Assembly: GCA_044892505.1 (NCBI GenBank)
Contig: CM097882.1
Location: 145,080,001-145,144,000, forward strand
Direction of reading: 5' to 3'
Length of the DNA: 64,000 bases
Origin: Schmidtea nova
Taxonomy: Eukaryota
In this document: positions 1-64,000 of the stretch, piece after piece
Position numbering within the stretch: position 1 is the stretch's first letter
How the letters are laid out: the number at the start of each line of letters is the position of its first letter
The notes under the pieces: model-generated
Told to the model about the DNA's origin: nothing
Databases searched by the model: none
The model's input: the letters and a program-made list of their open reading frames with translations, nothing else
Made by a program: the position numbers and the translations under genes

Positions 1-1114
1 TCGGACTTTCTCCCCACGGCGCTGGCCAAAGGAAACGATACCCCTTTTCTTGATATATTCACCCCGCCGAGCATTCCTATAACATCCATTCCCAAAATTA
101 CACCAAAATCTCTTGGAAGGTTTTCCATCACCAGACAGACCACTCGCAGACTTGTCTTTCTAATAACAATGTTAACCTCGAAGCTTCCCAAACTCTTGGC
201 CAATGATCCATCAGCCACCAGCGCACTCTCGCTCTTCCCATACGGACCGCTGTCTAACGAGGAAAAAATAATAGATTGGGTACAACCTGAATCTATTAAA
301 GCTTTGGAAGTCCTTCCGTTGACAGTTACAACGACAGTCTGTAGCACCATTATTGCTTTTCCAGAGTGAACACTTGCGCACGTGTTACTCCAATAACGTT
401 TCCCGTCTGTTTCTTTGGGCACGATCGCGCGAGGTGGGCTTTATCACCACATATCCAACATTGTTTGCTTTTTCGGAAACATGAATCTTCATTGTGCCCT
501 TTCTTTCCACAAAACGAACACATTTGGTCATTAGGATTGGCAATTCTTCTTTCTTTTACTCCCAGCATACAACTTTGTTGAGAAACTGCATTACTTAACG
601 TAGCTCAAGCTATCTGTACGACCGCATCCATTGCCATTGTTTCAATGTTCGGAATAGCCTGTAGTGACTGTGATATAGACGCTGAAAGTCCAGTAACGAA
701 CGAACATCTGATAACGGCATCATTGACCCTAGATAACTAACCCAGAGATGTTAGTTCGGCCAGATAAACATCGACAGGCTCGTTGCTCCATGATTGATTC
801 TTCAATTTCTCAAAGGCAGGAAACATTGACATAGAGAAGGCTCTCTTCATTGCTGCTTCGGTCTTGATGAAACTTCCTCTGACTTCATCGCTGAGATGCT
901 GATACACCGCATATGCGTCTCCTTTCATCAGTATCGGCAGAAACATCTCCAGGTTTTCAATCTTTTGCATGAGAGCTATCGTTCTTACTTGGGAGAACCT
1001 TATCGTCACGTCACCCGTTCCATCAAAATTTTCAATATATTTAATAAATTCCATGAATTTAGCCGCGATAGCTTGAAGTCGAACGCACAAGAATGACTTT
1101 ATTATAAAATTCAT
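1..1114 (-). mobile_element. Degraded Ty3/gypsy-like LTR retrotransposon fragment (gag, zinc knuckles, protease), running off the window start
   Basis: ORF 737-1114 is gag-like. ORF 350-568 has two CCHC knuckles (CSFCGKKGHNEDSC, CWICGDKAHLARSC). The reverse strand near 260-305 reads ALIDSGCTQSII (aspartic protease). Stops and frameshifts separate the pieces. Confidence 0.85.
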
Positions 1115-1528
1115 AAAATTAACAATAACGTTTTTTTACATTATTCAAACAAACATAATAATTAATTATCACAGAAGTGAATATTTCTAACGTCAATAAC
1201 AAAAAATAACAAATATTGGGTAGTAACAGAATGTTTGAAGATAATTTTATAAACGAAATGAATGTATGAAAGTTGTTTGTGTTTTTGGTAACGTAGCGCA
1301 TAGAGGTTAAACGGAATAATTGATTTTATTTTCTCTAGAATTAGTATTTTAATGATCAAAATTGAGAGGTAAATTTATTTTAAGACACCGCTAATCAATT
1401 TAATCCACATCATATCTGAAATGGAGGTTAGTGAAATAAAAAGCAGGAGCAAGTTGTTGGAACCTCTCGAAAACCTCGATACTTTTCGAATAATGATCGA
1501 AATAATCTTGTTTTGCTTGTGGTTGGGG

Positions 1529-1532
<4 letters not shown>

Positions 1533-1615
<83 letters not shown>
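1533..1615. repeat. (TA)n microsatellite
   Basis: Pure TA run directly abutting the start of E1. Confidence 0.98.
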
Positions 1616-1620
<5 letters not shown>

Positions 1621-1977
1621 GGCTCACCAAAGATCTAAAAAATGCAATAAAACATAATAACAATTAGAGTAAATTAATGCCAAAATAAACTATGTTAACA
1701 TTGTAAACCTAAAGAAAAGAGATAATAACAAATAATTATGTAAATAACAAATTACTTAGAAGAATAGAATAAGCCGAATTGGTGGAAAATAGGCCGACAA
1801 AAGATCTAGAATGGAAATATGGAAAAATTTGCATAAATATTAATAAATAATAGTACAATTTATTAAATAATTATCTGGAAAAAAAAGACCACTAGACTAG
1901 AAAATCTGAAACTGAACTAGAATCAGGTAACAATTAATTAAAAATAATGAACTAACTTTGAAGGGCGGCCTGATCTT

Positions 1978-2014
1978 GATTGGTCAATCTGACCAACGCG
2001 ATCAGTATAAATAC
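1978..2014 (+). promoter_or_regulatory. Reverse CCAAT box plus TATA box (GATTGG...CAGTATAAATAC) of E1
   Basis: Same motif pair and spacing in E3, E4 and E7. Confidence 0.7.
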
Positions 2015-3559
2015 CGACATGAAAATCACAATTTTAGCATTTTTATTTTTGAAGTTAAAATTTGAGGCTTGAAACGATTCAACAGTTTTAAGTACTTACT
2101 AAACTCTAGAAATTAATTTTTATTCAAGAAGCACTTTGGAAGAAAAAGTAAATGGTTTTTTTGCCCATGATTTTATTATTTTATTGAATATATGTGTTAT
2201 AATTCATTCATTATTTTTACCTATAAATATGCTTCCTCAGTAGCTCACGCTGCGAGGGCGCAAGCCGTCTTCATGAGGCATTTTAGATCCACGAGATGGT
2301 GATTGAGATGTAATTTTTATGATTTATAGAGGTTGCACATTGGGACAGTTTTCGATAAACACTTATTAAAAATTTTGATTTTCACATTACACATACGGGC
2401 AGTGTCCGATAAACACTTTTTACATCAAGAATTTTGATTCCTTGCTACAAATATGGATAGTGTTATGCACAGCTTTTAGGATTTCGTATTGCGCTTAGGG
2501 ACAGTGTTTGAAATATCTTTTTAGACCGCACAGGGATAGTTTTTGTGCTAAACCTTTTAATACAAATAGTTCTAATAGCGACAGTTTAATAAAACATTTG
2601 GATTACATTTTGATCGGATACACCTAGCAAGGAGGTATATTAAGATATTGTGACCAATCGCATTTCATGAATAGTTCCGATAAGAATATTTTGATTATTT
2701 TGATCCATGCACGTAGAGATAATTTTACTAAACAATTTTTTTTGGGATTTCATATTTCACAAAGAAAATCGCACTGGACATTAGGATAAATCTGATCGCT
2801 GTATATAGCGACAGCTGTTGATCAAATATTTTGGTAATCCTGATCGTTGTACATAACGACAGTTTTAATAAAACATTTTATAGTAGTAGTTTTCCATACT
2901 ATATAGTGATAATTTTGAATTCAGGTTATACGTAGTACAGGTTATACGTAGTACAACCATATATTGATCAGTGCACGCCGTCATAGTTTTGATAAAATTT
3001 TTAACGGGGTAAAAAAGAACCATGTTGTATAGGCTTAGTCGTGGTACCTAGCGAATGTTTGATGACATACTTTATTAACAATAAATTTAATTGTACATTT
3101 TGTTAAGCATTAGTTTGGCACATTTTAATTTTCTAATAAACATTGGGGTCTATAAAATTTGTTTCTTGAGGAGATTTAGATTGCGGAATACACCGTATAT
3201 ACCCAACCTAGCCAATTTGGGATTTTTATGCCGTCCCTCGTTTAACACAGTAACTTGGCAGTATTAAGGGCTCCTGACGTTCATATCAGGAAGGGTTACG
3301 AGGATTTTAAAGTTTGTATAATTCTACATAGTAAGAGGGGTTCATGGGGCAAGGAGTTGATAAGTTTTGGGTGTACATCATGAGAATGGGGGGCACCTAT
3401 TATCAAGTCACCTGGGAGAAGGTATCACCATTCGGGTAGGGTCCAGGGAAAAGATCAATTTTTAAATGTAATAAATATTATAGTATTAACAAAACAGTTG
3501 GAATACCACACGATAGAAAAATTCATGGCATCGTAAAGAGAGCTACCCAATTCAGCTGA

Positions 3560-4010
3560 TATTTCGCTAACAAGAGCTAGTCGAGAACTGAAAGATTTAC
3601 CACCCCCGATTTTGAGAACAAAAAAATGCCCAGATGTTCAAATGTAGAAAAGCGTTCGGGGAGAAAAGTTTGTTTTCAATTTGGGAAACTGGTCGAGACA
3701 AGGTGCTATAACGAGGAGGCCCCGGTTGGCCTATTTCAGCAAACAGTGTTATTCTCCTAAATTCGGTAGACTCTTAATCATCGTCATGGATCACAATCAA
3801 GAGCCACGAAAAGTCATCTAATGGGGACACATCCCCAAGGCGAACTCGCCTAGCTAGGACTGAATCTGTTAACTTCACCCCGTCCTTACGGGAAAGCTCA
3901 CGAGAGAAGGACGCCAGATTTTTCCATCATTGAACTTCGGCAGAAATTCATAAATGAGGGCCTCCACGTTGCCCACGTATTTGGAAAAAGAAGGACTGGC
4001 TAGGATTGTG
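3560..4010 (+). pseudogene. E1 ORF1 remnant (GGPxWP family, unknown function)
   Basis: Reads ELKDLPPPILRT..., RGGPGWPIS, KFGRLLIIVMD and VI*WGHIP across frameshifts; homologous to 43848-44348. Confidence 0.8.
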
Positions 4011-4181
4011 ATTTTCTTGTTTTATAATTATATCCAAATAAACTGTTGTTCCTATTGATTTGGTTTTATTATTTAGTTAAGTAGAGAGTGAAACTACCTT
4101 ATATTTATATTAATAAATTTAAAAAATTTTCTTTTTCTTCTCTCACTAACTAACCGAGATATTTATTTTTCGTTGAGCAGT

Positions 4182-4767
4182 ATGAACCGAGAGACAGAGC
4201 ACCAAGCTGAACGAGAGAAAGCTGTGAGAATTCGACTCAGCTTAGAAAAAGAGATTAAGCAAGTGAAAACCAAATTAGCTCAAGCAGAGGCACAAATCCA
4301 ATATTTACGCAAAGGCTGGTTTGCGCCAGCACGGATGAAAGAACAGTTGGCTCGTACGGAACGCGCTCAGCGAACAGCGGATGAATACCGGATTGAGTGG
4401 GAGGCCACCAAAATTGAACTGAGAAAATTCCTTCACTCGGTGACAACATCATTTATTGACTCCGAAATCAGAGCCCAAATCAGGCCCATCACGTATCAGC
4501 AGTGGGCGGGAGAAAAGAAACACGCTTGTTCAGTTGGAACTGACGTGGAGGGGTTGGAAGCCGTAACCATTTTGAGTCCGGCAGAATCAACAGAAATCGC
4601 CACAAATTCCAACGGTACCAAGAATATAAAGCGGATAAGCTCCAAGCGCCGAAGGCAGAAGAAACTGTTAGCTCAGCAGTCAGTTACAAGAGCAGATCGA
4701 ACGGATGGCCGACATGAGCGAGTTGGATCTATTAGCTGAGATTCTCCCACTCAACGGAGACTTCTAA
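4182..4767 (+). pseudogene. E1 ORF2 (coiled-coil, WFxP motif, Arg-rich tail), frameshifted near the C-terminus
   Basis: ATG at 4182 follows GAGCAG|T. Reads YLRKGWFAPARMKEQL, SVGTD and KRRRQKK. A frameshift near 4680 restores QLQEQIERMADMSELDLLAEILP. Confidence 0.8.
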
Positions 4768-4921
4768 GAATTTTTTGTAAATAAATGAATTTTTACGGCG
4801 TAGCGCATTTTTGTTTTGTCTTATATAATTTAAGGAGTTTGTAGTTAAATTAAAATTATATTTTGAAATGTATTGTCTAGTTATTTAAGAAAGTTGAGCG
4901 TAATTATTGAGAGAAATGACA

Positions 4922-5153
4922 GCGTAAGACCTTCTAACGGCAGCAGAAACCCATGAAAATAAATGGAGAGTAGTTCCAGCGATGGAGCTCACCTGCCCAT
5001 CTTTTTTCAATCACCTTGCGCATTTCCAACCTAACTATACAAGGAGTAATTAGGGGCGCTCGAGTGAGATAGTGTATGTTTATGCATGATTATGGATAGG
5101 GCATTCCTAGTATATTGACGAATTGTTTTCCAAACCCTTCCATAAACCCAGCA
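4922..5153 (+). ncRNA. 3' structured RNA module A with anti-SL segment (E1)
   Basis: GTAAGACCTTCTAACGGC at 4924-4941; GUUCCA-GCGA-UGGAGC hairpin; bulged stem containing AUUUCCAA; covaries with other copies. Confidence 0.7.
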
Positions 5154-5382
5154 ATTTGGACATAATTCTTAAATAGTAGGTCAATTTGCTGACGTTTTGT
5201 GGTTTATAATGATCGATTTTGATATATTAATAAATTTTTACTGATGAGATTGATTATTTTTGCTTGCTGTTATTTATGAATTAAGAAGACAATCATTTGT
5301 TTCACTTCAAGCTATTTATTATAAAGATCCTAATGAATAGTTAGGGATTACTTAACTAGTGTGGGACAAAATTGGCAAAGAA

Positions 5383-5600
5383 CCTTTTATTGGTCGTCCT
5401 TGAACCCACTGTGACATTCGATCAATAATAGTTTCGACGCTCACTGTTTGCTGATTTCTACTCATTTGTTGCATTATCAACCTTACTCTATAGTGGCAAG
5501 AAAATGGTTAAATAATGTTTTATGTGTTGAGTTGTTGATGATGAGCCATAGCAACAACAAGGTCATATTGACGGTCGACAACCCTACAGAGTTATCATGA
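5383..5600 (+). ncRNA. 3' structured RNA module B (degenerate copy)
   Basis: Alignable to 37895-38115 and 61275-61495 (CCATTTGTTGC stem, GATGAGCCATAGCAAC, GGTCATATTGAC). Confidence 0.6.
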
Positions 5601-6554
5601 GCTTTAAATTCTCTTTATTTTTTGTGTATTTATTTTTCGACGTATTAAAACAAAATTTCAACTTCACTTCTACCAGTCCAACAAAAGGTGCATGTTGGTG
5701 TGTATTTTTCTATACTGTAAGCTGATTGATTATTATAAACGAGACAATTGAGTGAAACATGGTGTATTATATATGTTGGGCCAGCCGAATGAAGTTGAAA
5801 CCTACAATTAAAAAAAATACTAAATAAAGAAATAGGAATATTTAATAACAATTATCCAACAGCAGCCAGGAATCTAGAACAAAATAACGGGAAAAATAAT
5901 CCATAAAATAAGTATCATGAGAAATAATCCATGAAATAAAACATAAATTACTTAAATGGTAACAGATGGGATCCATTACGGCCTGATCGAACCTAGAATT
6001 AAAATGAAAATCAATAGGATTATTATAAAATTATAATTAACAGTGCAGGAAATCCCAGGAATGGATTGAATTCTAAAAAAATAAAATAAGGTAAAAGCAA
6101 ACAGTTACCAACTAGGACCCTCTGTTGCACAGCAATCAAAGCTAGAAAATATTAAATAAATTACCGGGAAACTCACATTTGGAATAAATGAAATTAAAAT
6201 CAATGAAAAGTTCGGATTAAAAATTAATACCTGCAAATTACGACAGCGACAGGCGAGTTTTGATTGGTTGGAAGCCAACACAAAAATAGTATATTCAGTA
6301 TTGTACTGTCATTTTACCTTGAGACAATTTGTCAATTGGTGTACCGAATCATTAGAATCGGCGCGTCCAGCTCCGATTGATTTCTTTATTTTTCCGAAGC
6401 TTCTTTTCCTCATAGTTTATAGCTTCCAGCTGTTTTCTACCGACCGCAACAGCTCGACGACCAGCTACAAATCCACTGGGATCGGTTTTGAATAACAGTG
6501 GCTTATCCATCTCCTTATCGTAAGAAAATGGATCATTGAAGCTGATTGAGTGTA

Positions 6555-6905
6555 CTATTGATTAATTTCGGCAATACATCGACAAGTCATGTCACAGGAC
6601 ATTTCGTGATGAAATTTGCATTCACATCGAGCAGCTTCCAATTGTGCACGGCATACTTTCGATTCATCAACAAAAGAGATCTCGATTCCATTGATCAAAT
6701 TTGAATTAGGATTCTCTTCATAACAGGCAGCTTTATCTAGGCTCTTTATAAAGGGAACTCCCAAGAAACTGATAAAGTCAGCACTTTCCCATAAACTACA
6801 GTCCGAACCGCTATCCGAATATAGTTTGTTATCAAATTTCATTTCATCATTCATAATTGAATATAAACCAAATTTCGAAGTCACAATGACTTTATTTAAT
6901 TCCAA
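6555..6905 (-). CDS. Hypothetical 116-aa protein, antisense within E2
   Basis: Open frame with a Cys/His-rich C-terminus (CECKFHHEMSCDMTCRC); starts at a non-ATG codon; no recognisable family. Confidence 0.3.
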   Translation of the reverse strand: MELNKVIVTSKFGLYSIMNDEMKFDNKLYSDSGSDCSLWESADFISFLGVPFIKSLDKAACYEENPNSNLINGIEISFVDESKVCRAQLEAARCECKFHHEMSCDMTCRCIAEINQ

Positions 6906-7659
6906 ATGTTACAAAATTCGAATACGCAAAACATAAATCCCAAACTCGAAACCTCTTTTATCCCAATCAGTTGACGAAAACGAAGCTTAAAAGCAATTAA
7001 ATCAGCTAAACAAAATCAAATCCTAGAAAAATTCACAAATCCAATATATAAACCAAAAGTTCCTTTTAAATATTCCACAATTATTTATTTAAATTCCAAA
7101 TCCGCCAAAAATTACAAATTAATCCAGATAAACAACATCTCTAATTCCTTTTAAAAATACCCAATTACAAATTAAAAATTAATTCATTAAATTAAATCAA
7201 AATCTGCCACTAAAAGACATAACAATTAATACAGTAAAACAAATCAATTATTCGTTTTTTAATTAAACCCAAAATTCCAAAATCACCCAATGTTAATTCA
7301 CTTGGCAAACACTGTCCCTGATATCCTGATTTCTTTTCGCATCGAAAGCCGCACAACAAATTCGATTAATCCAGTCTTTAAGTTTTTTTTAATCCTCATC
7401 AAAATAAATCCAAATCGATTTAATTCCTTGGTTATTCCTATAAGCGAATTCCGCTCTCGCGTCTGTGTGCGCACCCAATTTCACGATAGATCACATCACT
7501 GTCGCGCGCACAGACGATTGCACGCAATTCCTTTTTTTGCTGCCATTTTTTTTTGAAGAATTAATTCTAAACAATTGTATTTTTTCAAAATCAGGAAACT
7601 TGAATTGCATGAGAATTCGGTGAAGAACGTAGAGATAGTCGATTTTATTTTTATATGTA

Positions 7660-7701
7660 CAAATAAGATTTATATAGATTTCGATAATACCGTCTAACGG
7701 C
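7660..7701 (-). ncRNA. Spliced-leader exon copy (42 nt; SL pseudogene or retrocopied leader)
   Basis: Minus strand reads GCCGTTAGACGGTATTATCGAAATCTATATAAATCTTATTTG, a 40/42 match to the S. mediterranea SL as recalled (GCCGTTAGACGGTCTTATCGAAATCTATATAAATCTTATATG). No clear Sm site follows. Confidence 0.85.
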
Positions 7702-7914
7702 TTCCAGGCTCGCCCTACAATCTCTCACAGCGATCAAGCACGCAATTAATTATTTTAATTATTATTTAATTAATTTTAAAAATATTTTAATAAGCGGGCG
7801 CGACCAGGTATCATTGCAATTTCTTTTTGTTAATTTTATGTTTTGTTGCGGTTAAACCCCCATATTTTTTCTATGCCTTGTTATATTGTTATGTTTAGGG
7901 AAATCAATAAGAGC

Positions 7915-8030
7915 ACGTTCCGACGGTCTCACGACCTGACGGGCAATAACTGGCCTCCAGGCGCAACACTCTCCGGAGTATTGGCCGGTGCGGCGTACCA
8001 ACGCTAAATGAAGGGGAGGAGAGAGGGTTA
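7915..8030 (+). other. GC-rich conserved motif C (putative structured 5' RNA)
   Basis: Homologous to 22165-22285 (CCGACGGTCT...GACGGG...TGGCCTC...TGCGGCGTACCARCGCTAAAT...GGAG). Confidence 0.55.
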
Positions 8031-9566
8031 CTAAATCATCATAAGCTTTGAATACGTGTCAAGCAAGCAGTGATATAAAATCGAACAAATTCAATACAAT
8101 TATCGTATGCATAGTAGGTTAAATTAACAACCCAGATATAATATACATCGATAAAACGGAGAACTTCGGAGAGGTTATACATAGGAACTGTAAAAAGTAA
8201 TCATTTTCGACACAAGCATCGAGCAAACATAGTGACAAAAGCAAAAAACGATACTTTTCGCATATTTGTTCGCATACACAATAAGATGATAAATAGCGTA
8301 ACACGATATTCATCATGAGGTTGGAGTTCTAGGGAATTGTAAGGTATGCAGGGAGAGGTAGAAAACTATGCTGACAAACCCACCCGAATGAATATCCGAA
8401 TTTAGAACCATAGATTAATGCACAAAGGCATAAGACAACACTACGATTTTTACGCTGCCAATGATGCCAACATAGATGCCCGCAAAAGGGGTGACAGAAA
8501 ATTTGCAGTTAGAAACCTAGAGAACCTCTTAATGTATGAGCGATTGAGTGCAGTGGATTAGAAAATTTCCGTCGATGATTGCTTGAAGGACTGAGGACTG
8601 AGGTTGACTGTTTGTGGCTTACAGATTCTTAAATTGCTAAGGCTGGTGGAGAGGTGATTGGTTGCAGATTGAGGTAGGTTTGGTGAATAATTTGTGTGTG
8701 GCATAAATTTTCCATTATGAGAGTTATTATGAACGATCGATAGAGTAATAATTCCAGAGCGAACCGGTAACAGCCGAGTGGATTCATAGTGAATATTTGT
8801 CCATTAAAATTATATGTGTTCAGTATTCATACCGAGTGATCAACAGAAGGGAGAATTGATTTTCTAGAGATTGTCAACAAAAATTGGAAAATAGACAACA
8901 GCTGGCGGTCAGCAATAAGGATTTAAATGGGTAGTCTAGAATGTTTGTTTTGTCTGCAAATATGGATTATGTGTTTGGCCAAATCTGGAGTCCAGTTTTA
9001 GTTGGCTGTTGAAATGAGGGTTGATGTGTTTGTGGGAATGCGTGTAAAAATAGAAGGGGTCAAGTTCTTTTTCCTATTTCTTCTAAAGATAATTTAAACC
9101 CATTATTTCTTTGTTCGTCAATTATAATTTGTAGTTAACATGGAAATTACATTGAACTCGAAAGCCGAAAATCTTCCGTCACATAAAGCCCTTTTCGATA
9201 ACAAGGGAAGGACTAATAAACCAGAGTCCTGGCCGTTAATCAACATCCCAAGGTCTATTCAAGCCGAAGTAAACCGGCATATACGCCACTGGCGACGTTA
9301 TTTTGGTCAACCCGCTCCTTTTGACCTATGGAAACATCCAAACTGTGAAATCCTATGTGAAGGAGGACCACACTGGCCATTTGATAAGAATACATTTGGT
9401 ACCAAACGCATCCGATGGTTTATCGAATTGCAAGATGACAATTGGGGTAAATTATCTTGGATCGACCCCGCAACATCCGCACAGGAGAGGTAATATCCTA
9501 CCCAAATCTGCCATTGGGGTTCCAAGGGGAATGGAAGTCACGATCGCCATGGGCAGGAAATATTCA

Positions 9567-9795
9567 TGCTGGTGTGTTGGTTGGATGTTCAACTGAGATC
9601 ATGTTTGATTTTATACGTTAGGGTGATCTCACCAAAATAAAAATATCTCCCCGCTGACACCCATGATGTATCCCTAACTACTCATCATGTTGGTGCTATG
9701 TCAACGTTGTGAAATGACAAGGCAGGTGAGCAACCTTGCGGCCACTATTCCCTTGTTTATTCACGGGTCCACCACTACCGTTAGAAGGTTTATGT
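9567..9795 (-). ncRNA. 3' structured RNA module A (E3)
   Basis: AAACCTTCTAACGGT; GUGGCC-GCAA-GGUUGC; CUCACCUGCC; CAUGAUG/CAUCAUG inner stem. Confidence 0.7.
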
Positions 9796-9969
9796 GGTTT
9801 TCTTTCGGTCCCTTCTTATGCGCTCTCTTTGTCTCCTCTTGGGTAAGTTCGATTTCGATATGTCCTGTAGCACAGAATGAATCAGCTTCACTTAGTCAAC
9901 TTTGAATTTAATTTCACATACATACCTCAAACACTCAAGTCCAGTCATTTAACTAGTATACATTTATTT

Positions 9970-10527
9970 TTAATTTAACAACACTGATGGGTTTATGACC
10001 GCGATCAATTGTTTCTCAGTGAGACCACTCAGAAGGTCTAATTCAATTCCGACTCTTTCAGCGTATTCCCTTCGCTCTCGTCTTCGTTTTGCTCCTAATC
10101 GGTTCCGACGTTTTGTCCGTTTGGAGCCCTCAAGTGGCGACATGGTTATTGGAGTACTCGCCATGGAACTCGAGTCCATATCTGTTTGTGTACTCATGGA
10201 TACGTTAGTAGTCTTCACCCAGCGATTGAAAGTGCTGGCTCGGATGAGGGATCGTAACTGCTGCGTGATAAATTCTTTGGTGGACACCCTCATATAATTA
10301 TTTAGCTCCAGCTTTACAGCGGCAGCCTCTCGTGTTTGCTCGTCAGCTATCTGCTCGGCTCTGTATCTCGCTTGTTGAATCAGTTTCACCCGTTCCGGAT
10401 GAAACCATGTGGTTTTCACTCTTTAGTGTTCCTCACTCAACTGTTGTAGCCTACCTTCGAGAACTTTAATTCGTAATTTGTGCTCCTTAGCCTCTCTCTT
10501 ATAGTTACGATTGTGGCTTTCATTCAT
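9970..10527 (-). pseudogene. E3 ORF2 (coiled-coil, WFxP, TQT, Arg-rich) with one in-frame stop
   Basis: TTTTTAG|ATG at 10527; MNESHNRNYKREAKEHKLRIKVLEGRLQQLSEEH*RVKTTWFHPERVK...STQTD...NRLGAKRRRERR. Confidence 0.8.
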
Positions 10528-10822
10528 CTAAAAAGGAGGAAACGAAGATCAATCTGTACTATGATTCATTTACGGTCCTATATCCCCCTCTTACCCTTGA
10601 ATGTTATGGTATTAGTATTCACAAATCGGTATCTCCCCTTACTCTTTATCATACAGTCACCCATTTGTAAATCAACATCACACCTGCATCATTCGCTTTT
10701 TATTGAATTAGACACAAAAGTTCTTGGTATAACCATTTATTAATTTCATCACAAATCATGACACCTTCACGTCCGTTTTGCCATCTCCTTTAGAAAAATT
10801 CCAATAGGTCTTGGTTAAATTG

Positions 10823-11362
10823 TCAGTTGGCTCGTCCTCTCCCATCCGGTTGGTAGATTTCTGGGCACGGGTCCCAACATAACCGATCCTGGTATGCAAA
10901 GACTTCCCATAGTCTTTCGTTGTTTGGCCCCGACTGAGTGTTCATATTTATATTTCCGGGTGCATGGAAGTAGGATTGTCTTTTGTAAACATTGTCCGTG
11001 TAAACACATCGGGGTTGGTCCATTAGGATGTATCCGAGTTTGTGGAAGTCGGACCTTGTCATAGAATTGTCGCTCAATATCCACTTGGGTTGGCTTTGGG
11101 AGTTCTCAAGCTGTAGAAACCATCGGCTGCCGGCTCGATTCGGCGTCTTTGATGACATTGGCCACTCCGGATCGCCTTCCCATCGCACCCTTAGCTGGAA
11201 AGACCCTATCGTTCCTCGGGTGGCTGGGTCGACGTGGCCTCGCATCCAGGCTCTCAGGTGTCGCTCGGCCGACCACTTTATAGCACTGGGGATGAGTGTT
11301 GGATCTTCGAAACGCCATCTTCGGATAGCGCGACTTCGCTGTCGTTCTCTTTGGTATTTCAT
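10823..11362 (-). CDS. E3 ORF1, 179-aa Trp-rich protein of unknown function
   Basis: Intact ORF preceded by TTTTTAG|AGG-ATG; WEGDPEWP core aligns with GGPxWP of other copies. Confidence 0.7.
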   Translation of the reverse strand: MKYQRERQRSRAIRRWRFEDPTLIPSAIKWSAERHLRAWMRGHVDPATRGTIGSFQLRVRWEGDPEWPMSSKTPNRAGSRWFLQLENSQSQPKWILSDNSMTRSDFHKLGYILMDQPRCVYTDNVYKRQSYFHAPGNINMNTQSGPNNERLWEVFAYQDRLCWDPCPEIYQPDGRGRAN

Positions 11363-12352
11363 CCTCTAAAAAGATAGAGGCATTAGTTGAAGGATGAGGC
11401 CTTTCACACATCATTCCATCGTATGTCCACTGTTTCGTACACTCTGTCATCATGCTTCGTTCATGTCACATTATACTCTTTCACCCAAATCATACAAATT
11501 ATTTAAGATGTTTACCTGGTGCATTGATTTCATATTTGCTATAACTTTTCCGGTCAACATTTTGATCGTATGATCGCATTCAGTAGTATTTAATCATACC
11601 TACCCTACGCATTCATACTACTTTGTGTTTGCATAGTAATGTACTGGCTACTACTACTCAGATTTGATGTCACATTTATCATCAGTCACGCACGTTTCAC
11701 CGCAATCGATTAAATTCACATTCACATTCAACCAACATAAATCAATTTGTACCTCGTTATTACTCGGAAGGTATTATAGTCGGTTAGCTTCATACACGAC
11801 AATTTGTATTGTGGGGGGGGTTTAACTCTGGGTAGCTGATAGTGGGAACTCAACTCCCTAGATACTGCGCCAATCGAATCAAGTCTTTAGTGTTCTCATT
11901 TCACTTTCGTATTTATTATGTTGTTACTTGTCGCTTACAATGATCGAGTCTGACCTTAACTCTGGTCGCCTCGCATTTTTGGACCATCTGATTTTATCTC
12001 TCCTTCTAACCGCTACTCGAACAAGTCATGTGCACCCTTCCCCTTCCGAATTAATTAAAACACTTATGGTCTCGCCGCATCAGCACCTCACATGAAAATG
12101 TGTTGTGCCGAGAGGCCGAGAATCCCGTCAGATCGTTAGACCTTCGGGACAAACTTATAGATTTTAACATGAGGGTTTAATTAACATTCATAACAAGAAT
12201 ACAACTAACGTACCTTTTATTCGCAAATGTCTTCACGGTTAGAATGTTGTTCCAATTTAGACCACAAGTGATTCTAGTAAAATGACTCAACTCCAAAATG
12301 ACTGACTAAAATATTGACTGCAAAAATGACTGACTTTCTACTGATTTCACTG

Positions 12353-12390
12353 CAGTATTTATACTGAGTGACGTTGCTGGCCAGCCAATC
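12353..12390 (-). promoter_or_regulatory. E3 CCAAT/TATA promoter
   Basis: Minus strand GATTGG...CAGTATAAATACTG. Confidence 0.7.
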
Positions 12391-13109
12391 AGAATTGAGC
12401 ATGTGTGCATATATTGCCTATCTTTTATGCTTGATGATTTAATTACGTATTCAATTTGGTGAGTCATTATTTTGTTCGTTTTTTATTCTTTTATTACTCT
12501 TTTGTTATATTTTAGATTTACCATCAGTATCGGCCCACGCCTGTCAGCTTTTGTTCCAGCTGAGTAAGTTTTTTGTATTGTTATTTAATTTGCTTTTATT
12601 CTTTTATCAATTTTTCAGACTTTGATGTGCGCTGATCATATGCCGATTGGTAAGTTATTTTCTGCTCAATTTCTTGTATTATTTGTTGCTATTTTATTTA
12701 ATTTATTCTATGTTTTATTTTAGATCGCTTGGCCCAACATTCATATACAGGCAAAATTTATGTTGGAGACTGAATCCGGACTTCTACCACTCAACTGGGA
12801 TTCGGAAGGAAGACAGTGAGTATTCGCAAGACTGGATTTGCGATACCCAATGATACGAACACTACGAACTATTGATATTTTGTGCTCCTTTTATAATTGT
12901 TAAAATGTGTTCTTTAATTATAGTTTTGAACTAGTGTTTGTTGATATTGCGGGTTTGGATGATGGGATGGTGATGCGTAAATTAGATTATTTTTTTATTG
13001 GTGATGTTACTTAAAAGGTAATTGGAAGGGAGAATTAATACGTATTTAATTAAAGATGTATGAAATCACCAACATTTCGAACTATTAAGTAAATTCCCTA
13101 TGATTCTAG

Positions 13110-13420
13110 ATGGAAAACCTGCGACAAGTAGTAGATACAAGTAATGAACGTCTATAACAGAGGCGTATACGCCTATTAAAAGGAAAACTGAACCAACGAG
13201 AGGTAGAGGTCGACGAGCTACGGCAGACGTGGTTTAGTCCGACCGCAATGATAGATGCATTAAAAAGTAAGAATAGAGTACAATGAGCACTCGATGAACA
13301 GATTGTGGGTAAAGAGACGTCGCGAGCGGAGGGCTTTCGCAGCGCGCGTGAATCTTGAGGAGGATTTATTAAGCGGGTTAACAGAGAGACAATTGGTCAA
13401 TGTAATTAATAACAATATAT
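13110..13420 (+). pseudogene. E2 ORF2 remnant (internally deleted)
   Basis: TTCTAG|ATG; ELRQTWFSPTAM; NRLWVKRRRERRAFAARVNLEEDLLSGLTERQL, matching the E3 ORF2 C-terminus. Confidence 0.8.
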
Positions 13421-13429
13421 TTTTAGGCT

Positions 13430-13757
13430 GAATAAATGTATTAATTTATTTGTGGGGTTAATATTTTTATCGAATGATGCGAATGAATATGCGTATGGTG
13501 AACTAATGAACCAAATTAATAACTAAAAGGGGACATGAGTTAAAACTGCTGAGACCTTCTATCGGTCGAAATGAACCCGTAGATGATAGGGGAATAAATG
13601 TATTAATTTATTTGTGGGGTTAATATTTTTATCGAATGATGCGAATGAATATGCGTATGGTGAACTAATGAACCAAATTAATAACTAAAAGGGGACATGA
13701 GTTAAAACTGCTAAGAACTTCTATCGGTCGAAATGAACCCGTAGATGATAGGGGAAT
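13430..13757 (+). repeat. 162-bp direct tandem duplication including the anti-SL segment
   Basis: Two near-identical units start at 13430 and 13592. Confidence 0.95.
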
Positions 13758-13939
13758 ATTACCTACCTAGGTTGCTCACCTGCCCTGTTAGTCTACACCG
13801 CTCAGTACATTACCAACATTTAGCGCAGTTAGGGGCAAACCATGGATGTTGGGGCGTGGTATATTTTTTATGTTGGCCGGGTTACCCTAATCCGAATCTC
13901 TAATGAAACCCGTGTTTATCATCCAACCGCATTCCAACA
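13710..13939 (+). ncRNA. 3' structured RNA module A (E2, degenerate)
   Basis: CTTCTATCGG...GAACCC...GCTCACCTGCCC...ATTACCAAC, ~226 nt from the element end. Confidence 0.6.
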
Positions 13940-15082
13940 TATAATTAAATAATTCTGATTCGTTTCAACTAGTAAATGTGTTTCTTGAATACGGTATTCC
14001 ACAAAAAATCCCATTTTTTAAATGGAAATATCCGGTTTCAAACCAAAATTTTCTTATTTAGAGTCAAGTTTAAAAAAAATCATTGAAAATGAACTGAAAT
14101 TGTAATTTTATATCATATTTAATATTTTATTGTAATTAAATATTTTATTCTCAAAGATGACGGTTAAATAAACTTCTAGATATATCAAAAAAATAGTTGA
14201 TCTGATTCGTTATGGAAGTATTATCTTAAAGAGAAAATTATCATGTAGTGAAAAATATTTATTCAAAGTTTTTAAAGAACATTGGGTGAATAAACAAATC
14301 TCATGATATCACATTTAATTAGAAAACAAAAAATTCATCAACAAAGGACGAATTGACGAAATTTGCAGTTATATGGTAAAATACAAAATTATAATTTTTT
14401 TACTGAAATTCAAAAATTACTTGTTCCAAGAAATGAAAAATAACAATAATATCTTGTTCACAGCTCTTTGACTTAACTATGATAATAATCCAGTAAATAC
14501 GACTCCCACTTAGGATATTATGGATGACACTTTGGTATTTAGTGAATCTATTGTAGACAAAAAAATACAAAAAAGTAAATATTTTCTGAGTAGGTAGTTT
14601 GGTTAAATATTTTTCTAAGTATATTTAAATGGTATCTATTTTATAAATAACTAAATTCAAGAATTGAAATTTTGACAATTAATTGTTTTCACTAGTTTCA
14701 AGTATTTGGAAAATTGGAATACATCTTGTTACATTTAAATTAAAACATTTCTGATAATGATTTATCAAAAATTTTCGAATTACTGATTAGATTGATATTT
14801 AAAAAAATTACAGTAGATTAATTTTAATTCCTATTTGTAACAATAATCAAAACAAGTATCTCAAGAATTCTAAATATTTTTGTATTATATTTAATATTTA
14901 TTGACAATATATTAAAAATTCAGTTTATAAACATACATCAAAATAAATAATGATATGTAAAATTAGGTAAAAAATGTATTATAACCAATAAAGAATCAAA
15001 TTAGATAATAATTTAGAAATATAAGTAAAAAAACAATTATCAGTTTAAAAAAGATTTATTCGGTAACTAAAACTTTATCAGA

Positions 15083-16273
<1,191 letters not shown>

Positions 16274-17306
16274 TTAGATAATTTTTAATGAATTCGATTG
16301 ATATTTATATGAATTTTTCTTTGTGTGTGCCAAAATTTAGACAAATGTCTTAATTTAGTCATTCCGGTTATGTAATACAAGCAAAATCAACTTCCAATGA
16401 GTCACAAAGACAAATTGAACAATCAAATATGAATAACTGCATACCAATGTTTTCCTAATTTGTTTATAATGTTAGACACGATTAAAATGTGAAGTAATTT
16501 GCTAAATTTCGTATCTAACTGCTTATCAAATTTCAAATTCAATACGGATATTTTGATATGTTAATGAAATATTATAATTTTTTACAATGCCAAGCATCAT
16601 TCTTCATTTTTAATTTAATAATTAAATTTTAATGTTAAGTTATTGTTTTAAGTGAAGTTATTGTTACCTAATTTTTAATGAAATGGCGGTATTACAATGA
16701 ACGTGATTAGTATTGTTTTATATCATTATAATAACATTACAACATATTTCTTGATTTATAATTTATGTAGAATATACTTAAAAACCCCAAATTAAAAGTC
16801 AAAATTATGATTTGTCAAATCAAACAGTGATAATTTGATATAATCAGTGTTTGATCTAGGTTCTAACTAAAAATACTAAGTTTTGAGTACAAGTTATAGA
16901 AAATTTTTTTTGTCATTTCTATATACTTAAAATAATTTTTTTTAATGATATAATACATGTCTGCTAATATATATGGCTATTAGATGATAATGCATTATGA
17001 AACTCGAGGAATCAGTATAACAAAAAACCCTTTATGTTTTAACCAAAAATTTTCAGAATTATGGTAATATAAATGAAAAACAAAAAAAATTCTTAAAAAT
17101 ATACTTTGTTTAGAAACATCTGGCATTTAAGAGAAGGTCATCCTGGTATACCGTATATATTTGATTTTACAATTCACTAGCTGGAATATTCGTCACTGAC
17201 CGGGCTAGTTAGAAGATAAAAATATATTCCAAACGGCCCCGTGCAGTGATGTTAAACTAACAAAGAAAAATATAATTATATGAAAATTTCTTTATTTATA
17301 TTAGTC

Positions 17307-17527
17307 TGGTGTGGACACCGTTTCTTTTTTTGAGGATGATCTAGGTGGTGGATGCGACCCACACTTCAACATAAATTTACCTCTATCCCACTCGTACACC
17401 CATGGTAATTCCCCGGATAACCATGTTGGAACTGTGTACGACAGTGAAAGACTAGTGGATAGGTGAGCCCATTACAATGACTACTCTTTCTTCATCGGGT
17501 TCTAGAGGCCGTTAGAAGGTCTTACGC
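17307..17527 (-). ncRNA. 3' structured RNA module A (E5)
   Basis: Plus strand 17508-17525 GCCGTTAGAAGGTCTTAC; UCGUACAC/GUGUACGA outer stem; CAUGGU/ACCAUG inner stem. Confidence 0.7.
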
Positions 17528-17568
17528 CTCTTACTATTTATTGATTCGCGTTCACTATTCTTTATTTG

Positions 17569-17810
17569 TGATGGGATTGTGGATGGGCTTGTAAAAACAT
17601 ATATGTTGTAAATGTCGTGTTCTAGGGATCCCTCACCCACAACCCTGCATAAACTGATCGTCGACACGCGTATGCCCTTGATTATTCCTTACTAGTCAAG
17701 TTGGTACTGCATACGGTGGTGGAAAAATGATGGGCAGGTGAGCTCTGTTACCAGAACTACTCCCAATTTATCTTCCCTCGGGTTCTTGTTGTCGATAGAA
17801 GGTCTTACGC
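17569..17810 (-). ncRNA. 3' structured RNA module A (E4)
   Basis: GCGTAAGACCTTCTATCGAC; GUUCUG-GUAA-CAGAGC; CGUAUGC/GCAUACG; AGUACCAA bulge. Confidence 0.72.
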
Positions 17811-18100
17811 ATTTAAATCCTATTTCTATTCGTCCCAATATCAATCTTTGATCTCTATGCCCCCATTTTCCGAAAACGCTTTCTCCTAACTTTCGTATAT
17901 TACTTTCGGTAGTTAATTTTATCTTGTAATTAATTAAATCGGTTTTTTTGCGGTGATTAACGTTTGTGCAACTTGTGAGGGAACTGGTTACTTCAATTTG
18001 TTTAATTTAGTAGGAATATTTTTTTACGAGGAGAGATAATATAAAATCAGCAACTCTTAAACTAGAACATATTTATTTTAGACACATCGATATCAACACG

Positions 18101-18677
18101 TTATCTCATAAAATCCAAGTCGATTTCGTCCATCAGTTCAAATTCTGTTAACGCGCTTAATCTATCGATCTGATTGGTCATACGCTGAGCGAATTCTAGG
18201 CGACGGCGCCTTTGTCTTGATCCTAATCGGTTCCTTCGCTGCTGTCCGACTGTGGTTACGGGAACTGTTGGTTCTGGTTGGCTGCTGCGAAGTGTGGGAG
18301 GAACTTCCATTATAGGGTTTGGAGCCATGATATTCTCGTCCTCCGTTCCAATTGCAATCTCCTGATATTTGCTTTAGGTCCATCGCTGAGCCGTAATTGG
18401 ACGGATTAACGCGCGCAGTTCGGTGTCTATATAGTTCTTCGTCACCGAATTTAGACAATTTCGCAGCTCTCTCTGGACTGCGTCGAGCTCCGTCCTAGTC
18501 TCAGTTAAAGCTTCCTGCATTCTATCCAGTTTTAACAGTTGGGTTTTCATTTGCTCTGGAGAAAACCATCGAGTTTTGAGTTTCTCATTTGCGACCGTGA
18601 GTCGCTTGATGCTGGTCTCTCATCTTCCGCTCTTGAACTTGGTTTGTAAATTTCTTTGAATTTTCGATAGAATTCAT
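18101..18677 (-). pseudogene. E4 ORF2
   Basis: TTTAG|ACCAA-ATG; KTRWFSPEQMKTQL...IRPIT...AIGTED...NRLGSRQRRRR; one frameshift and one stop. Confidence 0.8.
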
Positions 18678-19638
18678 TTGGTCTAAATAGTACAATACTT
18701 ATTGCCATGGTTAATTTACCGGTGGTTTATATTTTACTGAAATAACATAATAGCTATAAAGTGGACAAAGTAAACACCATTAATTCTAACACAAGTGGTG
18801 ATTAGATTTTGTGAATTTATTGAAACTTTATCTTCACCACTTCAAGAATTTTAGATGTTTAATTTATTGTGCTTAATTACTGACAAATGACTAAAAGAAC
18901 TCTCATTTACTAAGACATTTATTGAATTAAATTAGTCACTAGACATTTTTCCCCGTTAGGAAAATATAGTTCGGATTTGCAGATTCATTCTGAATGTCTT
19001 TTGACCCAACAAATTCATTCTCATGGCGCATCTCATGTCTATTCTGGGGTTGGTTGTCTCTGTGCTTAGGAAGATTTGAAAAAATAGCGCTCGCAGTGTA
19101 ACCCGTTAGTAAAATTCTCGTTACTTAATCTCCGTTGTCCCATGTGCAAAACCTCGAAACATTATAATATTTTAAATGTCAATAATTTTCCTACCGGGTG
19201 TGGAGCCTCTAAGCACCACGACGCGGACACACCCTGGGAACATGTAGCTCCCATTTGNNNNNNNNNNNNNNNNNNNNNNNNNNNNNNNNNNNNNNNNNNN
19301 NNNNNNNNNNNNNNNNNNNNNNNNNNNNNNNNNNNNNNNNNNNNNNNNNNNNNNNNNNNNNNNNNNNNNNNNNNNNNNNNNNNNNNNNNNNNNNNNNNTA
19401 CATATAATTAATATAACAAAATGGATGGCAAAAATCATGAATAACATAAAATAAAACCAAAGTACCTAATTTGTCTAGTTGCTTTATTAACTGCTTGATA
19501 GTATTGATTTAATTCGGTCTGTCAATTGATCGTCTAGTAATCAAAGTTCAAGTTGAAGTCACAATCAAAATTCAATCAGTTCAGTTAACTCAATCGATTC
19601 AATCACTTCAATTAATGCTATTTGATCTAAAGTCTGAT

Positions 19639-19678
19639 CAGTATTTATACTGATTTGTCTGGATCAGATTAACCAATC
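19639..19678 (-). promoter_or_regulatory. E4 CCAAT/TATA promoter
   Basis: Minus strand GATTGG...CAGTATAAATACTG. Confidence 0.7.
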
Positions 19679-20248
19679 CGGATTGACCGTCTCTACCGTA
19701 GGTCTCATTATTTATTTTATTTGCCTAATTAATTTTTTAGTTTTCAGATTCAATTCTCTTTAGGAGGTCCAGTTTTCCAATCAATTTTCCAATTACAAGT
19801 ACTTTTATTTTATTTAAATTATTAATATTCTACAATTTATTTGTTTTAGGTGCCTCTTATGACGGCTAATTTTACAATTTCTCTTGACCATTCTTTAAAA
19901 TTTTATCTCAAACTTATCTATAATTTATTTATTTATAATTTTTTTATAATTTTTTTTTTTTTTATAATTTCATTTATAGTTTCTACGTTTTTTTCTTTTT
20001 GTTTTAATTGTTATAAATTTAGTTTCCTTTTTACTCTGTTTAACTGGCCCAACATTTGTCTACATGTAATTATTCCAATATGAGCTTTATTCGAATATTT
20101 TATTAGTTAAAAAATCTTTCTATTTTCCGATTTGTTATGAAATACTCAAGTTAACTCAACTCAGAACAAAACAATTATTTCATATTAAATTTCGTGATTT
20201 CCTTCACTGAGTCAGATGACACCCACTAAAAACTCCAATTCAGTTAGC

Positions 20249-20560
20249 TCATCCAAACCTTCGACCTGGGCCTTGAATTGCTGAGCGAACAGCTTCTATT
20301 GTCGTCGCCTCTGCGCCAATGCGTTTGCGCTTGTTGGATCCCGACAGATTCACTGCTATCTGCTCTGAATTGTCTTGACCAAGGAGCACGGTTTTGGTGA
20401 GGCCACTCATGTCCGTTCCCACCGAACAAAACTTTTTCAGTTGATTGGTCCCTTTTTGTAATGTAATTGGGCGGATGCATGGCTCAACTCTGTCTCCTCG
20501 AAAGATCGGGTGACCTAGTTGAGACATTTGCACAGCTCTATCCGAGTAGCTTTAAGTTCC
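20249..20560 (-). pseudogene. E5 ORF2 fragment
   Basis: IRPITLQ...FCSVGTDMS...KRKRIG, matching E1 and E7 ORF2. Confidence 0.7.
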
Positions 20561-22164
20561 TATGCCATCTCTCACACCCTCTCTTTACTATCTCCGCATC
20601 ACAACATTACCCTTGGCTCTATATTAACCATGCTACCCTTCCTATTGGCCAAAACTGCCTTAAATAACTTTTACCCATAATGACCCTTAGTATGTAAATT
20701 AATCAGAAGAAATCAAGTACTTAAGTCGCAGGCAACAATACCTCGTGGTAATTCCTTCGTTAAAAAATTGAACGGTATTATTCATCAATCAACCGATTTT
20801 ATATTTCTATCGCTTTGGACCAATTCCAAACACCCCGTTGGTATTTCCCTTTCCAAATATTTTCATTAAACCTGGAGCCTTCCGGCTCCATATCTTATAA
20901 TACATCACGCTGTCGGTTTCGTCGAAAATGTTTCCTAAATTTCTCACTAGAACCCCCTATGCGCAACCCTCCTTCAGATACCATCGAAAAATCATTTTTG
21001 TTATAGATTTTAATAACAAATTTGCAATTTAACTTCTCTAAAACATAGTCACCAGTTCGTGGAGCTAAGAAGCCCCACGCAGATGGATCGCACCCTTGCA
21101 GCGTGAGCTACAGAGGACACTATACTAAAACATAAATATGAAAAATAAAAACGCTAATTATCCACTTAACTTATATATTTATGTGCAAATAAAAATATCA
21201 TGAAAGCACCAAAATTAAAATTAGACAAATGTCGGGCTGGCGAAATCGGAAAATAAATTTTGTTTAAATTTATCAAAAATTAAATATATACAAGAGGGAA
21301 CAAGTTTAAAAACGCACGATAAAGTATTACACAGTAAAACAACGCAAAAGAAAATAAAAATAGTATAGTACAATAGTAGACACACGAACCGCATTCCATA
21401 AGTCGGGCGAGATAGGGTTGAAACGATAGAAAAGATGCATCTCGAAAGAGAACCCATAATTTGAGAGCAGGTCACATTTACACATGAAGAACCGCACGAA
21501 AATTGAATGGGGAAGATTATCACTGTATAAAATAACGAAAAGCATGATCAAAGAATAAAATTGAAATCAGGATAAAGAAAATAATTTATTAAAAATTATA
21601 GGAAAAATCCCCATTGAAAAATCGGAAAATAACAGAGATAGAAAAAAATAGAATTAAATTAAATTGATTGTTTTAATCAATCAATTAATGTACAAAAACA
21701 GTGGACACACACACCATTTAACGAAATTAAAAACAAATATTTTAGAAATAAAAAAATCAAATCATAAAATTAAAATTACAAAAAAAATAAATAATCATTT
21801 ATTAAAACTAATAAATTAAGTTTAATCGTTAAAATAATTATTTACATAATATCATTCGTGGGTGCAAGTTGATTTGATATAAATAGACGCTGAGAGTCAC
21901 AGTTAGTTGGTAGTTAGCATAAAATTTTCAGTATTTCATTTTTGCCAGCCAGTCGCGTGAGTGAGTAGGTTTGTTTTGTTATATTTTTAATGATAATTGG
22001 TAATGCATATTGAATTTAGCTACGATAATAGTTTTATTGTTAGCTTGTTGAATAAGAAGTGTTATAAATTACAATGGTATCTAATAAATATTTAGAATTG
22101 AAATTTTATGTTTTGGCTATTTGCGAGTAAACCCTCATAATAACCGGAGTAAAATTCATAAAGG

Positions 22165-22285
22165 CGATTCCCGACGGTCTAACAACACGACGGGTGCTAA
22201 GTGGCCTCTCGTCCTGACTTCTTCCGGGGACTTAAGCAATGCGGCGTACCAGCGCTAAATTTGGGCAGGAGAAAAGAGGATTGCA
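22165..22285 (+). other. Conserved motif C (E6)
   Basis: Homologous to 7915-8030. Confidence 0.55.
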
Positions 22286-22455
22286 AAGAGTATTCATAGT
22301 TTTGGTGAATTATTTTTGGATGAGAAAAGTAGATAAAAACATTTTTTGAATTGGTATATAATGTTTTTGAGGATGAATAAAGCTAGAGATTTAAAAGCAG
22401 GTGGTAATAGATAGTTAAGAGGTAATCATGCGATAGGACCGAAAAGTAAGCAGAT

Positions 22456-22695
22456 GCGTAAGTCTTTCTATCGGCAGCAAGAACCCGAAAGAGAGAATTT
22501 AGTGAGGAGTAGTTTCGGCAACGGAGCTCACCTGCTCACTCGATTCTCACCACCGTGTACAGTACCAACATAGTTACTTGAGGAATAACTATGGGTACAC
22601 GTGTGTGGTAGATTGATATTTATGTTGCGTTATGGGTTGTATTAACCCCTAAAAATCGTTAATAGTTTTTAAAACAACACCCATATCACTCAACA
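22456..22695 (+). ncRNA. 3' structured RNA module A (E6)
   Basis: GTAAGTCTTTCTATCGGC; GUUUCG-GCAA-CGGAGC; CGUGUAC/GUACACG; CAUAGUUA/UAACUAUG. Confidence 0.72.
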
Positions 22696-24737
22696 CAAAT
22701 ACAAAATTTACCTAGAAGTTCCTTGAGAGTATTCTGTAAATTAGAAGTAGTGTAACGCATGTAAAATCGGCTGAACTAATTCGAAGATTTTGCAAGTCTA
22801 ACNNNNNNNNNNNNNNNNNNNNNNNNNNNNNNNNNNNNNNNNNNNNNNNNNNNNNNNNNNNNNNNNNNNNNNNNNNNNNNNNNNNNNNNNNNNNNNNNNN
22901 NNNNNNNNNNNNNNNNNNNNNNNNNNNNNNNNNNNNNNNNNNNNNNNNNNNNNNNNNNNNNTTTGATCGCTGAGACATTGTACTGTAGAAGAGAGACAAT
23001 AGACTTCTGCCGGATTTAATATTAAATCCAAAAAAGTAAATTTTCATGTTTTTTTGGATAACAACTTTGACATTCTTTCCTCATTAGTATAGTAAGTAGA
23101 ACGAATTAGAATTTCTAAAGTTTTACTTGGAAAAGTAAATACAATTGTCTACCTTTACCAATAATTTAAAGTTTATATATCCGGACATACAATCACACAT
23201 TCATTTTTATATTAGATCTAACAACTCCGATTTTGATTATGTCTAATTACTCTGTATGTTACACATTATTTGAATTTTTACATTTACAATTGCGATAGAT
23301 GCTATAGGTCAACCAACAGAGTATTTTAAGGAACATTGGTGTACGAAGGTTTGTAAATTGAGACGAATAAGTACATGACTTTTTGGAGAAAAGGTTCACA
23401 TTATTTTAACTTTCAGTGGCGAAGAACTTAATGATGACGAATATTTATATGATTGCGGATTTGTGCGAAAGGAAACTGGTGAAGATAGATTTATGAGTTA
23501 AGACCAAGTACAAAATTGTATAAACTGGGTAGAAGTCAGAAAACAATAAGACTTAGAAAGAGCAATGAGTATTTTAGGTATAATTGTGTAGAGGAAACTG
23601 AAAATGAAATTCATTTAGAAAGTATGGCGAATATGAGTAAAAATAATAATGTTGAATATGTAACTAAAATAGACAAGGAGGAAGAAGTGGGTACAATTAA
23701 TAGGGAATATAGTGAGCCAGCTGGTGAAGAAAATGATTTGAGTGGTATAGAAAAAGGAGTGGAAATTAAAAATGATTAAAACAGTAGAAAATATATAATT
23801 GGTGAAAGAAAAAAAGTCTGAAAATGAAGTAGTAAATAAAATTTATATTAATTTGTGTGAGTTAGAAAACTTGTTGGAGGAAAATAAAATGAAACATGAA
23901 GCATTTGTAGTGAAAACAGAAGTAATTAATAGACAAGATGAAAAAGAATATATAAATGAACCTAGAGATGAAAGACCAGTTATAGAAAAGGCAAAAAAAT
24001 AAAGAGAAGAGGATTTAGGTTTCGGTCGTTTTTAATGCTCATACTAAGTTGTGGGTACTCGGTTCTATTGATTATTATCATTTTTCTTTCAATGGGTCAT
24101 GAATCTGCACTGCTTTTGATATTCTTATTTGGTAGACTCGAAGATATCGATGCTAATGAGGTTCTGTTTCAATTTAATAGGGTTATTCTTTAGATTGGTC
24201 TTTGATTTTACGATTCACTTTCATATTTAATTATGGGTGTCTTTTTTGATTATGGATCTTCTTTTTGATTGACTTGATACAGTTTAATTTAGTATTTATT
24301 TTTCTAATTTTTTTCTGGGTCGATTTGTTCGTCTTCTATTCTTACTGTTCTGATTTTCTTTTTGATTTGGGTTGATTGTTTGATTTCTTTATGAATTGTT
24401 AAGCATGATGATTTCTTGATCTGTTTTTTTTTAATATTGTCAATTGCATTTTCGTACCATAAAAAGTCCTCACTCGTATAGAAAATTGATTTTACTCTTA
24501 CATGGAGAGAATCGTGAACGGAAACAAGAACTTCCCAAAGTTTCATCGCTGTATTTTTTCCCCTTCTAGCTCTTTTTGGTGCCATTATTTTATTTTTATT
24601 TTGCTTTTAATTAATTTTTAATTTCTAGAGTTATAATATTTATTTGTAAATGATGATATATAAAAAATTTCATCTCTATACAATTTATGATAATCAAAAC
24701 TATATTGATTTATAAAAAAATAATTATAAAGTACAAT

Positions 24738-27700
24738 CAGCGCCGTCTCTTCCATTGTGCTAACTGTGCTAAGCACAGGGGGCGCCGTGAGTGAAGGGGC
24801 GCCGTAAATTTTATAAAAGCCATAAATTTGATAAAATTTGCACTTTCAAATATAATTTATGATATTACAAAAAAAATTATGAATAATTTAAAAAATTTCC
24901 CAAGAGAGGCCACTGGTTGAAAATAATCAAACAAATAGTGTCGTAGTCGCAGTGGTTTGTAATATGTAATTGTGAATTGTGGTCGTGAAATATCAAAACC
25001 ACATAGTAAGCTTTTTTTTATAACATTTTCAATTTTGTATACCGGAACAAAAATTTTATTTTTCCTAGGAAAAACATAAACAAACATATTGCATATATGA
25101 TATATCCATAGATAATATTTAATTAAAAATTAAATTGGCGAAAAAAAATTATTTTCTTTGGACATTATTTAATAAAAAGTATAGTATATCAGTTAAGAAA
25201 TAATTTTTTATGTGAGTGATGAAAAAAAATATATGTATAAAGTGAATGGTATCAATTATCAATTTGGATTATGCGTTAAATTGAATCAATTGATCGATTG
25301 AAATGTAATAATATTAAATGAAAAGGATGATGGAGAAAAATTGAAAAATTATAAACAAAACAAAATTAAAGAAAATCGAAAAAAATTAGTTTAATATATA
25401 AATTAAAATTTTAAATATATGCAAAAATAATTATTATTTTTTGACATTTTTGTTTATAAGTTTTAAAACTTTAAAAAATTGAGAAGAAAATTTTGTAATA
25501 ATCTAGTTATCTACATTTACGAATTAATTTTGAAATAAAAGGTGAAAAGAATATATTTTTTTATTACAATTTATAACTTTACATTTTTTTAAAGGTACCC
25601 TTGTAAAATAAAAATGGAAAAGAAAAAATTATCCGGATGTGCTAGACGAAAACTAAATGCAACAAAAAGATTAAAGGACAAATCTATATTGGAAAAAACG
25701 CCAACATTAAAAACTTTTTTTAAAGTCACTGATAATGTAAATAATTCAATTGCACCAATTGAAAATGAGCCGCAACAAATGCTGGAAAATCAAAACATAA
25801 GTGTAATAACAGCTGTTGATGAAGAATCGATAGATAATGAAAACAATTCTGGAGCAGCAAACGTTATCTCAGTAGGATGTAGTGAGCAAGTAAATTACGA
25901 AGACCCCGCAAATTGGGGTGATATAAATTCCAAAAAAAGAAACAAAATAATTAATAATTTAAAGGATGTAGATGTAAGCAAATTAGATTTTTCTAGCTCG
26001 AAAATAATTTATAAAAATCAAAACCGGTTTGCAAGTAAAAATTTATTTTATAGGAAATTAGTAAACGGTGAATTTAAAAAAAGAAACTGGGTTAGGTTTT
26101 CTAAATCTACAGGAAAATCTTTTTGTGCTTTTTGAAAACTATTTGGAACTATTACAAATAGTTTCACTTTAGGTTTTAATGATTGGAGTCATCCAAATTT
26201 ATTGTCGGACTATGAGAATTCAGTTAATCATAAAGATAATACACTGATTTTTGTAAATAATTTAAATGATACATCCAGTATTAGGCAAAGTTTTAAAGCT
26301 GAAGAAATTAAAAATATTAGATATTGGAAAAATATTTTGACAAGAATAGTTGAAGTAATATTATTTCTAAGTTCCAGGGGAATTCCATTTAGGGGTAAAA
26401 ATCAGATATTAAGAAATAAATTAAATGGCAATTATTTAGGTTCTATAGAACTTTTAGCTAAATTTGACCTATTGCTTCAACAGCATCTAAGAGAGTATGG
26501 AAATAGAGGAAAGGGATATGTGTCCTATTTATCAGCAAATATTTGCGATGAATTCATAGAAATCTTGGGATGTTATGTGAGAAGCAAAATAATCACAGAA
26601 TTGAAAGAAGCAAAATATTTTTCCATTATAGTAGATTCTACGCCTGATATTTCACATGTAGACCAATTAACGATAATTATTAGATATGTGAAAAGAGATG
26701 GAATTCCGGTAGAAAGATTTTTGTGCTTCTTAGATAACACTGGTCATAAGAGCTTCGAAATGGAGAAATCAGTTATTAAAACATTGTCTAACTTCGGTAT
26801 AAATTTACAAGATTGTCGCCGGCAATCTTATGACAATGCTGCTAATATGCCGGGAGTCTATAATGGTCTGCAAGCTCGTATTAGAGCCAAAAATGAATTT
26901 GCAATTTATGTTCCATGTGCTGCACATTCGTTAAATGTAATTGGTGAAAGCTCAGCAGAATGTTGTCAAGAAGCGACTAAACTATTTATGCTTGTACAAA
27001 ATTTGTACACTTTTTTTCGGTGTCCACGTCTAGGTGGTAATTATTAAAAAAGGAGATAGGACCAAAAGGCCTTGTTCCAAAAAGAATATGTGATACTCGG
27101 TGGTCTGCTAGAGCAGATGCAGTTAAAGCACTTAAATTAGGATATGAGTCTTTTAAAAAGGCACTACAAAACTTTATTAATGATATAACGAAAAAACCAG
27201 TTGAAAAAATAGAAGCCCAGGGACTATTAAAACAATTAAATTTTCTTGAAACCGGTATAATGCTATCATTTTGGATCGATATATTAAATGCAATTAATGG
27301 GGCAAGTAAAACACTTCAAAAAGTTGAAATAAACATTGAAGTAGGTGTTAAAATATATAATAGTTTATATGTATTTCTGCAGAGCAAACGAGAGTTAGAG
27401 TCTTTCAATTTTTATAAAAAAGAAGGAATTTTAATAACTGGGTGCCAAAATTTTAAAACAACTAGGCAACATAAAAGAAAAAAACAATTCGACGAAAGTA
27501 GTACACCAGATCATTTTTTTTAGTGATACGAATTTTCGTATAAATTCATATTATGTAGTTCTTGATAAACTTCTCCTAGAAATAAATAAAAGAAAATGTA
27601 GTTATGATGAAATATATTTAAAATTCGGATTTATTTTCGATTTAAAAAATTTAGATGATACTGAAATCAGGGAGAAAGCCTCTAAATTATGTGAAATATA

Positions 27701-28426
27701 CACGAACGATCTAGATAAAAGTTTAATTGAAGAATGCCTATATTTTAAAAATTTTACTGTCCATAACAAAACTGGTACTGAAAATTCACAATCAGAAATT
27801 CTTTTAAAAACAATAATTGAGTCTGATATCGGATCCACTTTTCCAAACATAGAAATTACGTTAAGAATATTTATGAGTATAGGATTAACTAACTGTTCAG
27901 GTGAAAGATCTTTTTCGCTTCTAAAAAGATTAAAAAATCATCTTCGTTCTTCCTTGCGACAAGAAAAATTTAATAATTTAAGTATATTAGCCATTGAGTC
28001 TGAATTTTTTGAAAGTATTGACTGTGAAGAAATGGTTGATAGTTTTGCAAGACATAAATCTAGAAAGAAAAAAATATTGTAATCGTTTTTCTTCATTATA
28101 CATATTAATTCTATTTAATGTTATATTTTGATATTTATGTTTGAAAGAAATTAATTTTTTTTCTTAATTTTTTTGTTTAAAGAAAACATTAGACTGTTGA
28201 ATTTTTATAAGCTAATGTTAATTTAATATTATTTTTTTATTGTTTTTTTTGTTCGTTTGTTAACCTAGTCATTGAAATAAAATGATGTAATATATAATAT
28301 TAATATATGTATATGCAATAATGTGTAATATTATTAATAAACATAATATATTTTTGTAAAAATTGATTTTTAGGGGCGCATTATAGTTTATAGCACAGGG
28401 GCGACAAATTTCTAAAGGCGCCTCTG
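24738..28426 (+). mobile_element. hAT DNA transposon (defective)
   Basis: Exact 8-bp TSD AGTACAAT (24730-24737/28427-28434); imperfect CAG- TIRs with subterminal AGCACAGGGGCG repeats. Confidence 0.9.
25614..28082 (+). pseudogene. hAT transposase (ZMYM1-like), frameshifted
   Basis: YFSIIVDSTPDISHVDQL, SYDNAANM, CAAHSLN, CDTRWSAR and hATC motif NCSGERSFSLLKRLKN across broken frames. Confidence 0.92.
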
Positions 28427-28850
28427 AGTACAATTATAATGAAGCCATCTATCGATGTACTAAAAAATAAATAGGGTTCTTCATCTAAGGTGTATCTACC
28501 GTACAGCAAAATTTCAGCACAATAGTACGAGTATAAATTGAGTTATGTTAGAAAATGTATAAAAAAATTTATAAAAATTCCGACTTTATCTCACTTCTGC
28601 TCACTTAAAGAACTGAAGCCATTGCCCGATCGACCTCACAAACAATAGGATTCTTTGTTAAAGATGTATCTAACAAATAACGAAAGTTTCAAGACGATAG
28701 CTCTACCCGCTCCCGAGTCTAGAGCGGACATACATACATTGCCTGAAAAATCTTTCCTATTTTATAAACATAGATTATAAGCCAAAAATAATTTTTCAGA
28801 TTAAACTTAATGTATGAAAATTTCAAATTTCAAAATTTTATTATCGTATA

Positions 28851-30167
28851 TACAGGATAAACCAATAAGTTTTGTCCGGTGCTCATACTCAGCTTTCCAA
28901 TGCTGTAATAAGTGTATAGGTCTGCAACTTTGTGTGTCTATGCTATATATGTTGTAGATTTATAAAATTAAAAAAAAATCACTTATTAATAATTTTTAAC
29001 ATTGCTATTAACTTTGATATGTCTTAGATGGATTAAGCACTTTTAATAAACTTCTTGTTTGACTGAAATATTTTTTGTTTTCATTAGAATACGTCGATTT
29101 GAAATGAATTTCGCACGAGAAGATATCCGCAAGTTAATCTACTACAATTGGAAACGTGGATTAGTGCCTTCCCAGATTGCAAATGAAATAAATTTGACAC
29201 TGGAGAAGGACACAACAAATGAGCGCACTTGTCGACGCTGGTTTGCAAACTTCAAGGAAGGAAACTTTGATGTTGAAGACAAAGAGCGATGTGGGAGGCC
29301 TGAGCACCGATGAGCGTGGAGCTTGGAGTTTGTCAGCAGACAATTCGAAATCATCTGCTTGCAATGAGCATGCGTTACCTGTGCAACCACTGGGTCCCAC
29401 ACAAGTTGTCCGAGCAACAAATGGCCAACAGTGATAAAATATGCAACAAGCTGCTGTGCAAGTATGCTGCTAATGACTTCCTCAGTCAGCTCATTACAAT
29501 GGACAAAGGCTGGATCTATTGGAACAACGACGGAACCTATCACCACCGTTCGTGGAGAAGCGCAGGTGATGCCCCTGATGTGGAAGTTCGCCGCGCACTC
29601 TCACCCAGGAAACATCTCATGCCCGTCTTTTGGGACTGTAAAGGTGTAATTATGATGGATATTCTGCCGCAGGGTGCTACAATCACTGCCAATGTTTACT
29701 ACGAACAGCTGTCCCGTCTGGTGACGGCAATACAACAAAAGCGACGCTGTCTTCATGGTGGTGGGTTTCATCAAATTCCCTATCTCCACGACAATGCACG
29801 ACCCCATACGGCAGCCAAATCTGTGCAAAAACTTACTGACATTAGTTTTACTGTTCTGCCACATCCTCTTTACTCCCCAGACCTGGCACCGTCCGATTTG
29901 TATTTGTTTTCCCCTTTAAAATGTGCAATTCGTGGAAAAGATTTCAACGGAGTTGATGAAATTCAAGTGGTTCTGGACGCTTGGTTGGACAGTAAACCAC
30001 GCAGCTTCTTCGCTGATGGAATCAGGAAACTGCCTGATCGATGGCGTCGATGTGTCCTTCATAATAGTGCATATTTTGAACATCTCTCTGACACAGATGA
30101 TCGACATTTTTGATGTTTTGAAATTTATACATGTTTCACCGGATTAAACTTATTGGTTTATCCAGTA
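28851..30167 (+). mobile_element. mariner (DD34D) transposon
   Basis: ~31-bp TIRs TAC(A/T)GGATAAACCAATAAGTTT..TCCGGTG with TA TSDs. Confidence 0.95.
29104..30113 (+). pseudogene. mariner transposase, frameshifted near 29310
   Basis: HTH region, then ITMDKGW, YLHDNARPH, YSPDLAPSDLYLF. Confidence 0.93.
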
Positions 30168-31366
30168 TATTTCACAGATTTTTAAAATTTAATTTTTAAA
30201 TAAATTTATTCTCGAAAACTAAAAAATCCCATAATTGACCATTATTTTATAAAGCTTTAAAAATTAATCTTACATGTATATTATTTTATAAAATAATCGT
30301 CCAAAAATCAAGAAATAACTCATAAATTCATATTTGCAAATTAACACATCCATTTCGATCATTAACATCATCCATAACTACCACTGCACTTAGAAATTCC
30401 TATGAAAATCCTATTCGCCTACATTTGTAACTAAGTACATCGTTTCACTCATTTACAACCCTTGCATATAAAAATAAATTCACTCACTGACACCCATCAA
30501 TCAATTATACTACTGGAAAAACTGCAAATTAGACCTAACCAAATCCTACAAGTCACGACAGTTTAAAACATAAATCAAATTGCTTGTATTCCACAACACT
30601 CGTGTTTGCAATTCAAGATATCGCACCAATCGACAACATCATCTATATATAGTACAGCACGTGGAAAATTTAATAACAAATCTATTCATCTATAGTTGCA
30701 AATTAGTATACCTTTTCACTCATTAACATCATCTCTATCTAACAATACACACGAAAATTTATTCATTCATAAATGCATTCATATAATACCGTTTCGCTCA
30801 TTAACATTTCATACCCAGCATGTTATATCCAGAAAATCTATACAAAAATCCATTCCAACGTATTCATCATTAAACCATCCATTTCATTCAATAATGTCAC
30901 TTACTGTCATCCATCACTCAAAAAACTTACTACTTAATCTATTAAAATATGTTTAGTTAACTTACAGTTCACAACATCCGATAACATAAATCCTTGCAAT
31001 TCACACCATCATATATCGTTGATCAATTCACTTACAACTTACAATATCCTTTAACATAAATCAAGCCACATTGCATCCCACAACATCCATTTTGGCAACT
31101 CAGTACATTATATCCATCAATAATATCCACAACACTTATCATCTTAGTTGCAACTAATAACACCCTATAGGCTACCTTATCATACTGCTGAAAAGTGAAT
31201 ACTCAAATTATCAAACTCTATAGGATTTCATATACTAGGAAATTGTTTTCATTAAAATTTTCATTCAATCAATAAAAGCCATTGCGGTCAAATATTCAAT
31301 AAAAATTTGTAAGAATAGAAAAATCTTAATATGTTCAGCCTAAAAAATCCATAAAAATTTATTTAT

Positions 31367-34300
31367 TGTTATGAAGTACTGAATACTAGAAACTAGTTAA
31401 ATTCAAATATTTATTAAACATAAAACTTTAGTTATTAAAACAACTTTAAATTAAAGATTGATTTAATATATATATAACATCTCCTTCTCAAATCCAGTCC
31501 CCAAATCGGCCTGGTGGTTTTCTGTTCCTGTCGGGTCTGCCCTTGGTATCAACGTCCAATGTGTCTACTATCGGACTTTTATTCCGTGAGCTTCTATCTT
31601 CTGCAATTTGATTGTTGCTTGTTAAAGTCAGGTTTGTTTCTCCCGGTTTTATAATCCATGAGGTGCTGTTTCCCTTTGGCATTAAGAATATGGCTTCTTG
31701 GGATTCTTTTTCCGATGTTTGTTTGTATGTTATCTTTTCTCCTTGTTTGAAATTTGAGGAGATCGGCACCCTTATTTGTCGTCCGAATATTATTTCCGAC
31801 GGCGATTTGCCTCTTGAGTCTGTGGCTACTCTATGGTGGAATAGTACCTTTTGTAAGTACGATGTGAAGGGCTGGTGAGTTTGCGTTAGTTTCCAACTCC
31901 GTATGGCCTTCTTAATCACCTGGACAGATCTCTCTGCACTTCCATTCGTCATTGGGAAGTATGGAGGGCTTTCAATCTTCTGAATGCCTTGACGTGAATT
32001 CGGGGGCATTATCAGACACTAATGTCTCGGGAACACCAAAGCGACAAAATACTGTTCGCAAACATTCTATGATTGTCTCAGATGAGCGATTCCGTGTTCT
32101 AAATGCTTCTATCCATCCAGAGCCTGAATCAACAATAATTAGAATGTTTCCTACTTCAGCAGCATGAGCCCAATCTATATGTATTCTTTCGAATGGTTTT
32201 GCTATAGGCCACTGATCGACTGTTTTTACAATTGACGAGCGAAGTCGGTTGCAAACTGAACATTCACTGACTCTCTTTTCAATGTCACCGTGCATACCAG
32301 GCCACCATGCGGAAATGGATATTCTTTTAGTAGATGACTTGGTGCCAGAGTGCATTTCGTCGTGCGCTAATTCAAACACTTCTCGCCTGAGTCTTGTAGG
32401 GATAAAAATTCGTGTCCCATAGTATAGCATATTGTCTTCGATAGTCAACCTTTCTGATGCTCTTGCAAATGGCTTCTCGGCTTCGGAGCACGACGACCAT
32501 TTTCCATTTGTCACTCGTTTCATGATTCTTTGCATGAATTTGTCTTTGCTCAGTTCTTCTCTGATTTTGTCCTCATCTAAAATACATTTTCTGAATTGGG
32601 CGGTCATTGAATGTAAGATGGTCTCTGCTATTACTTCTTCTTCATCTTTAATGTCTTTTTTTACATATTTTAATCGGGACAGGGCATCGACATGTGGGAT
32701 ATCTTTCCCTCTTAGGTATGAAATTGAATAATCATACTGCATCAATAATAATGCCCATTTCATCACTCTTACTGATGTAGTACTGGGAATAGCACTCTTG
32801 TTGCCAAACAGATATTGCAGTGGTTTGTGATCGGTTTTGATGTCAAATTTTCTTCCCAAGAGGAACTGCTTCAGACGAATCACTGACCATACAATCGCTA
32901 ATGCTTCGCGCTCTATGTTGGAATAGTTCCTTTTTGTCGGTGATAATGTCCTCGATACATATATTACTGGCGAGCCCTCTTGTGTAAGTATGGCAGCTAT
33001 AGCGGTTTTGGATGCATCTGTAGTTAATGTTACTTCTTTTTCTAGGTCATACGGTTTAACTATTGGTGACTTCGATATCTTCTTTTTTAATTCCTCAAAC
33101 GCCGACTGGCATGCCTTGGTCCATTGGAAGGCACCACACTTTGATTTCCTTAACTCGTTTATCGGACGTATTTTCATTGCAAATTGTGGAATTAATCTGC
33201 CGAAATAATTGATTAATCCGACAAAGCTTTCCACTTCTTTTCTGTTTCCCGGTGTCTGTATCTCACGTATTTTTGATACAAGTCTATCATCTGGTTCGAT
33301 TCATTTTACGGATATTTTGAAGCCTAAAAACGTAATCACTTTTGAATGTAGGATAGACTTACTTTCATTCATTGTGACTTTTTTTTCTTTTAGCCTTGAT
33401 ATGACCACATTCAATCTTTTTCTCAGCGCTTCATTGTTTTCTGCAAAGATTAAGATGTCGTCTTGGTAAATTAACAATCTTTTAATGTCTGCTAGGATGT
33501 TTTCCATTGTTCTCTGGAAGATTGTTGATGCGTTCTTCATTTCCATCTGCAGTCTGTTTACTTCGTACAGGCCTTTGCTCGTGTTTATGACCGATAATTT
33601 CTTTGCTTGTTCGTCTAGCTCGATTTGCCAGTAAGCTGAAGTTAAATCTAACTGTGCAAAGACCTTGGCATTCTTTAATTTGGCGAAGATGGTCTCAATA
33701 TTCGGGAGAGGGTAGGCATCCATTTTGATTCTCTCATTTACATGCACCTTGAAGTCTACACACATTCTTAACTCCCATTTCTCTTCTTTATCCAAATCAC
33801 CGGCGAGGCATTCGTAACCGGGGTTGTGCATGGACTGATTATTCCTATCTTCTCTAATCGGGTTAGTTCATCGTTCACCTTGCTTTCTAATGCTAAGGGT
33901 ATCGGGCGTGCTCGACAAAATACGTCTTTCGAGTTCTCGATTAGTGTCATTGACGCTTTTATTCCCTTTATCGACCTGAGAATTTCGGATGGGTGTTTTT
34001 CATTTGAGATTTGATTTATTGATAATTCCATTTCATTTAAGATCAAAAGAATGTCCTGGCCCAACAGGCCAAATTCTTTTGTAGATTTTACTAATATTAA
34101 CTCGATCGGATATATCTTTGATTTCGTTTCGATGGTAGTATTGAACTTACCGGTTGATTTCAGTACATGACCGTCATATGCTTCTAGAGTCTTCGTTGTT
34201 TTCTTTAGTTTGGGTTTGCTTAAGTACTCCCATATGGATGTTGATATTATTGATACTGTGGCTCCTGTATCCAATTGCATTTTTACCGGTACTGACTTGA

Positions 34301-35285
34301 TTGTGTAAGTCTCTATATTATCCCCAACTTGATTTACAGTCTCGACATGATATATGCCACACTCCTCCTCGTTATCAGATATATAATTCATTACCTTAGT
34401 TTCTTTTGAAAGCTGGGTCGATCGGCACACTTTTGCCAGATGGTTTCTTTTCCCACATAGTTTGCATTCTTTATTGAATGCTGGACATTGTCTTTTCTTG
34501 TGATTCGATCCGCAAAATTTGCAGATTGTAACAGTTTCATGGGTTGACTTTTGCTTTGAAAAGTTTATCTCGAATTCTTTATCTCCTACATTTTCTGTGA
34601 TGTTTTCTTCGCCTTTGATGAATAATTGTATTTGTTCTATGTTCTGAATAATGTTCTGGATCTCGTGAACTGATTTGCAATTGTCCTGGCATTGTATGAG
34701 AACCTTCTCTTGTGTTGCTTTGTCCCGAATTCCTGTCAATACTGCTATTTTTAACATCTCCTCTGTAGGGTCGATTACATTCTTTAACTGCTCAAATTCA
34801 CAGAATCGTGCCCTTGTCTTTAGTCTTGTGACAAAATCGGCTATTGATTCGTAGGCTATTTGCTTTGTCATATAAAACTTTGTTCTCTCCGCAATAACCA
34901 GTCTTCTTTTTGGTACAAGATACTGCAACAGGGCTTTGTGAATTTTCTCGAATTCCATTTCTTCAATCTTCTCGGGTTCCACAATTGTCTGAGTTTTCAT
35001 TAAGGCTTTTATTCCGCAACTGGCCATGAAATATTTTGTCGAAATTCTGCCACTGTCTTCTGATGTTGACAGGTTGCATCTCGATATAGCTGAAAATGCT
35101 AGGAGCAAGCATTTGGCTTCTTCTGCGCATTGCAGGTTTAATTCTCCTAACCTGTGCTGTGACGCCATTGTTATGAAGTACTGAATACTAGAAACTAGTT
35201 AAATTCAAATATTTATTAAACATAAAATTTTAGTTATTAAAACAACTTTAAATTAAAGATTGATTTAATATATATATATATAACA
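31367..35285 (-). mobile_element. Full-length Ty3/gypsy LTR retrotransposon (3.9 kb) with ~115-bp LTRs
   Basis: LTRs at 31367-31479 and 35169-35285 (TG...CA); 5-bp TSD TTTAT; PBS TGGCGTCACAG; PPT TGAGAAGGAGA. Confidence 0.95.
31488..35168 (-). pseudogene. gag-pol (zinc knuckle, PR, RT, RNase H, integrase) with frameshifts
   Basis: CKFCGSNHKKRQC; LDTGATVS; YQDDILI; TDASK...EREALA...TDHKPL; HIDWA...LVSDNAPEF; NGSAERSVQ. Confidence 0.93.
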
Positions 35286-35819
35286 TTTATATTATCAGGG
35301 CATAGCCTTATATGAGTCCCTTCATTATTTAGATCCCAATCCAACAAAATTTATGTGCATGATACTTAAAATAAAAGTGATCCGATTACCAGACTCTAGA
35401 TCTAACCACCCGTTAAAATCAAGATAGATCCGGATCTCCAACGAAATTCATTTAAAAAATTGGATTACCTAATATTTGAAGGTTATAAATTTTTTTTTTT
35501 AAAAATCAAAACCAAAATATCCTCAAAGTAAAGTTTTATTCAATCAAATTACGTATACCATACCAGAAAGAAAGAAAAAGGATGTTGAAAGTTCATATGA
35601 AATTCTTATATATACCTTGCTAACATATACATCGAAACTACAAACATAAAAATTAAATTAAAATGATTTAAGAGTATAATTCATTAGCATTAAATGGAAT
35701 ACCATTAACACTGAAAACAAACAATGTTACTTTGTTAAACTCCCAGTTAAAAAGAAAGATAAATAAATTCCAAATTCCAAAATCGAAGATAGAATTTCAC
35801 TGGTAGTTTCTTAATTTCA

Positions 35820-36500
35820 AGGTAGGATTTAATTTTATTGATAAGGAGTCTGCTAGAATGAAAAAGAATATCAGTCCATAAGTTGCCGAATCTTCTGTCA
35901 CGTATTCCAATTATTGTTCAGCAAGCTCACTTTTAATCATTAAGGAGACAAAATCGGAAGGTTGCAGCGTTACGGTTGAAGCTCTACTGCCAAATTGTCT
36001 TAAAATAAATCATAAGTATTAATAAAAGGAAACGTGAAATTACCAGATATATTATTGTTGGATATAAAGAATAAGAAAAGCACCACTAGATCTTGTTTGA
36101 GGGCTTCATTCTAAAGATAAATAGATAATCAATATGTTTTATTACAAGGAAAAACATTTTTCCTTACTTATAGAAATTAAACGACTATTTTGGATTTTCC
36201 ACCTAAAAATAAATGCATAAATCAATAAAGTATATAATAAACCAATTCTTACCATATTAAAATCCGACTAATCAGATTCCGTTATTTCGGCTTTCCGCCT
36301 ATAACAATGACGATATAGACTTTCGTTGAAGTCATATTATCTTCTTCAAACTAGGCGGGGGTCGACTAAATTTAAACCCTGAATGTATTTTACCCTACCA
36401 AAAAATTTAAAGTATTAATATACGCATATAAGGGAAGTCTAACCCTTTAAAAATTAAAAATTCGTGAAATTATCCTGTTGCTGTTGCTAAGGCCTCGGTG
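35820..36500 (-). pseudogene. Degenerate multi-exon gene of a B-type element (unknown product)
   Basis: Several ~45-55 nt GT-AG introns on the minus strand (e.g. ~35999-36043, ~36111-36167, ~36203-36252). Upstream CCACCGAGGCCTTAGCAAC motif is shared with 59640 and 63040. Confidence 0.45.
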
Positions 36501-37894
36501 GTAATTCAAAATTTTAGGATTGAAATTTAATATAAATTTTTAATTAATTTTATTATATAAAATGAAAAATTCACTTCAAAATTACGCGTATTTAAATAAG
36601 ATTTGTATTGAATTTTAAAATGGAATTAAAACATCTGAATATTCACGGAAGTAATAGCTATTTAGATTGAAATCATAGCAATTAAATATTCCCTAAAATA
36701 CATGAGTTATAATAATAATTGGGTCCCGAATTGAGTGGTGATCAGATTTGACTTAAAAAATGATGTTGTATGAATAAATACATAGAAAAAGTTTGCGTTT
36801 CTGGGTGATATAGCGCATTAATATCGATTGGAATAGTTTGCTGATTAAAATCTTATTGTTGGGTTCTGGGGTTGTTGGTGAAATGGTTAGTTACCAATCA
36901 AAGCGTGCCTTTAATTGACCCCAAAAACAATTAACCCTGGAAACTTTATCGAATATTACAAATATTGTCTTTAACACTGAATTGACCAAAATCAACAGAT
37001 CAACAATTGATTATACGGTGCTTATTACGACACGATGGTGAAGAATAGCACTTTGTATAATCTTGGCTCGAACGATCACTCACCACTGAGGGTTATAACA
37101 ATTGGTAATTTAGCTGGTTGTCTTCTGGATTTGACTTGGATTTACTGGTTGAGTTTTACTCTATTATTAATCAATGATAACGGGTTTCAGTCAATTTTCT
37201 GTCACGTCCTTTATTTCTGATTTAATATTTCGTCGTATTTTCTTCGTATTTTCTTCGCAATATACTGTACACCATTTTAAACTAATAAAAATATCTAAGT
37301 GTAACGCTGTCGGTAATCATTTTTACTTTTGGTACAACTACTGACATATATTGAGCCACAAGAGAACAAATTTATAGTATTTGAAACCATAGATGTGTTG
37401 TAACTATATAATTATTATAAATAAACTTTGAGTTTTACATCACTTTTAGTTTCCTTTGCCTTAGAAAGGGTTAAAGTATAAATTAAGATTTCCAATTGTT
37501 ATTATCTTATCATGTTATTATGCACGTTAAGCTTATCCTCCATAAAATGTCACCAATTTCCCTTTGAACGGTTATTATTAGAAAATCTCTTTCAGTCATT
37601 CTAGAAACCTAATTCGGAAAGTGATAAGTTGATCTCCAACTAATAAATATTCAGGTGTAAAATAAAATTCCATTTACCTAAGTGTTCATTTTTTTACATA
37701 AAGATTTATTTTATCAAAATGAGAATAATGCGAATTATTTTATTTTCAATTAAACACAATTCACATCAAAATGTTTCAAAACTTACTGTACAATAAAAAA
37801 AGTGGAAAAATATTTTGTCCAAACCTCATCGTCAATAGAATAATTTACAAACTTTGTTAAATCCTTTGTTAAACTTAGGGGCTTAAAATGGGCA

Positions 37895-38115
37895 TTAAGC
37901 ATTCTATCGGTCGCCTTTGAACCTATTGTGTTGTTCAATTCTTCATATTTTCGACTTTTCGACACACACTGTTTGCGAACATCCCCCATTTGTTGCACTA
38001 CTAACATTACTCTGTAGCTGGCAACAAGATGGTTAACTAATGTTTTATGTGTTTAATTGTTGATGATGAGCCATAGCAACGTCAAGATCATATTGCTGGT
38101 CAGCAACCCACCAGA
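37895..38115 (+). ncRNA. 3' structured RNA module B
   Basis: CATTCTATCGGT...CCATTTGTTGC/GCAACAAGATGG stem with ACUACUAA bulge. Confidence 0.6.
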
Positions 38116-38224
38116 GACCTTGACAACCAATCAACAATTAGTGGAAATCGACACGGAAATTTTCTCTCTGATCAATAAACGGAAAGCCTCGAAAAACTCA
38201 TCGGTCAGGTACTTCAAGAGACAG

Positions 38225-38328
38225 TGAATAAGGTCCAGGCGTCGTAGACAGAAATGAACTTTCTCCAACCAATTAGCTGCTCAATTAGATGCGTTGAACA
38301 CGTTGTCGGATTTTGAATTACTGCCTTA
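38225..38328 (+). pseudogene. ORF2 C-terminal remnant
   Basis: IRSRRRRQK*TFSNQLAAQLDALNTLSDFELLP, matching the ORF2 tails of E4 and E7. Confidence 0.65.
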
Positions 38329-38464
38329 AGTCACCCCATTTTGATAAATTTAAACTTCATGTTTTAGTTAATAAACTGTTGTGTCTACTTTATGTCTTTG
38401 CAAAGCGTCGTCCAACATTGATTATCGTGCTAGGAAAGTGACTAAAGTTTAGAGACGGCATACA

Positions 38465-38683
38465 GCCGGACCTTCTATCGGTCTATGAACTCAAGTGGAT
38501 GTAAGTAGGGAGTAGTCACAAATTCTGCAGCACACCTGCCTGCTCGACTTACACCGATATGTATATTACCAACGCAGAAAAACTATGGATTTTCGCAGGT
38601 ACATAGTCGTGACAAATATATTATTGAGGTGTTCACCATCAACCCCTAGTAAAAGTCGAGTAAATACCAGACAAACACCAACA
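38465..38683 (+). ncRNA. 3' module A (degenerate) and element end CACCAACA
   Basis: GGACCTTCTATCGGT...GGGAGTAG...CACACCTGCC...ATTACCAAC, 217 nt from a CA terminus. Confidence 0.55.
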
Positions 38684-38731
38684 GATGATATAGGAATTTA
38701 AGAGTTGATAAATTGAAGAGGTCCTCTAAAG

Positions 38732-40410
38732 CAGAGCTCCGCAACCGGTGTGCCGCGGCACACTGGTGTGCCGCGAGGTGATGCTAGGTGTGCCGCGGCG
38801 CAATGCCTATCCGAGAAAAAAATATAGGGTTTATGACGGACACGTGCGTTATGCTTATATCTATGCTTATATGTCAAGCGATATTTTAAAAACATTAATT
38901 ACAAAATTGAAAATGACGGATAATTTTTCTCTTCAGATTGACGAATCAACCGATATTAAAAACCGAGCACAACTAATATGTATTGTACGTTTCGTTGACG
39001 AGGAGTCCATAAAAGATCATTATTTGTTTTGCAAAGAACTTCCAGAGCGGACTACCGGTGAGGAAATTTTTCAAGTAACTGATGAGTTCTTCAAAACCTA
39101 TGGTATTCAATGGAGCAATTGCATGAGTGTTTGCACGGATGGCGCTGCGGCAATGATGGGTTATAAAAAGGGGTTTGTCTCATGTGTGAAGCGACAAAAT
39201 CCGGCAATACAAATTACACATTGCTGCATACATCGAGAAGCTTTGATGGTTAAAAATTTACCTTCGGAACTATTGGCAACAATGAATGAATGCATCAGCA
39301 TTATAAATTTAATTAAATCAAAAGCCTTGAATTCGCGAATTTTTGGGATACTCTGCGCAGAAATGGGATCGGAATATCAATCCTTATTACTTCACACAGA
39401 AGTACGCTGGTTGTCCCGAGGTAAAGTTCTAGCACGACTATTTGAGCTTCGCGAAGAGGTTAGTGATTTTCTATTGAATCAAAATGTGCCCGAACTACAC
39501 AAGCTCCTACAAGATAATCGCTGGATGACCAAACTTGCCTATATGGCTGACATATTTGAACACCTGAATGAACTTAATAAAAAAATGCAAGGGCGAAATG
39601 AAAATTTGTTGACATGCTCCGACAAATTGAACGGATTCAAACAGAAACTTGATCTTTGGCAATCGGAGTTACAACAAGGATCACTAGAAATGTACCAAAG
39701 AACCAACCAGACGATTGGAAGGATTGCACAAGCAGGAAAAAACAAGCAGATCATATTGCGTTTGGCCGAACAACATTTAACATTGCTACAACAGAAATTT
39801 CACCAATACTTTCACATAATTAATACAGACCAATACGATTGGATTCGAAATCCTTTTTCATCGAATGCCGAAAATTCTACAGTAGCTCTTTCCCTTGAAA
39901 TTCGAGACGAAATTTTCGACTTGAGGAACGATGGGACGCTAAGAATAAAATTTTCCGACGTTTCATTGGATACGTTTTGGATTGCGGTTAAGGAAGAATA
40001 TCCTCGAATTTCCGAAAAGGCTATTGAAGTTCTGCTCCCATTTTCAACCACGTACATATGTGAAGAAAGTTTTTCAACTCTAGTTTTAATAAAAAATGAT
40101 AAGCGGTCGTGCTTGAAGGGCCTTGACCAAGAACTTCGAGTTGCTCTTTCAAATATTGAGCCCAATATAAAACTATTATGTTCCTTAAAACAAGCACAGG
40201 TATCCCATTAGTGATTGTTCATATTAGTTATAGTTATAAATAAAAAATAGTTGTTAACGGCGATAATAAATTTATCGAATAAAAAAAATACATTTTCTGC
40301 TTGTGCATTTCTTATCACGTAAATTTAAAAAAACTTTTGTTTGTGGTGTGCCGCGAAATTTTTTTAAGTCTTTAGGTGTGCCGCGGGTGAGAAAAGGTTG
40401 CGGAGCTCTG
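38732..40410 (+). mobile_element. hAT (Buster/Charlie-like) element, internally deleted
   Basis: Perfect 15-bp TIR CAGAGCTCCGCAACC; exact 8-bp TSD CTCTAAAG (NNNTANNN Buster-type target). Confidence 0.95.
38870..40211 (+). pseudogene. N-terminally truncated Buster-type transposase
   Basis: FSLQIDESTD, VCTDGAAAM, THCCIHREAL, EVRWLSRG, PFSTTYICEESFS; no BED/N-terminal region. Confidence 0.9.
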
Positions 40411-41124
40411 CTCTAAAGTGTTAGGCCAAAACTGCAAATTGTTTAAATGAAGCGGTAAAACAATAAGTAGAGTGCGCGCAAGATTCTAATTTAACCAAAA
40501 CATCAAGTAAAATCGAAGTAGTTAAGTGAAAACACACCTAAGTATTAAAGCGGGCAAAGCGCACTAACAAGTAGAGAACGCGCAAAGTTCTGATCTACAG
40601 GCCCATAAACCAAAACATCAAGTAGAACAAAAATTTGTTAAAAGAAGAACGTTTAAATAGCTATAATAGGCGGAAAACACATTGAATATGCTCCTGGAGA
40701 ACGCATTCACGTCATAAAACTTCAGTTGTGGAAATGTAGCATGTTTTTAGAAGGAAGATCATGATTTCAGATTGAAAATGTATAAAAATATAAAAGAAAT
40801 TGATTTTGATCAATAATGCAACAAATTAAATCAAATTAGAATAAACTTTAATTCAAAAGTAAAATTTTGAATTAAAAATAAATTATTTAGAGTTTTATGA
40901 AAATTTGATGTAAAAATATTAACTTAATTTTGAGGAAAATTGTTGGAATTAATTTCGACAAAATTAGAAACTCCTTCTAGAACAATTTGTTTTTATACAT
41001 CAATGAAGGTAACACACAGGGGGAGGTATATATACCGCCATCAAAATGGCAAGAGACAGAATTTGCAGAAATTTTTTTTGTTTTACTAAAGTTTTGTGAG
41101 ATTTATGACGAAAAATTTTGAAGA

Positions 41125-41391
41125 GAAACCGATTTTGATATTTTTCCGAAGAACTTAAAAGGAAAATCCGAATTCACAAAATACCTCAATCAGTGGAGAA
41201 TCATGATATTTCGAAAAAGAAAATCCGATTCGATTAACTATTTGGACTGAAATTAGAAGAAACCGATTTTGATATTTTTCTGAAGAACTTAAAAGGAAAA
41301 TCCGAACTCACAAAACACCTCAATCAGTGGAGAATCAAGATATTTCGAAAAAGAAAATCCGATTCGATTAACTATTTGGACCGAAATTAGA
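41125..41391. repeat. 134-bp tandem duplication
   Basis: Units start at 41125 and 41259 (GAAACCGATTTTGATATTTT...). Confidence 0.95.
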
Positions 41392-42699
41392 GTAAGCACA
41401 TTTTTATTATTTGGTGCGGGGTCATTGAAAAGTCATGCCCCTTCAATTACCCCGTACCCAGTAATATTTTATTTTGTCCTTTGAATTTTAGTGTATTGTT
41501 ATTATTTCATTATTAATTTTATATGAAAATATCAAACTTTATATGTTATATGATTCGTTTTTATCCTTATTTTATTTATTATTTAAATTTTACTTTACTG
41601 TCACAAATTCCCATATTTAATAACAACTCTATTTCATGCAATATTTATTGTATAATGATAAAAAATAATTTTCTTTTGCTTCCATATCCTCTAACATCTG
41701 TTCTGGCCTCGTGCCGTACGGATGGAAGTAGCCTGAGCGGATCGCTGGTTCGATTTGTAATCGATCAGCCCATTTTTCCGACTTTAGGTGATACGCCCAA
41801 ACATCCATGATCACTTCATCCCAACTGGGGAACAGTAGCTTGGCCAAGGGCAAGATTTTTAAATTAATGATCAGCAATTTATATTAATGTATTTTATCCG
41901 AATTATATTTTATACCATATAGTGTAATTAAAAACTGATACTGCATGTTGTGTATATGAAAGTTGGAAATTTTTATTTATTATTTGTATTTATTATTATT
42001 TTTATTTATTATTTGTATTGAGTATGGTACTGTGCATACCGGAACCCCCCCTTTACACTATTTAGGCGCNNNNNNNNNNNNNNNNNNNNNNNNNNNNNNN
42101 NNNNNNNNNNNNNNNNNNNNNNNNNNNNNNNNNNNNNNNNNNNNNNNNNNNNNNNNNNNNNNNNNNNNNNNNNNNNNNNNNNNNNNNNNNNNNNNNNNNN
42201 NNNNNNNNNNNNNNNNNNNNNNNNNNNNNNNNNNNNNNNNNNNNNNNNNNNNNNNNNNNNNNNNNNNNNNNNNNNTTTGAATTCATCAGCTTACTATATT
42301 AATAAACTATAGTAAGCTATGAAATCAGAAATTGAAAAATTGATTAAAAATGTTGGGCCCGCCAAATCACCTAAAATCACAATAATAGAACAAAAATATA
42401 AAATAATAAGGAAATAATAAACATAAAAATGACAATAAAAACAAATTAAAAATAAGAATAAAATGACAAATAATATTTGATAAGTTTCCAGCAAAAGGAA
42501 ATTTTGAAAATAAACCGGTAAATAACAGCAAAAGGGGGCAAGAAATAAGAAAAAATAGAATTAAATAAACTAATAGTACAAATAATTAATTAATTACTCG
42601 AAAAATCAGGACCACCCAGCGAGAAACCGGAAAAGGAAACAAAATAATGTTTAGGTTTAAATAAAATAATAAAAATACTTTGATGGACGGTCTGATCCT

Positions 42700-42736
42700 G
42701 ATTGGTCAATCCGACCAGCCGGATCAGTATAAATAC
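42700..42736 (+). promoter_or_regulatory. E7 CCAAT/TATA promoter
   Basis: GATTGGTCAAT...CAGTATAAATAC. Confidence 0.7.
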
Positions 42737-43847
42737 CGATCCGAAAATCACTAAGTTAGAATAATTTTTACTCGAAAGAGGTTTACTGAGAGAAATTTTA
42801 CTCAAAAGAATTTTACTCACAAGCATATATTTTACGTACAAGAATTTATTCACTTCGAAATTTCAAATCATTCAATACAGGATAAAGGTACGAAGGAATA
42901 AAGTTTTTATTTATTGTCATCTTTAAATGATTATTAATGTACCTATGATTTCACCATTTATTTAATTATAATTTTATGTTTAATTTTACTTCATTTGATT
43001 TTATCTTAATTTAACCATGCATATAGTTATACTTCCTAGGCTGCTCACGCGACGACGGAGTCCGAGTCGTCGTTGTGGGGCCTCACGGTCTCACATAGCG
43101 GTTCAACCTTTTTATTCTTTTTATTTTTTTTTGCGATTGTAATTTGAGAACTGTCAAAGATGCGAATTTATTAAGAACGATTTTCAGTTATTTTTCACAC
43201 TTAGTTATTTGATAAAAATTTTCATAGTGAATTGTAAAAAATTCGACGATTTTCTGACGATAATTAGAATGTCACCTATTCGGTTGCACAGAGGGCGTAG
43301 TGTGGGGCGCAGCGGAAAAGGCGGAAAGAGCTGCCAGAGGGTATGCAGCACCAAATGAAAGTCAGGTATCAGCCTCCAAAGTATTAAGATTATAAGGAAA
43401 AAATTTGAGACTCTGGAGCATAAGCGAGACGATACAAATTAGAGAAATATGCATTCAAATCGATCAAATTTACAATTTCATGAAGGGTCAAAGTACGACT
43501 CGATAATATCGACTTGGATAATGCAGACGAAATACGTCACAACATTCCTATTAAATAAATTATCTAAATTCTAAAAATACTCTTAGACCGATCGCCGTAC
43601 ATGGCGCGGAATTTCCTAATTTATAGTCCGATCGCTGTATATAGCGCGGAGAATTTTCATCAATTTTTATTCTTCCTGAACGCTTTATCTAGCGTAGGGC
43701 CACGTAACTATAAAGACGTAATCCAACCGTGGTATATCGCGGCGAAGACAAATCAATTTAATCATATTTTAAACCATTTTTTGTTGTCATACGCAGTATC
43801 AGTAAATCTTCCGACAAATTTTCTCGGTTAAATCATATTTTTCTAAA

Positions 43848-44348
43848 ATGTTTGACAAACTAATACAGATGTCGGCAGCCGATGTTATGGAAAGGTTGAC
43901 CCAAATTCGGAATTCGGAACAAGGGAGCACGGGAAGTGGAACGGCCTCCCAACTCAAGGAGCTGCCCGCACCGATATTGCGGACCATTAACGCCCAAGTA
44001 TACAAGTGGCGGCACGGGTTTGGTCGAAAATGCCCGTTATCCATATGGGCTGGAGGAAAAGATCGAGTATTCTACCGGGGAGGACCGAATTGGCCAATTT
44101 CACAAAAGTCTTATTCGAAGAAATTTGGGCGGATAGTCATTGTGATAAACGACGCAGAGGGACGACCGAGTCAAATAATCTATTGGGGACACATCCCTCG
44201 CCGAGAGTTATGCAAATTAGGACTGCAAGCGTTCCTGCCGCGGAAACCGTTTGGCAAGGAATGTCAGGATGGGCAACCCCCATTTTCTTGGGCTCGACTT
44301 CGACAGATGCCAATCAACCACGAACTACACAGCCTATTTCGGCGATAA
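43848..44348 (+). CDS. E7 ORF1, 166-aa protein of unknown function
   Basis: Open ATG ORF; KWRHGFG...YRGGPNWP...KFGRIVIVI...IIYWGHIP. Confidence 0.7.
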   Translation: MFDKLIQMSAADVMERLTQIRNSEQGSTGSGTASQLKELPAPILRTINAQVYKWRHGFGRKCPLSIWAGGKDRVFYRGGPNWPISQKSYSKKFGRIVIVINDAEGRPSQIIYWGHIPRRELCKLGLQAFLPRKPFGKECQDGQPPFSWARLRQMPINHELHSLFRR

Positions 44349-44528
44349 ACTATGTGACAATGATATTTCTAAATAAAAATCTTATTGTTTATCAGTGGTC
44401 TTTGTTTTTAAATTTTTGTGTTATTAAGTCTATCATGTTCTTGACATAATAATCATTCGCTCGTATTGTAATTATAAACATGTTTTAACCATAAAGCGAC
44501 AAAGCAGTTAATTTAAATCCATTACAGA

Positions 44529-45125
44529 ATGAATACAGATCTTGCACAAAGAGAGCTGGAAAAGATGTGGCGAATCTGGAGAGCCCAGGACAAGGAATTG
44601 GGTCTCCTCAAGGAACAACTATCCAAGGCCGAGGCGCAAGTCACCTATTTGCGCAAAAGCTGGTTCGCTCCTGCTCGGATGAAGGAGCAGATTGGTAAAA
44701 CCGAGCGTGCGCAGCGAACAGCGGAAGATTACAAAATGGAATAGGAAGCTACCAAAATCGAGCTTCGGAAATGCCTACATTCTGTGACAGCCTCCTATAT
44801 CGAACGGGAACTGCGGGATCAAATCCGACCGGTCACATATCAAGAATGGACGGCGGAAAAGAAGAGCGTAAACTCGATCGGCACGGACGTCGACGATCTC
44901 GTTGGAATTTGTAACGAGCCGGTTCCATCAATAAATCCAGCCACCCAAACTGCCAATGCTCACCAGAAACGTAAGCGCATAGGGCAGAAAAGGCGACGGC
45001 AAAGAAAGCTGTTCGCTCAACGATTGCAGAACCAAGTTGACGGCTTGCACAAATTGACAGAGGAGGAACTATTAGGAGAAATATTTCCCCCAGCCGAAGT
45101 TTTTACTGATTTAATTGAAAAATAA
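44529..45125 (+). pseudogene. E7 ORF2 with a single TAG (likely TGG) at 44742
   Basis: TTACAG|A-ATG; YLRKSWFAPARMKEQI; NSIGTDV; ATQT; KRRRQRK. Confidence 0.85.
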
Positions 45126-45357
45126 ATGAAATCTCGTATTAATTGTCATTTTTGTTGTTTACCTAAAATAGTTTAGTTAATAGAATAAACAATAATATCT
45201 CTGAAATAAAAAGAATTATAAAATTATAATACAAAATATATAAAAAAGGTAACTAAATAATTAAATGAGCACTATGTCAGAAAACTTCATGTAAAATGAG
45301 TGATGTCAAAGACAAATTTTCTAAAGTTTATCGTGGATTACAGAGCAGATGATTAGA

Positions 45358-45593
45358 GCGTAAGTCCTTCTAACGGCAGCAATGAACCCGTAAACATAAA
45401 TGGGGAGTAGTACTAGCGATAGTGCTCACCTGCCCATCATTGTTTAACCACCCTGCGCATCACCAACTTGATTATATAGGGAAATAGTCGAGGGCGCTTG
45501 AGTGTATAATTGCAATTTTATGTATGATCATGGATGAGGGATCCCTAGTCATTGTTAGAACATTTTTCATCTAACCCCTCCATGAACCCAGCA
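45358..45593 (+). ncRNA. 3' structured RNA module A (E7)
   Basis: GTAAGTCCTTCTAACGGC; GUACUA-GCGA-UAGUGC; CUUGAUUA/UAGUCGAG. Confidence 0.72.
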
Positions 45594-46396
45594 AAAATAA
45601 TAGAAGCTAACAACAATTTTTAACAAGATTTTGAAAACATAAAACTGAAGAACTAACAAAATAAAGATTTTTTCCACACTATTGAGAATATTGGATTTGT
45701 TTACCTAATATCAAAGGATAATTCAGCTGATCAATCAAGAAGAGCAAAATTATCAAATCAAAGGATAATTGTGTATATCGAATTTATTCCCCCCCGCCTA
45801 ATCTTGCTACAAACCCAATCCCTCCGGAAGTGAGCGATTACCAAATCTCACACACTCGAAGATTGTGTATATCGAATTGTATTCCCCCCGCCTAATCTTG
45901 CTACAAACCCAATCCCTCCGGAAGCGAGCGATTACCAAATTAACACCAACTAAAGTAACTTTTGTAAAGTTGAGTAGATTAAAAGTTTATTATTCTAACA
46001 GTTTTAATTGTTAATAATTATTTGATCTTATTATTTGTTTACTTATTTATTCTCACGCACTTGAACATTACAAAGCATACACCCCGAGTGTCCCCACAAT
46101 AATCGGGCTGACTCTCTCGGGCGCTTACATTTCTCCCTGTACATATTTATAACATCTGACTATAAAAAACTTTCGAGACAAGTAAATTAGCACATTAGAA
46201 CATTACAACTGGTGTCAGAAGTCAACACAACACACACACTCACCGTTTTTTTCAAGCGTTAACGCCTGCAGCATACCTATCATAGAGGTATAAGGATTAA
46301 CGTCACTTTTAGCCGAACACAGTAGGCTATATCCTTTAGTCAAGCTCATTTTTTTCACATAAAAAACAACATAACAAACAACAACAATACAATTAA

Positions 46397-49300
46397 ATGG
46401 CATCGAATCCAGTAAACCCAAACACTTCACAAACACCAATGGACAAAGAAAATGCACAATCCCAACACCAAAACAACAATTATTATTACAACCCCGAAAA
46501 CACACACACCATAAATTCGGTAATTAACCCGAAACCCAACTTACCAAACTACTTCACAGATGAAAATGGCACCCCACAAAAATGGCTGGAATTTGCCAAA
46601 TTGACACTAACCCTTTCAGGTATAAAATCCACAAAAACCCTATGCTCCAATATTATAGCCGCACTCCCCAGCAACAAACTAAATGAAATAGCGGATCAGA
46701 TCGAAGAAATTTCTAAGGATGACGACCCCTTTAACAAACTGTGTAACATCCTTACGAACAAAAATAAAATAAACTGGAGACAAATGCTAGAGTCATGCCT
46801 CAATAACACGCAACTAGGCGACAACAAACCAACAGATTTTCTCCGACAATTTAAGCAAAAATTGGAATACCTCCAACCCAACATTACAAATTCAGGCTCC
46901 AACGAATTGGCGAAAGAATTTTTCATGCGAGCAATGCCACCAGAAATCAGGAGGATTTTGGCAGCCAGCAACAACGCTGACGTTGAAACGCTTGCCGATA
47001 TAGCGGATAAAATCAACGAGGAAATTTATCCGACTATATGCAGCACCCAAAACCACAACAAAAACAAAGCGAACTATAATAACCCTTCATACAACAAAAA
47101 TAACGAACAAAACGACAACATGAACAAGCTATTAAACACACTAATCGGCAAATTCGACGAAATCATAGTCGAAAACAGACAGATAAAAACAGAACTAGCC
47201 GAAATAAAAGAACTTTGTAATAAACAAACCTTCAACTCAACACAATCATACGACAATTACAACAGATACAACTACAACAGAGACCTACCATCAGACGGTC
47301 AAAACAGACAATGCTACAATAAACCTCCAGAATAAAACAGACAAAACTACAGCCGCAGTCAATCACCAAACAACAATTACAGAAACCGGTCGAACTCCCC
47401 AAATCGAGGCAACAATTACCGAAACAGAAGCCCAGAAAGAGATCCAAGAAATAATTATATAAACAAAAACCTGTGCTATTTCCACAACAAATTCGGTGAA
47501 AAAGCATTTAAATGCACACAACCCTGCGAATTCAATAAAACAGAGCAGGGAAACCAATAAGGTCACCAATGATAGCACCCACATCAGGTGACAAAAACAA
47601 CACATTTTGGGTGCACAGCAATAACATAGATTTTTTAATAGACACCGGCTCGGTGATCTCACTACTGCCCCATTCTATGTATAAAAGTGCCAACAAAACA
47701 GAAAAACTATTAACAGCAGCTAACGGCACAAACATAAAAACTTTCGGGCAACAAAAAATAAATTTAAACATAAACAAAAAGAACATTCACAATAGCTGAG
47801 GTCCAACAAGCGATAATAGGAGCAGATTTCCTAACAAATTACAACCTCCTAGTGGATTGTAAAAACAAACAAATAATAGAAAATAATACTAATACTACAA
47901 CACCACAGCACGACACAAACAACGGAGGAAAACCAAAAATAGACATCGGTGTTATCCAAACGGGCCCACCTAACAATAAACAAAAACAAAAACTGAATCA
48001 CGACCCAGAAATAAATAAACTACTGGGAAAATTCGAAAAACTCACCGAACCAGTAACCTTTGACAAAAACACGGATCACTCCACCGAACACGCAATCATA
48101 ACAAACGGAAACCCAGTGCATGCAAAGGTGAGACAACTAGATCCACAAAAAACAAAAATTACGAACGAAATTTTCAAGGAGTTACTAGAAAACAAAATAG
48201 TAACTCACTCGAACTCTGATTGGTCTTCAGCACTCATGCTCAAACAAAAGGCAAACGGGGAATGGAGAGCTTGTGGCGACTACCGAATGCTCAACAAAAT
48301 CACTGAACCAGGCAACTACCCACTGCCTATCATCAGAGACATAATAAACAGATTAAAAGGAGCAAAACTCTTTTCGAAAATCGATCTACAGAAGGCTTAC
48401 CACCAAATACCCATCAGGAACGAGGACATTAAAAAAACAGCAATCGTAACACCAATTGGCATGTTCGAGTACAACAGAATGCCATTTGGTTTGCGAAACG
48501 CAGCTGCAACATTTCAACGATTTATGGACAAGACGCTGAAAAATAACCAGAACACAATAGCTTATTTGGACGACATCCTCATAGCAAGCCCAAACAAAAC
48601 TACTCACTTAAAAGACATTGAAAAGGTATTTGAAACGCTGAACTCCGCAAATCTCAAAATAAACATTCAAAAATGCGAATTTTTGAAAAAAGAGATTAAT
48701 TTTCTGGGACACACACTGGACGAAAAAGGCACGAAGCCAATAGACAAGAAAATAAGCACGATACAATAGTTCAAATTACCGAACACAAACAGAGAGTTAA
48801 GACGATTCTTAGGGATGGTAAACTTTTACCATGCGTACATCCCTAACTGCAGTGAACTGTTAGCTCCATTAAACGACCTGATCAAAACAAGAAGAAATAT
48901 TAAAATAAACTGGACCGAACAAACTACCAAACAGTTCGAAAAAGCAAAAACAAGCTTATCCCAAGCAACATTACTCGGATATCCAAATCCAGAACTAGAC
49001 TATAACCTAGCAACAGACTGCTCTGGATATGCAATGAGCGCAACCTTATATCAAGATAACGAATACGGCAAACAACCAATCGGGTTTTTCTCTAAAAAAC
49101 TAAAGACACATCAAACTCGCTACTCAACTTTTGACCGAGAATTACTCGCGATACATGAAGCCATCAAACACTTCCAACACTTACTGGAAGCAAGAAACTT
49201 CAAAATATATACGGACCACAAACCGTTAACAAACGCGATACAAATGAAAAACCCATCACCACGACAAATAAGACAATTAAATTATATATCACAATTTAAT

Positions 49301-50627
49301 TGCACAATCAATTATGTTGCTGGCGCCGCAAATATCGCAGCAGATACCCTGTCAAGAATAGAAACAGACATAAACGCACTTGAATTTGGCGAACTATTCG
49401 AAATCGAAAAAATTAAAAACAAACAATCAGAAACTTTAAAAGAACTTCCTCTAAAACACAGCCTGAAATTAGAAAAAATCAATGAACTTTGGTACGATGT
49501 CAGCAATGAAAACACACCAAGAATACTCTTACCAAAAGAGTTTAGGAAATTGTGTATTTCGAAAATACATGACATCAGCCATCCAGGGAACAAAGCCACC
49601 TTTGAAATAATCCACAACAGATACATATGGCCAAATATGAGAAAGGAAATCAAAGGTTTCGTAAAAACATGCAAAAAGTGCCAAATCAACAAAATATCAA
49701 AGAAACCAACAACACAAAAAGTAAACTTTCCAAGCAGTCAAACTTTCGAGATGATTCACATTGACATAGTAGGACCGTTACCACCAAACAACGGGTACAA
49801 CTACCTACTCACAATCATCGACAGGAAAACTAACTGGTTCGAAATTATCCCACTAAAAGAAATATCCGCTCAGAACATATGTAACAAGATTGAGCTAAAT
49901 TGGATAGCTCGCTACGTCAACCAAAAGTATTGATAACAGACCAAGGGAGAAGTTCGAATCAGAATTATTCAGTACTCTGTGCAATAAATACAACATAAAA
50001 AGAAACCGCACAACCGCTTACAACCCTCAAGCAAACGGAAAAATCGAGAGATTGCACAGAACACTAAAGGAAAGTATCCGAACTAAAGCAGACGACAGAA
50101 ATTGGCTAAGTCAACTCCCGACAATCTTACTGGGACTAAGGAACACGCCAAACTCAACCGACAACGAAAGCCCAGCATACAAAGTATTCGGCAGAGAATC
50201 GAATCTCCCAACAATTAAAAACAATACAACTGAAAATGCAGAAACCAACAAACAAGCAACCAACACAAACAACGAAAGAGTAGAAAAGAAATTAAAAGGA
50301 ATCCATAAAAAGAGAGCGAACTCTGAAATGGACGTAAAAGTAGTTCTAACAACAGACTACGTATTAATCAAAAAGCCCTTCACCAAAGGTTTCGAACCAA
50401 AATACGAAGGCCCTTTCAGATTGCTTGAAATTAACAAAAATGTTGCAACAATAATAAAAGACAACACCAAAATAAGAATCAATCTTAGAAGAATTAAACC
50501 ATACCACAACAACCAAAACACTCCAAACAACCCCACAAAAGAAAAAGCCCCGACACAAACAAAAACACAAACAAAACATAAACACATCACATTCAACTCC
50601 AAAAACTCGATAAAACTGTTCGACTAG
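46397..50627 (+). pseudogene. gag-pol with stops and frameshifts
   Basis: Gag CHCC motif CYFHNKFGEKAFKCTHPC (CsRn1 hallmark); LIDTGSVIS; YLDDILI; TDCS...DRELLA...TDHKPL; HHCC integrase with IHIDIVG...NGKIER. Confidence 0.93.
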
Positions 50628-51061
50628 GACACAATAATCACACCCCTTTACAAAAAACGCTATAGCGAATGCCTCAAATAAAAATATACAAGCAAAACAC
50701 AGGCACAACATAGTAATTTGTACAGATTTTTATTTCTTTTGAAGATAGGTAATTTATGGTGTTAAATTGTAATCAAACAAACAAAACATAACAAAAAAAA
50801 CAAAACAAAACAAAAAAAAAGGTTTTATGTTAGTGTTATTATAAAAAAATGTAAACTTGGTGTGATTCCGTGAATGTTGTTTTCCTGTTTTTCGTCCAAA
50901 TGTTAACCTCCGGTTTTAAAGGGGGAAGTTGTGTTGTGTATATGAAAGTTGGAAATTTTTATTTATTATTTGTATTTATTATTTGTATTGAGTATGGTAC
51001 TGTGCATACCGGAACCCCCCCCCCCTTTACATTATTTAGGCGCTTTATGTTTGGGGTTATG

Positions 51062-51099
<38 letters not shown>

Positions 51100-51654
51100 C
51101 ATTATCATAATTATCTTTTTTCACCTTTGATCTTTTTTTATTATTATTATCAATAATTCTCATAATGACTATAGATCAAATTTTTTTTTATAAACAATAA
51201 CACAATATTTCGGCACANNNNNNNNNNNNNNNNNNNNNNNNNNNNNNNNNNNNNNNNNNNNNNNNNNNNNNNNNNNNNNNNNNNNNNNNNNNNNNNNNNN
51301 NNNNNNNNNNNNNNNNNNNNNNNNNNNNNNNNNNNNNNNNNNNNNNNNNNNNNNNNNNNNNNNTTTGAATTCATCAGCTTACTATATTAATAAACTATAG
51401 TAAGCTATGAAATCAGAAATTGAAAAATTGATTAGAAATAATAGAAGCTAACAACAATTTTTAACAAGATTTTGAAAACATAAAACTGAAGAACTAACAA
51501 AATAAAGATTTTTTCCACACTATTGAGAATATTGGATTTGTTTACCTCATATCAAAGGATAATTCAGCTGATCAATCAAGAAGAGCAAAATTATCAAATC
51601 AAAGGATAATTGTGTATATCGAATTTATTCCCCCCCCCCCGCCTAATCTTGCTA

Positions 51655-53675
51655 CACCGTGTTTCATTGGATATGGCGACCTATAATACAGGTGAATGAT
51701 ATACATCACGAGTTATTATTAGTCATTAATTCAAAATTTGTTGGAATTAGCCATTTTAAAATGGCTTTCAGGTAATTTTTGTAATTAGGATAACTTTTAA
51801 GTCTTTTATTTTGATCGCATAATGTTATGAGATCACTATAGAAGCTTTAAAAGGTTATCTTTATTCATCAATTCTATTTTTATTTAATTTTTAAATAATT
51901 TGTAGAAAATGTTTATGATATTATGGAATTATTAACATCAAAGGTAAGTAAAAATTCAATTCGAACTAATATTTATTTGATAAACACATTAATCTCCAAA
52001 TATTTCAATTTTCCGAAAACATTTAGAAAAAAATCGGCGAACATGTAAGAAAAAGTTTTCCAAATCTTTATAATCATCTTTGTTTAATTCGTCTTCAAGA
52101 GCTGTTTTCACCAAACAAAATCTGTCTTGGAAAGACATTGTGGAGAAGCCATTTGATCTTGATATTGTCTTCCTTAAACTGCATTTTATTTTGCTAAATA
52201 AACTTTCGATTGGGTTGAGGAAAGGGCTGTATGGTGGTAAATTTACAACGAAATTGTTTTCTGATATTACTCCACCATGTATTGAGGCATTATCATGAAT
52301 TAAGTGGTATCCTGTACCATCTAATTTTGAAGTTAATTCTTGAATGAAAAGTTGGTAACTTTCTTTTTTGAAAGATCCAACTATAAATTTGTGATGTACT
52401 GGTCCTTTTAAGCCAATTGCAAGAACCAGTGACATATTTGAGCCTCGGTTAGTGGGTACAATTTGATAAAGTCTTTCACCTTTCTTCTTCCTTCCCAGAT
52501 TTTGGCCTGACCATGAATTAAATCCACATTCGTCAATGTAAATTAATTTTTTGTCTTCCCAAGCTTCGTCTAAAAAGCGAGTTACATACTGTAACCTTAA
52601 CTCGAGTACGCGGTCTGAATTTCGAGCAGCTACACATGGCCTTATTTTTTTTAATGTAATTAGGTTCCTGTTCAAAAACCTAAAAATTGTCGCTCTTGAT
52701 ACTTGGCAATTAAATTCATTGAGGAATTTTCTCATTTCCTCTAAGGTTGCACCAACATTGTTTTCTACAAAATCTAACAACTTAATCCCTGTTTCTTCTG
52801 AAATTCGAGGCTTGCTACCACCTCTTGTGCTTTCTGGTAGGTGGCCATATTTTTCAAATTTATAAATTATTTTTCTTATAGAATTTTTTGTTAGGCCAAG
52901 TAAGCTTCCCAAATGGAAGTAATCTTGTTTATTTTCCTTTGCGTTTATGATTCTTGCTTTGTCGATATCTGAAATCCTATAAAAATCAAATAACTTTTTA
53001 AATATTTATTATTTCATCTTACGATTTGCGAACATTTTTTCGGATATCAAATGAAATGTGGTTGGACGATGTCCCTGGAATATCTGAAAGGCTAAGCCCA
53101 TAATAAATATTTTAATAAATAAAAAAGGTGATACCATTTTCCTAATTCATCTTCACGAAATGCCATTGTTTCCACTGAATTTTCTGAAAAACTGGGAAAA
53201 TATAAAAATTTTATGACTTAATTTACATTACTTACGATGATATTTCATCTTTTTCACGAAATGGTATTGTTTCCAGTGAATTGTCTGAAAAACTGGGAAA
53301 ATATAAATTTTTCAATACTTAAATTATAACACTTACGATGATATTTCATCATTTTCGCGGAAACTCAGTGTAGATCCATCAGATCCAATTATCGAAATTT
53401 TATTTTCCATATTTATTTTCAATTTTTCTGCTGATAAAAATTATATATGGTAGCCATATTGAATAAAACAAGACACACCCATAAAAGTTACCATCTGTTT
53501 TTTTCTATGTTTTGTGTTTGTGTGTAATTATTTTTTTTTCTTACCTTTTGTCTACGACATAATAAATCGCCATTTTCAGTAAAACAGCAATGAATTAGGT
53601 ACAGGTAGGTGTGTATTTTTCTATAATATAAGCTATTTAATTATTATAGGTCGCCATATCCAGTGAAACCTGGTG
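51655..53675 (-). mobile_element. Tc1/IS630-like DNA transposon inserted in the 3' LTR
   Basis: ~33-bp TIRs CACC..GTTTCA.TGGATATGGCGACCTATAAT; TA TSD. Confidence 0.93.
51989..53083 (-). CDS. Tc1/IS630-like transposase with intron(s); main exon 52976-51989, upstream exon 53083-53023
   Basis: IYIDECGFN, LIHDNASIH, PYSPFLNPIE. A 46-nt GT-AG intron (52977-53022) joins in frame ...RKNVRKS|ISDIDKARII. The start codon is not resolved. Confidence 0.8.
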
Positions 53676-55679
53676 TACAAACCCAATCCCTCCGGAAGTG
53701 AGCGATTACCAAATCTCACACACTCGAAGATTGTGTATATCGAATTGTATCCCCCCGCCTAATCTTGCTACAAACCCAATCCCTCCGGAAGCGAGCGATT
53801 ACCAAATTAACACCAACTAAAGTAACTTTTGTAAAGTTGAGTAGATTAAAAGTTTATTATTCTAACAGTTTTAATTGTTAATAATTATTTGATCTTATTA
53901 TTTGTTTACTTATTTATTCTCACGCACTAGAACATTACAAAGCATACACCCCGAGTGTCCCCACAATAATCGGGCTGACTCTCTCGGGCGCTTACATTTC
54001 TCCCTGTACATATTTATAACATCTGACTATAAAAAACTTTCGAGACAAGTAAATTAGCACATTAGAACATTACACTGCAGAAAAAACACTAACGTTAATA
54101 CATCCATCAATGTCTTTTCCATCATAAAATTTATCAGTACAAAAATATCCAACTCGTTATTCGCCTTCACTCTCGCAACAATTGTCACCTTATCAGAATC
54201 TACAAGTCGAATAAAAGCCAATATGAAAAAGAGAATCGTTCAAAATAATGCTCAAAACCGATAAAAATAATTACCACGAAACGAAATATGAGAACAAGTA
54301 TTGATTTATTTGAATTAAACCTCATTAAATGCATAGTTATCTAAATAATTTACTCCAGTGAACCTTGGTTTCGGGAGTCTGAAGTTCTCGAGTGAAGTGA
54401 CTCAAAAATTCGCGCGCACTTTGTTCGGGAAATTCACGCTCGAACGAAACCAAAATTCACCTTACTTGATGTCGAAAACTACTATGAATTAGAGAGTCGA
54501 TTTTAAATGATAACCGAACGAAGATACAAAAGCTGAAATCAAAAATTTATTGTGAAAATTACTTTAGATCAGCAGATTCAAATCCTTGTGAAAAATTACT
54601 GATCAAGAATTTTATTATAAAAACATTTGTATGACAGTGGATAAATTTTACGTTATTTATTTATTCGAATTATTTAGGAAAATTTATGAATTGAAAATTT
54701 TATTTATTGTGTAAACTTCATGGAAATTGCAAATTTTAATTATAAAACTAAAATTTACTTTTATAGGAATTATATCATGGAAAAATTTAAAGTGCAATTG
54801 TTTTTTTTATTCTCCTAAAAAAGTAAAAAATTATAAATTGAGTCCTTATATTAGCTTGAAAAATTAAAAAAAATTTTTATTAAAATATAAAAGGTATAAA
54901 TTGAAAAATTTATTATTACTTTATAAAATTCAAATTTTAAAAATTTAACTAAGAAGATTTATGGATACCAGAATTATTATTTTATTGTAAAATTTATTTT
55001 ATTTATGTAATTTATTAGTTTATAAACTGACCCCCACGATATCACAAAAGATATAATACACCCATACTTGCAAAGCAATACATCCATACCAATACCACAT
55101 GCAACATTTATATAAATACAATACCCACACACTACCACATTTCAATCAATACGATCTCCTATACTAGACACTATGATAAACAACACACGCACTCACCAAC
55201 ATATACAACGTGATTTCATCTAACAGTATCCACTAGCATCGTACATCCAGACAATATCCACTAGTATTCATACAATCACATCCCCTATTTAAATTCGCAT
55301 ATTGTAGTAGTATCATTTCCAACATACAATCACATACCGTCACATACAACCTCCCACATTCATACTGTTACGACAGCAAAACTCATAATAACCCATGAAT
55401 GTATTTACTATCACTACTCCTTCCATCATTCATGAAACTCCTATATCCATACCAGTTACATCAAATCATCTCACTCAACCCATACGTATAGCACAGTGCC
55501 CTCAACGTCCTAAATAAACTCACACCAATCTCACACCAGTTATAAAGGGTTATACTTTCACATGAATCATCTCATCTCATTTACACATCACCTATATTCA
55601 GTATACTACCCTCAGGAATCCTTCTCAGAACTTTTTCAGTCATAGTTATCGATAAATTTTCGTCCGTAACAGACCCTAC

Positions 55680-58602
55680 TAGGGCTAGCAAAACCGGTAA
55701 ACCGGTTTACCGGTAAAATGGTTAAAAATTATGTTTAAATTTACCGGTAATTTTCAAATAATTTACCGGTAATTCGGTAAAATTTTATGGAAATTCTGAA
55801 TAAATTATTAGTAGTATTTTTTTAAACTAAAAAGAAAAATTCTACAAAAAAGCTAACTTTTTTACATATTATAAAAAAACAGTTGAAATCGCAAAAAATT
55901 AAGAACTTTATAATGGAAAAGAATTTTGTTTTCTTAAAAAAAAATACAGCCTACTTGATTGATTTTTCTTAAATTTTCGTTTTTTAATAGAGAAAGAAAA
56001 ATATTTACATACAATTAGGATTTGTTTATGTAGTTTATTTATAATTACATTCAGTAAGTATCATAAAAAAAATTGAAAATAAACACAAAACATAACTTTG
56101 AAAATAAAGCGAATATTCTATATTTTTATTGTGCTGAGTAAGTATTTCACAAAAAGTCTTCAAAATTATATTATAGAATATATTTGTATTGTGTTCCAAA
56201 ATTTACATATTGAAATTTTTTTTAAATAAATAGCCTTACCTATGATGTCTACTGGATCCGGACAAAATCAATTGTGGAATCATTTTCTACGTACGAAAGC
56301 TGGCGATTCAGCTATATGCAATGTATGAAAAAAAAATATAAAATGCTCTGGCGGCAGCACAAGTGGTTTGCACAATCACCTTATCAGAAAACATAAAATT
56401 AATCTGCTAAAAAGAGTTCAACATGATGATGCAGAAGCTAGCTGTTCTAATATCAATACCACAACTTCCGTTACGAATGATACAAATTCTAGATCAAAAA
56501 TTTCTGATTATTTCAAAATTATTAAAACGATTGATGACTCATTTCCAGCTGTTTTAGCACGACTGACAGCACGAGATTGTTTATCATTTAAAAAGATTTG
56601 CACATCATACGATCTTCAGCAATTATTTAAATCCAAAGGATATGATTGCCAAAAGTCTCCAAAAACAATTAAGAAAATGGTGTTGCAGTACGGTGACAAA
56701 ATCCGAAAACAAATCGTTACAGAATTATCAGAAAGAATAGCCCGTGGTGAATTATTCAGCTTGACTTTCGATGAATGGACATCTCTCAAAAATCGAAGGT
56801 TTATGAATGTGAATGTCCACTCGTATGATAATGTATTTTGAAATCTCGGATTGGTTAGGATTAAAGGATCGATGCCTGCTGAAAAATGTATAACGTATCT
56901 TCAAAATACACTTAAAGAATTTAGTATTGCGATAGAAAATATAATTTCCATTACTACGGATGGGGCCGCCGTAATGAAAAAGGTAGGCAGATTACTGGAC
57001 GTAAATCATCAACTTTGTTTAGCCCACGGCATCCAGTTATCAGTAATTAAGGTGCTGTATAAAAGATCTGTTTCGGATAATATTTCCGTAGAAAATCAAG
57101 AAGTGGCTATTACTGAATTTGAACATGGTGAAGATGAAGAGGACGATGTAATGGAAGATATTGGGTTTTTTGACGTTATTGAGGATACATCAACTACTGT
57201 TTCATCAATTCAACATGAAAGTATAGGTTCAATAATAACAAAAATTCGAAAAATTGTTGTCATGTTCCGTAGATCACCAACAAAAAATGACATCCTCCAA
57301 AAACATGTTAAGGATGAATTTAAAAAAGAACTTACGCTAATCCTTGACACAAAAACACGGTGGAGCAGTATGTTGATAATGTTGGAAAGAATTTATGAGA
57401 TTAAAAAATGTGTTCGTAAGAGTCTAATCGATATCAAATCCGATATAGATTTATCAGAAAATGATCTCAATGTTGTATCAAATATAATAATGGCTTTGCA
57501 ACCTGTTAAAGTAGCTGTGGAAGCTCTCTGTTCAAGGGACACGAATCTATATGTTGCCGATTTGACAATTAGGTTCATGTTGGATGAACTAAGTAACCAA
57601 AATAATTTCTTAAGTAATGAATTGAAACAAGATTTAATATTTCGAATAAGTGAGAGAAGAACCGTATATTCTGATATATATTCATATATTCGTGAACCAT
57701 GTCCACGTACAGCTTTAAATAATGAAAATAATTATGGCGTGTTTAATACAACAAGTAAATTGGTTATGGAAAAATATATTGTAGAAATCATTCAACAATT
57801 TTTAAAAAACGATTCCGAAACTACTGAAGCTGAAGTTGTGCAAGTGTATGAAACTGAATCAACTAGTGAATCTACGGTTTTATCAGCAGTGGCGACATCA
57901 AGTCAAGCAATGTCAATGAAGGAAAAATTTTATTTAGTAATTAAAAAAAAATGATAACTATTGCTCACGAAGACATTAGTGATCCGAAGACAACATCCGG
58001 TCTTTTAAATAAAGTCAGGAAAGAAATGGCGTATTTCAAGGAACAAATTATTAAAGGAAAATATTTAAACAAACTCCAAAAGTATATTTCAGCAGTTCGC
58101 CCAACCAGTGTAGAGTCGGAAAGAGCTTTTTCTGTAGCAGGTTAAATTGGCACAAGGTACAGAACAAGTTTAAAAGACGAAACATTAAATGTAATGTGTT
58201 TTTTAAGAGCTTACTTCAATAAACAATTGATGCTCCTTGAAAAGAATTGACTATATTAATTATTTTTATTTTAAAAATGAAGTTTTCTTTATGTTTATGT
58301 TTGTTTATGTTTACGCTAAAATACAAAAATGTTTATGTATAATAAATGAATGAATTTTATTTTATTATATAAAAAAAATCTTTTTGATTGTTTAATTTAT
58401 TTATTTTTAACTAGGATGGACCTGTAAACTGATGCTGTTTTACTAATATATTCATTTGTTATGCTTTTTGTTGTTTTCAGTGTTTAGATTATTACTATTT
58501 AAGCCTTTAGAAAAAAAACCGGTAAATTACCGGTAACCCGGTAATAATTTTTTTTTACCGAATTACCGGTTTTTTAAAATATCGGTAAATTTACTAGCAC
58601 TA
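55680..58602 (+). mobile_element. hAT DNA transposon (defective)
   Basis: TAG(G/T)GCTAG termini, TTACCGG subterminal repeats, exact 8-bp TSD GACCCTAC. Confidence 0.95.
56242..58250 (+). pseudogene. hAT transposase (BED finger, catalytic core, hATC) with stops
   Basis: LWNHF...C...LHNHLIRKH; LTFDEWTS; ITTDGAAVM; CLAHGIQL; DTKTRWSS; PTSVESERAFS. Confidence 0.92.
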
Positions 58603-58929
58603 GACCCTACACTAAATTTTCCAATTTAGGAAAATTTATAAAAATAACAGATTGATATTACGGAATCCCAGTTTAAGAAAATACAGAAGCTCGAATAAAT
58701 TTCATTTAATTCCCTCGAAAACGATAATTGTTAAATAAAGATTCCTATCTGCTGCCCAAATGAGATTTAAGTTAAATTTTGCTTTTGTGGAAATCATTAA
58801 CTTTGGGGTTTAAACATAAAATTTATCAGGACCCAAAAAAATTTTTTTACTATCCCTTAAGTCAATTTTACTCACATTTTCATAGGAAACCTCGTCATAA
58901 ATACTTTTCCATCAATACCTAAATGCATT

Positions 58930-59660
58930 CAAATAAAAGAAATCATAAAATCAAAAGGCAAAAAAATTCTGTATTGATTGAATAAGTAAAATTTCCGTTT
59001 TGATGAAGACGGTGTGAATTTGCAAATAGAATTGAGCTTGGAAATTGTTAGTGATGCGAAGAGAAACATAAAAATCCAACTGCCAAGGTATGATAACTCG
59101 AGCAAGGTTCTGAGTTTTGAGGAAAATCGAGATGACAAAATGGAAGATCTAGAAGCTTAAGATTTTTTTTTGTAAATAAAACCAACTAAAATCACTTACT
59201 GCAGCAACCTTTATCATTAGCTGTGATTGCTTGCCCTGACTCCGGTTGATCCTTCAGCATGCGTATAGTCTTTCTGAAATGTTAAAATTGATGTATTCCG
59301 TATAAAAACGTAAAATTAACCTTACCATGTAGAATATTTTCCAACTCCAATGCAGGGAAATCCTATTCTAAAATTAGAATAAAAAATCGATAATTATAAT
59401 ATAAAAAATTCAATTTGTATAATATAAACTAGCCAATTAAAAGTGGTAAATCTTGTACTTACGTCTATATAGGTTTTCCTTTACGGAGCTTGTAGTCGAC
59501 GAACTCGGCCTAAGAATGCTTGAAGTTAAATTTTCTAATTTACAATTTCGTCTAAAATCTGAAATTAGAATAAAAATTCATAATCATAGCTAAATTTATA
59601 AGGTTAAATTAATATAATATTAGAAAAATCTACACCGTTGCCGTTACTAAGGCCTCGGCG
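58930..59660 (-). pseudogene. Degenerate multi-exon gene of a B-type element
   Basis: At least four short GT-AG introns on the minus strand; exon sequence similar to the 36 kb and 63 kb copies. Confidence 0.45.
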
Positions 59661-59842
59661 AGAATTCAAATGTTATAATTATCGGATTTTTAATAAAAAT
59701 ATAATTAAACTTATAAAGCAAGATAGACAATAGGATTAGGACATAAATAAAGTTAATTGCAGTTTTAAATGTTATAAAACATGATGAATTGAAAAAACTT
59801 CATAAATAATAGTCACTTAAATAAAATTAACGGCTATTAAAT

Positions 59843-59845
<3 letters not shown>

Positions 59846-59903
<58 letters not shown>
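59846..59903. repeat. (TA)n microsatellite
   Basis: Pure TA run. Confidence 0.98.
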
Positions 59904-59910
<7 letters not shown>

Positions 59911-60170
59911 CATTTTTATAGGAAGAATTAATCCCCGAATTGAGTTTGCGATGATATACTTGAGTATAAGCTTGCGAATAAAAATGGGTGCACGAAAATT
60001 CTTGTATCTTGAAATAATGCTGTGTATAATGATTGATTGCGAAAAATTAATAAATTTTTATCGATAAAATTATTTTATTTTGCTAATTTAAAATGGATAT
60101 CTGTAGTTAAATTGTGATGCTAAATAATGGCTTAAATGCGTTTTTGAATGTGAGATATTAGATTTTAGAA

Positions 60171-60959
60171 ATGAACCTCTAGCAGAAGTTGGAAGAAATT
60201 CATCGGCTGACTCTGGAAAATGCCAGACACAATCGCAAGGTGCATCAGTGTTTCGCCGAGCTGGAGAAAATGAAAGCATCAAATTCAGACGCCCTACAAA
60301 TAATGACTGTTAATAATTAAAGATTTGTTGTTGTTAAATTATATTCAAATAAAACTGCTTCCGTAATAATTTGTCTTATTCGAACAAATTTAAAATGGCG
60401 AATTAATCAATTAAATAATAACGACAATTATGCGTGCCAGCATTTATACTTATAATAATTTGACTATATAATAAAATTGATTACTTATAATACAATATAT
60501 GTTATGTATAAATTAGTTAATTAAATATCCCTAACAATGACCTCCCGGATAGAGAAATTCAGAGCTCGCTGTCGGGAAATGGAATCGACGTGGTCCGACA
60601 AAGAGACCGTCAGTAAATTAAAGAAGCAGAATCAATTGCTTCTACAACAAGCTGCTGAAGACGCGATGAGATTGCGCGCGTGCAGGGTCACGATGCGGGA
60701 GCAGGAGCTCTTGATCGAGAAGTTAAGAGTGGATAGTAGCATCATCTCTGCCATATTGCCAAAGTCACAGCTTCCACCCCAGGAATTGTTCCCAGTGAGG
60801 GTTGAGGAGGAAATCCTGACACATCCCGCTCCGGAGAAGTCTAAACATCAGAAACCCAGTAAAGGGGTTAGAGCGCGAAGAAGACGTCACCAGGAAGCTC
60901 GTCTATTGGGCCAAATCCGAAAAGAATCGACCGAAATTCTTGACTTGACATTGATTTAA
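60171..60959 (+). pseudogene. ORF-D (coiled-coil plus Arg-rich tail) interrupted by a solo LTR
   Basis: TTTTAG|AA-ATG; MNL*QKLEEI...SDALQIMT, then the insert, then SRIEKFRARCREME...; paralog of 62090-62662. Confidence 0.8.
60308..60536. mobile_element. 229-bp solo LTR
   Basis: TGTTA...TAACA termini with exact 5-bp TSD ATGAC; absent from the paralogous ORF. Confidence 0.85.
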
Positions 60960-61274
60960 ATCTGACTATGATTTACTTTGATAGAGTTGACTAATCCTAT
61001 TGCTGATAAGTAATTCTTCATCTTTAATGTTTTAGTGTAATATGCATTGTATGTATTTCCTTTTAATTATATTAAACTTTTGAATTGAGTGTTAAATTGA
61101 ATTGTTGTTTGACTGTGGAATGCGTGATGAAAATCCTTAGCGAAAACGGATAGCGATCAGTAGAGAAAGACCAATCGAGATAGATTAATAAATTCTTGCT
61201 CATGAAACCTTTATTTCGCTAATTACCGGTAAAAGTCGGTAGCTGAATCATAGAAGAAGGGACAAAATGGGCAT

Positions 61275-61640
61275 TATACCTTCTATCGGTAGCCCTTGGA
61301 CCCAGGAGATATGCGGCCAATCATAGTTTCGAATTTTCGACTCTCACTGATTGCGAATACTAACCCATTTGTTGCATTACCAACGTTACATTGTGAAGGG
61401 CAGCAAGATGGTTAATCTAATGTTTTATGTGTTGAGTTTTTGATGAGAGCCATAGCAACGTCAAGGTCATATTGACGATCAACAACCCACCAAAAGTTAA
61501 AAGTTATTATGAGCGTAAGATCTTCTATTAGCAGCTGGAACCTGTGTGAGAGAATAAAATGAGGAGTAGTTTTTTTAAACAAAGGTCACCTGCTCATTGA
61601 ATTTTTGTGCCACTGTGTACATTACCAACATCTCTTACCA
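61275..61640 (+). ncRNA. Module B followed by truncated module A
   Basis: ACCTTCTATCGGT at ~61278; GTAAGATCTTCTATTAGC at 61514; GGAGTAG, TCACCTGCTC, ATTACCAAC. Confidence 0.65.
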
Positions 61641-61644
61641 AGAA

Positions 61645-61870
61645 GTAACTGGTGGGTTGTTGATCGTCAATATGACCCTGACGTTTCTATGGCTCTCATC
61701 AACAACTCAACACATAAAACATTGAAATTACCATCTTGTTACCCGTCACTATGTAACGTTGGTACTGTAACAAGTGGGTGGGTATTCGCAATCAGTGAGC
61801 GTCGTCAATACGAAACTATGATTGACCGAATATCTCCTGGGTCCAAGGGCTACCGATGGAAGGTTTCTTG
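61645..61870 (-). ncRNA. Module B (inverted copy)
   Basis: Reverse complement alignable to 61275-61495 with compensatory stem changes (GUUGC/GCAGC versus GUUAC/GUAAC). Confidence 0.65.
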
Positions 61871-62089
61871 CCCATTTTTGTCCCCTTAATTTATCTGCTC
61901 TATCACTGTGGATCCTTCATTCGAGATTTTCATTTGAATATTTTCGTAGACTGTGATTTATTTATTAATTAATCAATGTAATTGAGTGTTTTTATCTTTA
62001 TCTTTATCCCCATGCAATCATACAAAAGAAAACTAATTGCAAACTTATAATTACATCATAAAAATAACAACATTCACTACAAAAATCAC

Positions 62090-62662
62090 TCAAAAATGTG
62101 CGTGAGTCAGGTCGATAGTCAAGTCGCCGATTTTCGAGGCCTCGACCCTCAATTGTCCCAGTATTCGCGCTTCTTGTCGGCGCTTGTTTCTAGCCCTTGT
62201 CCCTTTACTGGGCCTCCATCGTTTCGGTTTGGTTGGAGCCGCGGCTGCTGAAATTTCCTCCTCCACCCTCACCGGGAACAGTTCTTGAGGTGGGATTTGA
62301 GGTTTTGGTAGTATGGCCGCTATGATACCACTGTCCACCTGCAGTTTTTGATTGACGAGTTCCTGCTCCCGCATGGAGACCCGACACGCCCGCAATCGCA
62401 TTGCGTCCTCGGCGGCCTGTTGCATCAGCATCTGATTTTGTTTCTTCAGCCGATCCACCGTCTCCCCATCGGACCATGTCGCCTCCATTTCGCGACAGCG
62501 GGCCCGGAATTTTTCCATTCGGCCGGTCATTATCTGGAGGGCGTCTGAGTTGGATGCGCCTTTGGCCTCTAGTTCGGCCAACCGTGCGTCGACCTTTTTG
62601 TTATGTTTTGCGTTTTCCAGCAATAACGCACGGATCTCCTCGAGCTGTTGCATTAAGTTCAT
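62090..62662 (-). CDS. ORF-D, intact 190-aa coiled-coil/Arg-rich protein of unknown function
   Basis: TTTTAG|AAA-ATG; open frame; clearly similar to 60171-60959. Confidence 0.75.
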   Translation of the reverse strand: MNLMQQLEEIRALLLENAKHNKKVDARLAELEAKGASNSDALQIMTGRMEKFRARCREMEATWSDGETVDRLKKQNQMLMQQAAEDAMRLRACRVSMREQELVNQKLQVDSGIIAAILPKPQIPPQELFPVRVEEEISAAAAPTKPKRWRPSKGTRARNKRRQEARILGQLRVEASKIGDLTIDLTHAHF

Positions 62663-63039
62663 TTTCTAAAATTATGCAAGCATTTAGTAAATGTCGAACG
62701 TAGCTGCTGCACAACCATTTTATCATACAACACTATTCATAAAAATTTAATAAAACACATATTTGACCATGAATCCTCCATGGGTACGTCCACTGAGCTT
62801 CAACTCAAGGAATCAAAAGGAAAAACCTTTTATTAACACATCTATTCGAGGTATTTGGTTTTTATTGATTTTAACTAGGCTTTATTTTTTTCTAGGCTTT
62901 TCAAATCTGTATAATTTTGTATCAGTAATTGTAATTAAACTCTATTTATCCCTTATACCTAATGTCTATCTTGTTATTCTTACAGAAATTTTATAAATTG
63001 TATTTTAAATCTTTTCTAATAAATTTATATTCAAATTCC

Positions 63040-63400
63040 CACCGAGGCATTGACAACGGAATCAATCTGAACTACATTAATTTTAGGTAAATTTGATTTT
63101 ATTACTGTCTTTTAATTCCGAATATTTCCTATATTTTTTTAATTCTAAATTTAATTTTATTTTAGAAAATTCAACACGAGTCAGGATACCCCTGAAAACG
63201 ACGCCGTTCCCCCGCAAGAAAGAGAAACTATATGAACGTCTTTCAAAAAAAAAATTCAAAGATCCTATTGGCTCAATTTTATTATAGTAAGTATTATATC
63301 ATAGCTAAATTTATTGATTTGGTTTTAATTTTAGTTACAGAAGTTCCCGTTTCAAGCTGGAAATAGAGGTAAAATTTCATTATTCTTTTTCTTTTTTTCT
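63040..63400 (+). pseudogene. Degenerate multi-exon gene of the inverted B-type element
   Basis: CCCACCGAGGCATTGACAACGG motif, then GT-AG introns (~63089-63165, ~63288-63334); PRKKEKLYER-like exon. Confidence 0.45.
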
Positions 63401-64000
63401 AAATTACATGATCATTCCTAATAGCCCAAGCACTATCAGAGAAATCTCAAATCACACGTCCAACAGAAATGAAATCATCAATATTGTCAATTCGTCAAAA
63501 AAAAATTCAAATCTCTCTCAACATTTTCATCTTATTGCGTTTTTGTCGCAAATGGCTGCAGTAAATCTGGCTCCTCTATGCCAACAACTATGGAAAAAAA
63601 AGGGTCATTATCATTGCGACCAACAAAATCGAGCATGTCCTCTCGTGCAGGACTCTTATCTGGATTTTGGAATAAATGGATTACTCTGTGAATATTGATC
63701 GTGATGTATTTTTGTTTTGGAAATTTTATTTATAATAAAAACTATTATTTCCGTATGAATTTTCTTTATTAAATGATAATAGTGGTTTAACAGATTTTTA
63801 AACGGAGACCAAGCGCAGTAGTTTTGTCACCCGTTTCCCTCATGTGATGGTAAACCTCATCGAAATAGTCAGTATAGTTGGGATGGACGCTATAAACTGC
63901 ATGTTTTCTTTTTACGATTTGTTCCTATACCTGCAAATTATTCAGAGAATGGTTATTTGTCGATACAAATAAAGAATAAAATTTATATAAAAAGTTTAAC

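Follow-up and report, generated by a model that had tools for sequence, protein, structure and literature searches.

A spliced leader exon copy in Schmidtea nova as a probable fixed part of the long terminal repeats of a BEL/Pao family carrying host mRNA 5' pieces

Introduction

The window analyzed here, a 64,000-nt stretch of the Schmidtea nova genome, contains a copy of the 42-nt spliced leader (SL) exon lying antisense within a repetitive element, E2. How did a leader exon come to lie there, and to what does it belong? The first-pass annotation of this DNA, made from the sequence alone, had proposed that E2 captured either a retrocopied SL-capped transcript or a fragment of an SL RNA gene, possibly reused as a TATA box, or that the copy was the ancestral source of the short anti-SL segments found in the E2 family. 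We addressed these questions by comparing the locus with the true SL RNA genes of the same genome, with sister copies of E2, and with other genomic loci containing the SL.

Results

The SL copy and the true SL RNA genes

The SL reference was drawn from the genome itself, namely from three true SL RNA genes in locus L074, each of which has the exon, a GT donor, a U-rich Sm-like site and stem-loops. The minus strand at 7660-7701 agrees with this exon at 40 of 42 positions, with differences at positions 14 and 40, and none of 100 shuffles produced a match. The SL match reported earlier is therefore confirmed, as are the presence of CTATATAAAT within it and, ~215 nt to its right, that of a conserved family motif (~7916) that we take to be the motif C of the first-pass annotation.

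A genome search for the SL tail followed by GT yielded 39 matches, all of which were viewed: three are the true SL genes and 36 are LTR-linked, none of the latter having an SL intron or an Sm site. Given only three exact SL+GT true genes, SL RNA gene arrays may be collapsed or variant in the assembly. The copy in the window has no GT donor, no Sm site and no SL fold (z +0.4 for the SL with its downstream DNA vs z -3.9 for a true SL gene), and an Rfam scan of the window gave no matches. The sequence downstream of it is a host exon, and the DNA upstream is unlike that upstream of the true SL genes. Thus, the copy is not a fragment of an SL gene, nor is the locus the ordinary SL RNA gene repeat that had been weighed as the alternative to the E2-based readings, since the downstream comparison with the true genes turns up neither donor, Sm site nor fold.

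An LTR inserted into E2

The element flanking the SL copy was equated with E2 by position. In six of its seven sister copies, the sequence corresponding to 5800-6360 is joined directly to that from 7806 onwards without any insert, and the SL is present in none of the seven (the best alignment has at least 18 mismatches of 42). Together with the ends of the insert, which are those of another family, this comparison places the SL copy in a separate LTR inserted into E2 and not in E2 itself (Table 1). The view that it forms part of E2 was hence not borne out. Reuse as a TATA box found no support, as the CCAAT/TATA-like region of E2 persists and has been displaced by the insert; the same is true of the ancestral-source reading, because the insert occurs in this copy only, while the anti-SL segments recur in other copies of the family. 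The proposed retrocopied SL-capped transcript survives in part: the SL is indeed followed by host mRNA pieces, but these came inside the LTR of another element and were not captured by E2. At its 3' end, the LTR in the window is without the terminal CCA and without one copy of the target site, and comparison with another copy (L160) suggests a small deletion there.

Table 1. Features of the SL-bearing insert, its flanks and the reference SL RNA genes (positions within the window unless a locus is named)
Feature	Position	Strand	Basis or remark
Left flank, host element E2 with CCAAT/TATA-like region at ~6262-6298	5800..6357	+	joined to 7807+ in 6/7 sister copies
Solo-type LTR of BEL/Pao family, SL-headed and cargo-bearing	6358..7806	-	1.45 kb; ends common to 30 loci; full-length relatives; sister E2 copies without it
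Conserved last ~40 nt of LTR	6358..6400	-	directly before primer binding site in full-length copies
Cargo 2, decayed piece of proteasome alpha-subunit mRNA	6389..6663	-	Pfam Proteasome, E 3e-5; 85% to longer piece in L111
Further coding-like cargo piece, common to other copies	6664..6900	-	locus comparison
Hypervariable T/G-rich spacer, bounds approximate	6901..7446	-	in relatives holds splice acceptor used by SL
Family hairpin, often after cargo 1	7447..7516	-	arm motif in 14/30 loci; z -2.2 for 7440-7530
Cargo 1, exon piece of host gene	7550..7648	-	parent alignment (L139, 89%); no Pfam match
11-nt piece between SL and cargo 1	7649..7659	-	no match to parent gene (parent comparison)
SL exon copy, putative start of R	7660..7701	-	sequence match, 40/42; R role inferred
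Fixed 105-nt LTR head, U3 by position	7702..7806	-	starts TG; follows polypurine tract in 3' LTRs
Right flank, host element E2 with motif C at ~7916	7807..8180	+	sequence comparison
Probable surviving copy of 5-bp target site	7807..7811	+	inferred from sister copy L160
True SL RNA genes	L074:3914, 4950, 7542		clustered; sole exact SL+GT true genes in assembly

The family to which E2 belongs (the E family) has an SL link of its own, separate from that of the LTR. Segments matching 15-16 of the first 17 nt of the SL lie at 4925-4941, 17508-17524 and 45361-45377, with none expected by chance, and motif C (~7916-7950) looks partly complementary to them. The common orientation previously claimed for such segments and the SL copy holds for the first and third, whereas the second lies on the opposite strand. 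E-family ORFs (4092-4739, 9128-9493, 9970-10422 and 10823-11365) encode products of coiled-coil type with a basic tail or of Trp-rich type and have no Pfam match, and a large inverted pair of E-family-like copies occupies 60536-62531. Elsewhere in the window, an actin coding sequence (15083-16087, minus strand) was recognized by eye from its translation, and two decayed gypsy-like LTR elements (31365-35278 and 45595-51656) as well as hAT- and mariner-like transposase remnants were noted by eye.

A BEL/Pao family with an SL in its LTRs

When the genome was searched with 7300-8000, nearly all matches stopped at ~7806 and many began at 7660. In 30 loci, a fixed head of ~105 nt precedes the SL; downstream of the SL, 21 of them share the sequence of the window and the other nine each differ. 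The LTR unit is bounded by TG..CA, and some copies are preceded by a polypurine tract. One region contains a full element with twin LTRs of 1933 bp (99.95% identical), and among 12 further regions, ten have clean twin LTRs (1014-2566 bp, 99.7-100%) and a primer binding site (PBS), while one is a tandem duplication without a PBS; the twin-LTR regions were chosen for two nearby SL matches. Within each of the eleven full-length copies, the same cargo is present in both twin LTRs (1.0-2.6 kb, 99.7-100%). In full-length copies, a PBS, presumably matching initiator tRNA-Met, follows the 5' LTR and a polypurine tract precedes the 3' LTR, and the PBS with its flank has 340 exact matches in the genome.

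In one copy, Pfam detects DUF1759, a zinc knuckle, a protease, RVT_1, Peptidase_A17, an integrase zinc finger and DUF5641 in BEL/Pao order over three frames, a set that homologs have as well; in the same single-copy Pfam analysis, older ubiquitin and HSP90 pieces precede Gag, internal to the element. The internal region is without pol in 10 of the 11 full-length copies, for which a helper element is assumed. An exact 5-bp target-site duplication flanks 12 of 17 solo LTRs, six of these 12 lying outside microsatellites. Based on the twin LTRs, PBS, polypurine tract, domains and 5-bp duplications, the family is a BEL/Pao LTR retrotransposon, and it has been active recently. DIRS/Ngaro, Helitron, Penelope and short-TIR DNA elements were dropped as candidates in view of the same structural features.

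The solo LTR in the window has the order U3, SL, cargo, hairpin/spacer, cargo and conserved end (then the PBS in full-length copies), which is seen across the family; the bounds of U3, R and U5 were set by position only. A "300-nt 3' cassette" shared by several copies was rejected as a fixed LTR end, being old proteasome cargo. The T/G-rich spacer of the window and its relatives (~41% T, 10% C) resembles a patchwork of short common motifs in scrambled order.

The last 28 nt of the SL have 866 exact matches in the genome, compared with none for the control. Among the first 30 SL-tail matches along contig 1, 29 have the U3 head in front (28 near whole and one partial). One further SL site has the full head before the SL (92% over 105 nt), and another is a solo LTR of 1253 bp in which the head, the SL and a target duplication are all present. 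At one locus (L129), the SL tail lacks a U3 head, and some LTRs have a partial SL. In DNA contigs from one study, which may be the source of the assembly, the summed depth is 20,000-33,000 on U3+SL vs ~20 on the flanks, and mixed, low-agreement loose ends directly follow the SL. Many SL-LTR insertions lie in (TAA/ATT)n microsatellites, some of several kb (L140, L144-L149 and many flanks among L001-L138), a possible target preference. Tandem arrays of the element with a period of ~5 kb were also observed (L185-L188, and G000 C1 139.08-139.11 Mb).

Host mRNA cargo behind the SL

Grouped by cargo start, the 109 distinct SL sites across all loci examined form 42 clusters, including that of the true SL gene. 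Of 41 cargo ORFs scanned, 18 match host Pfam families, many of them at the start of the profile, including IMD, PXA, proteasome A, SIKE, UFL1, Per1, SMC_N, CNH and symplekin. Parent tracing was tried for five SL-adjacent cargos (RRM, SIKE, UFL1, the window family and MIM). For the four parents traced, the join is at an AG acceptor in three and introns have been removed in three. The RRM cargo (L023) comprises six exons of L098/L099 with five introns gone, one of them ~20 kb, and starts exactly after the AG of its parent. An ATG-ending exon lies just upstream in this RRM gene (L098:3254), so that, with splicing at the acceptor of the second exon, the SL can supply an in-frame ATG in its stead. 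The SIKE cargo (L060) has three exons of L206 with two introns gone and starts at an AG with one substitution, and the UFL1 cargo (L111) is an intronless part of L165 starting at an AG within 1 nt. In the window family, cargo 1 of L018 joins two L139 exons with a 2.5-kb intron removed; the window's own cargo 1 does not begin at the parent acceptor, as 11 foreign nt are followed by a match starting 46 nt into the L139 exon.

No parent was found for the MIM cargo (L028) among nine matches, or for the FKBP cargo among 40 scored of 773 candidates. A Nuf2-like identity for the window's cargo 1 has no Pfam support, and L096 and L108 were rejected as parent genes because both are further LTR copies. 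The FKBP-type cargo is much amplified (L148:6920-7719, L141, L147; at least 40 copies), and together with the internal HSP90 piece it presumably recalls chaperones of the piRNA pathway.

The LTRs are serial mosaics: the copy in the window combines pieces from L139 and a proteasome mRNA with a third, unplaced one, and L108 has a second head end and a partial SL inside its LTR. Apparent microhomology at 3' cargo junctions, in A-rich stretches, was noted by eye in a few cases, the 5' side being the SL itself. The LINE-type processed pseudogene pattern of a poly(A) tail, 3' anchoring and target duplications of variable length was not seen, as the cargos are anchored at their 5' ends and end in LTR sequence.

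Cargo reading into gag

In 23 of 30 PBS loci, the gag frame is open for at least 100 codons upstream into the cargo, whereas another frame is open in one and six are short; the chance expectation for an in-frame junction is one third. As the PBS sample includes tandem duplicates, the 23 loci correspond to about eight cargo types, among which Pfam identifies FHA, FKBP, ThiF and proteasome; others we take to be SMYD5-, UTP20- and Boule-like. Some copies retain an ATG just before the PBS, so a host ATG is not strictly required.

The closest Pol relatives are ~52% identical. Two relatives from other assemblies have host-like sequence in front of the primer-site peptide: a DnaJA1-like piece in frame before the same peptide in P0001 (E 7e-5), and a weak Ulp1-like piece in P0006 (E 0.004, with no PDB support). 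These host-like N-termini suggest that the capture system may be older than this genome.

Discussion

A possible role of the SL in strand transfer

Taken together, we consider it quite probable that the SL is a fixed LTR part of a recently active BEL/Pao family that carries spliced host 5' pieces, and that it is a likely landing site of first-strand transfer. Two further sets of observations bear on this reading. The SL of L148 is fused to a stretch whose counterpart in L174 (96% over 130 nt) comes after an AG terminating the T/G-rich spacer; of eight such non-SL matches, four follow an AG and the other four are tandem copies with changed context. The L148 joint fits trans-splicing of the element's own RNA, with the product presumably copied back into both LTRs. 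In addition, variants in the 5' part of the SL that are foreign to the three true SL genes are common to several cargos: one occurs on 12 sites in three clusters, that of the window on nine sites in two cargo clusters, and one cargo is present with both wild-type and variant SL. The SL variants have thus been shuffled against the cargo, which puts the point of shuffling inside the SL or at its end.

We propose the following cycle. The RNA of the element would be SL trans-spliced and lose its own 5' end. In the standard cycle, according to PMC6894440, first strand transfer needs homology in R; with the 5' end replaced by the SL, only copies having an SL after U3 would keep this homology. Minus-strand synthesis, primed by tRNA, could then switch onto a co-packaged SL-capped mRNA and run to its leader, and the resulting cDNA would find its landing site in the SL copy that an element RNA carries at its 3' end. 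With an SL at the start of R, cDNA switched onto any SL-capped host mRNA would remain competent for transfer. Second-strand transfer would write the cargo into both LTRs, and captures beside the primer site would persist mainly in frame, because a host ATG would then start Gag. Finally, recombination between LTRs would give rise to solo LTRs such as the copy in the window.

A wider version of this model would make the SL an obligatory strand-transfer signal and have the Gag start codon outsourced to host mRNAs, with the trans-spliced stem-cell/germline transcriptome sampled into hundreds of LTRs host domains fused in frame, and host-gene sequence perhaps fed into piRNA silencing. As a whole, we lean only slightly towards it.

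Other explanations were considered. The SL may have been picked up once and kept as a passive homology block, the cargo being acquired by ordinary internal template switches or by recombination at the DNA level, without a role in an obligatory transfer. Internal switches by microsimilarity are indeed known, as reported in PMC5131818; the SL nonetheless keeps a constant position behind U3 in 29 of 30 matches, and the SL joined to the element's own acceptor is found in both LTRs of L148, for which transfer at the SL is needed. We therefore regard a passive SL as unlikely. Slightly less probable still in our judgment is capture by the spliceosome, in which a U3+SL element RNA would act as an extended SL donor that is trans-spliced onto host pre-mRNAs, reverse transcription merely fixing the chimera. 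Such capture predicts joins exactly at host acceptors and would keep element-specific SL variants on new cargo, but an SL intron or Sm site is absent from all 36 LTR-linked SL+GT matches, and the 3' junction back into the LTR, the partial-SL junctions and the short serial pieces would be left unexplained.

Capture by E2 itself of an SL gene fragment or retrocopy, reused as a TATA box or as a source of anti-SL guides, could draw on the ~215-nt distance of the match from motif C, its TATA-like word and the SL-like 17-mers recurring in the E family; it is largely refuted, and very improbable, in the face of flanks joined in six of seven sister copies, none with the SL, a TATA-like region persisting to the left of the insert, and the ends of another family. 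Also refuted, despite the 40/42 identity to the SL exon, are an SL RNA gene of the ordinary type, a pseudogene of one and an artefact of assembly: donor, Sm site and fold are lacking, the flanks are unlike those of true genes, and the target-site duplications fit genuine, dispersed copies, as does the contig depth.

Should strand transfer at the SL prove correct, it would answer how an LTR element can replicate even though its host removes the 5' ends of mRNAs and puts a leader in their place, with the side effect that dozens to hundreds of genes are captured by one family, including in-frame domain fusions. The LTRs would then document the identity of mRNAs that underwent trans-splicing in cells contributing DNA to the next generation, together with the splice positions. 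For work on planarians, the practical consequence is that SL-plus-exon copies, numbering in the hundreds, can interfere with counting SL genes, annotating genes, mapping reads and designing RNAi.

Comparison with known systems

The closest likeness is to LTR-mediated retroposition in animals, in which partial, spliced and sometimes multi-gene retrocopies are joined to LTR-element sequence (Tan et al. 2016, PMC5131818). According to that report, they are made by template switching and keep moving as non-autonomous elements, one case involving the Pao element BATUMI. The cargo described there (15 cases in fly) replaces part of the internal region via two chance microsimilarities, whereas the SL-LTR family has it within both LTRs, with the mRNA 5' end anchored through a homology of 42 nt that is universal, and with at least 42 distinct starts in this one family.

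In parasitic flatworms, 597 leader loci near LTR/LINE elements were discarded from an SL survey, with integration of trans-spliced retrotransposon RNA as the suggested origin (Calvelo et al. 2025, PMC12582326). Their leaders are partial, and, as far as that source goes, no LTR position, host cargo or role in strand transfer is described. Some of these loci may be of the same kind as the SL-LTRs, and the model would offer a testable mechanism for such leader-bearing mobile loci and, by analogy, for SL-tagged retrogenes elsewhere. The relic-SL retrogenes of dinoflagellates likewise derive from trans-spliced mRNAs copied into DNA and bear an SL in the genome as their tag, but, as far as PMC12014239 goes, they are free and not built into an LTR, and the mobilizing element is not identified.

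With BEL/Pao elements, the family shares the domain set, PBS, polypurine tract, TG..CA ends and 5-bp target duplication (PMC3118150). Families of this group, in the Flow superfamily, were reported there from a planarian; SL-headed, cargo-swapping LTRs or host-derived Gag N-termini are not among the features described, as far as that source goes. Cer1 of C. elegans is also an LTR element with SL trans-spliced RNA, but, by the account in PMC3315495, SL1 is found on a short spliced RNA only and the 8-kb RNA avoids SL1, whereas in the SL-LTR family the leader is within the LTR. Cis-splicing of a solo LTR to an acceptor of trans-splicing has been described as well (PMC4558846).

The main text of a comparative planarian genome paper has no mention of "leader", "trans-splic" or "Pao" (PMC11410931). 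In the full-text literature, a body that leaves most subscription papers, Repbase and supplements outside, we came across no account in which an SL is built into an LTR at a fixed place and the 5' ends of mRNAs are captured on a mass scale. As far as these sources extend, the literature thus holds only partial precedents: LTR-mediated gene capture is a kind already known, and what is unusual in the present family is the proposed SL-based mechanism.

Follow-up and report, generated by a model that had tools for sequence, protein, structure and literature searches.

Each of the leftover repeats described here carries a promoter, a leader, two orphan genes headed by splice acceptors, and poly(A) signals. 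Most LTRs do not code for protein, and a solo LTR is regarded as a dead promoter. The novelty lies in a solo LTR-like repeat that holds genes equipped with acceptors and poly(A) signals of their own; leader splicing itself is already known. The AG in front of each start codon has the sequence marks of a conserved 3´ splice acceptor, and an acceptor beside an ATG cannot tell cis- from trans-splicing. The observation is solid. The operon resolved by SL addition, as proposed in a first-pass annotation of this DNA, is unproven and comes second in rank to cis-splicing from a shared leader.

The repeats, 2.5–5 kb in size, are probably the solo LTRs of a retrotransposon. Within the window, i.e. the whole 64-kb stretch of DNA that was analysed, all five units (E_A, E_B, E_C, E_D and E7; Table 1) have TG..CA ends with short inverted repeats, starting with TGTTGGG and ending in CCCAGCA, CCAGCA, CCCATCA or CCAACA. 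Exact 4-bp target duplications flank four of the five, E_A having three of four positions matching, and an empty-site paralog of the E7 insertion lies at 51419–51460. Judged by motifs, a Pol II promoter and a poly(A) signal lie inside the units, and the common plan reads CCAAT/TATA, ATG-free exon ending in a GT donor, ORF1, AATAAA, ORF2, AATAAA. No PBS, PPT or gag-pol is attached to any unit within the 64-kb window, and because no interior is attached to them there, the units may alternatively be a non-autonomous TG..CA DNA element.

Table 1. Features of the repeat units and related sequences (positions in the window; a slash marks a splice site; introns and exons are predicted).
Feature	Position	Strand	Remarks
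E_A LTR-like unit	1616..5153	+	TGTTGGG..CCCAGCA; flanks ATAT and ATTT (3/4, beside (AT)n run)
E_A CCAAT box and TATA motif	1978..2014	+	
E_A predicted intron 1	2148..2240	+	AA/GTAAAT..CTCAG; donor aligns with E_C and E_D donors
E_A predicted exon 2	2241-2298	+	ends G/GTGATT
E_A AATAAA, spacer, acceptor	4037..4180	+	AATAAA after decayed ORF1; acceptor GAGCAG
E_A ORF2	4182..4739	+	185 aa; WF.P motif, Arg/Lys-rich C-terminal part
E_B LTR-like unit	5774..13939	+	TSD TATA; contains ~1.5-kb insert and nested E_C
SL1 exon relic	7660..7701	-	33/35 identical to part of published Schmidtea SL exon (by eye; PMC10899757 Fig. S6)
E_B acceptor and ORF1	9129..9493	+	TTGTAG; ATG 9140, 117 aa
E_B acceptor and broken ORF2	13104..13286	+	TTCTAG; ATG 13110
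E_C LTR-like unit	9567..12739	-	3173 bp; TSD TTCA; nested in E_B
E_C CCAAT box and TATA motif	12355..12390	-	
E_C predicted intron 1	12154..12213	-	60 nt, AG/GTACGT..ATAAG, after 124-nt ATG-free exon
E_C acceptor and ORF1	10823..11367	-	TTTTTAG (11366); ATG 11362, 179 aa
E_C two AATAAA, spacer, ORF2 acceptor	10528..10741	-	AATAAA at 10741 and 10704; TTTTTAG (10528-10529)
E_C ORF2	9970..10527	-	one stop codon interrupts this copy
E_C conserved antisense block	9722..9793	+	CAG/GTGAGC..about 60 nt..TAG/AAGG
Equivalents of E_C antisense block	4925-4996(-), 13712-13783(-), 17734-17807(+), 45361-45433(-)		
Further copies of antisense block	22460-22535(-), 38465-38539(-), 61515-61593(-), 17450-17525(+)		
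Regions with antisense intron-like units	12420-12739(+), 1616-1960(-), 19690-20054(+), 5774-5960(-)		
E_D LTR-like unit	17569..20054	-	internally deleted; TSD TTTG
E_D TATA motif and donor	19641-19653, 19465	-	
E_D acceptor and broken ORF2	18101..18684	-	ATTTAG; ATG 18677; frame change before WF motif
E7 LTR-like unit	42351..45593	+	TSD AAAA
E7 predicted intron 1	42888..43039	+	AG/GTACGA..TCCTAG, after 134-nt ATG-free exon
E7 predicted structured exon 2	43040-43100	+	z=-3.4
E7 acceptor and ORF1	43863..44348	+	ATACAG; from ATG 43869
E7 AATAAA, spacer, acceptor, ORF2	44372..45125	+	155-nt spacer; TTACAG; ATG 44529, one internal stop
E8 acceptor and third-family ORF	60163..60959	+	TTTTAG; ATG 60171; broken by 229-bp TG..CA insert
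E9 acceptor and third-family ORF	62090..62667	-	TTTTAG; ATG 62662; intact, 190 aa

All nine AG..ATG strings quoted in the first-pass annotation are present on a direct read of the window. On the plus strand, the ATGs at 4182, 9140, 13110, 44529 and 60171 follow the AG at offsets of 1, 5, 0, 1 and 2 nt; on the minus strand, those at 10527, 11362, 18677 and 62662 follow at 0, 3, 5 and 3 nt. ORF1 of E7 had been set aside as an exception. Within 8 nt of its first ATG (43848) there is indeed no YAG; the in-frame ATG that comes next, at 43869 and thus 21 nt or seven codons further on, lies directly behind TACAG. A YAG stands 0–5 nt before the start in 10 of 11 element ORFs vs 12.8% of the window ATGs, and the one copy that does not fit is the decayed ORF1 of E_A, where 8 nt separate a TAG from the first in-frame ATG. 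The scored ATGs were not chosen for their AG, since in nine of the ten cases the ATG is the earliest one in frame past a stop in the same frame (43869 is the exception). The background (271/2125 ATGs with a YAG within 0–5 nt) is the same in AT-rich contexts (146/1188) and within elements (86/687). Measured against it, nine of ten starts with a YAG have a binomial P of 8e-8 if copies are counted separately; because copies share ancestors, a conservative floor is set by three families, at 0.128 cubed or about 0.002. T at position -5, found in 9/10 acceptors and in 32% of the 2748 YAGs of the window (P=2.6e-4), is an independent sign. The upstream 100-mers of 13 out of 14 pairs of copies align no better than shuffles, and the AG has therefore been retained while its surroundings turned over. 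Both the enrichment over background and the T at -5 bear out the earlier view that these AGs look like selected 3´ splice sites.

That the AG is there by chance, or as a translation-start context with no splice site, is scarcely credible. The AT-richness of the DNA, the shared ancestry of the copies and a YAG within 0–5 nt at 4 of 15 control positions (14 non-element ORF starts, mostly fragments, and one off the real actin start) would agree with such an origin, but the low probabilities (below 1e-6 by copies, about 0.002 by families), the T at -5 and the persistence of the AG across unalignable upstream DNA do not. The actin ATG itself (16261) has no AG nearby; this gene (15083–16261, minus strand) has one short intron.

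The acceptor was further followed in reads from paralogous copies in four runs (X1–X4) of one study, comprising at most three samples. The reads behave as DNA, with unique pieces at even depth and no exact intron joints among the 15 of 206 joints listed. Among the 46–60 paralogous DNA contigs per run that were compared with E_C ORF2, variants of at least 10% occur at none of the six positions of TAG and ATG, at 12 of the 17 coding positions that follow and at 6 of 30 positions upstream. By itself this invariance is a weak sign, the upstream side being conserved too. Loose ends of three diverged paralog types (10511, 10514 and 10534) retain the YAG/ATG, reading TTTTAG/ATG or TTCTAG/ATG on the minus strand; in one of the three, the DNA further upstream is unrelated. 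An exact intron-less copy was not found among the 15 of 206 joints or the 24 of 75 loose ends listed from this DNA. Summed depth in X1, which is not copy number, is 30,000–180,000 over the promoter and end blocks, about 50–3,400 over the ORFs and about 40 over unique pieces, a contrast that suggests many subfamilies sharing ends.

The proposal of one promoter held up: a single CCAAT/TATA stands upstream of both ORFs, and its TATA 13-mer is identical in four units (0.22 expected). The CCAAT box and 13-mer lie 350–405 nt inside E_A, E_C, E_D and E7, and a second copy of the motif was not found in the units. In all four units sharing it, exon 1 is ATG-free, measures 116–158 nt and ends in a GT donor with T-rich sequence after it (T content 0.20–0.30 before the donor and 0.44–0.56 beyond). 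The donor reads AG/GTAC in three of the four, a motif picked after seeing the data and present 12 times as a hexamer in the whole window; E_A has AA/GTAAAT at the aligned place. E_B was left out of this count owing to an insertion there. A first acceptor follows 60–152 nt beyond the donor in three assessable copies, and a second exon of 55–61 nt ending in G/GT can be traced in E_A, E7 and a remnant at 21050, with two ATGs in E_A and none in the other two. Exon 2 folds better than shuffles in 4/7 copies only. The exon 2 donor is weak in E7, with a U1 score of 1/7, and was not located in E_B or E_C. From the leader to the ORF1 acceptor the spacer is 0.6–1.2 kb. TGTAHATA, which we take to be a Pumilio-type motif, is found in E_A and E7 in sense orientation, in the stretch that separates exon 2 from ORF1 (2800, 2848 and 43636), in similar CGATCG..(GCG or ACG) contexts.

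Donors are not enriched 45–200 nt before the ORF acceptors compared with random YAGs (P=0.14), and dedicated short introns before the acceptors were rejected on this ground; the partner of the acceptors is therefore the distant leader or the SL. The same result bears on the possibility that ORF2 has its own promoter, in or after ORF1, and that the AG ends a short 5´-UTR intron. Good donors (scores 5–5.5 of 7) do stand 67–165 nt upstream of 4/10 acceptors, but with donors not enriched and the promoter motif present without a second copy, this arrangement is unlikely.

Predominant SL trans-splicing is reported to need an acceptor without a cis donor upstream (PMC8629364), and a flatworm solo-LTR donor is described as cis-spliced to an ancestral trans-splice acceptor, with a ‘donor-first’ rule cited in that account (PMC4558846). 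Since the leader donor precedes ORF1, this rule makes ORF1 most likely cis-spliced from the leader, to judge from sequence. The claim that SL addition resolves a polycistronic RNA thus met with a conserved donor upstream of ORF1 in 4/4 assessable units as well as with the published rule, and the first-pass annotation had itself named cis-splicing from a 5´ UTR donor, a donor here seen in the sequence at the end of the ATG-free leader, as evidence against SL addition. Release of every ORF, ORF1 included, from one polycistronic RNA by SL addition agrees with the acceptor before each ATG, the single promoter and the SL in the host; given the conserved donor and the donor-first rule (PMC4558846, PMC8629364), it is very unlikely.

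We regard it as moderately probable that each ORF is expressed by alternative cis-splicing of a shared leader from the one CCAAT/TATA promoter, much as in retroviruses. The units do have a leader exon that lacks ATGs and whose donor precedes several ORFs headed by acceptors. Transcription would start about 30 nt past the TATA motif; exon 1, with the structured exon 2 in E_A and E7, would then be joined to the ORF1 acceptor and the RNA would end at the first AATAAA, or the leader would be joined to the ORF2 acceptor, with ORF1 and its AATAAA skipped. With the ATG set 0–5 nt past the AG, upstream starts would be kept out of the variable intron, such that one leader could serve every gene. The putative ORF2 product could regulate the export of unspliced element RNA, like Rev or CERV. 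Speaking against shared-leader cis-splicing, use of ORF2 requires the spliceosome to skip the ORF1 acceptor and an AATAAA, the spacer of 138–213 nt fits an operon equally, and eight short intron-like units are oriented oppositely from the same promoter region, so that the repeat may run mainly in either direction.

The spacer would also suit a mixed operon, the strongest alternative though the less probable one, in which ORF1 would be cis-spliced, cleavage at the ORF1 poly(A) site would leave a donor-less RNA, and the ORF2 acceptor would receive the host SL. The acceptors appear to have a cis donor upstream, and that of ORF2 would be freed of it only after this cleavage. ORF1 and ORF2 lie on the same strand within 300 bp, with 179 nt (E7) and 295 nt (E_C) from the ORF1 stop to the ORF2 acceptor, and an AATAAA precedes the ORF2 acceptor by 143 nt in E_A, 155 nt in E7, 176 and 213 nt in E_C and 138 nt in E_D; the E_B spacer is without AATAAA and has an ATTAAA at 13049. 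Such spacing is within the 300 bp or less used for flatworm operon candidates (PMC12582326). According to the same source, operon-internal flatworm acceptors show the least cis-splicing, acceptors are widely shared by both reactions, and 597 partial-leader loci lie at LTR/LINE elements, suggesting that retrotransposon RNAs receive the SL (PMC12582326); a trans route is therefore realistic. The low variation among paralogs in the 30 nt before the E_C acceptor (6/30) and the presence of the host SL1 exon in the genome are in line with it too. On the other side, AATAAA is a frequent motif (319 occurrences in the window), alternative last exons would fit this spacing as well, the starts have no frame preference for the SL AUG, and no SL-ended loose end at 10528 occurs among the 24 of 75 listed, a weak point as these are DNA only.

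The SL1 exon relic indirectly suggests that the host has SL trans-splicing. There is no intact SL RNA gene in the window, the relic (7660–7701) has no SL intron match and no Sm site following it, no Sm-site motif occurs in the window, and an Rfam search of the window returned no SL RNA, ribozyme or snRNA. The notion that SL RNA genes are carried by the elements themselves was rejected, the relic and the antisense blocks being without an SL donor plus Sm site. All reported flatworm SLs are said to terminate in AUG (PMC12582326). The element starts all retain their own ATG, and 5/10 are in frame with the SL-terminal AUG (P=0.21); this frame test gives no support for a fit to the SL and would say little against the SL. 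The relic sits near one end of the E_B insert (6337–7810, ~1.5 kb), which also has a Cys-rich ORF remnant at 6555–6854 (minus). Over 7402–7814, summed DNA depth reaches about 176,000 in X1, compared with about 40 in unique pieces (a depth, not a copy number); directly after the SL exon in the insert, 35 contigs diverge.

Near the repeat end lies an antisense block in which AGGTG and TAGAA are invariant in 9/9 aligned copies, about 60 nt apart and intron-like. The TAGAA part falls within a 17-mer that matches the 5´ end of the SL relic at 15, 15, 14, 13 and 10–12 of 17 positions. The block may be an antisense intron, a captured SL piece or an anti-SL site, and, with its sense strand complementary to the 5´ end of the SL, the 17-nt stretch might base-pair with RNAs that carry the SL. 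A scan of five repeats for short GT..AG intron-like units found eight, all of them antisense and located in the first 360 nt, before the TATA motif is reached. The promoter region seems to work in both directions and to send a spliced RNA outward from the repeat.

The proteins are orphans. ORF1 copies are 26–27% identical to the first copy, and in-frame ORF2 copies are 30–56% identical to ORF2 of E_A. ORF2 has a helical N-terminal part, an Arg-rich patch and a Leu-rich tail, with the WF motif 40–45 codons past the ATG in four of five copies; the ORF2 start of E_D would be less certain, its ATG being in another frame than the ORF2 body. E9 has no BLASTP similarity to ORF2, and E8 and E9 are therefore regarded as forming a third family. 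None of the nine element ORFs or pieces fell into a Pfam family at the curated cut-off, no homologs of ORF2 or of a 3-sequence ORF1 profile were found at E 0.01 or better among proteins of near length, and ESM Atlas matches were all under 0.9. A search of 1.84 billion proteins returned two weak multi-stretch matches to long proteins, one repeat-rich and bacterial-type, which were rejected. ORF1 models are poor (pLDDT 44 and 58), and fold searches with them had no result at E 0.001. The element ORFs were not found to be related to CERV or Rev in sequence or fold.

Another family of repeat ends, bearing a related antisense motif, is also present in the window (5363–5591, 37870–38116, 61259–61492 and 61649–61893). 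E8 and E9 point toward each other with two of these ends in between, and the 229-bp TG..CA insert inside the E8 ORF (60308–60536) has a 5-bp duplication. Transposon remains lie at 25614–26135, 29310–30113, 31488–35168, 38781–40211, 46397–50627, 51989–52735 and 56872–57954; they are of mariner, hAT, Tc1-like and two gypsy types, the first and last ORFs having no Pfam match and being called by appearance only. An Rfam match to mir-753 at 51793–51854 (E 7e-6) is below the gathering score; the SL1 exon relic marks the host as planarian-like, and this match is a weak hint of the same.

Many dispersed copies of the repeat could still make protein, and a related element is reported to aid regeneration (PMC13465017, citing Lee et al. 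2026). With one acceptor behind a donor and the other behind a poly(A) site, the units offer a mobile-element test of the competition between cis-splicing and the SL. If ORF2 takes the SL, this would be a retroelement operon dependent on the host SL, of which no description was found in the literature listings searched; the terminal repeat of a planarian giant retroelement would then be a two-gene operon that borrows the host SL, and solo LTRs would stay SL-dependent expression units, a picture that we hold to be doubtful rather than probable. If all splicing is in cis, a familiar retroviral strategy would have turned up in an unusual place. Genes of this kind inside such repeats were likewise not described in the literature listings searched; Burro LTR transcripts may already be described elsewhere.

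In complex retroviruses of the HIV-1 tat/rev type, a leader is spliced to alternative acceptors. The units resemble these viruses and CERV of C. elegans Cer1 in having one LTR promoter and, as predicted, a spliced mRNA for an accessory protein, but differ in that both genes and the poly(A) signals are inside the terminal repeat itself. Cer1 is an LTR retrotransposon of an SL-using host, and the portion of its description drawn on here reports consensus acceptors before the predicted initiator ATG with trans-splicing and SL1 unmentioned (PMC10309623). Burro/GYPSM1 are planarian giant gypsy-like LTR retrotransposons with thousands of copies, over 30 kb in length with a 25-kb interior (PMC6431247), and their LTRs are therefore multi-kb. 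They share with the present units, of 2.5–5 kb with TG..CA ends and 4-bp TSD, a planarian-type host and large LTRs, and have accessory ORFs, whereas the passages of the description cited here mention neither ORFs within the LTR nor a scheme of splicing (PMC6431247); by size and host, the units are probably the LTR of a Burro-type element. Burro/GYPSM1 elements are also characterized by a giant Gag-Env-Pol polyprotein with BIR/BCL2-like domains; the units have no interior attached in the window. Like flatworm operons resolved by the SL, the units have a same-strand pair of genes, a spacer under 300 bp, an acceptor before the second gene and an SL in the host (PMC12582326, PMC8629364). Those operons, as reported, consist of host genes with SL-junction reads, whereas the units are known from DNA and have a leader donor upstream. 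A closer parallel in splicing is the Echinococcus ta-TRIM, in which a flatworm solo LTR supplies the donor for cis-splicing to an acceptor that lies further downstream, adjoining the start of a gene (PMC4558846). In ta-TRIM, as described there, the LTR is a small one without coding sequence and the acceptor is that of a host gene (PMC4558846), whereas the units described here bring acceptors and genes of their own.

What the first reader, a model, noticed from the sequence alone, without database searches (positions are those of the whole stretch)
22456..22695. Covarying ~230-nt RNA fold of no family I recognise
Seen by hand alignment. (1) A CCC..GGG hairpin after GAACCC. (2) A 6-bp GNRA hairpin with compensatory changes: GUUCCA-GCGA-UGGAGC, GUACUA-GCGA-UAGUGC, GUUUCG-GCAA-CGGAGC, GUUCUG-GUAA-CAGAGC, GUGGCC-GCAA-GGUUGC. 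(3) Conserved GAGUA and CUCACCUGCC flanks. (4) An outer stem (CGUGUAC/GUACACG, CGUAUGC/GCAUACG, UCGUACAC/GUGUACGA), an 8-nt AGUACCAA-type bulge and an inner 7-8 bp stem with a GGA-rich loop. (5) A long terminal stem. GNRA loops exist only on the ORF-sense strand, so selection acts on RNA. Inference: a ribozyme, packaging signal or RT-recruiting element; the stem-bulge-stem resembles hepadnaviral epsilon in architecture only.
Basis: partly seen in the sequence, partly recalled or inferred. Interest (0 to 1): 0.88.

Follow-up and report, generated by a model that had tools for sequence, protein, structure and literature searches.

The report
Conserved structured RNA tail of repeats
The flagged stretch is one of at least 14 diverged copies of a new, strongly covarying RNA fold of about 250 nt (a four-way junction plus a hairpin) that ends a multicopy repeat carrying orphan ORFs. 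It most likely marks that repeat's transcript for copying or packaging, and nothing shows it to be a ribozyme.

Summary
Window 22456-22700(+) is copy A of a ~230-270-nt module present at least 14 times in the window, in two subfamilies and about five lineages.

- **Covariation:** On plain MAFFT alignments 88-90% of cells pair, against 73-76% for column shuffles (0/500) and 29-49% for slid partners. On the model-fitted alignment 31 of 40 pairs change on both sides.
- **Strand:** G-U outnumbers A-C 64 to 15, and the structure conservation index is 0.63 sense against 0.43 antisense. The folded strand is the ORF-sense RNA.
- **Fold:** A closing stem P0, a short hairpin Pa, a long arm P1-P2-P3 with a conserved internal loop and usually a GNRA loop, an arm P4 / 8-nt bulge / P5, then a 3' hairpin.
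- **Correction:** GGG pairs downstream (P2) and CCC pairs upstream (Pa).
- **Databases:** No Rfam family matches. The upstream proteins have no detectable relatives.
- **Context:** The module is the best-conserved part of its unit and follows two ORF types with no detectable homology. Copies of different lineages pile up just downstream of each other's 3' ends.

Best reading (0.45): a cis-acting 3'-terminal recognition handle of a non-autonomous mobile element. A new ribozyme is unsupported but not excluded (~0.1).

The parts
22456..22700 (+). Copy A of the RNA module (the finding). It has no adjacent ORF.
   Evidence: Covariance model 174.7 bits, E 2e-38; sequence
22456..22625 (+). Copy A, four-way-junction core closed by P0 (22456-22462 with 22619-22625). 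The conserved unpaired run UCUUUCUA is at 22463-22470.
   Evidence: P0: 5 of 7 pairs change on both sides.
22471..22488 (+). Copy A, short hairpin Pa (22471-22474 with 22485-22488). It uses the CCC of GAACCC.
   Evidence: 31 of 36 cells paired
22492..22548 (+). Copy A, long arm. P1 is about 22492-22498 with 22542-22548. P2 is 22502-22506 with 22535-22539. P3 is 22511-22517 with 22522-22528, with GCAA loop 22518-22521. Its internal loop is GAGUA on the 5' side and CUCACCUGC on the 3' side.
22551..22605 (+). Copy A, second arm. P4 is 22551-22560 with 22595-22605. The 8-nt bulge AGUACCAA is 22561-22568. P5 is 22569-22576 with 22586-22593. The 9-nt loop is 22577-22585.
   Evidence: CCAAC is invariant in 12 of 13 copies.
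22626..22695 (+). Copy A, irregular 3' hairpin ending ..CAACA
   Evidence: z -1.0. Basal-helix compensation among A, B, C, D and F was read from the sequences.
17545..17813 (-). Copy B (subfamily 1). It follows the unit B coding block.
   Evidence: 173 bits
17276..17530 (-). Copy C (subfamily 1). It is a solo directly downstream of B and of another lineage (62% identity to B).
   Evidence: 98 bits; identity matrix
4919..5180 (+). Copy D (subfamily 1)
   Evidence: 182 bits
5363..5614 (+). Copy D2 (subfamily 2). It is a solo lying 173 nt after D.
45355..45625 (+). Copy F (subfamily 1)
   Evidence: 185 bits
13706..13962 (+). Copy G (subfamily 1). A partial duplicate, G0, lies at 13544-13649.
   Evidence: 127 and 31 bits
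9545..9799 (-). Copy H (subfamily 1)
   Evidence: 149 bits
38460..38642 (+). Copy I core (subfamily 1, divergent)
   Evidence: 65 bits
37885..38113 (+). Copy I0 (subfamily 2, solo)
   Evidence: weak; 79% identity to S2a
61510..61640 (+). Copy E (subfamily 1). It is cut at its 3' side and forms the spacer of an inverted duplication.
61259..61492 (+). Copy S2a (subfamily 2)
61650..61880 (-). Copy S2b (subfamily 2)
3576..4739 (+). Unit D coding blocks (N block and coiled-coil/basic block). The N block is broken by at least 2 stops and by frameshifts; similarity is spread over 3 frames. The coiled-coil block is an open 188-codon ORF.
43848..45125 (+). Unit F coding blocks. The N block is an open 166-codon ORF. 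The coiled-coil block has 1 in-frame stop. The 180 nt between the blocks are not open.
9970..11362 (-). Unit H coding blocks. Both are open (179 and 149 codons) but in different frames.
18101..18619 (-). Unit B coiled-coil/basic block, with 1 in-frame stop
20227..20700 (-). Copy J of the coiled-coil block. It is heavily decayed (10 in-frame stops, at least 1 frameshift), and no module follows it.
13179..13431 (+). Unit G: C-terminal fragment of the coiled-coil/basic block, upstream of copy G
60537..60959 (+). ORF upstream of S2a (140 codons, coiled-coil and basic). It has no detectable homology to the subfamily-1 block.
   Evidence: The hhalign test was run on its longer inverted partner, 62090-62662.
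62090..62662 (-). ORF upstream of S2b (190 codons), the inverted partner of 60537-60959
42640..42760 (+). Unit F 5' module with CCAAT-like and TATA-like boxes. Homologues are D 1934-2037 (+) and B 19633-19738 (-).
   Evidence: 73-81% identity; found only in these three units

Best explanation
The stretch is the 3'-terminal cis-acting RNA module of a multicopy, probably mobile, unit that encodes no reverse transcriptase.

Shown:
- The sense transcript folds into a four-way junction. Its parts are a closing stem P0, a short hairpin Pa, a long arm P1-P2-P3 with the conserved loop GAGUA/CUCACCUGC, and an arm P4 / 8-nt ..CCAA bulge / P5. A hairpin follows.
- The module lies 170-310 nt after the stop codon of an orphan coiled-coil, arginine-rich ORF.
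- The module has been kept by selection while the ORF nucleotides and the spacer diverged to background.

Inferred: the fold is the handle by which the transcript is picked out for propagation. A reverse transcriptase supplied in trans by a partner non-LTR element would bind it and start cDNA synthesis at the adjacent 3' end. The unit's own basic coiled-coil protein may bind it in cis to assemble the particle. The two arms with invariant unpaired bases would be the protein-contact surfaces. The helices only need to pair, hence the compensatory changes.
For: - The structure is real and specific to the sense strand.
- The core is the best-conserved segment of the unit. Core identity is 58-76%. 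The ORF gives 46-58% and the spacer 39-49%, both at or near the shuffled baseline.
- Module position after the ORF is constant in B, D, F, G, H, S2a and S2b.
- The module is shared by units whose upstream ORFs show no detectable homology (hhalign probability 0.13). LINE/SINE partners share 3' tails in the same way.
- Solo or 5'-shortened copies keep the 3' part: C, G, D2, I0, I and E.
- Four copies lie within 350 nt downstream of another copy on the same strand (permutation P about 0.003). The neighbours belong to different lineages, so these are not local duplications.
- A composite junction is shared by D2 and S2a-E.
- The unit ORFs are mostly broken, yet their modules score highly.
- Precedent: R2 protein selectively binds the structured 3' UTR of its RNA as template (PMC11194090). 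Stringent-type LINEs are recognised through a 3' stem-loop (PMC5135761 abstract).
Against: - No non-LTR reverse transcriptase or endonuclease lies in the window. The only RTs are two Ty3/gypsy pol genes not linked to the module.
- No target-site duplications, poly(A) tails or terminal microsatellites were seen.
- AAUAAA follows only B and C.
- The three longest units share a conserved upstream CCAAT/TATA-like module and about 400 nt before it. That is hard to carry through an RNA copy unless it lies inside the transcript.
- Only 14 copies from one window were available, and no second genome.
- Protein binding is untested.
Confidence: 0.45

Rival explanations
1. It is a 3'-UTR control element of a fast-evolving, clustered, intronless host gene family, acting in localisation, translation or 3'-end formation. 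The logic would resemble the conserved 3' stem-loop of clustered histone genes.
For: - Each long unit has its own conserved CCAAT/TATA-like module.
- The coding blocks are intronless.
- Units lie in both orientations in one region.
- No mobility hallmarks were found.
Against: - Most coding blocks in the window are broken.
- The module follows ORFs with no detectable homology.
- Solo modules of other lineages stack behind complete units.
- There are 14 copies in 64 kb among transposons.
Confidence: 0.15
2. It is a new class of self-cleaving or ligating ribozyme. Two adjacent arms of a four-way junction carry invariant internal loops that could dock, as in the natural hairpin ribozyme.
For: - The invariant unpaired bases sit in junctions and internal loops.
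- The four-way junction has two loop-bearing arms.
- Modules occur head to tail.
- Flatworm retroelements are known to use ribozymes, for example the twister variants at the 5' end of Perere-3 (PMC8501958) and the hammerhead retrozymes (PMC7229834).
Against: - No ribozyme model of Rfam matches any copy, even at E<=10.
- No truncation point recurs inside the module.
- Tandem neighbours are of different lineages and are not homogenised monomers.
- The module is 3' of the ORF, not at a 5' end.
Confidence: 0.1
3. It is an RNA stability or 3'-end-protecting structure for the element's transcript. It could block exonucleases or be processed like a tRNA-like structure, without any role in template choice.
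For: - It is a compact multi-helix junction at the 3' end of the unit.
- A poly(A) signal is weak or absent after most copies.
Against: - ARAGORN finds no tRNA-like fold.
- No Rfam stability element matches.
- This reading does not explain the stacking of copies or the sharing of the module between different ORF units.
Confidence: 0.1
4. It is an epsilon-like signal for encapsidation and protein priming in a pararetrovirus-like element.
For: The arm P4 / 8-nt 5' bulge / P5 / apical loop has the stem-bulge-stem architecture.
Against: - No polymerase or capsid gene of that kind lies beside any copy.
- No Rfam match.
- The arm is one part of a larger junction.
- The likeness is one of shape only.
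Confidence: 0.03
5. It is an independent Pol III small-RNA gene or SINE, or an artefact of DNA palindromes or antisense coding.
For: The copies are short and numerous, and some are solo.
Against: - Runs of four or more T lie inside 11 of 12 copies.
- No tRNA, 7SL or 5S head is present.
- Stops occur in nearly every reading frame of every copy; only one frame of one copy is free of them.
- G-U pairs are strand-asymmetric.
Confidence: 0.03

Closest known systems
R2 non-LTR retrotransposon 3' UTR RNA
   Same: - A multi-helix structured 3' UTR of a few hundred nt.
- The fold is conserved more than the sequence.
- It lies at the very 3' end of the element RNA.
- In R2 it is the part the protein binds to select its template (PMC11194090, PMC10499050).
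   Different: - R2 encodes its own RT and endonuclease and is site-specific in rDNA.
- Here no RT is linked.
- Rfam's R2 element model does not match.
- Binding is untested.
3' stem-loop tails shared by stringent-type LINEs and their SINEs
   Same: - One 3' RNA structure is shared by different elements.
- 5'-shortened copies keep it (PMC5135761, PMC6510757 abstracts).
   Different: - Those are single short stem-loops next to a repeat tail.
- This is a four-way junction of about 170 nt plus a hairpin.
- No terminal repeats are present.
- The partner LINE is not identified.
ORF1-only LINE derivatives (HAL1-type; from my own knowledge)
   Same: A non-autonomous unit that keeps a coiled-coil, basic, RNA-binding-like ORF and a 3' end, but has no RT.
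   Different: - The ORFs here have no detectable similarity to any LINE ORF1 family.
- Descent from a LINE is not shown.
Ribozyme-bearing flatworm and metazoan retroelements (twister variants of Perere-3; hammerhead retrozymes)
   Same: These are structured RNAs built into repeated elements of flatworms, and some are arranged in tandem (PMC8501958, PMC7229834).
   Different: - Those are known ribozyme classes of 50-80 nt, placed at 5' ends or in homogeneous tandem monomers.
- No such model matches here.
Hepadnaviral epsilon
   Same: Lower stem, 5' bulge, upper stem, apical loop.
   Different: - The likeness is architecture only.
- The genomic context differs.
- No Rfam match.

Membership tests
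Any Rfam 15 family, including hammerhead, HDV-like, twister, twister-sister, pistol, hatchet, hairpin, the R2 element and the histone 3' stem-loop | Match to the family covariance model at its gathering score | tested here: not met
   No match at gathering score over the window. No match on any copy at E<=10.
Self-cleaving ribozyme (any class) | Site-specific self-scission of the RNA | not testable with these tools
   Only indirect evidence is available: no copy boundary recurs at an internal site.
RT-recognition 3' tail of a non-LTR retrotransposon | Lies at the 3' end of an element that encodes RT and endonuclease, or is shared with one | tested here: not met
   The window holds no non-LTR RT. 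The module follows RT-less units. A partner elsewhere in the genome could not be searched.
RT-recognition 3' tail of a non-LTR retrotransposon | Conserved secondary structure maintained by compensatory change | tested here: met
RT-recognition 3' tail of a non-LTR retrotransposon | 5'-truncated copies with an intact 3' end, target-site duplications, and a 3' poly(A) or repeat tail | tested here: inconclusive
   Solo and shortened copies are present. No tails were seen, and AAUAAA follows only 2 copies. Target-site duplications could not be resolved in old copies.
RT-recognition 3' tail of a non-LTR retrotransposon | Specific binding by the reverse transcriptase | not testable with these tools
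   -
SINE or Pol III small-RNA gene | A tRNA-, 7SL- or 5S-derived head with internal promoter, and no internal terminator | tested here: not met
   ARAGORN finds none. Rfam finds none. T4+ runs lie inside 11 of 12 copies.
Hepadnaviral epsilon | Lies in the pregenomic RNA of a genome that encodes a protein-priming polymerase; matches the family model | tested here: not met
   No such gene lies next to any copy. No Rfam match. Rfam holds an epsilon model, to my knowledge.
tRNA-like structure | A cloverleaf recognisable by tRNA finders | tested here: not met
Hammerhead retrozyme or satellite | Homogeneous tandem monomers that each carry a hammerhead | tested here: not met
   No hammerhead match. 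Tandem neighbours are only 37-62% identical and come from different lineages.

The most novel reading that the evidence does not exclude
The four-way junction could be a previously unknown class of self-cleaving or ligating ribozyme. Its two loop-bearing arms would dock to form an active site, and the RNA would process the repeat's transcript in flatworms.
Probability: 0.1. Interest if true: 0.9.

Novelty: new variant of a known kind. Interest (0 to 1): 0.6.

Why it matters
Robustly covarying RNA folds of about 250 nt that match no family are rare. This one would be a new Rfam-grade family.

It is shared by units with different orphan ORFs and no reverse transcriptase. It therefore offers a marker for tracing which element copies which in a flatworm genome. 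It would also be a larger and more elaborate example of 3'-end template recognition than the short stem-loops known from LINE/SINE pairs. If it instead proved catalytic, it would add a new natural ribozyme class.

Tried and rejected
- **Protein searches.** None gave a usable hit:
  - Pfam on 28 ORFs gave nothing for the unit's ORFs.
  - PDB sequence search gave only chance hits.
  - The word-indexed protein search with the 188-aa ORF and with an N-block alignment gave 0 hits.
  - The exhaustive profile search of 1.84 billion representatives gave 0 hits.
  - The AlphaFold model of the N block had pLDDT 39 and was unusable, so no fold search was run.
- **Organism.** A gypsy ORF finds nothing above 53% identity. 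An exact look-up of a window ORF was not on record. The source genome is not in the protein collections.
- **Relatives elsewhere.** A pattern scan of metagenome contigs gave 5 loci, and none matched the covariance model, so they are chance hits.
- **LTR reading.** No second copy of the 5' module follows any unit.
- **Tertiary pairing.** Pairing of the conserved junction run with the P5 loop is no better than shuffles and is absent in subfamily 2.
- **Single long ORF.** The single-ORF model of the unit was rejected. There are two coding blocks with a closed spacer between them.
- **Poly(A) signal.** Evidence for one after the module is weak.
- **R-scape** is not available here.

Full report
**What is there**

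Window 22456-22700(+) is one of many copies of a repeat. BLAST of the region against the window found eight further diverged copies at 62-70% identity. A covariance model built from six of them scored 13 places at E<=1.2e-3. A 14th scored weakly and was confirmed by BLAST.

The copies fall into two subfamilies:
- Subfamily 1: A, B, C, D, E, F, G, H and I, plus a partial duplicate G0.
- Subfamily 2: S2a, S2b, D2 and I0.

Together they form about five lineages (identity matrix).

**Is it more than chance?**

Yes, by three independent measures.
- **Structure-blind MAFFT alignments.** The RNAalifold pairs are formed in 88.4% of cells (9 sequences) and 90.4% (6 sequences). Shuffling columns among sequences gives 72.6% and 75.8% (0 of 500 reach the observed value). 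Sliding the 3' partner gives 29-49%.
- **Model-fitted alignment of 13 copies.** 86.2% of cells pair against 68.0% when shuffled. 31 of 40 pairs change on both sides, and all measures give 0/500. That alignment leans towards the structure. The shuffles do not correct for relatedness, but the slid control does.
- **Strand and coding.** G-U cells outnumber A-C cells 64 to 15. The structure conservation index is higher for the sense strand, 0.63 against 0.43 and 0.41 against 0.19. So the folded molecule is the ORF-sense RNA. Nearly every reading frame of every copy carries stops, so the conservation is not coding.

**Anatomy (copy A coordinates)**

- P0, a 7-bp closing stem: 22456-22462 with 22619-22625.
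- An unpaired, nearly invariant run (A)CCUUCUA.
- Pa, a short hairpin: 22471-22474 with 22485-22488.
- A long arm:
  - P1 has a different sequence in every copy but always pairs.
  - P2 follows.
  - An asymmetric internal loop holds the conserved GAGUA and CUCACCUGC.
  - P3 is capped by GNRA in six copies.
- A second arm:
  - P4 is the outer stem.
  - An 8-nt bulge ends in the invariant CCAA.
  - P5 carries a purine-rich loop.
- An irregular 3' hairpin ending ..CCAnCA. Its basal helix shows compensatory changes among A, B, C, D and F, but its folding energy is unremarkable.

The spacing between the CACCUG motif and CCAAC is fixed at 35-38 nt. Subfamily 2 alone folds into the same general plan.

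The GGG after GAACCC pairs with a downstream CCC (28 of 32 cells) and co-varies with it. The CCC pairs with an upstream CGG (31 of 36). The proposed CCC..GGG hairpin pairs in only 18 of 32 cells.

**Context**

In B, D, F, G and H the module lies 170-290 nt downstream of the stop of a conserved coiled-coil ORF with an arginine-rich tail. A second conserved block, the N block, lies further upstream in D, F and H. The two blocks are separate, because the stretch between them is closed in F.

State of the coding blocks:

| Unit | N block | Coiled-coil block |
|---|---|---|
| D | Broken by stops and frameshifts | Open |
| F | Open | One in-frame stop |
| H | Open | Open, in a different frame from the N block |
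| B | Not found | One in-frame stop |
| J | - | Ten in-frame stops and a frameshift; no module follows |

Subfamily-2 modules follow a different coiled-coil, basic ORF that shows no detectable homology to the first.

The three longest units (D, F, B) also share a conserved 5' module with CCAAT-like and TATA-like boxes.

None of these proteins has a Pfam, PDB or database relative.

The module core is by far the best-conserved part of the unit. Its identity is 58-76%, against 46-58% for the ORF and 39-49% for the spacer, both at or near the shuffled baseline.

**Signs of mobility**

- Solo or 5'-shortened copies keep the module (C, G, D2, I0, I, E).
- Four copies lie within 350 nt downstream of another copy on the same strand (permutation P about 0.003).
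- Those neighbours belong to different lineages, so they are not local duplications.
- D2 and S2a share about 25 nt beyond their 3' end, including the first bases of a subfamily-1 module. A composite therefore seems to have been copied as a unit.

Against retro-type copying:
- No non-LTR RT is in the window.
- No tails or flanking duplications were seen.
- The poly(A) signal evidence is weak.
- A conserved upstream promoter-like module is awkward for an RNA-copied element.

**What it is not**

- No Rfam family matches.
- It is not a tRNA-like gene.
- It is not a Pol III gene, because of the internal T runs.
- It is not an LTR.

**Most likely mechanism**

It is a 3'-terminal recognition handle on the transcript of a non-autonomous mobile unit. 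A reverse transcriptase supplied in trans would read it, and the unit's own basic protein may read it too. This would work as the R2 3' UTR and the stringent LINE tails do (PMC11194090, PMC5135761). The structure and the context are shown. The binding and the template role are inferred. I put this at 0.45. A host-gene 3'-UTR element (0.15), a stability element (0.1) and a new ribozyme (0.1) remain open.

**Limits and disclosures**

- Only this window could be studied. The source genome and its relatives are absent from the searchable collections.
- The N runs were left untouched.
- Slips:
- While reasoning I briefly wrote out from memory short stretches of two known RNAs, a hairpin ribozyme and the 5' end of U1 snRNA.
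  - Searches showed where two broken copies are interrupted. Those places are not carried into the notes or the report.

Noticed in passing
window 1934-2037 (+), 42640-42760 (+), 19633-19738 (-): A conserved module with CCAAT-like and TATA-like boxes (73-81% identity) is found only in the three longest units, about 1.1-1.6 kb upstream of their coding blocks. It looks like a Pol II promoter.
   Followed up: partly
window 60276-61492 and 61650-62557: This is an inverted duplication (73-89% complementary) of two subfamily-2 units lying tail to tail. The 157-nt spacer is the truncated subfamily-1 copy E.
   Followed up: partly
window 5590-5620 and 61492-61530: D2 and S2a share about 25 nt past their 3' ends, including the first bases of a subfamily-1 module. 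A composite double tail appears to have been copied as one piece.
   Followed up: partly
window 17276-17813, 4919-5614, 37885-38642, 61259-61640: Module copies stack head to tail within 350 nt of each other four times (P about 0.003). The neighbours belong to different lineages.
   Followed up: yes
window ~43030-43110 (+): A GC-rich hairpin lies in the leader of unit F, inside a stretch that is also similar in unit D (2149-2384). It may be a second structured element.
   Followed up: no
window 15083-16081 (-): An actin coding exon (Pfam Actin, E 5.5e-132). A sub-threshold mir-3533 hit inside it is an actin-derived false lead.
   Followed up: partly
window 46397-50627 (+) and 31488-35168 (-): Two Ty3/gypsy elements with gag-like, protease, RT, RNase H and integrase domains. 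They are not linked to the module. The best database relative is only 53% identical.
   Followed up: partly
window 25614-27047 (+), 38748-40211 (+), 56368-57954 (+): hAT-like ORFs. The first two match DUF4371, and 38748-40211 also matches the hAT dimerisation domain. The third has no Pfam hit and is hAT-like only by eye. One starts about 100 nt after module copy I, which is probably coincidence.
   Followed up: no
window 29310-30113 (+) and 51989-52912 (-): Mariner-type and Tc1-type transposase ORFs. A palindromic sub-threshold mir-753 hit at 51793-51854 lies beside the second and may be a terminal inverted repeat.
   Followed up: no
window ~13434-13760 (+): A local tandem duplication with a 162-nt period creates the partial module copy G0. 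G0 stops at the conserved internal loop just before P3.
   Followed up: partly
window 9197-9520 (+) and 20227-20700 (-): These are stray fragments of the N block and the coiled-coil block without a module. In the second, the next unit (B) begins about 150 nt after the ORF end, where the module would be expected.
   Followed up: partly

Follow-up and report, generated by a model that had tools for sequence, protein, structure and literature searches.

The reading frame at 44529..45125 (+), termed ORF2, very probably represents a selected protein-coding gene that resides in an LTR. The units bearing it are solo LTRs of a gypsy-like retrotransposon family. In our best reading, the LTR gene ORF2 encodes an accessory protein of a retrotransposon that is gypsy-like and possibly Burro-like, and its position downstream of the promoter is unusual. 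All coordinates refer to the window, the whole 64-kb stretch of DNA analysed here, which is animal sequence rich in AT and contains an actin gene as well as gypsy, hAT and Tc1/mariner elements.

ORF2 copies, their motifs and selection

An earlier note, made from the sequence alone, described ORF2 as a family with copies at seven places (4182, 10527, 13110, 18677, 20560, 38225 and 44529). A profile search of the 64-kb window bore this out, all seven places encoding related sequence. The profile was built from four copies (44529, 4182, 10527 and 18677) and recovered those left out, 20560 at E 1e-11, 13110 at E 8e-11 and 2e-10 in two frames, and 38225 at E 8e-8, while the best match elsewhere reached E 0.65, setting aside the frame-shifted tail of 4182. 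The note had further taken 44529-45125 as an open frame. This was not the case, since the 198 codons are interrupted by an in-frame stop at codon 72 (44742-44744). None of the seven copies in the window is intact: 4182 has a frame shift near the C-terminus, 10527 a stop at codon 35, 18677 one frameshift and one stop, and only fragments remain of 13110, 20560 and 38225. At codon 72 of copy 44529, contigs from four public runs, all of one study and possibly close to the source sample, carry a different sequence (18-25 contigs per run), so that the stop is either private to this copy or an assembly error. An alternative genetic code was rejected as an explanation because the actin and transposase frames read normally and the other copies differ at this codon.

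The protein layout proposed in the note was compared across the copies. The N-terminal heptad coiled coil (residues 5-44, 44541..44660, +) exceeded shuffled sequences in 44529 (a/d contrast p 0.0005) and in two other copies (p 0.012 and 0.005), the segments having been picked by eye, and it coincides with a predicted helix at residues 2-44 of pLDDT 86-96. The WFxP motif that follows (44661..44672, +) breaks the helix in the structure model and is present in 5/5 copies keeping that region. Two other words were confirmed in part. IRPIT reads IRP[IV]T in four of five copies but IRAST in 10527, and the linker word is [IV]GT[DE] in 4/5 copies, whereas the TQTD form occurs in just one. In 44529 this word is SIGTD (44874..44888, +), a possible non-canonical LC8 motif within a linker predicted to be disordered (pLDDT <50 at residues 111-141). 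The Arg/Lys-rich stretch is recognisable in 7/7 copies, though a stop or frameshift breaks some. In 44529 it takes the form of the arginine-rich motif KRKRIGQKRRRQRK (44967..45008, +), predicted to be helical, and 10 of its 14 residues are basic, compared to 7-9 in five other copies and 5 in the frameshifted 20560. The C-terminal amphipathic acidic helix (45012..45086, +) is NES-like in some copies. When NES class definitions were applied to the ORF2 tails, a class-1b-like pattern was found at one aligned place in 4/7 tails and was absent from 44529; the background is high, as 131 of 354 control 30-mers (37%) match some NES class. The AlphaFold model of ORF2 contains long helices at residues 2-44, 48-70, 74-98 and 101-114, the disordered linker at 111-141 and the Arg motif on a helix at 137-174, and displays no compact fold (pTM 0.28).

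The earlier note had proposed to judge the family by dN/dS among its copies, and the divergence proved strongly purifying with pN/pS far below 1. For 44529 and 4182, a gap-free DNA-level block gave pN 0.23 and pS 0.87 in frame (pN/pS 0.26) and a single stop; the five other frames contained 7-10 stops each. By codon alignment, pN/pS was 0.30 (95% 0.22-0.40). All six pairs among four copies gave 0.30-0.67 at pN 0.17-0.52, counts that leave out the three fragmentary copies (13110, 20560 and 38225). Synonymous sites are at or near saturation and the true dN/dS is therefore lower than pN/pS, by an amount that is not reliably correctable. We regard the neutral decay of a fortuitous frame, of a remnant of Gag or of a host domain that was captured as a highly improbable account of ORF2. 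Stops or frameshifts in every one of the seven copies are what such decay would produce, but it does not account for saturated synonymous sites at so limited a pN or for the outcome of the frame control, and no Pfam match reaching the cut-off and no CCHC or capsid domain speaks for a Gag or host origin. Neutral decay is thus refuted by the frame control as the history of the lineages; single solo copies do decay once inserted.

The note had also pointed to a known Gag or host domain as an alternative identity. No Pfam match for ORF2 reached the cut-off, and Gag was rejected on this ground, on the lack of CCHC or capsid domains and on the lack of pol behind ORF2. A word-seeded search of ~5.8 billion proteins yielded 0/187 candidates for copy 44529, and 0/7,991 candidates represented longer or fused forms, the latter being weak evidence. 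The ORF2 profile found no match among 1.84 billion representatives, and viral contigs (0/74), metagenomes (0/116) and PDB sequences were equally blank. As eukaryotic repeat ORFs are poorly covered by such collections, these blanks do not show absence. At the level of folds, none was found in BFVD at E up to 0.001 or in the PDB with Foldseek, and VIA-align of the ORF2 model returned generic coiled coils only (best Z 6.4). The best ESM Atlas values, 0.82 for ORF2 copy 4182 and 0.87 for ORF1, the second gene of the LTR, are leads only; the ORF1 model was too poor for a fold search (pLDDT 43.5). No curated Rev/Rex/Rec family was among the Pfam matches at E up to 10 (four copies) or the PDB sequences. 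Delta antigen, to which the note had drawn a loose parallel in size and layout, has no support either: neither Pfam nor the PDB sequences gave a match with E up to 10, Rfam showed no ribozyme, and the context is an LTR.

Solo LTRs carrying ORF1 and ORF2

Copy 44529 lies in the solo LTR E7 (42351..45593, +), a unit of 3,243 bp that runs from TGTTGGG to CCCAGCA, carries ORF1 and ORF2 and is flanked by an AAAA target-site duplication (left copy 42347..42350, +; right copy 45594-45597). E7 was received by the 5' LTR of a Ty3/gypsy element in which Pfam recognises Gag, RT, RNase H and integrase frames (41946..54074, +). The corresponding empty site is found with one mismatch near 51430, in the 3' LTR of this host element. 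The host LTR pair is identical at 99.5% over 400 nt and at 97.7% over 221 nt, indicating that the E7 insertion is young.

Further units lie elsewhere in the window. E1 (1616..5153, +; duplication ATAT/ATTT, one mismatch) carries ORF2 copy 4182. E2 (5774..13939, +; TATA/TATA), which measures ~5.0 kb without its insert, carries ORF1 at 9140 and the ORF2 remnant 13110, and the insert is E3 (9567..12739, -; TGAA/TGAA) with ORF1 at 11362 and ORF2 at 10527. E4 (17569..20054, -; CAAA/CAAA) carries ORF2 copy 18677 and is nested in E5, between the ORF2 (20560) and the U5 module of the latter. E6 (21230..22695, +; CAAA/CAAA) is a 1,466-bp derivative that lacks ORFs and keeps the R hairpin and the U5 module, and the E8 remnant (38138..38683, +) retains an ORF2 C-terminus (38225) together with the U5 module. 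All six units mapped end to end have TG...CA termini, and the 4-bp target duplication is perfect in five and has one mismatch in the sixth (0.0064 for random 4-mers), while 5-bp duplications fail in 6/6. ORF-bearing units are 2.5-5.0 kb long.

Further support for an LTR came from contigs of the public runs. Loose ends with primer-site-like sequence behind 45598 were present in 3/4 runs (2-4 contigs each, one study), and the stretch past the E7-type 3' end in these contigs has the TGG start of a primer-binding site, which we take to fit tRNA-Pro. Between 2,263 and 3,820 contig pieces per run align to E7 at 80% likeness; this depth is not a copy number, and such thousands of pieces indicate an abundant LTR family. 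Within the 64-kb window, neither paired LTRs nor an internal region or a polypurine tract was seen for the ORF2-bearing family. Ginger-type DNA transposons make a 4-bp duplication as well. This candidate was rejected because the inverted ends span only ~5-7 bp and a primer-like site follows, and a Terminon/Penelope element was rejected for want of a hammerhead.

A second LTR subfamily (62090-62662(-), 60172-60959(+) and 36476-38113) shares the U5 module and carries a different coil-plus-Arg protein of 190 aa in the ORF2 slot. This protein is also under purifying selection (pN/pS 0.19), has no detectable similarity to ORF2 (hhalign 0.3%) and yielded 0/246 candidates in the word-seeded search of ~5.8 billion proteins. 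No target duplication fixes the boundaries of this subfamily.

Family units (1616-22800, 36476-38683 and 59637-63070) cover ~41% of the window. Insertion of one unit into another, or into an LTR of a different kind, is recurrent (E3 in E2, E4 and E6 in E5, E7 in the gypsy LTR) and suggests self-targeting of the family. Among the repeats lies an intact-looking cytoplasmic actin gene (15083-16261(-)) with one short intron after the RPRHQ codons. Ordinary transposons occupy 31365-35278(-), 38730-40420, 51655-53675, 25600-28100, 29300-30100 and 55690-58600; they comprise a second gypsy element, which has 112-bp LTRs, as well as hAT and Tc1/mariner elements, and one Tc1/mariner element is inserted in the 3' LTR of the host gypsy element.

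Candidate expression signals and structured RNA within the LTR

Both genes of E7 are framed by candidate signals for transcription and processing. The putative promoter, an inverted CCAAT box with a TATA box (42700..42734, +), recurs in 4/6 units at a distance of 349-376 nt from the start of the LTR. A putative splice donor AG/GTACG lies at 42886..42892 (+); AG/GTAC is located 153-187 nt after the TATA box in 3/6 units, the only ones with a clear donor motif. The LTR donor G/GTACG is identical to the SL donor. ORF1 (43869..44348, +) encodes an orphan of 159 aa (W...GGPxWP) without a Pfam match, with homologues at 9140, 11362 and 3576-3967. It stands behind a CAG acceptor, its start in E7 being taken as the second in-frame ATG since the first lacks a YAG. 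In ORF2, a CAG acceptor lies 1 nt before the ATG. A YAG 0-5 nt before the ATG is found at all seven surviving starts of the ORF2 slot (five ORF2, two second-subfamily) and in 3/3 ORF1 genes, compared to 272 of the 2,134 ATGs in the window. An AATAAA (45121..45126, +), presumably the poly(A) signal, overlaps the ORF2 stop. The hexamer is found within -2..+27 nt of the ORF2 end in 6/7 copies (background 7%, or 18% in AT-rich context) and near the stop in 0/2 second-subfamily copies. Judged by these signals, spliced expression of the LTR genes appears likely. If the TATA and AATAAA signals are used, R would be ~2.4 kb long and hold both genes, and U5 would comprise the last 450 nt.

On the opposite strand, a putative splice-acceptor-like site (T-rich tract and TAG; 42371..42380, -) lies close to the 5' end of the LTR. 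It occupies the corresponding position in 4/6 units (E7, E1, E2 and E3), and the U3 of E3 (12540-12725, +) contains short antisense intron-like stretches. These motifs suggest a bidirectional promoter that might feed antisense genes upstream of the 3' LTR. Further LTR genes or exons may be represented by stretches of higher GC content and an antisense frame of 117 codons in E2, E1 and E7 (6555-6908(-), 3170-3480 and 43290-43420).

The LTR also carries conserved RNA structure. The U5 module (45360..45593, +), called 'module A' in the earlier note, consists of a conserved word and two covarying hairpins and was aligned in 12 full copies; 2 partial ones were found. Two-sided changes occur in 21 of the 31 pairs of the hairpins, a number reached by 0/500 shuffles and above all six slid controls, although the same 8 sequences served both to derive the structure and to test its covariation. 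A second conserved hairpin (43040..43099, +), in the predicted R region, was aligned in 6 units and has two-sided changes in 6/12 predicted pairs. It is situated ~200-310 nt after the TATA box in units where both could be placed. E6 has lost the ORFs and retains both structures, as expected for cis targets of trans-acting proteins. Among five Rfam matches at E up to 1 in the window there was no ribozyme or cis element, nor does the window contain a tRNA gene. Four metagenome loci matching the U5 pattern were dismissed as chance because none was matched by the U5-module profile.

Two short words within these structures deserve mention. The branch-point-like CU(A/C)AC recurs in the R hairpin (43044), in the first U5 word (45370) and in a U5 bulge (45425), where a GUAGU strand faces it. 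The word might serve as a protein-binding site present several times or mimic the U2/branch site. In three copies, the word that opens U5 can pair at 9/10 positions with the beginning of the Schmidtea SL1 RNA as printed. This is a lead only, since the printed sequence may differ from the leader of the host and may lack the first bases of the leader. Sites of 9/10 complementarity lie at 4925-4934(-), 17515-17524(+) and 17798-17807(+), with a weaker one at 45361-45370. The SL1 10-mer has seven one-mismatch matches where 2.2 are expected, all of them in family units and three in U5, but the copies do not count as independent and the excess is gone once two mismatches are allowed. The SL1 RNA sequence was taken from Fig. 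S6 of PMC10899757.

A possible Rev-like regulator and its known counterparts

We wondered what an LTR might gain from a gene of this kind. The earlier note had suggested an oligomeric protein that binds RNA, possibly the 3' module, and a protein of this kind with the module as its target remains our best guess. The position of gene and module inside a solo LTR points to accessory regulators of the Rev, Rex or CERV type rather than to delta antigen. More specifically, we tentatively favour ORF2 as a Rev/Rex-like regulator of the element's own RNA, giving this slightly less than an even chance. The reading is favoured because ORF2 combines a coil with an Arg-rich motif (ARM) and adjoins a selected RNA structure, and because a dissimilar protein of the same layout occupies the same slot in the second subfamily. 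A coil with a basic patch is nevertheless common and fits other roles too.

Under the Rev/Rex-like reading, transcripts would start after the TATA box, be spliced to ORF1 or ORF2 and end at AATAAA. Short LTR-confined messages would thus be the default, and a solo LTR could make them too. For a 5' LTR this would pose a problem: by default it would yield short spliced messages that stop behind ORF2, but an unspliced RNA reading through the LTR would be required for replication. Retroviruses must suppress 5'-LTR polyadenylation (PMC3694450). The ORF2 protein would oligomerise through its coiled coil and its Arg-rich helix would bind structured LTR RNA, either the U5 module or the R hairpin. The balance would thereby shift towards genomic RNA that is unspliced and reads through, either because its export is promoted or because splicing or polyadenylation in the 5' LTR is suppressed. 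Rev-like proteins combine an ARM, an oligomerising coil and a C-terminal NES and have targets in env or the LTR, and the beta- and deltaretroviral response elements covered in that source lie near or in U3, not U5 (PMC5568270, in part). The gypsy element Cer1 needs its own spliced orphan protein CERV for export of its genomic RNA, according to the pertinent section of PMC10309623. Taken further, the LTR might be a two-gene cassette in which an independently evolved Rev-like protein encoded in the 2.4-kb R binds U5 and switches from LTR-confined messages to read-through genomic RNA. Solo LTRs would then be scattered trans-acting genes, and the SL-antisense-like U5 word may engage the host trans-splicing machinery. 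We consider this scheme in its entirety to be unlikely.

The linker word offers a different view. ORF2 might be an adaptor directed at the host: LC8 would bind its linker word and dimerise the coil, and the protein would transport RNPs of the element or interfere with silencing by the host. In LC8 clients, Q is favoured at position 0, residues of medium size at -1 and +1, and D, E or P at +2 (PMC6607443). The claim of an LC8 motif stands as regards the flanks, since positions -1 (I/V/T), +1 (T) and +2 (D/E) are kept in 5/5 copies within an otherwise variable disordered linker beside the coil and match these preferences. At the anchor it is weaker than the note implied, because Q at 0, the most conserved LC8 residue, is present in only one of five copies and G in the other four, although anchors with G at 0 (IGC, VGE) are predicted for KANK1 in the part of PMC12803091 that deals with them. 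The second-subfamily protein lacks such a word, and an LC8 adaptor would leave the Arg-rich helix unexplained. We hold LC8 binding to be doubtful as the main role but plausible as a side function, and it can coexist with a Rev-like role.

Tat, too, makes use of an Arg-rich motif. If ORF2 were an activator of the Tat/Tas type, acting on the R hairpin or the promoter to raise transcription from the LTR or its elongation, it would find a conserved hairpin ~200-310 nt behind the TATA box. However, the R hairpin is located downstream of the putative donor and would be intronic, far from the start site, unlike TAR, and ORF2 shows no Cys-rich or known activation domain. We consider an activator unlikely, slightly more so than an adaptor. 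Alternatively, ORF2 could encode a chaperone or coat for RNA with a structural function, comparable to L1 ORF1p or delta antigen, with the unit moving as a small RNA element that is non-autonomous instead of having arisen as a solo LTR. This would sit well with a window in which every unit is unpaired, several are nested and E7 is young. Yet primer-site-like sequence follows the 3' end in other copies, an LTR mechanism cannot copy a unit that lacks terminal repeats, no Rfam ribozyme was found and neither delta antigen nor ORF1p was matched. We judge such an element improbable. A Rev/Rex-like regulator remains the role that we tentatively prefer.

Compared with known systems, ORF2 resembles Rev, Rex, Rec and Rem as outlined in the consulted part of PMC5568270 in being small and in combining a coiled coil with an Arg-rich helix, both predicted, ahead of a hydrophobic helix. 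A structured RNA in the LTR is a further common feature, and spliced expression a probable one (PMC5568270, same part). There are also differences: there is no sequence similarity, the NES is a candidate pattern, the gene lies wholly inside the LTR downstream of the TATA box, the candidate RNA belongs to U5 or R and not to env or U3, and the element is gypsy-like and not a vertebrate retrovirus. The CERV protein of C. elegans Cer1 is likewise an orphan of a Ty3/gypsy element, expressed from a spliced mRNA and predicted to have a leucine zipper (PMC10309623, in part), and the general searches detected no similarity between CERV and ORF2. Hepatitis delta antigen has an N-terminal coil and a basic region at a size similar to ORF2. 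In contrast to delta antigen, ORF2 belongs to integrated units with LTR ends and target duplications and without ribozymes.

LTRs are normally non-coding, with sag and nef as known exceptions upstream of the promoter. Coding or putative coding sequence inside the LTR is shared by MMTV sag, lentiviral nef and the HML LTR ORFs (PMC2664473, relevant passages). According to the same passages, sag and nef occupy the 5'-most third of the LTR ahead of the promoter, unlike ORF2, and the HML ORFs are mostly antisense, without ATG and of unproven function (PMC2664473). E7 differs in having two sense ORFs with ATG and acceptors between TATA and AATAAA, and purifying selection. Among planarian elements, Burro/GYPSM1 are abundant and rich in accessory ORFs in AT-rich genomes, as is the case here (PMC6431247, section 7). 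With an internal region of up to 25 kb and a total of >30 kb as given in that section, multi-kb LTRs are implied for Burro; those described here measure 2.5-5.0 kb, and the Burro LTR size is deduced from the PMC6431247 totals. The giant internal region that marks Burro/GYPSM1 comprises Gag, env-like, PR, RT, RH, IN and accessory domains. Section 7 of PMC6431247 describes no ORFs in Burro LTRs, nor are they mentioned in the parts of PMC8532177 and PMC11410931 that were covered, and our window contains no internal region for comparison. Selected, spliced genes inside gypsy or Burro LTRs were not found in the literature surveyed; the original Burro paper, its supplement and Repbase may show them.

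If selected, spliced genes indeed lie between the TATA box and the poly(A) signal, every solo LTR becomes a potential free-standing gene. Such genes would sharpen the question of read-through at the element's 5' poly(A) site. If ORF2 is Rev-like, a further invertebrate LTR retrotransposon would have evolved its own switch of RNA fate, beside Cer1 with its CERV, and here the protein and its target would lie side by side.
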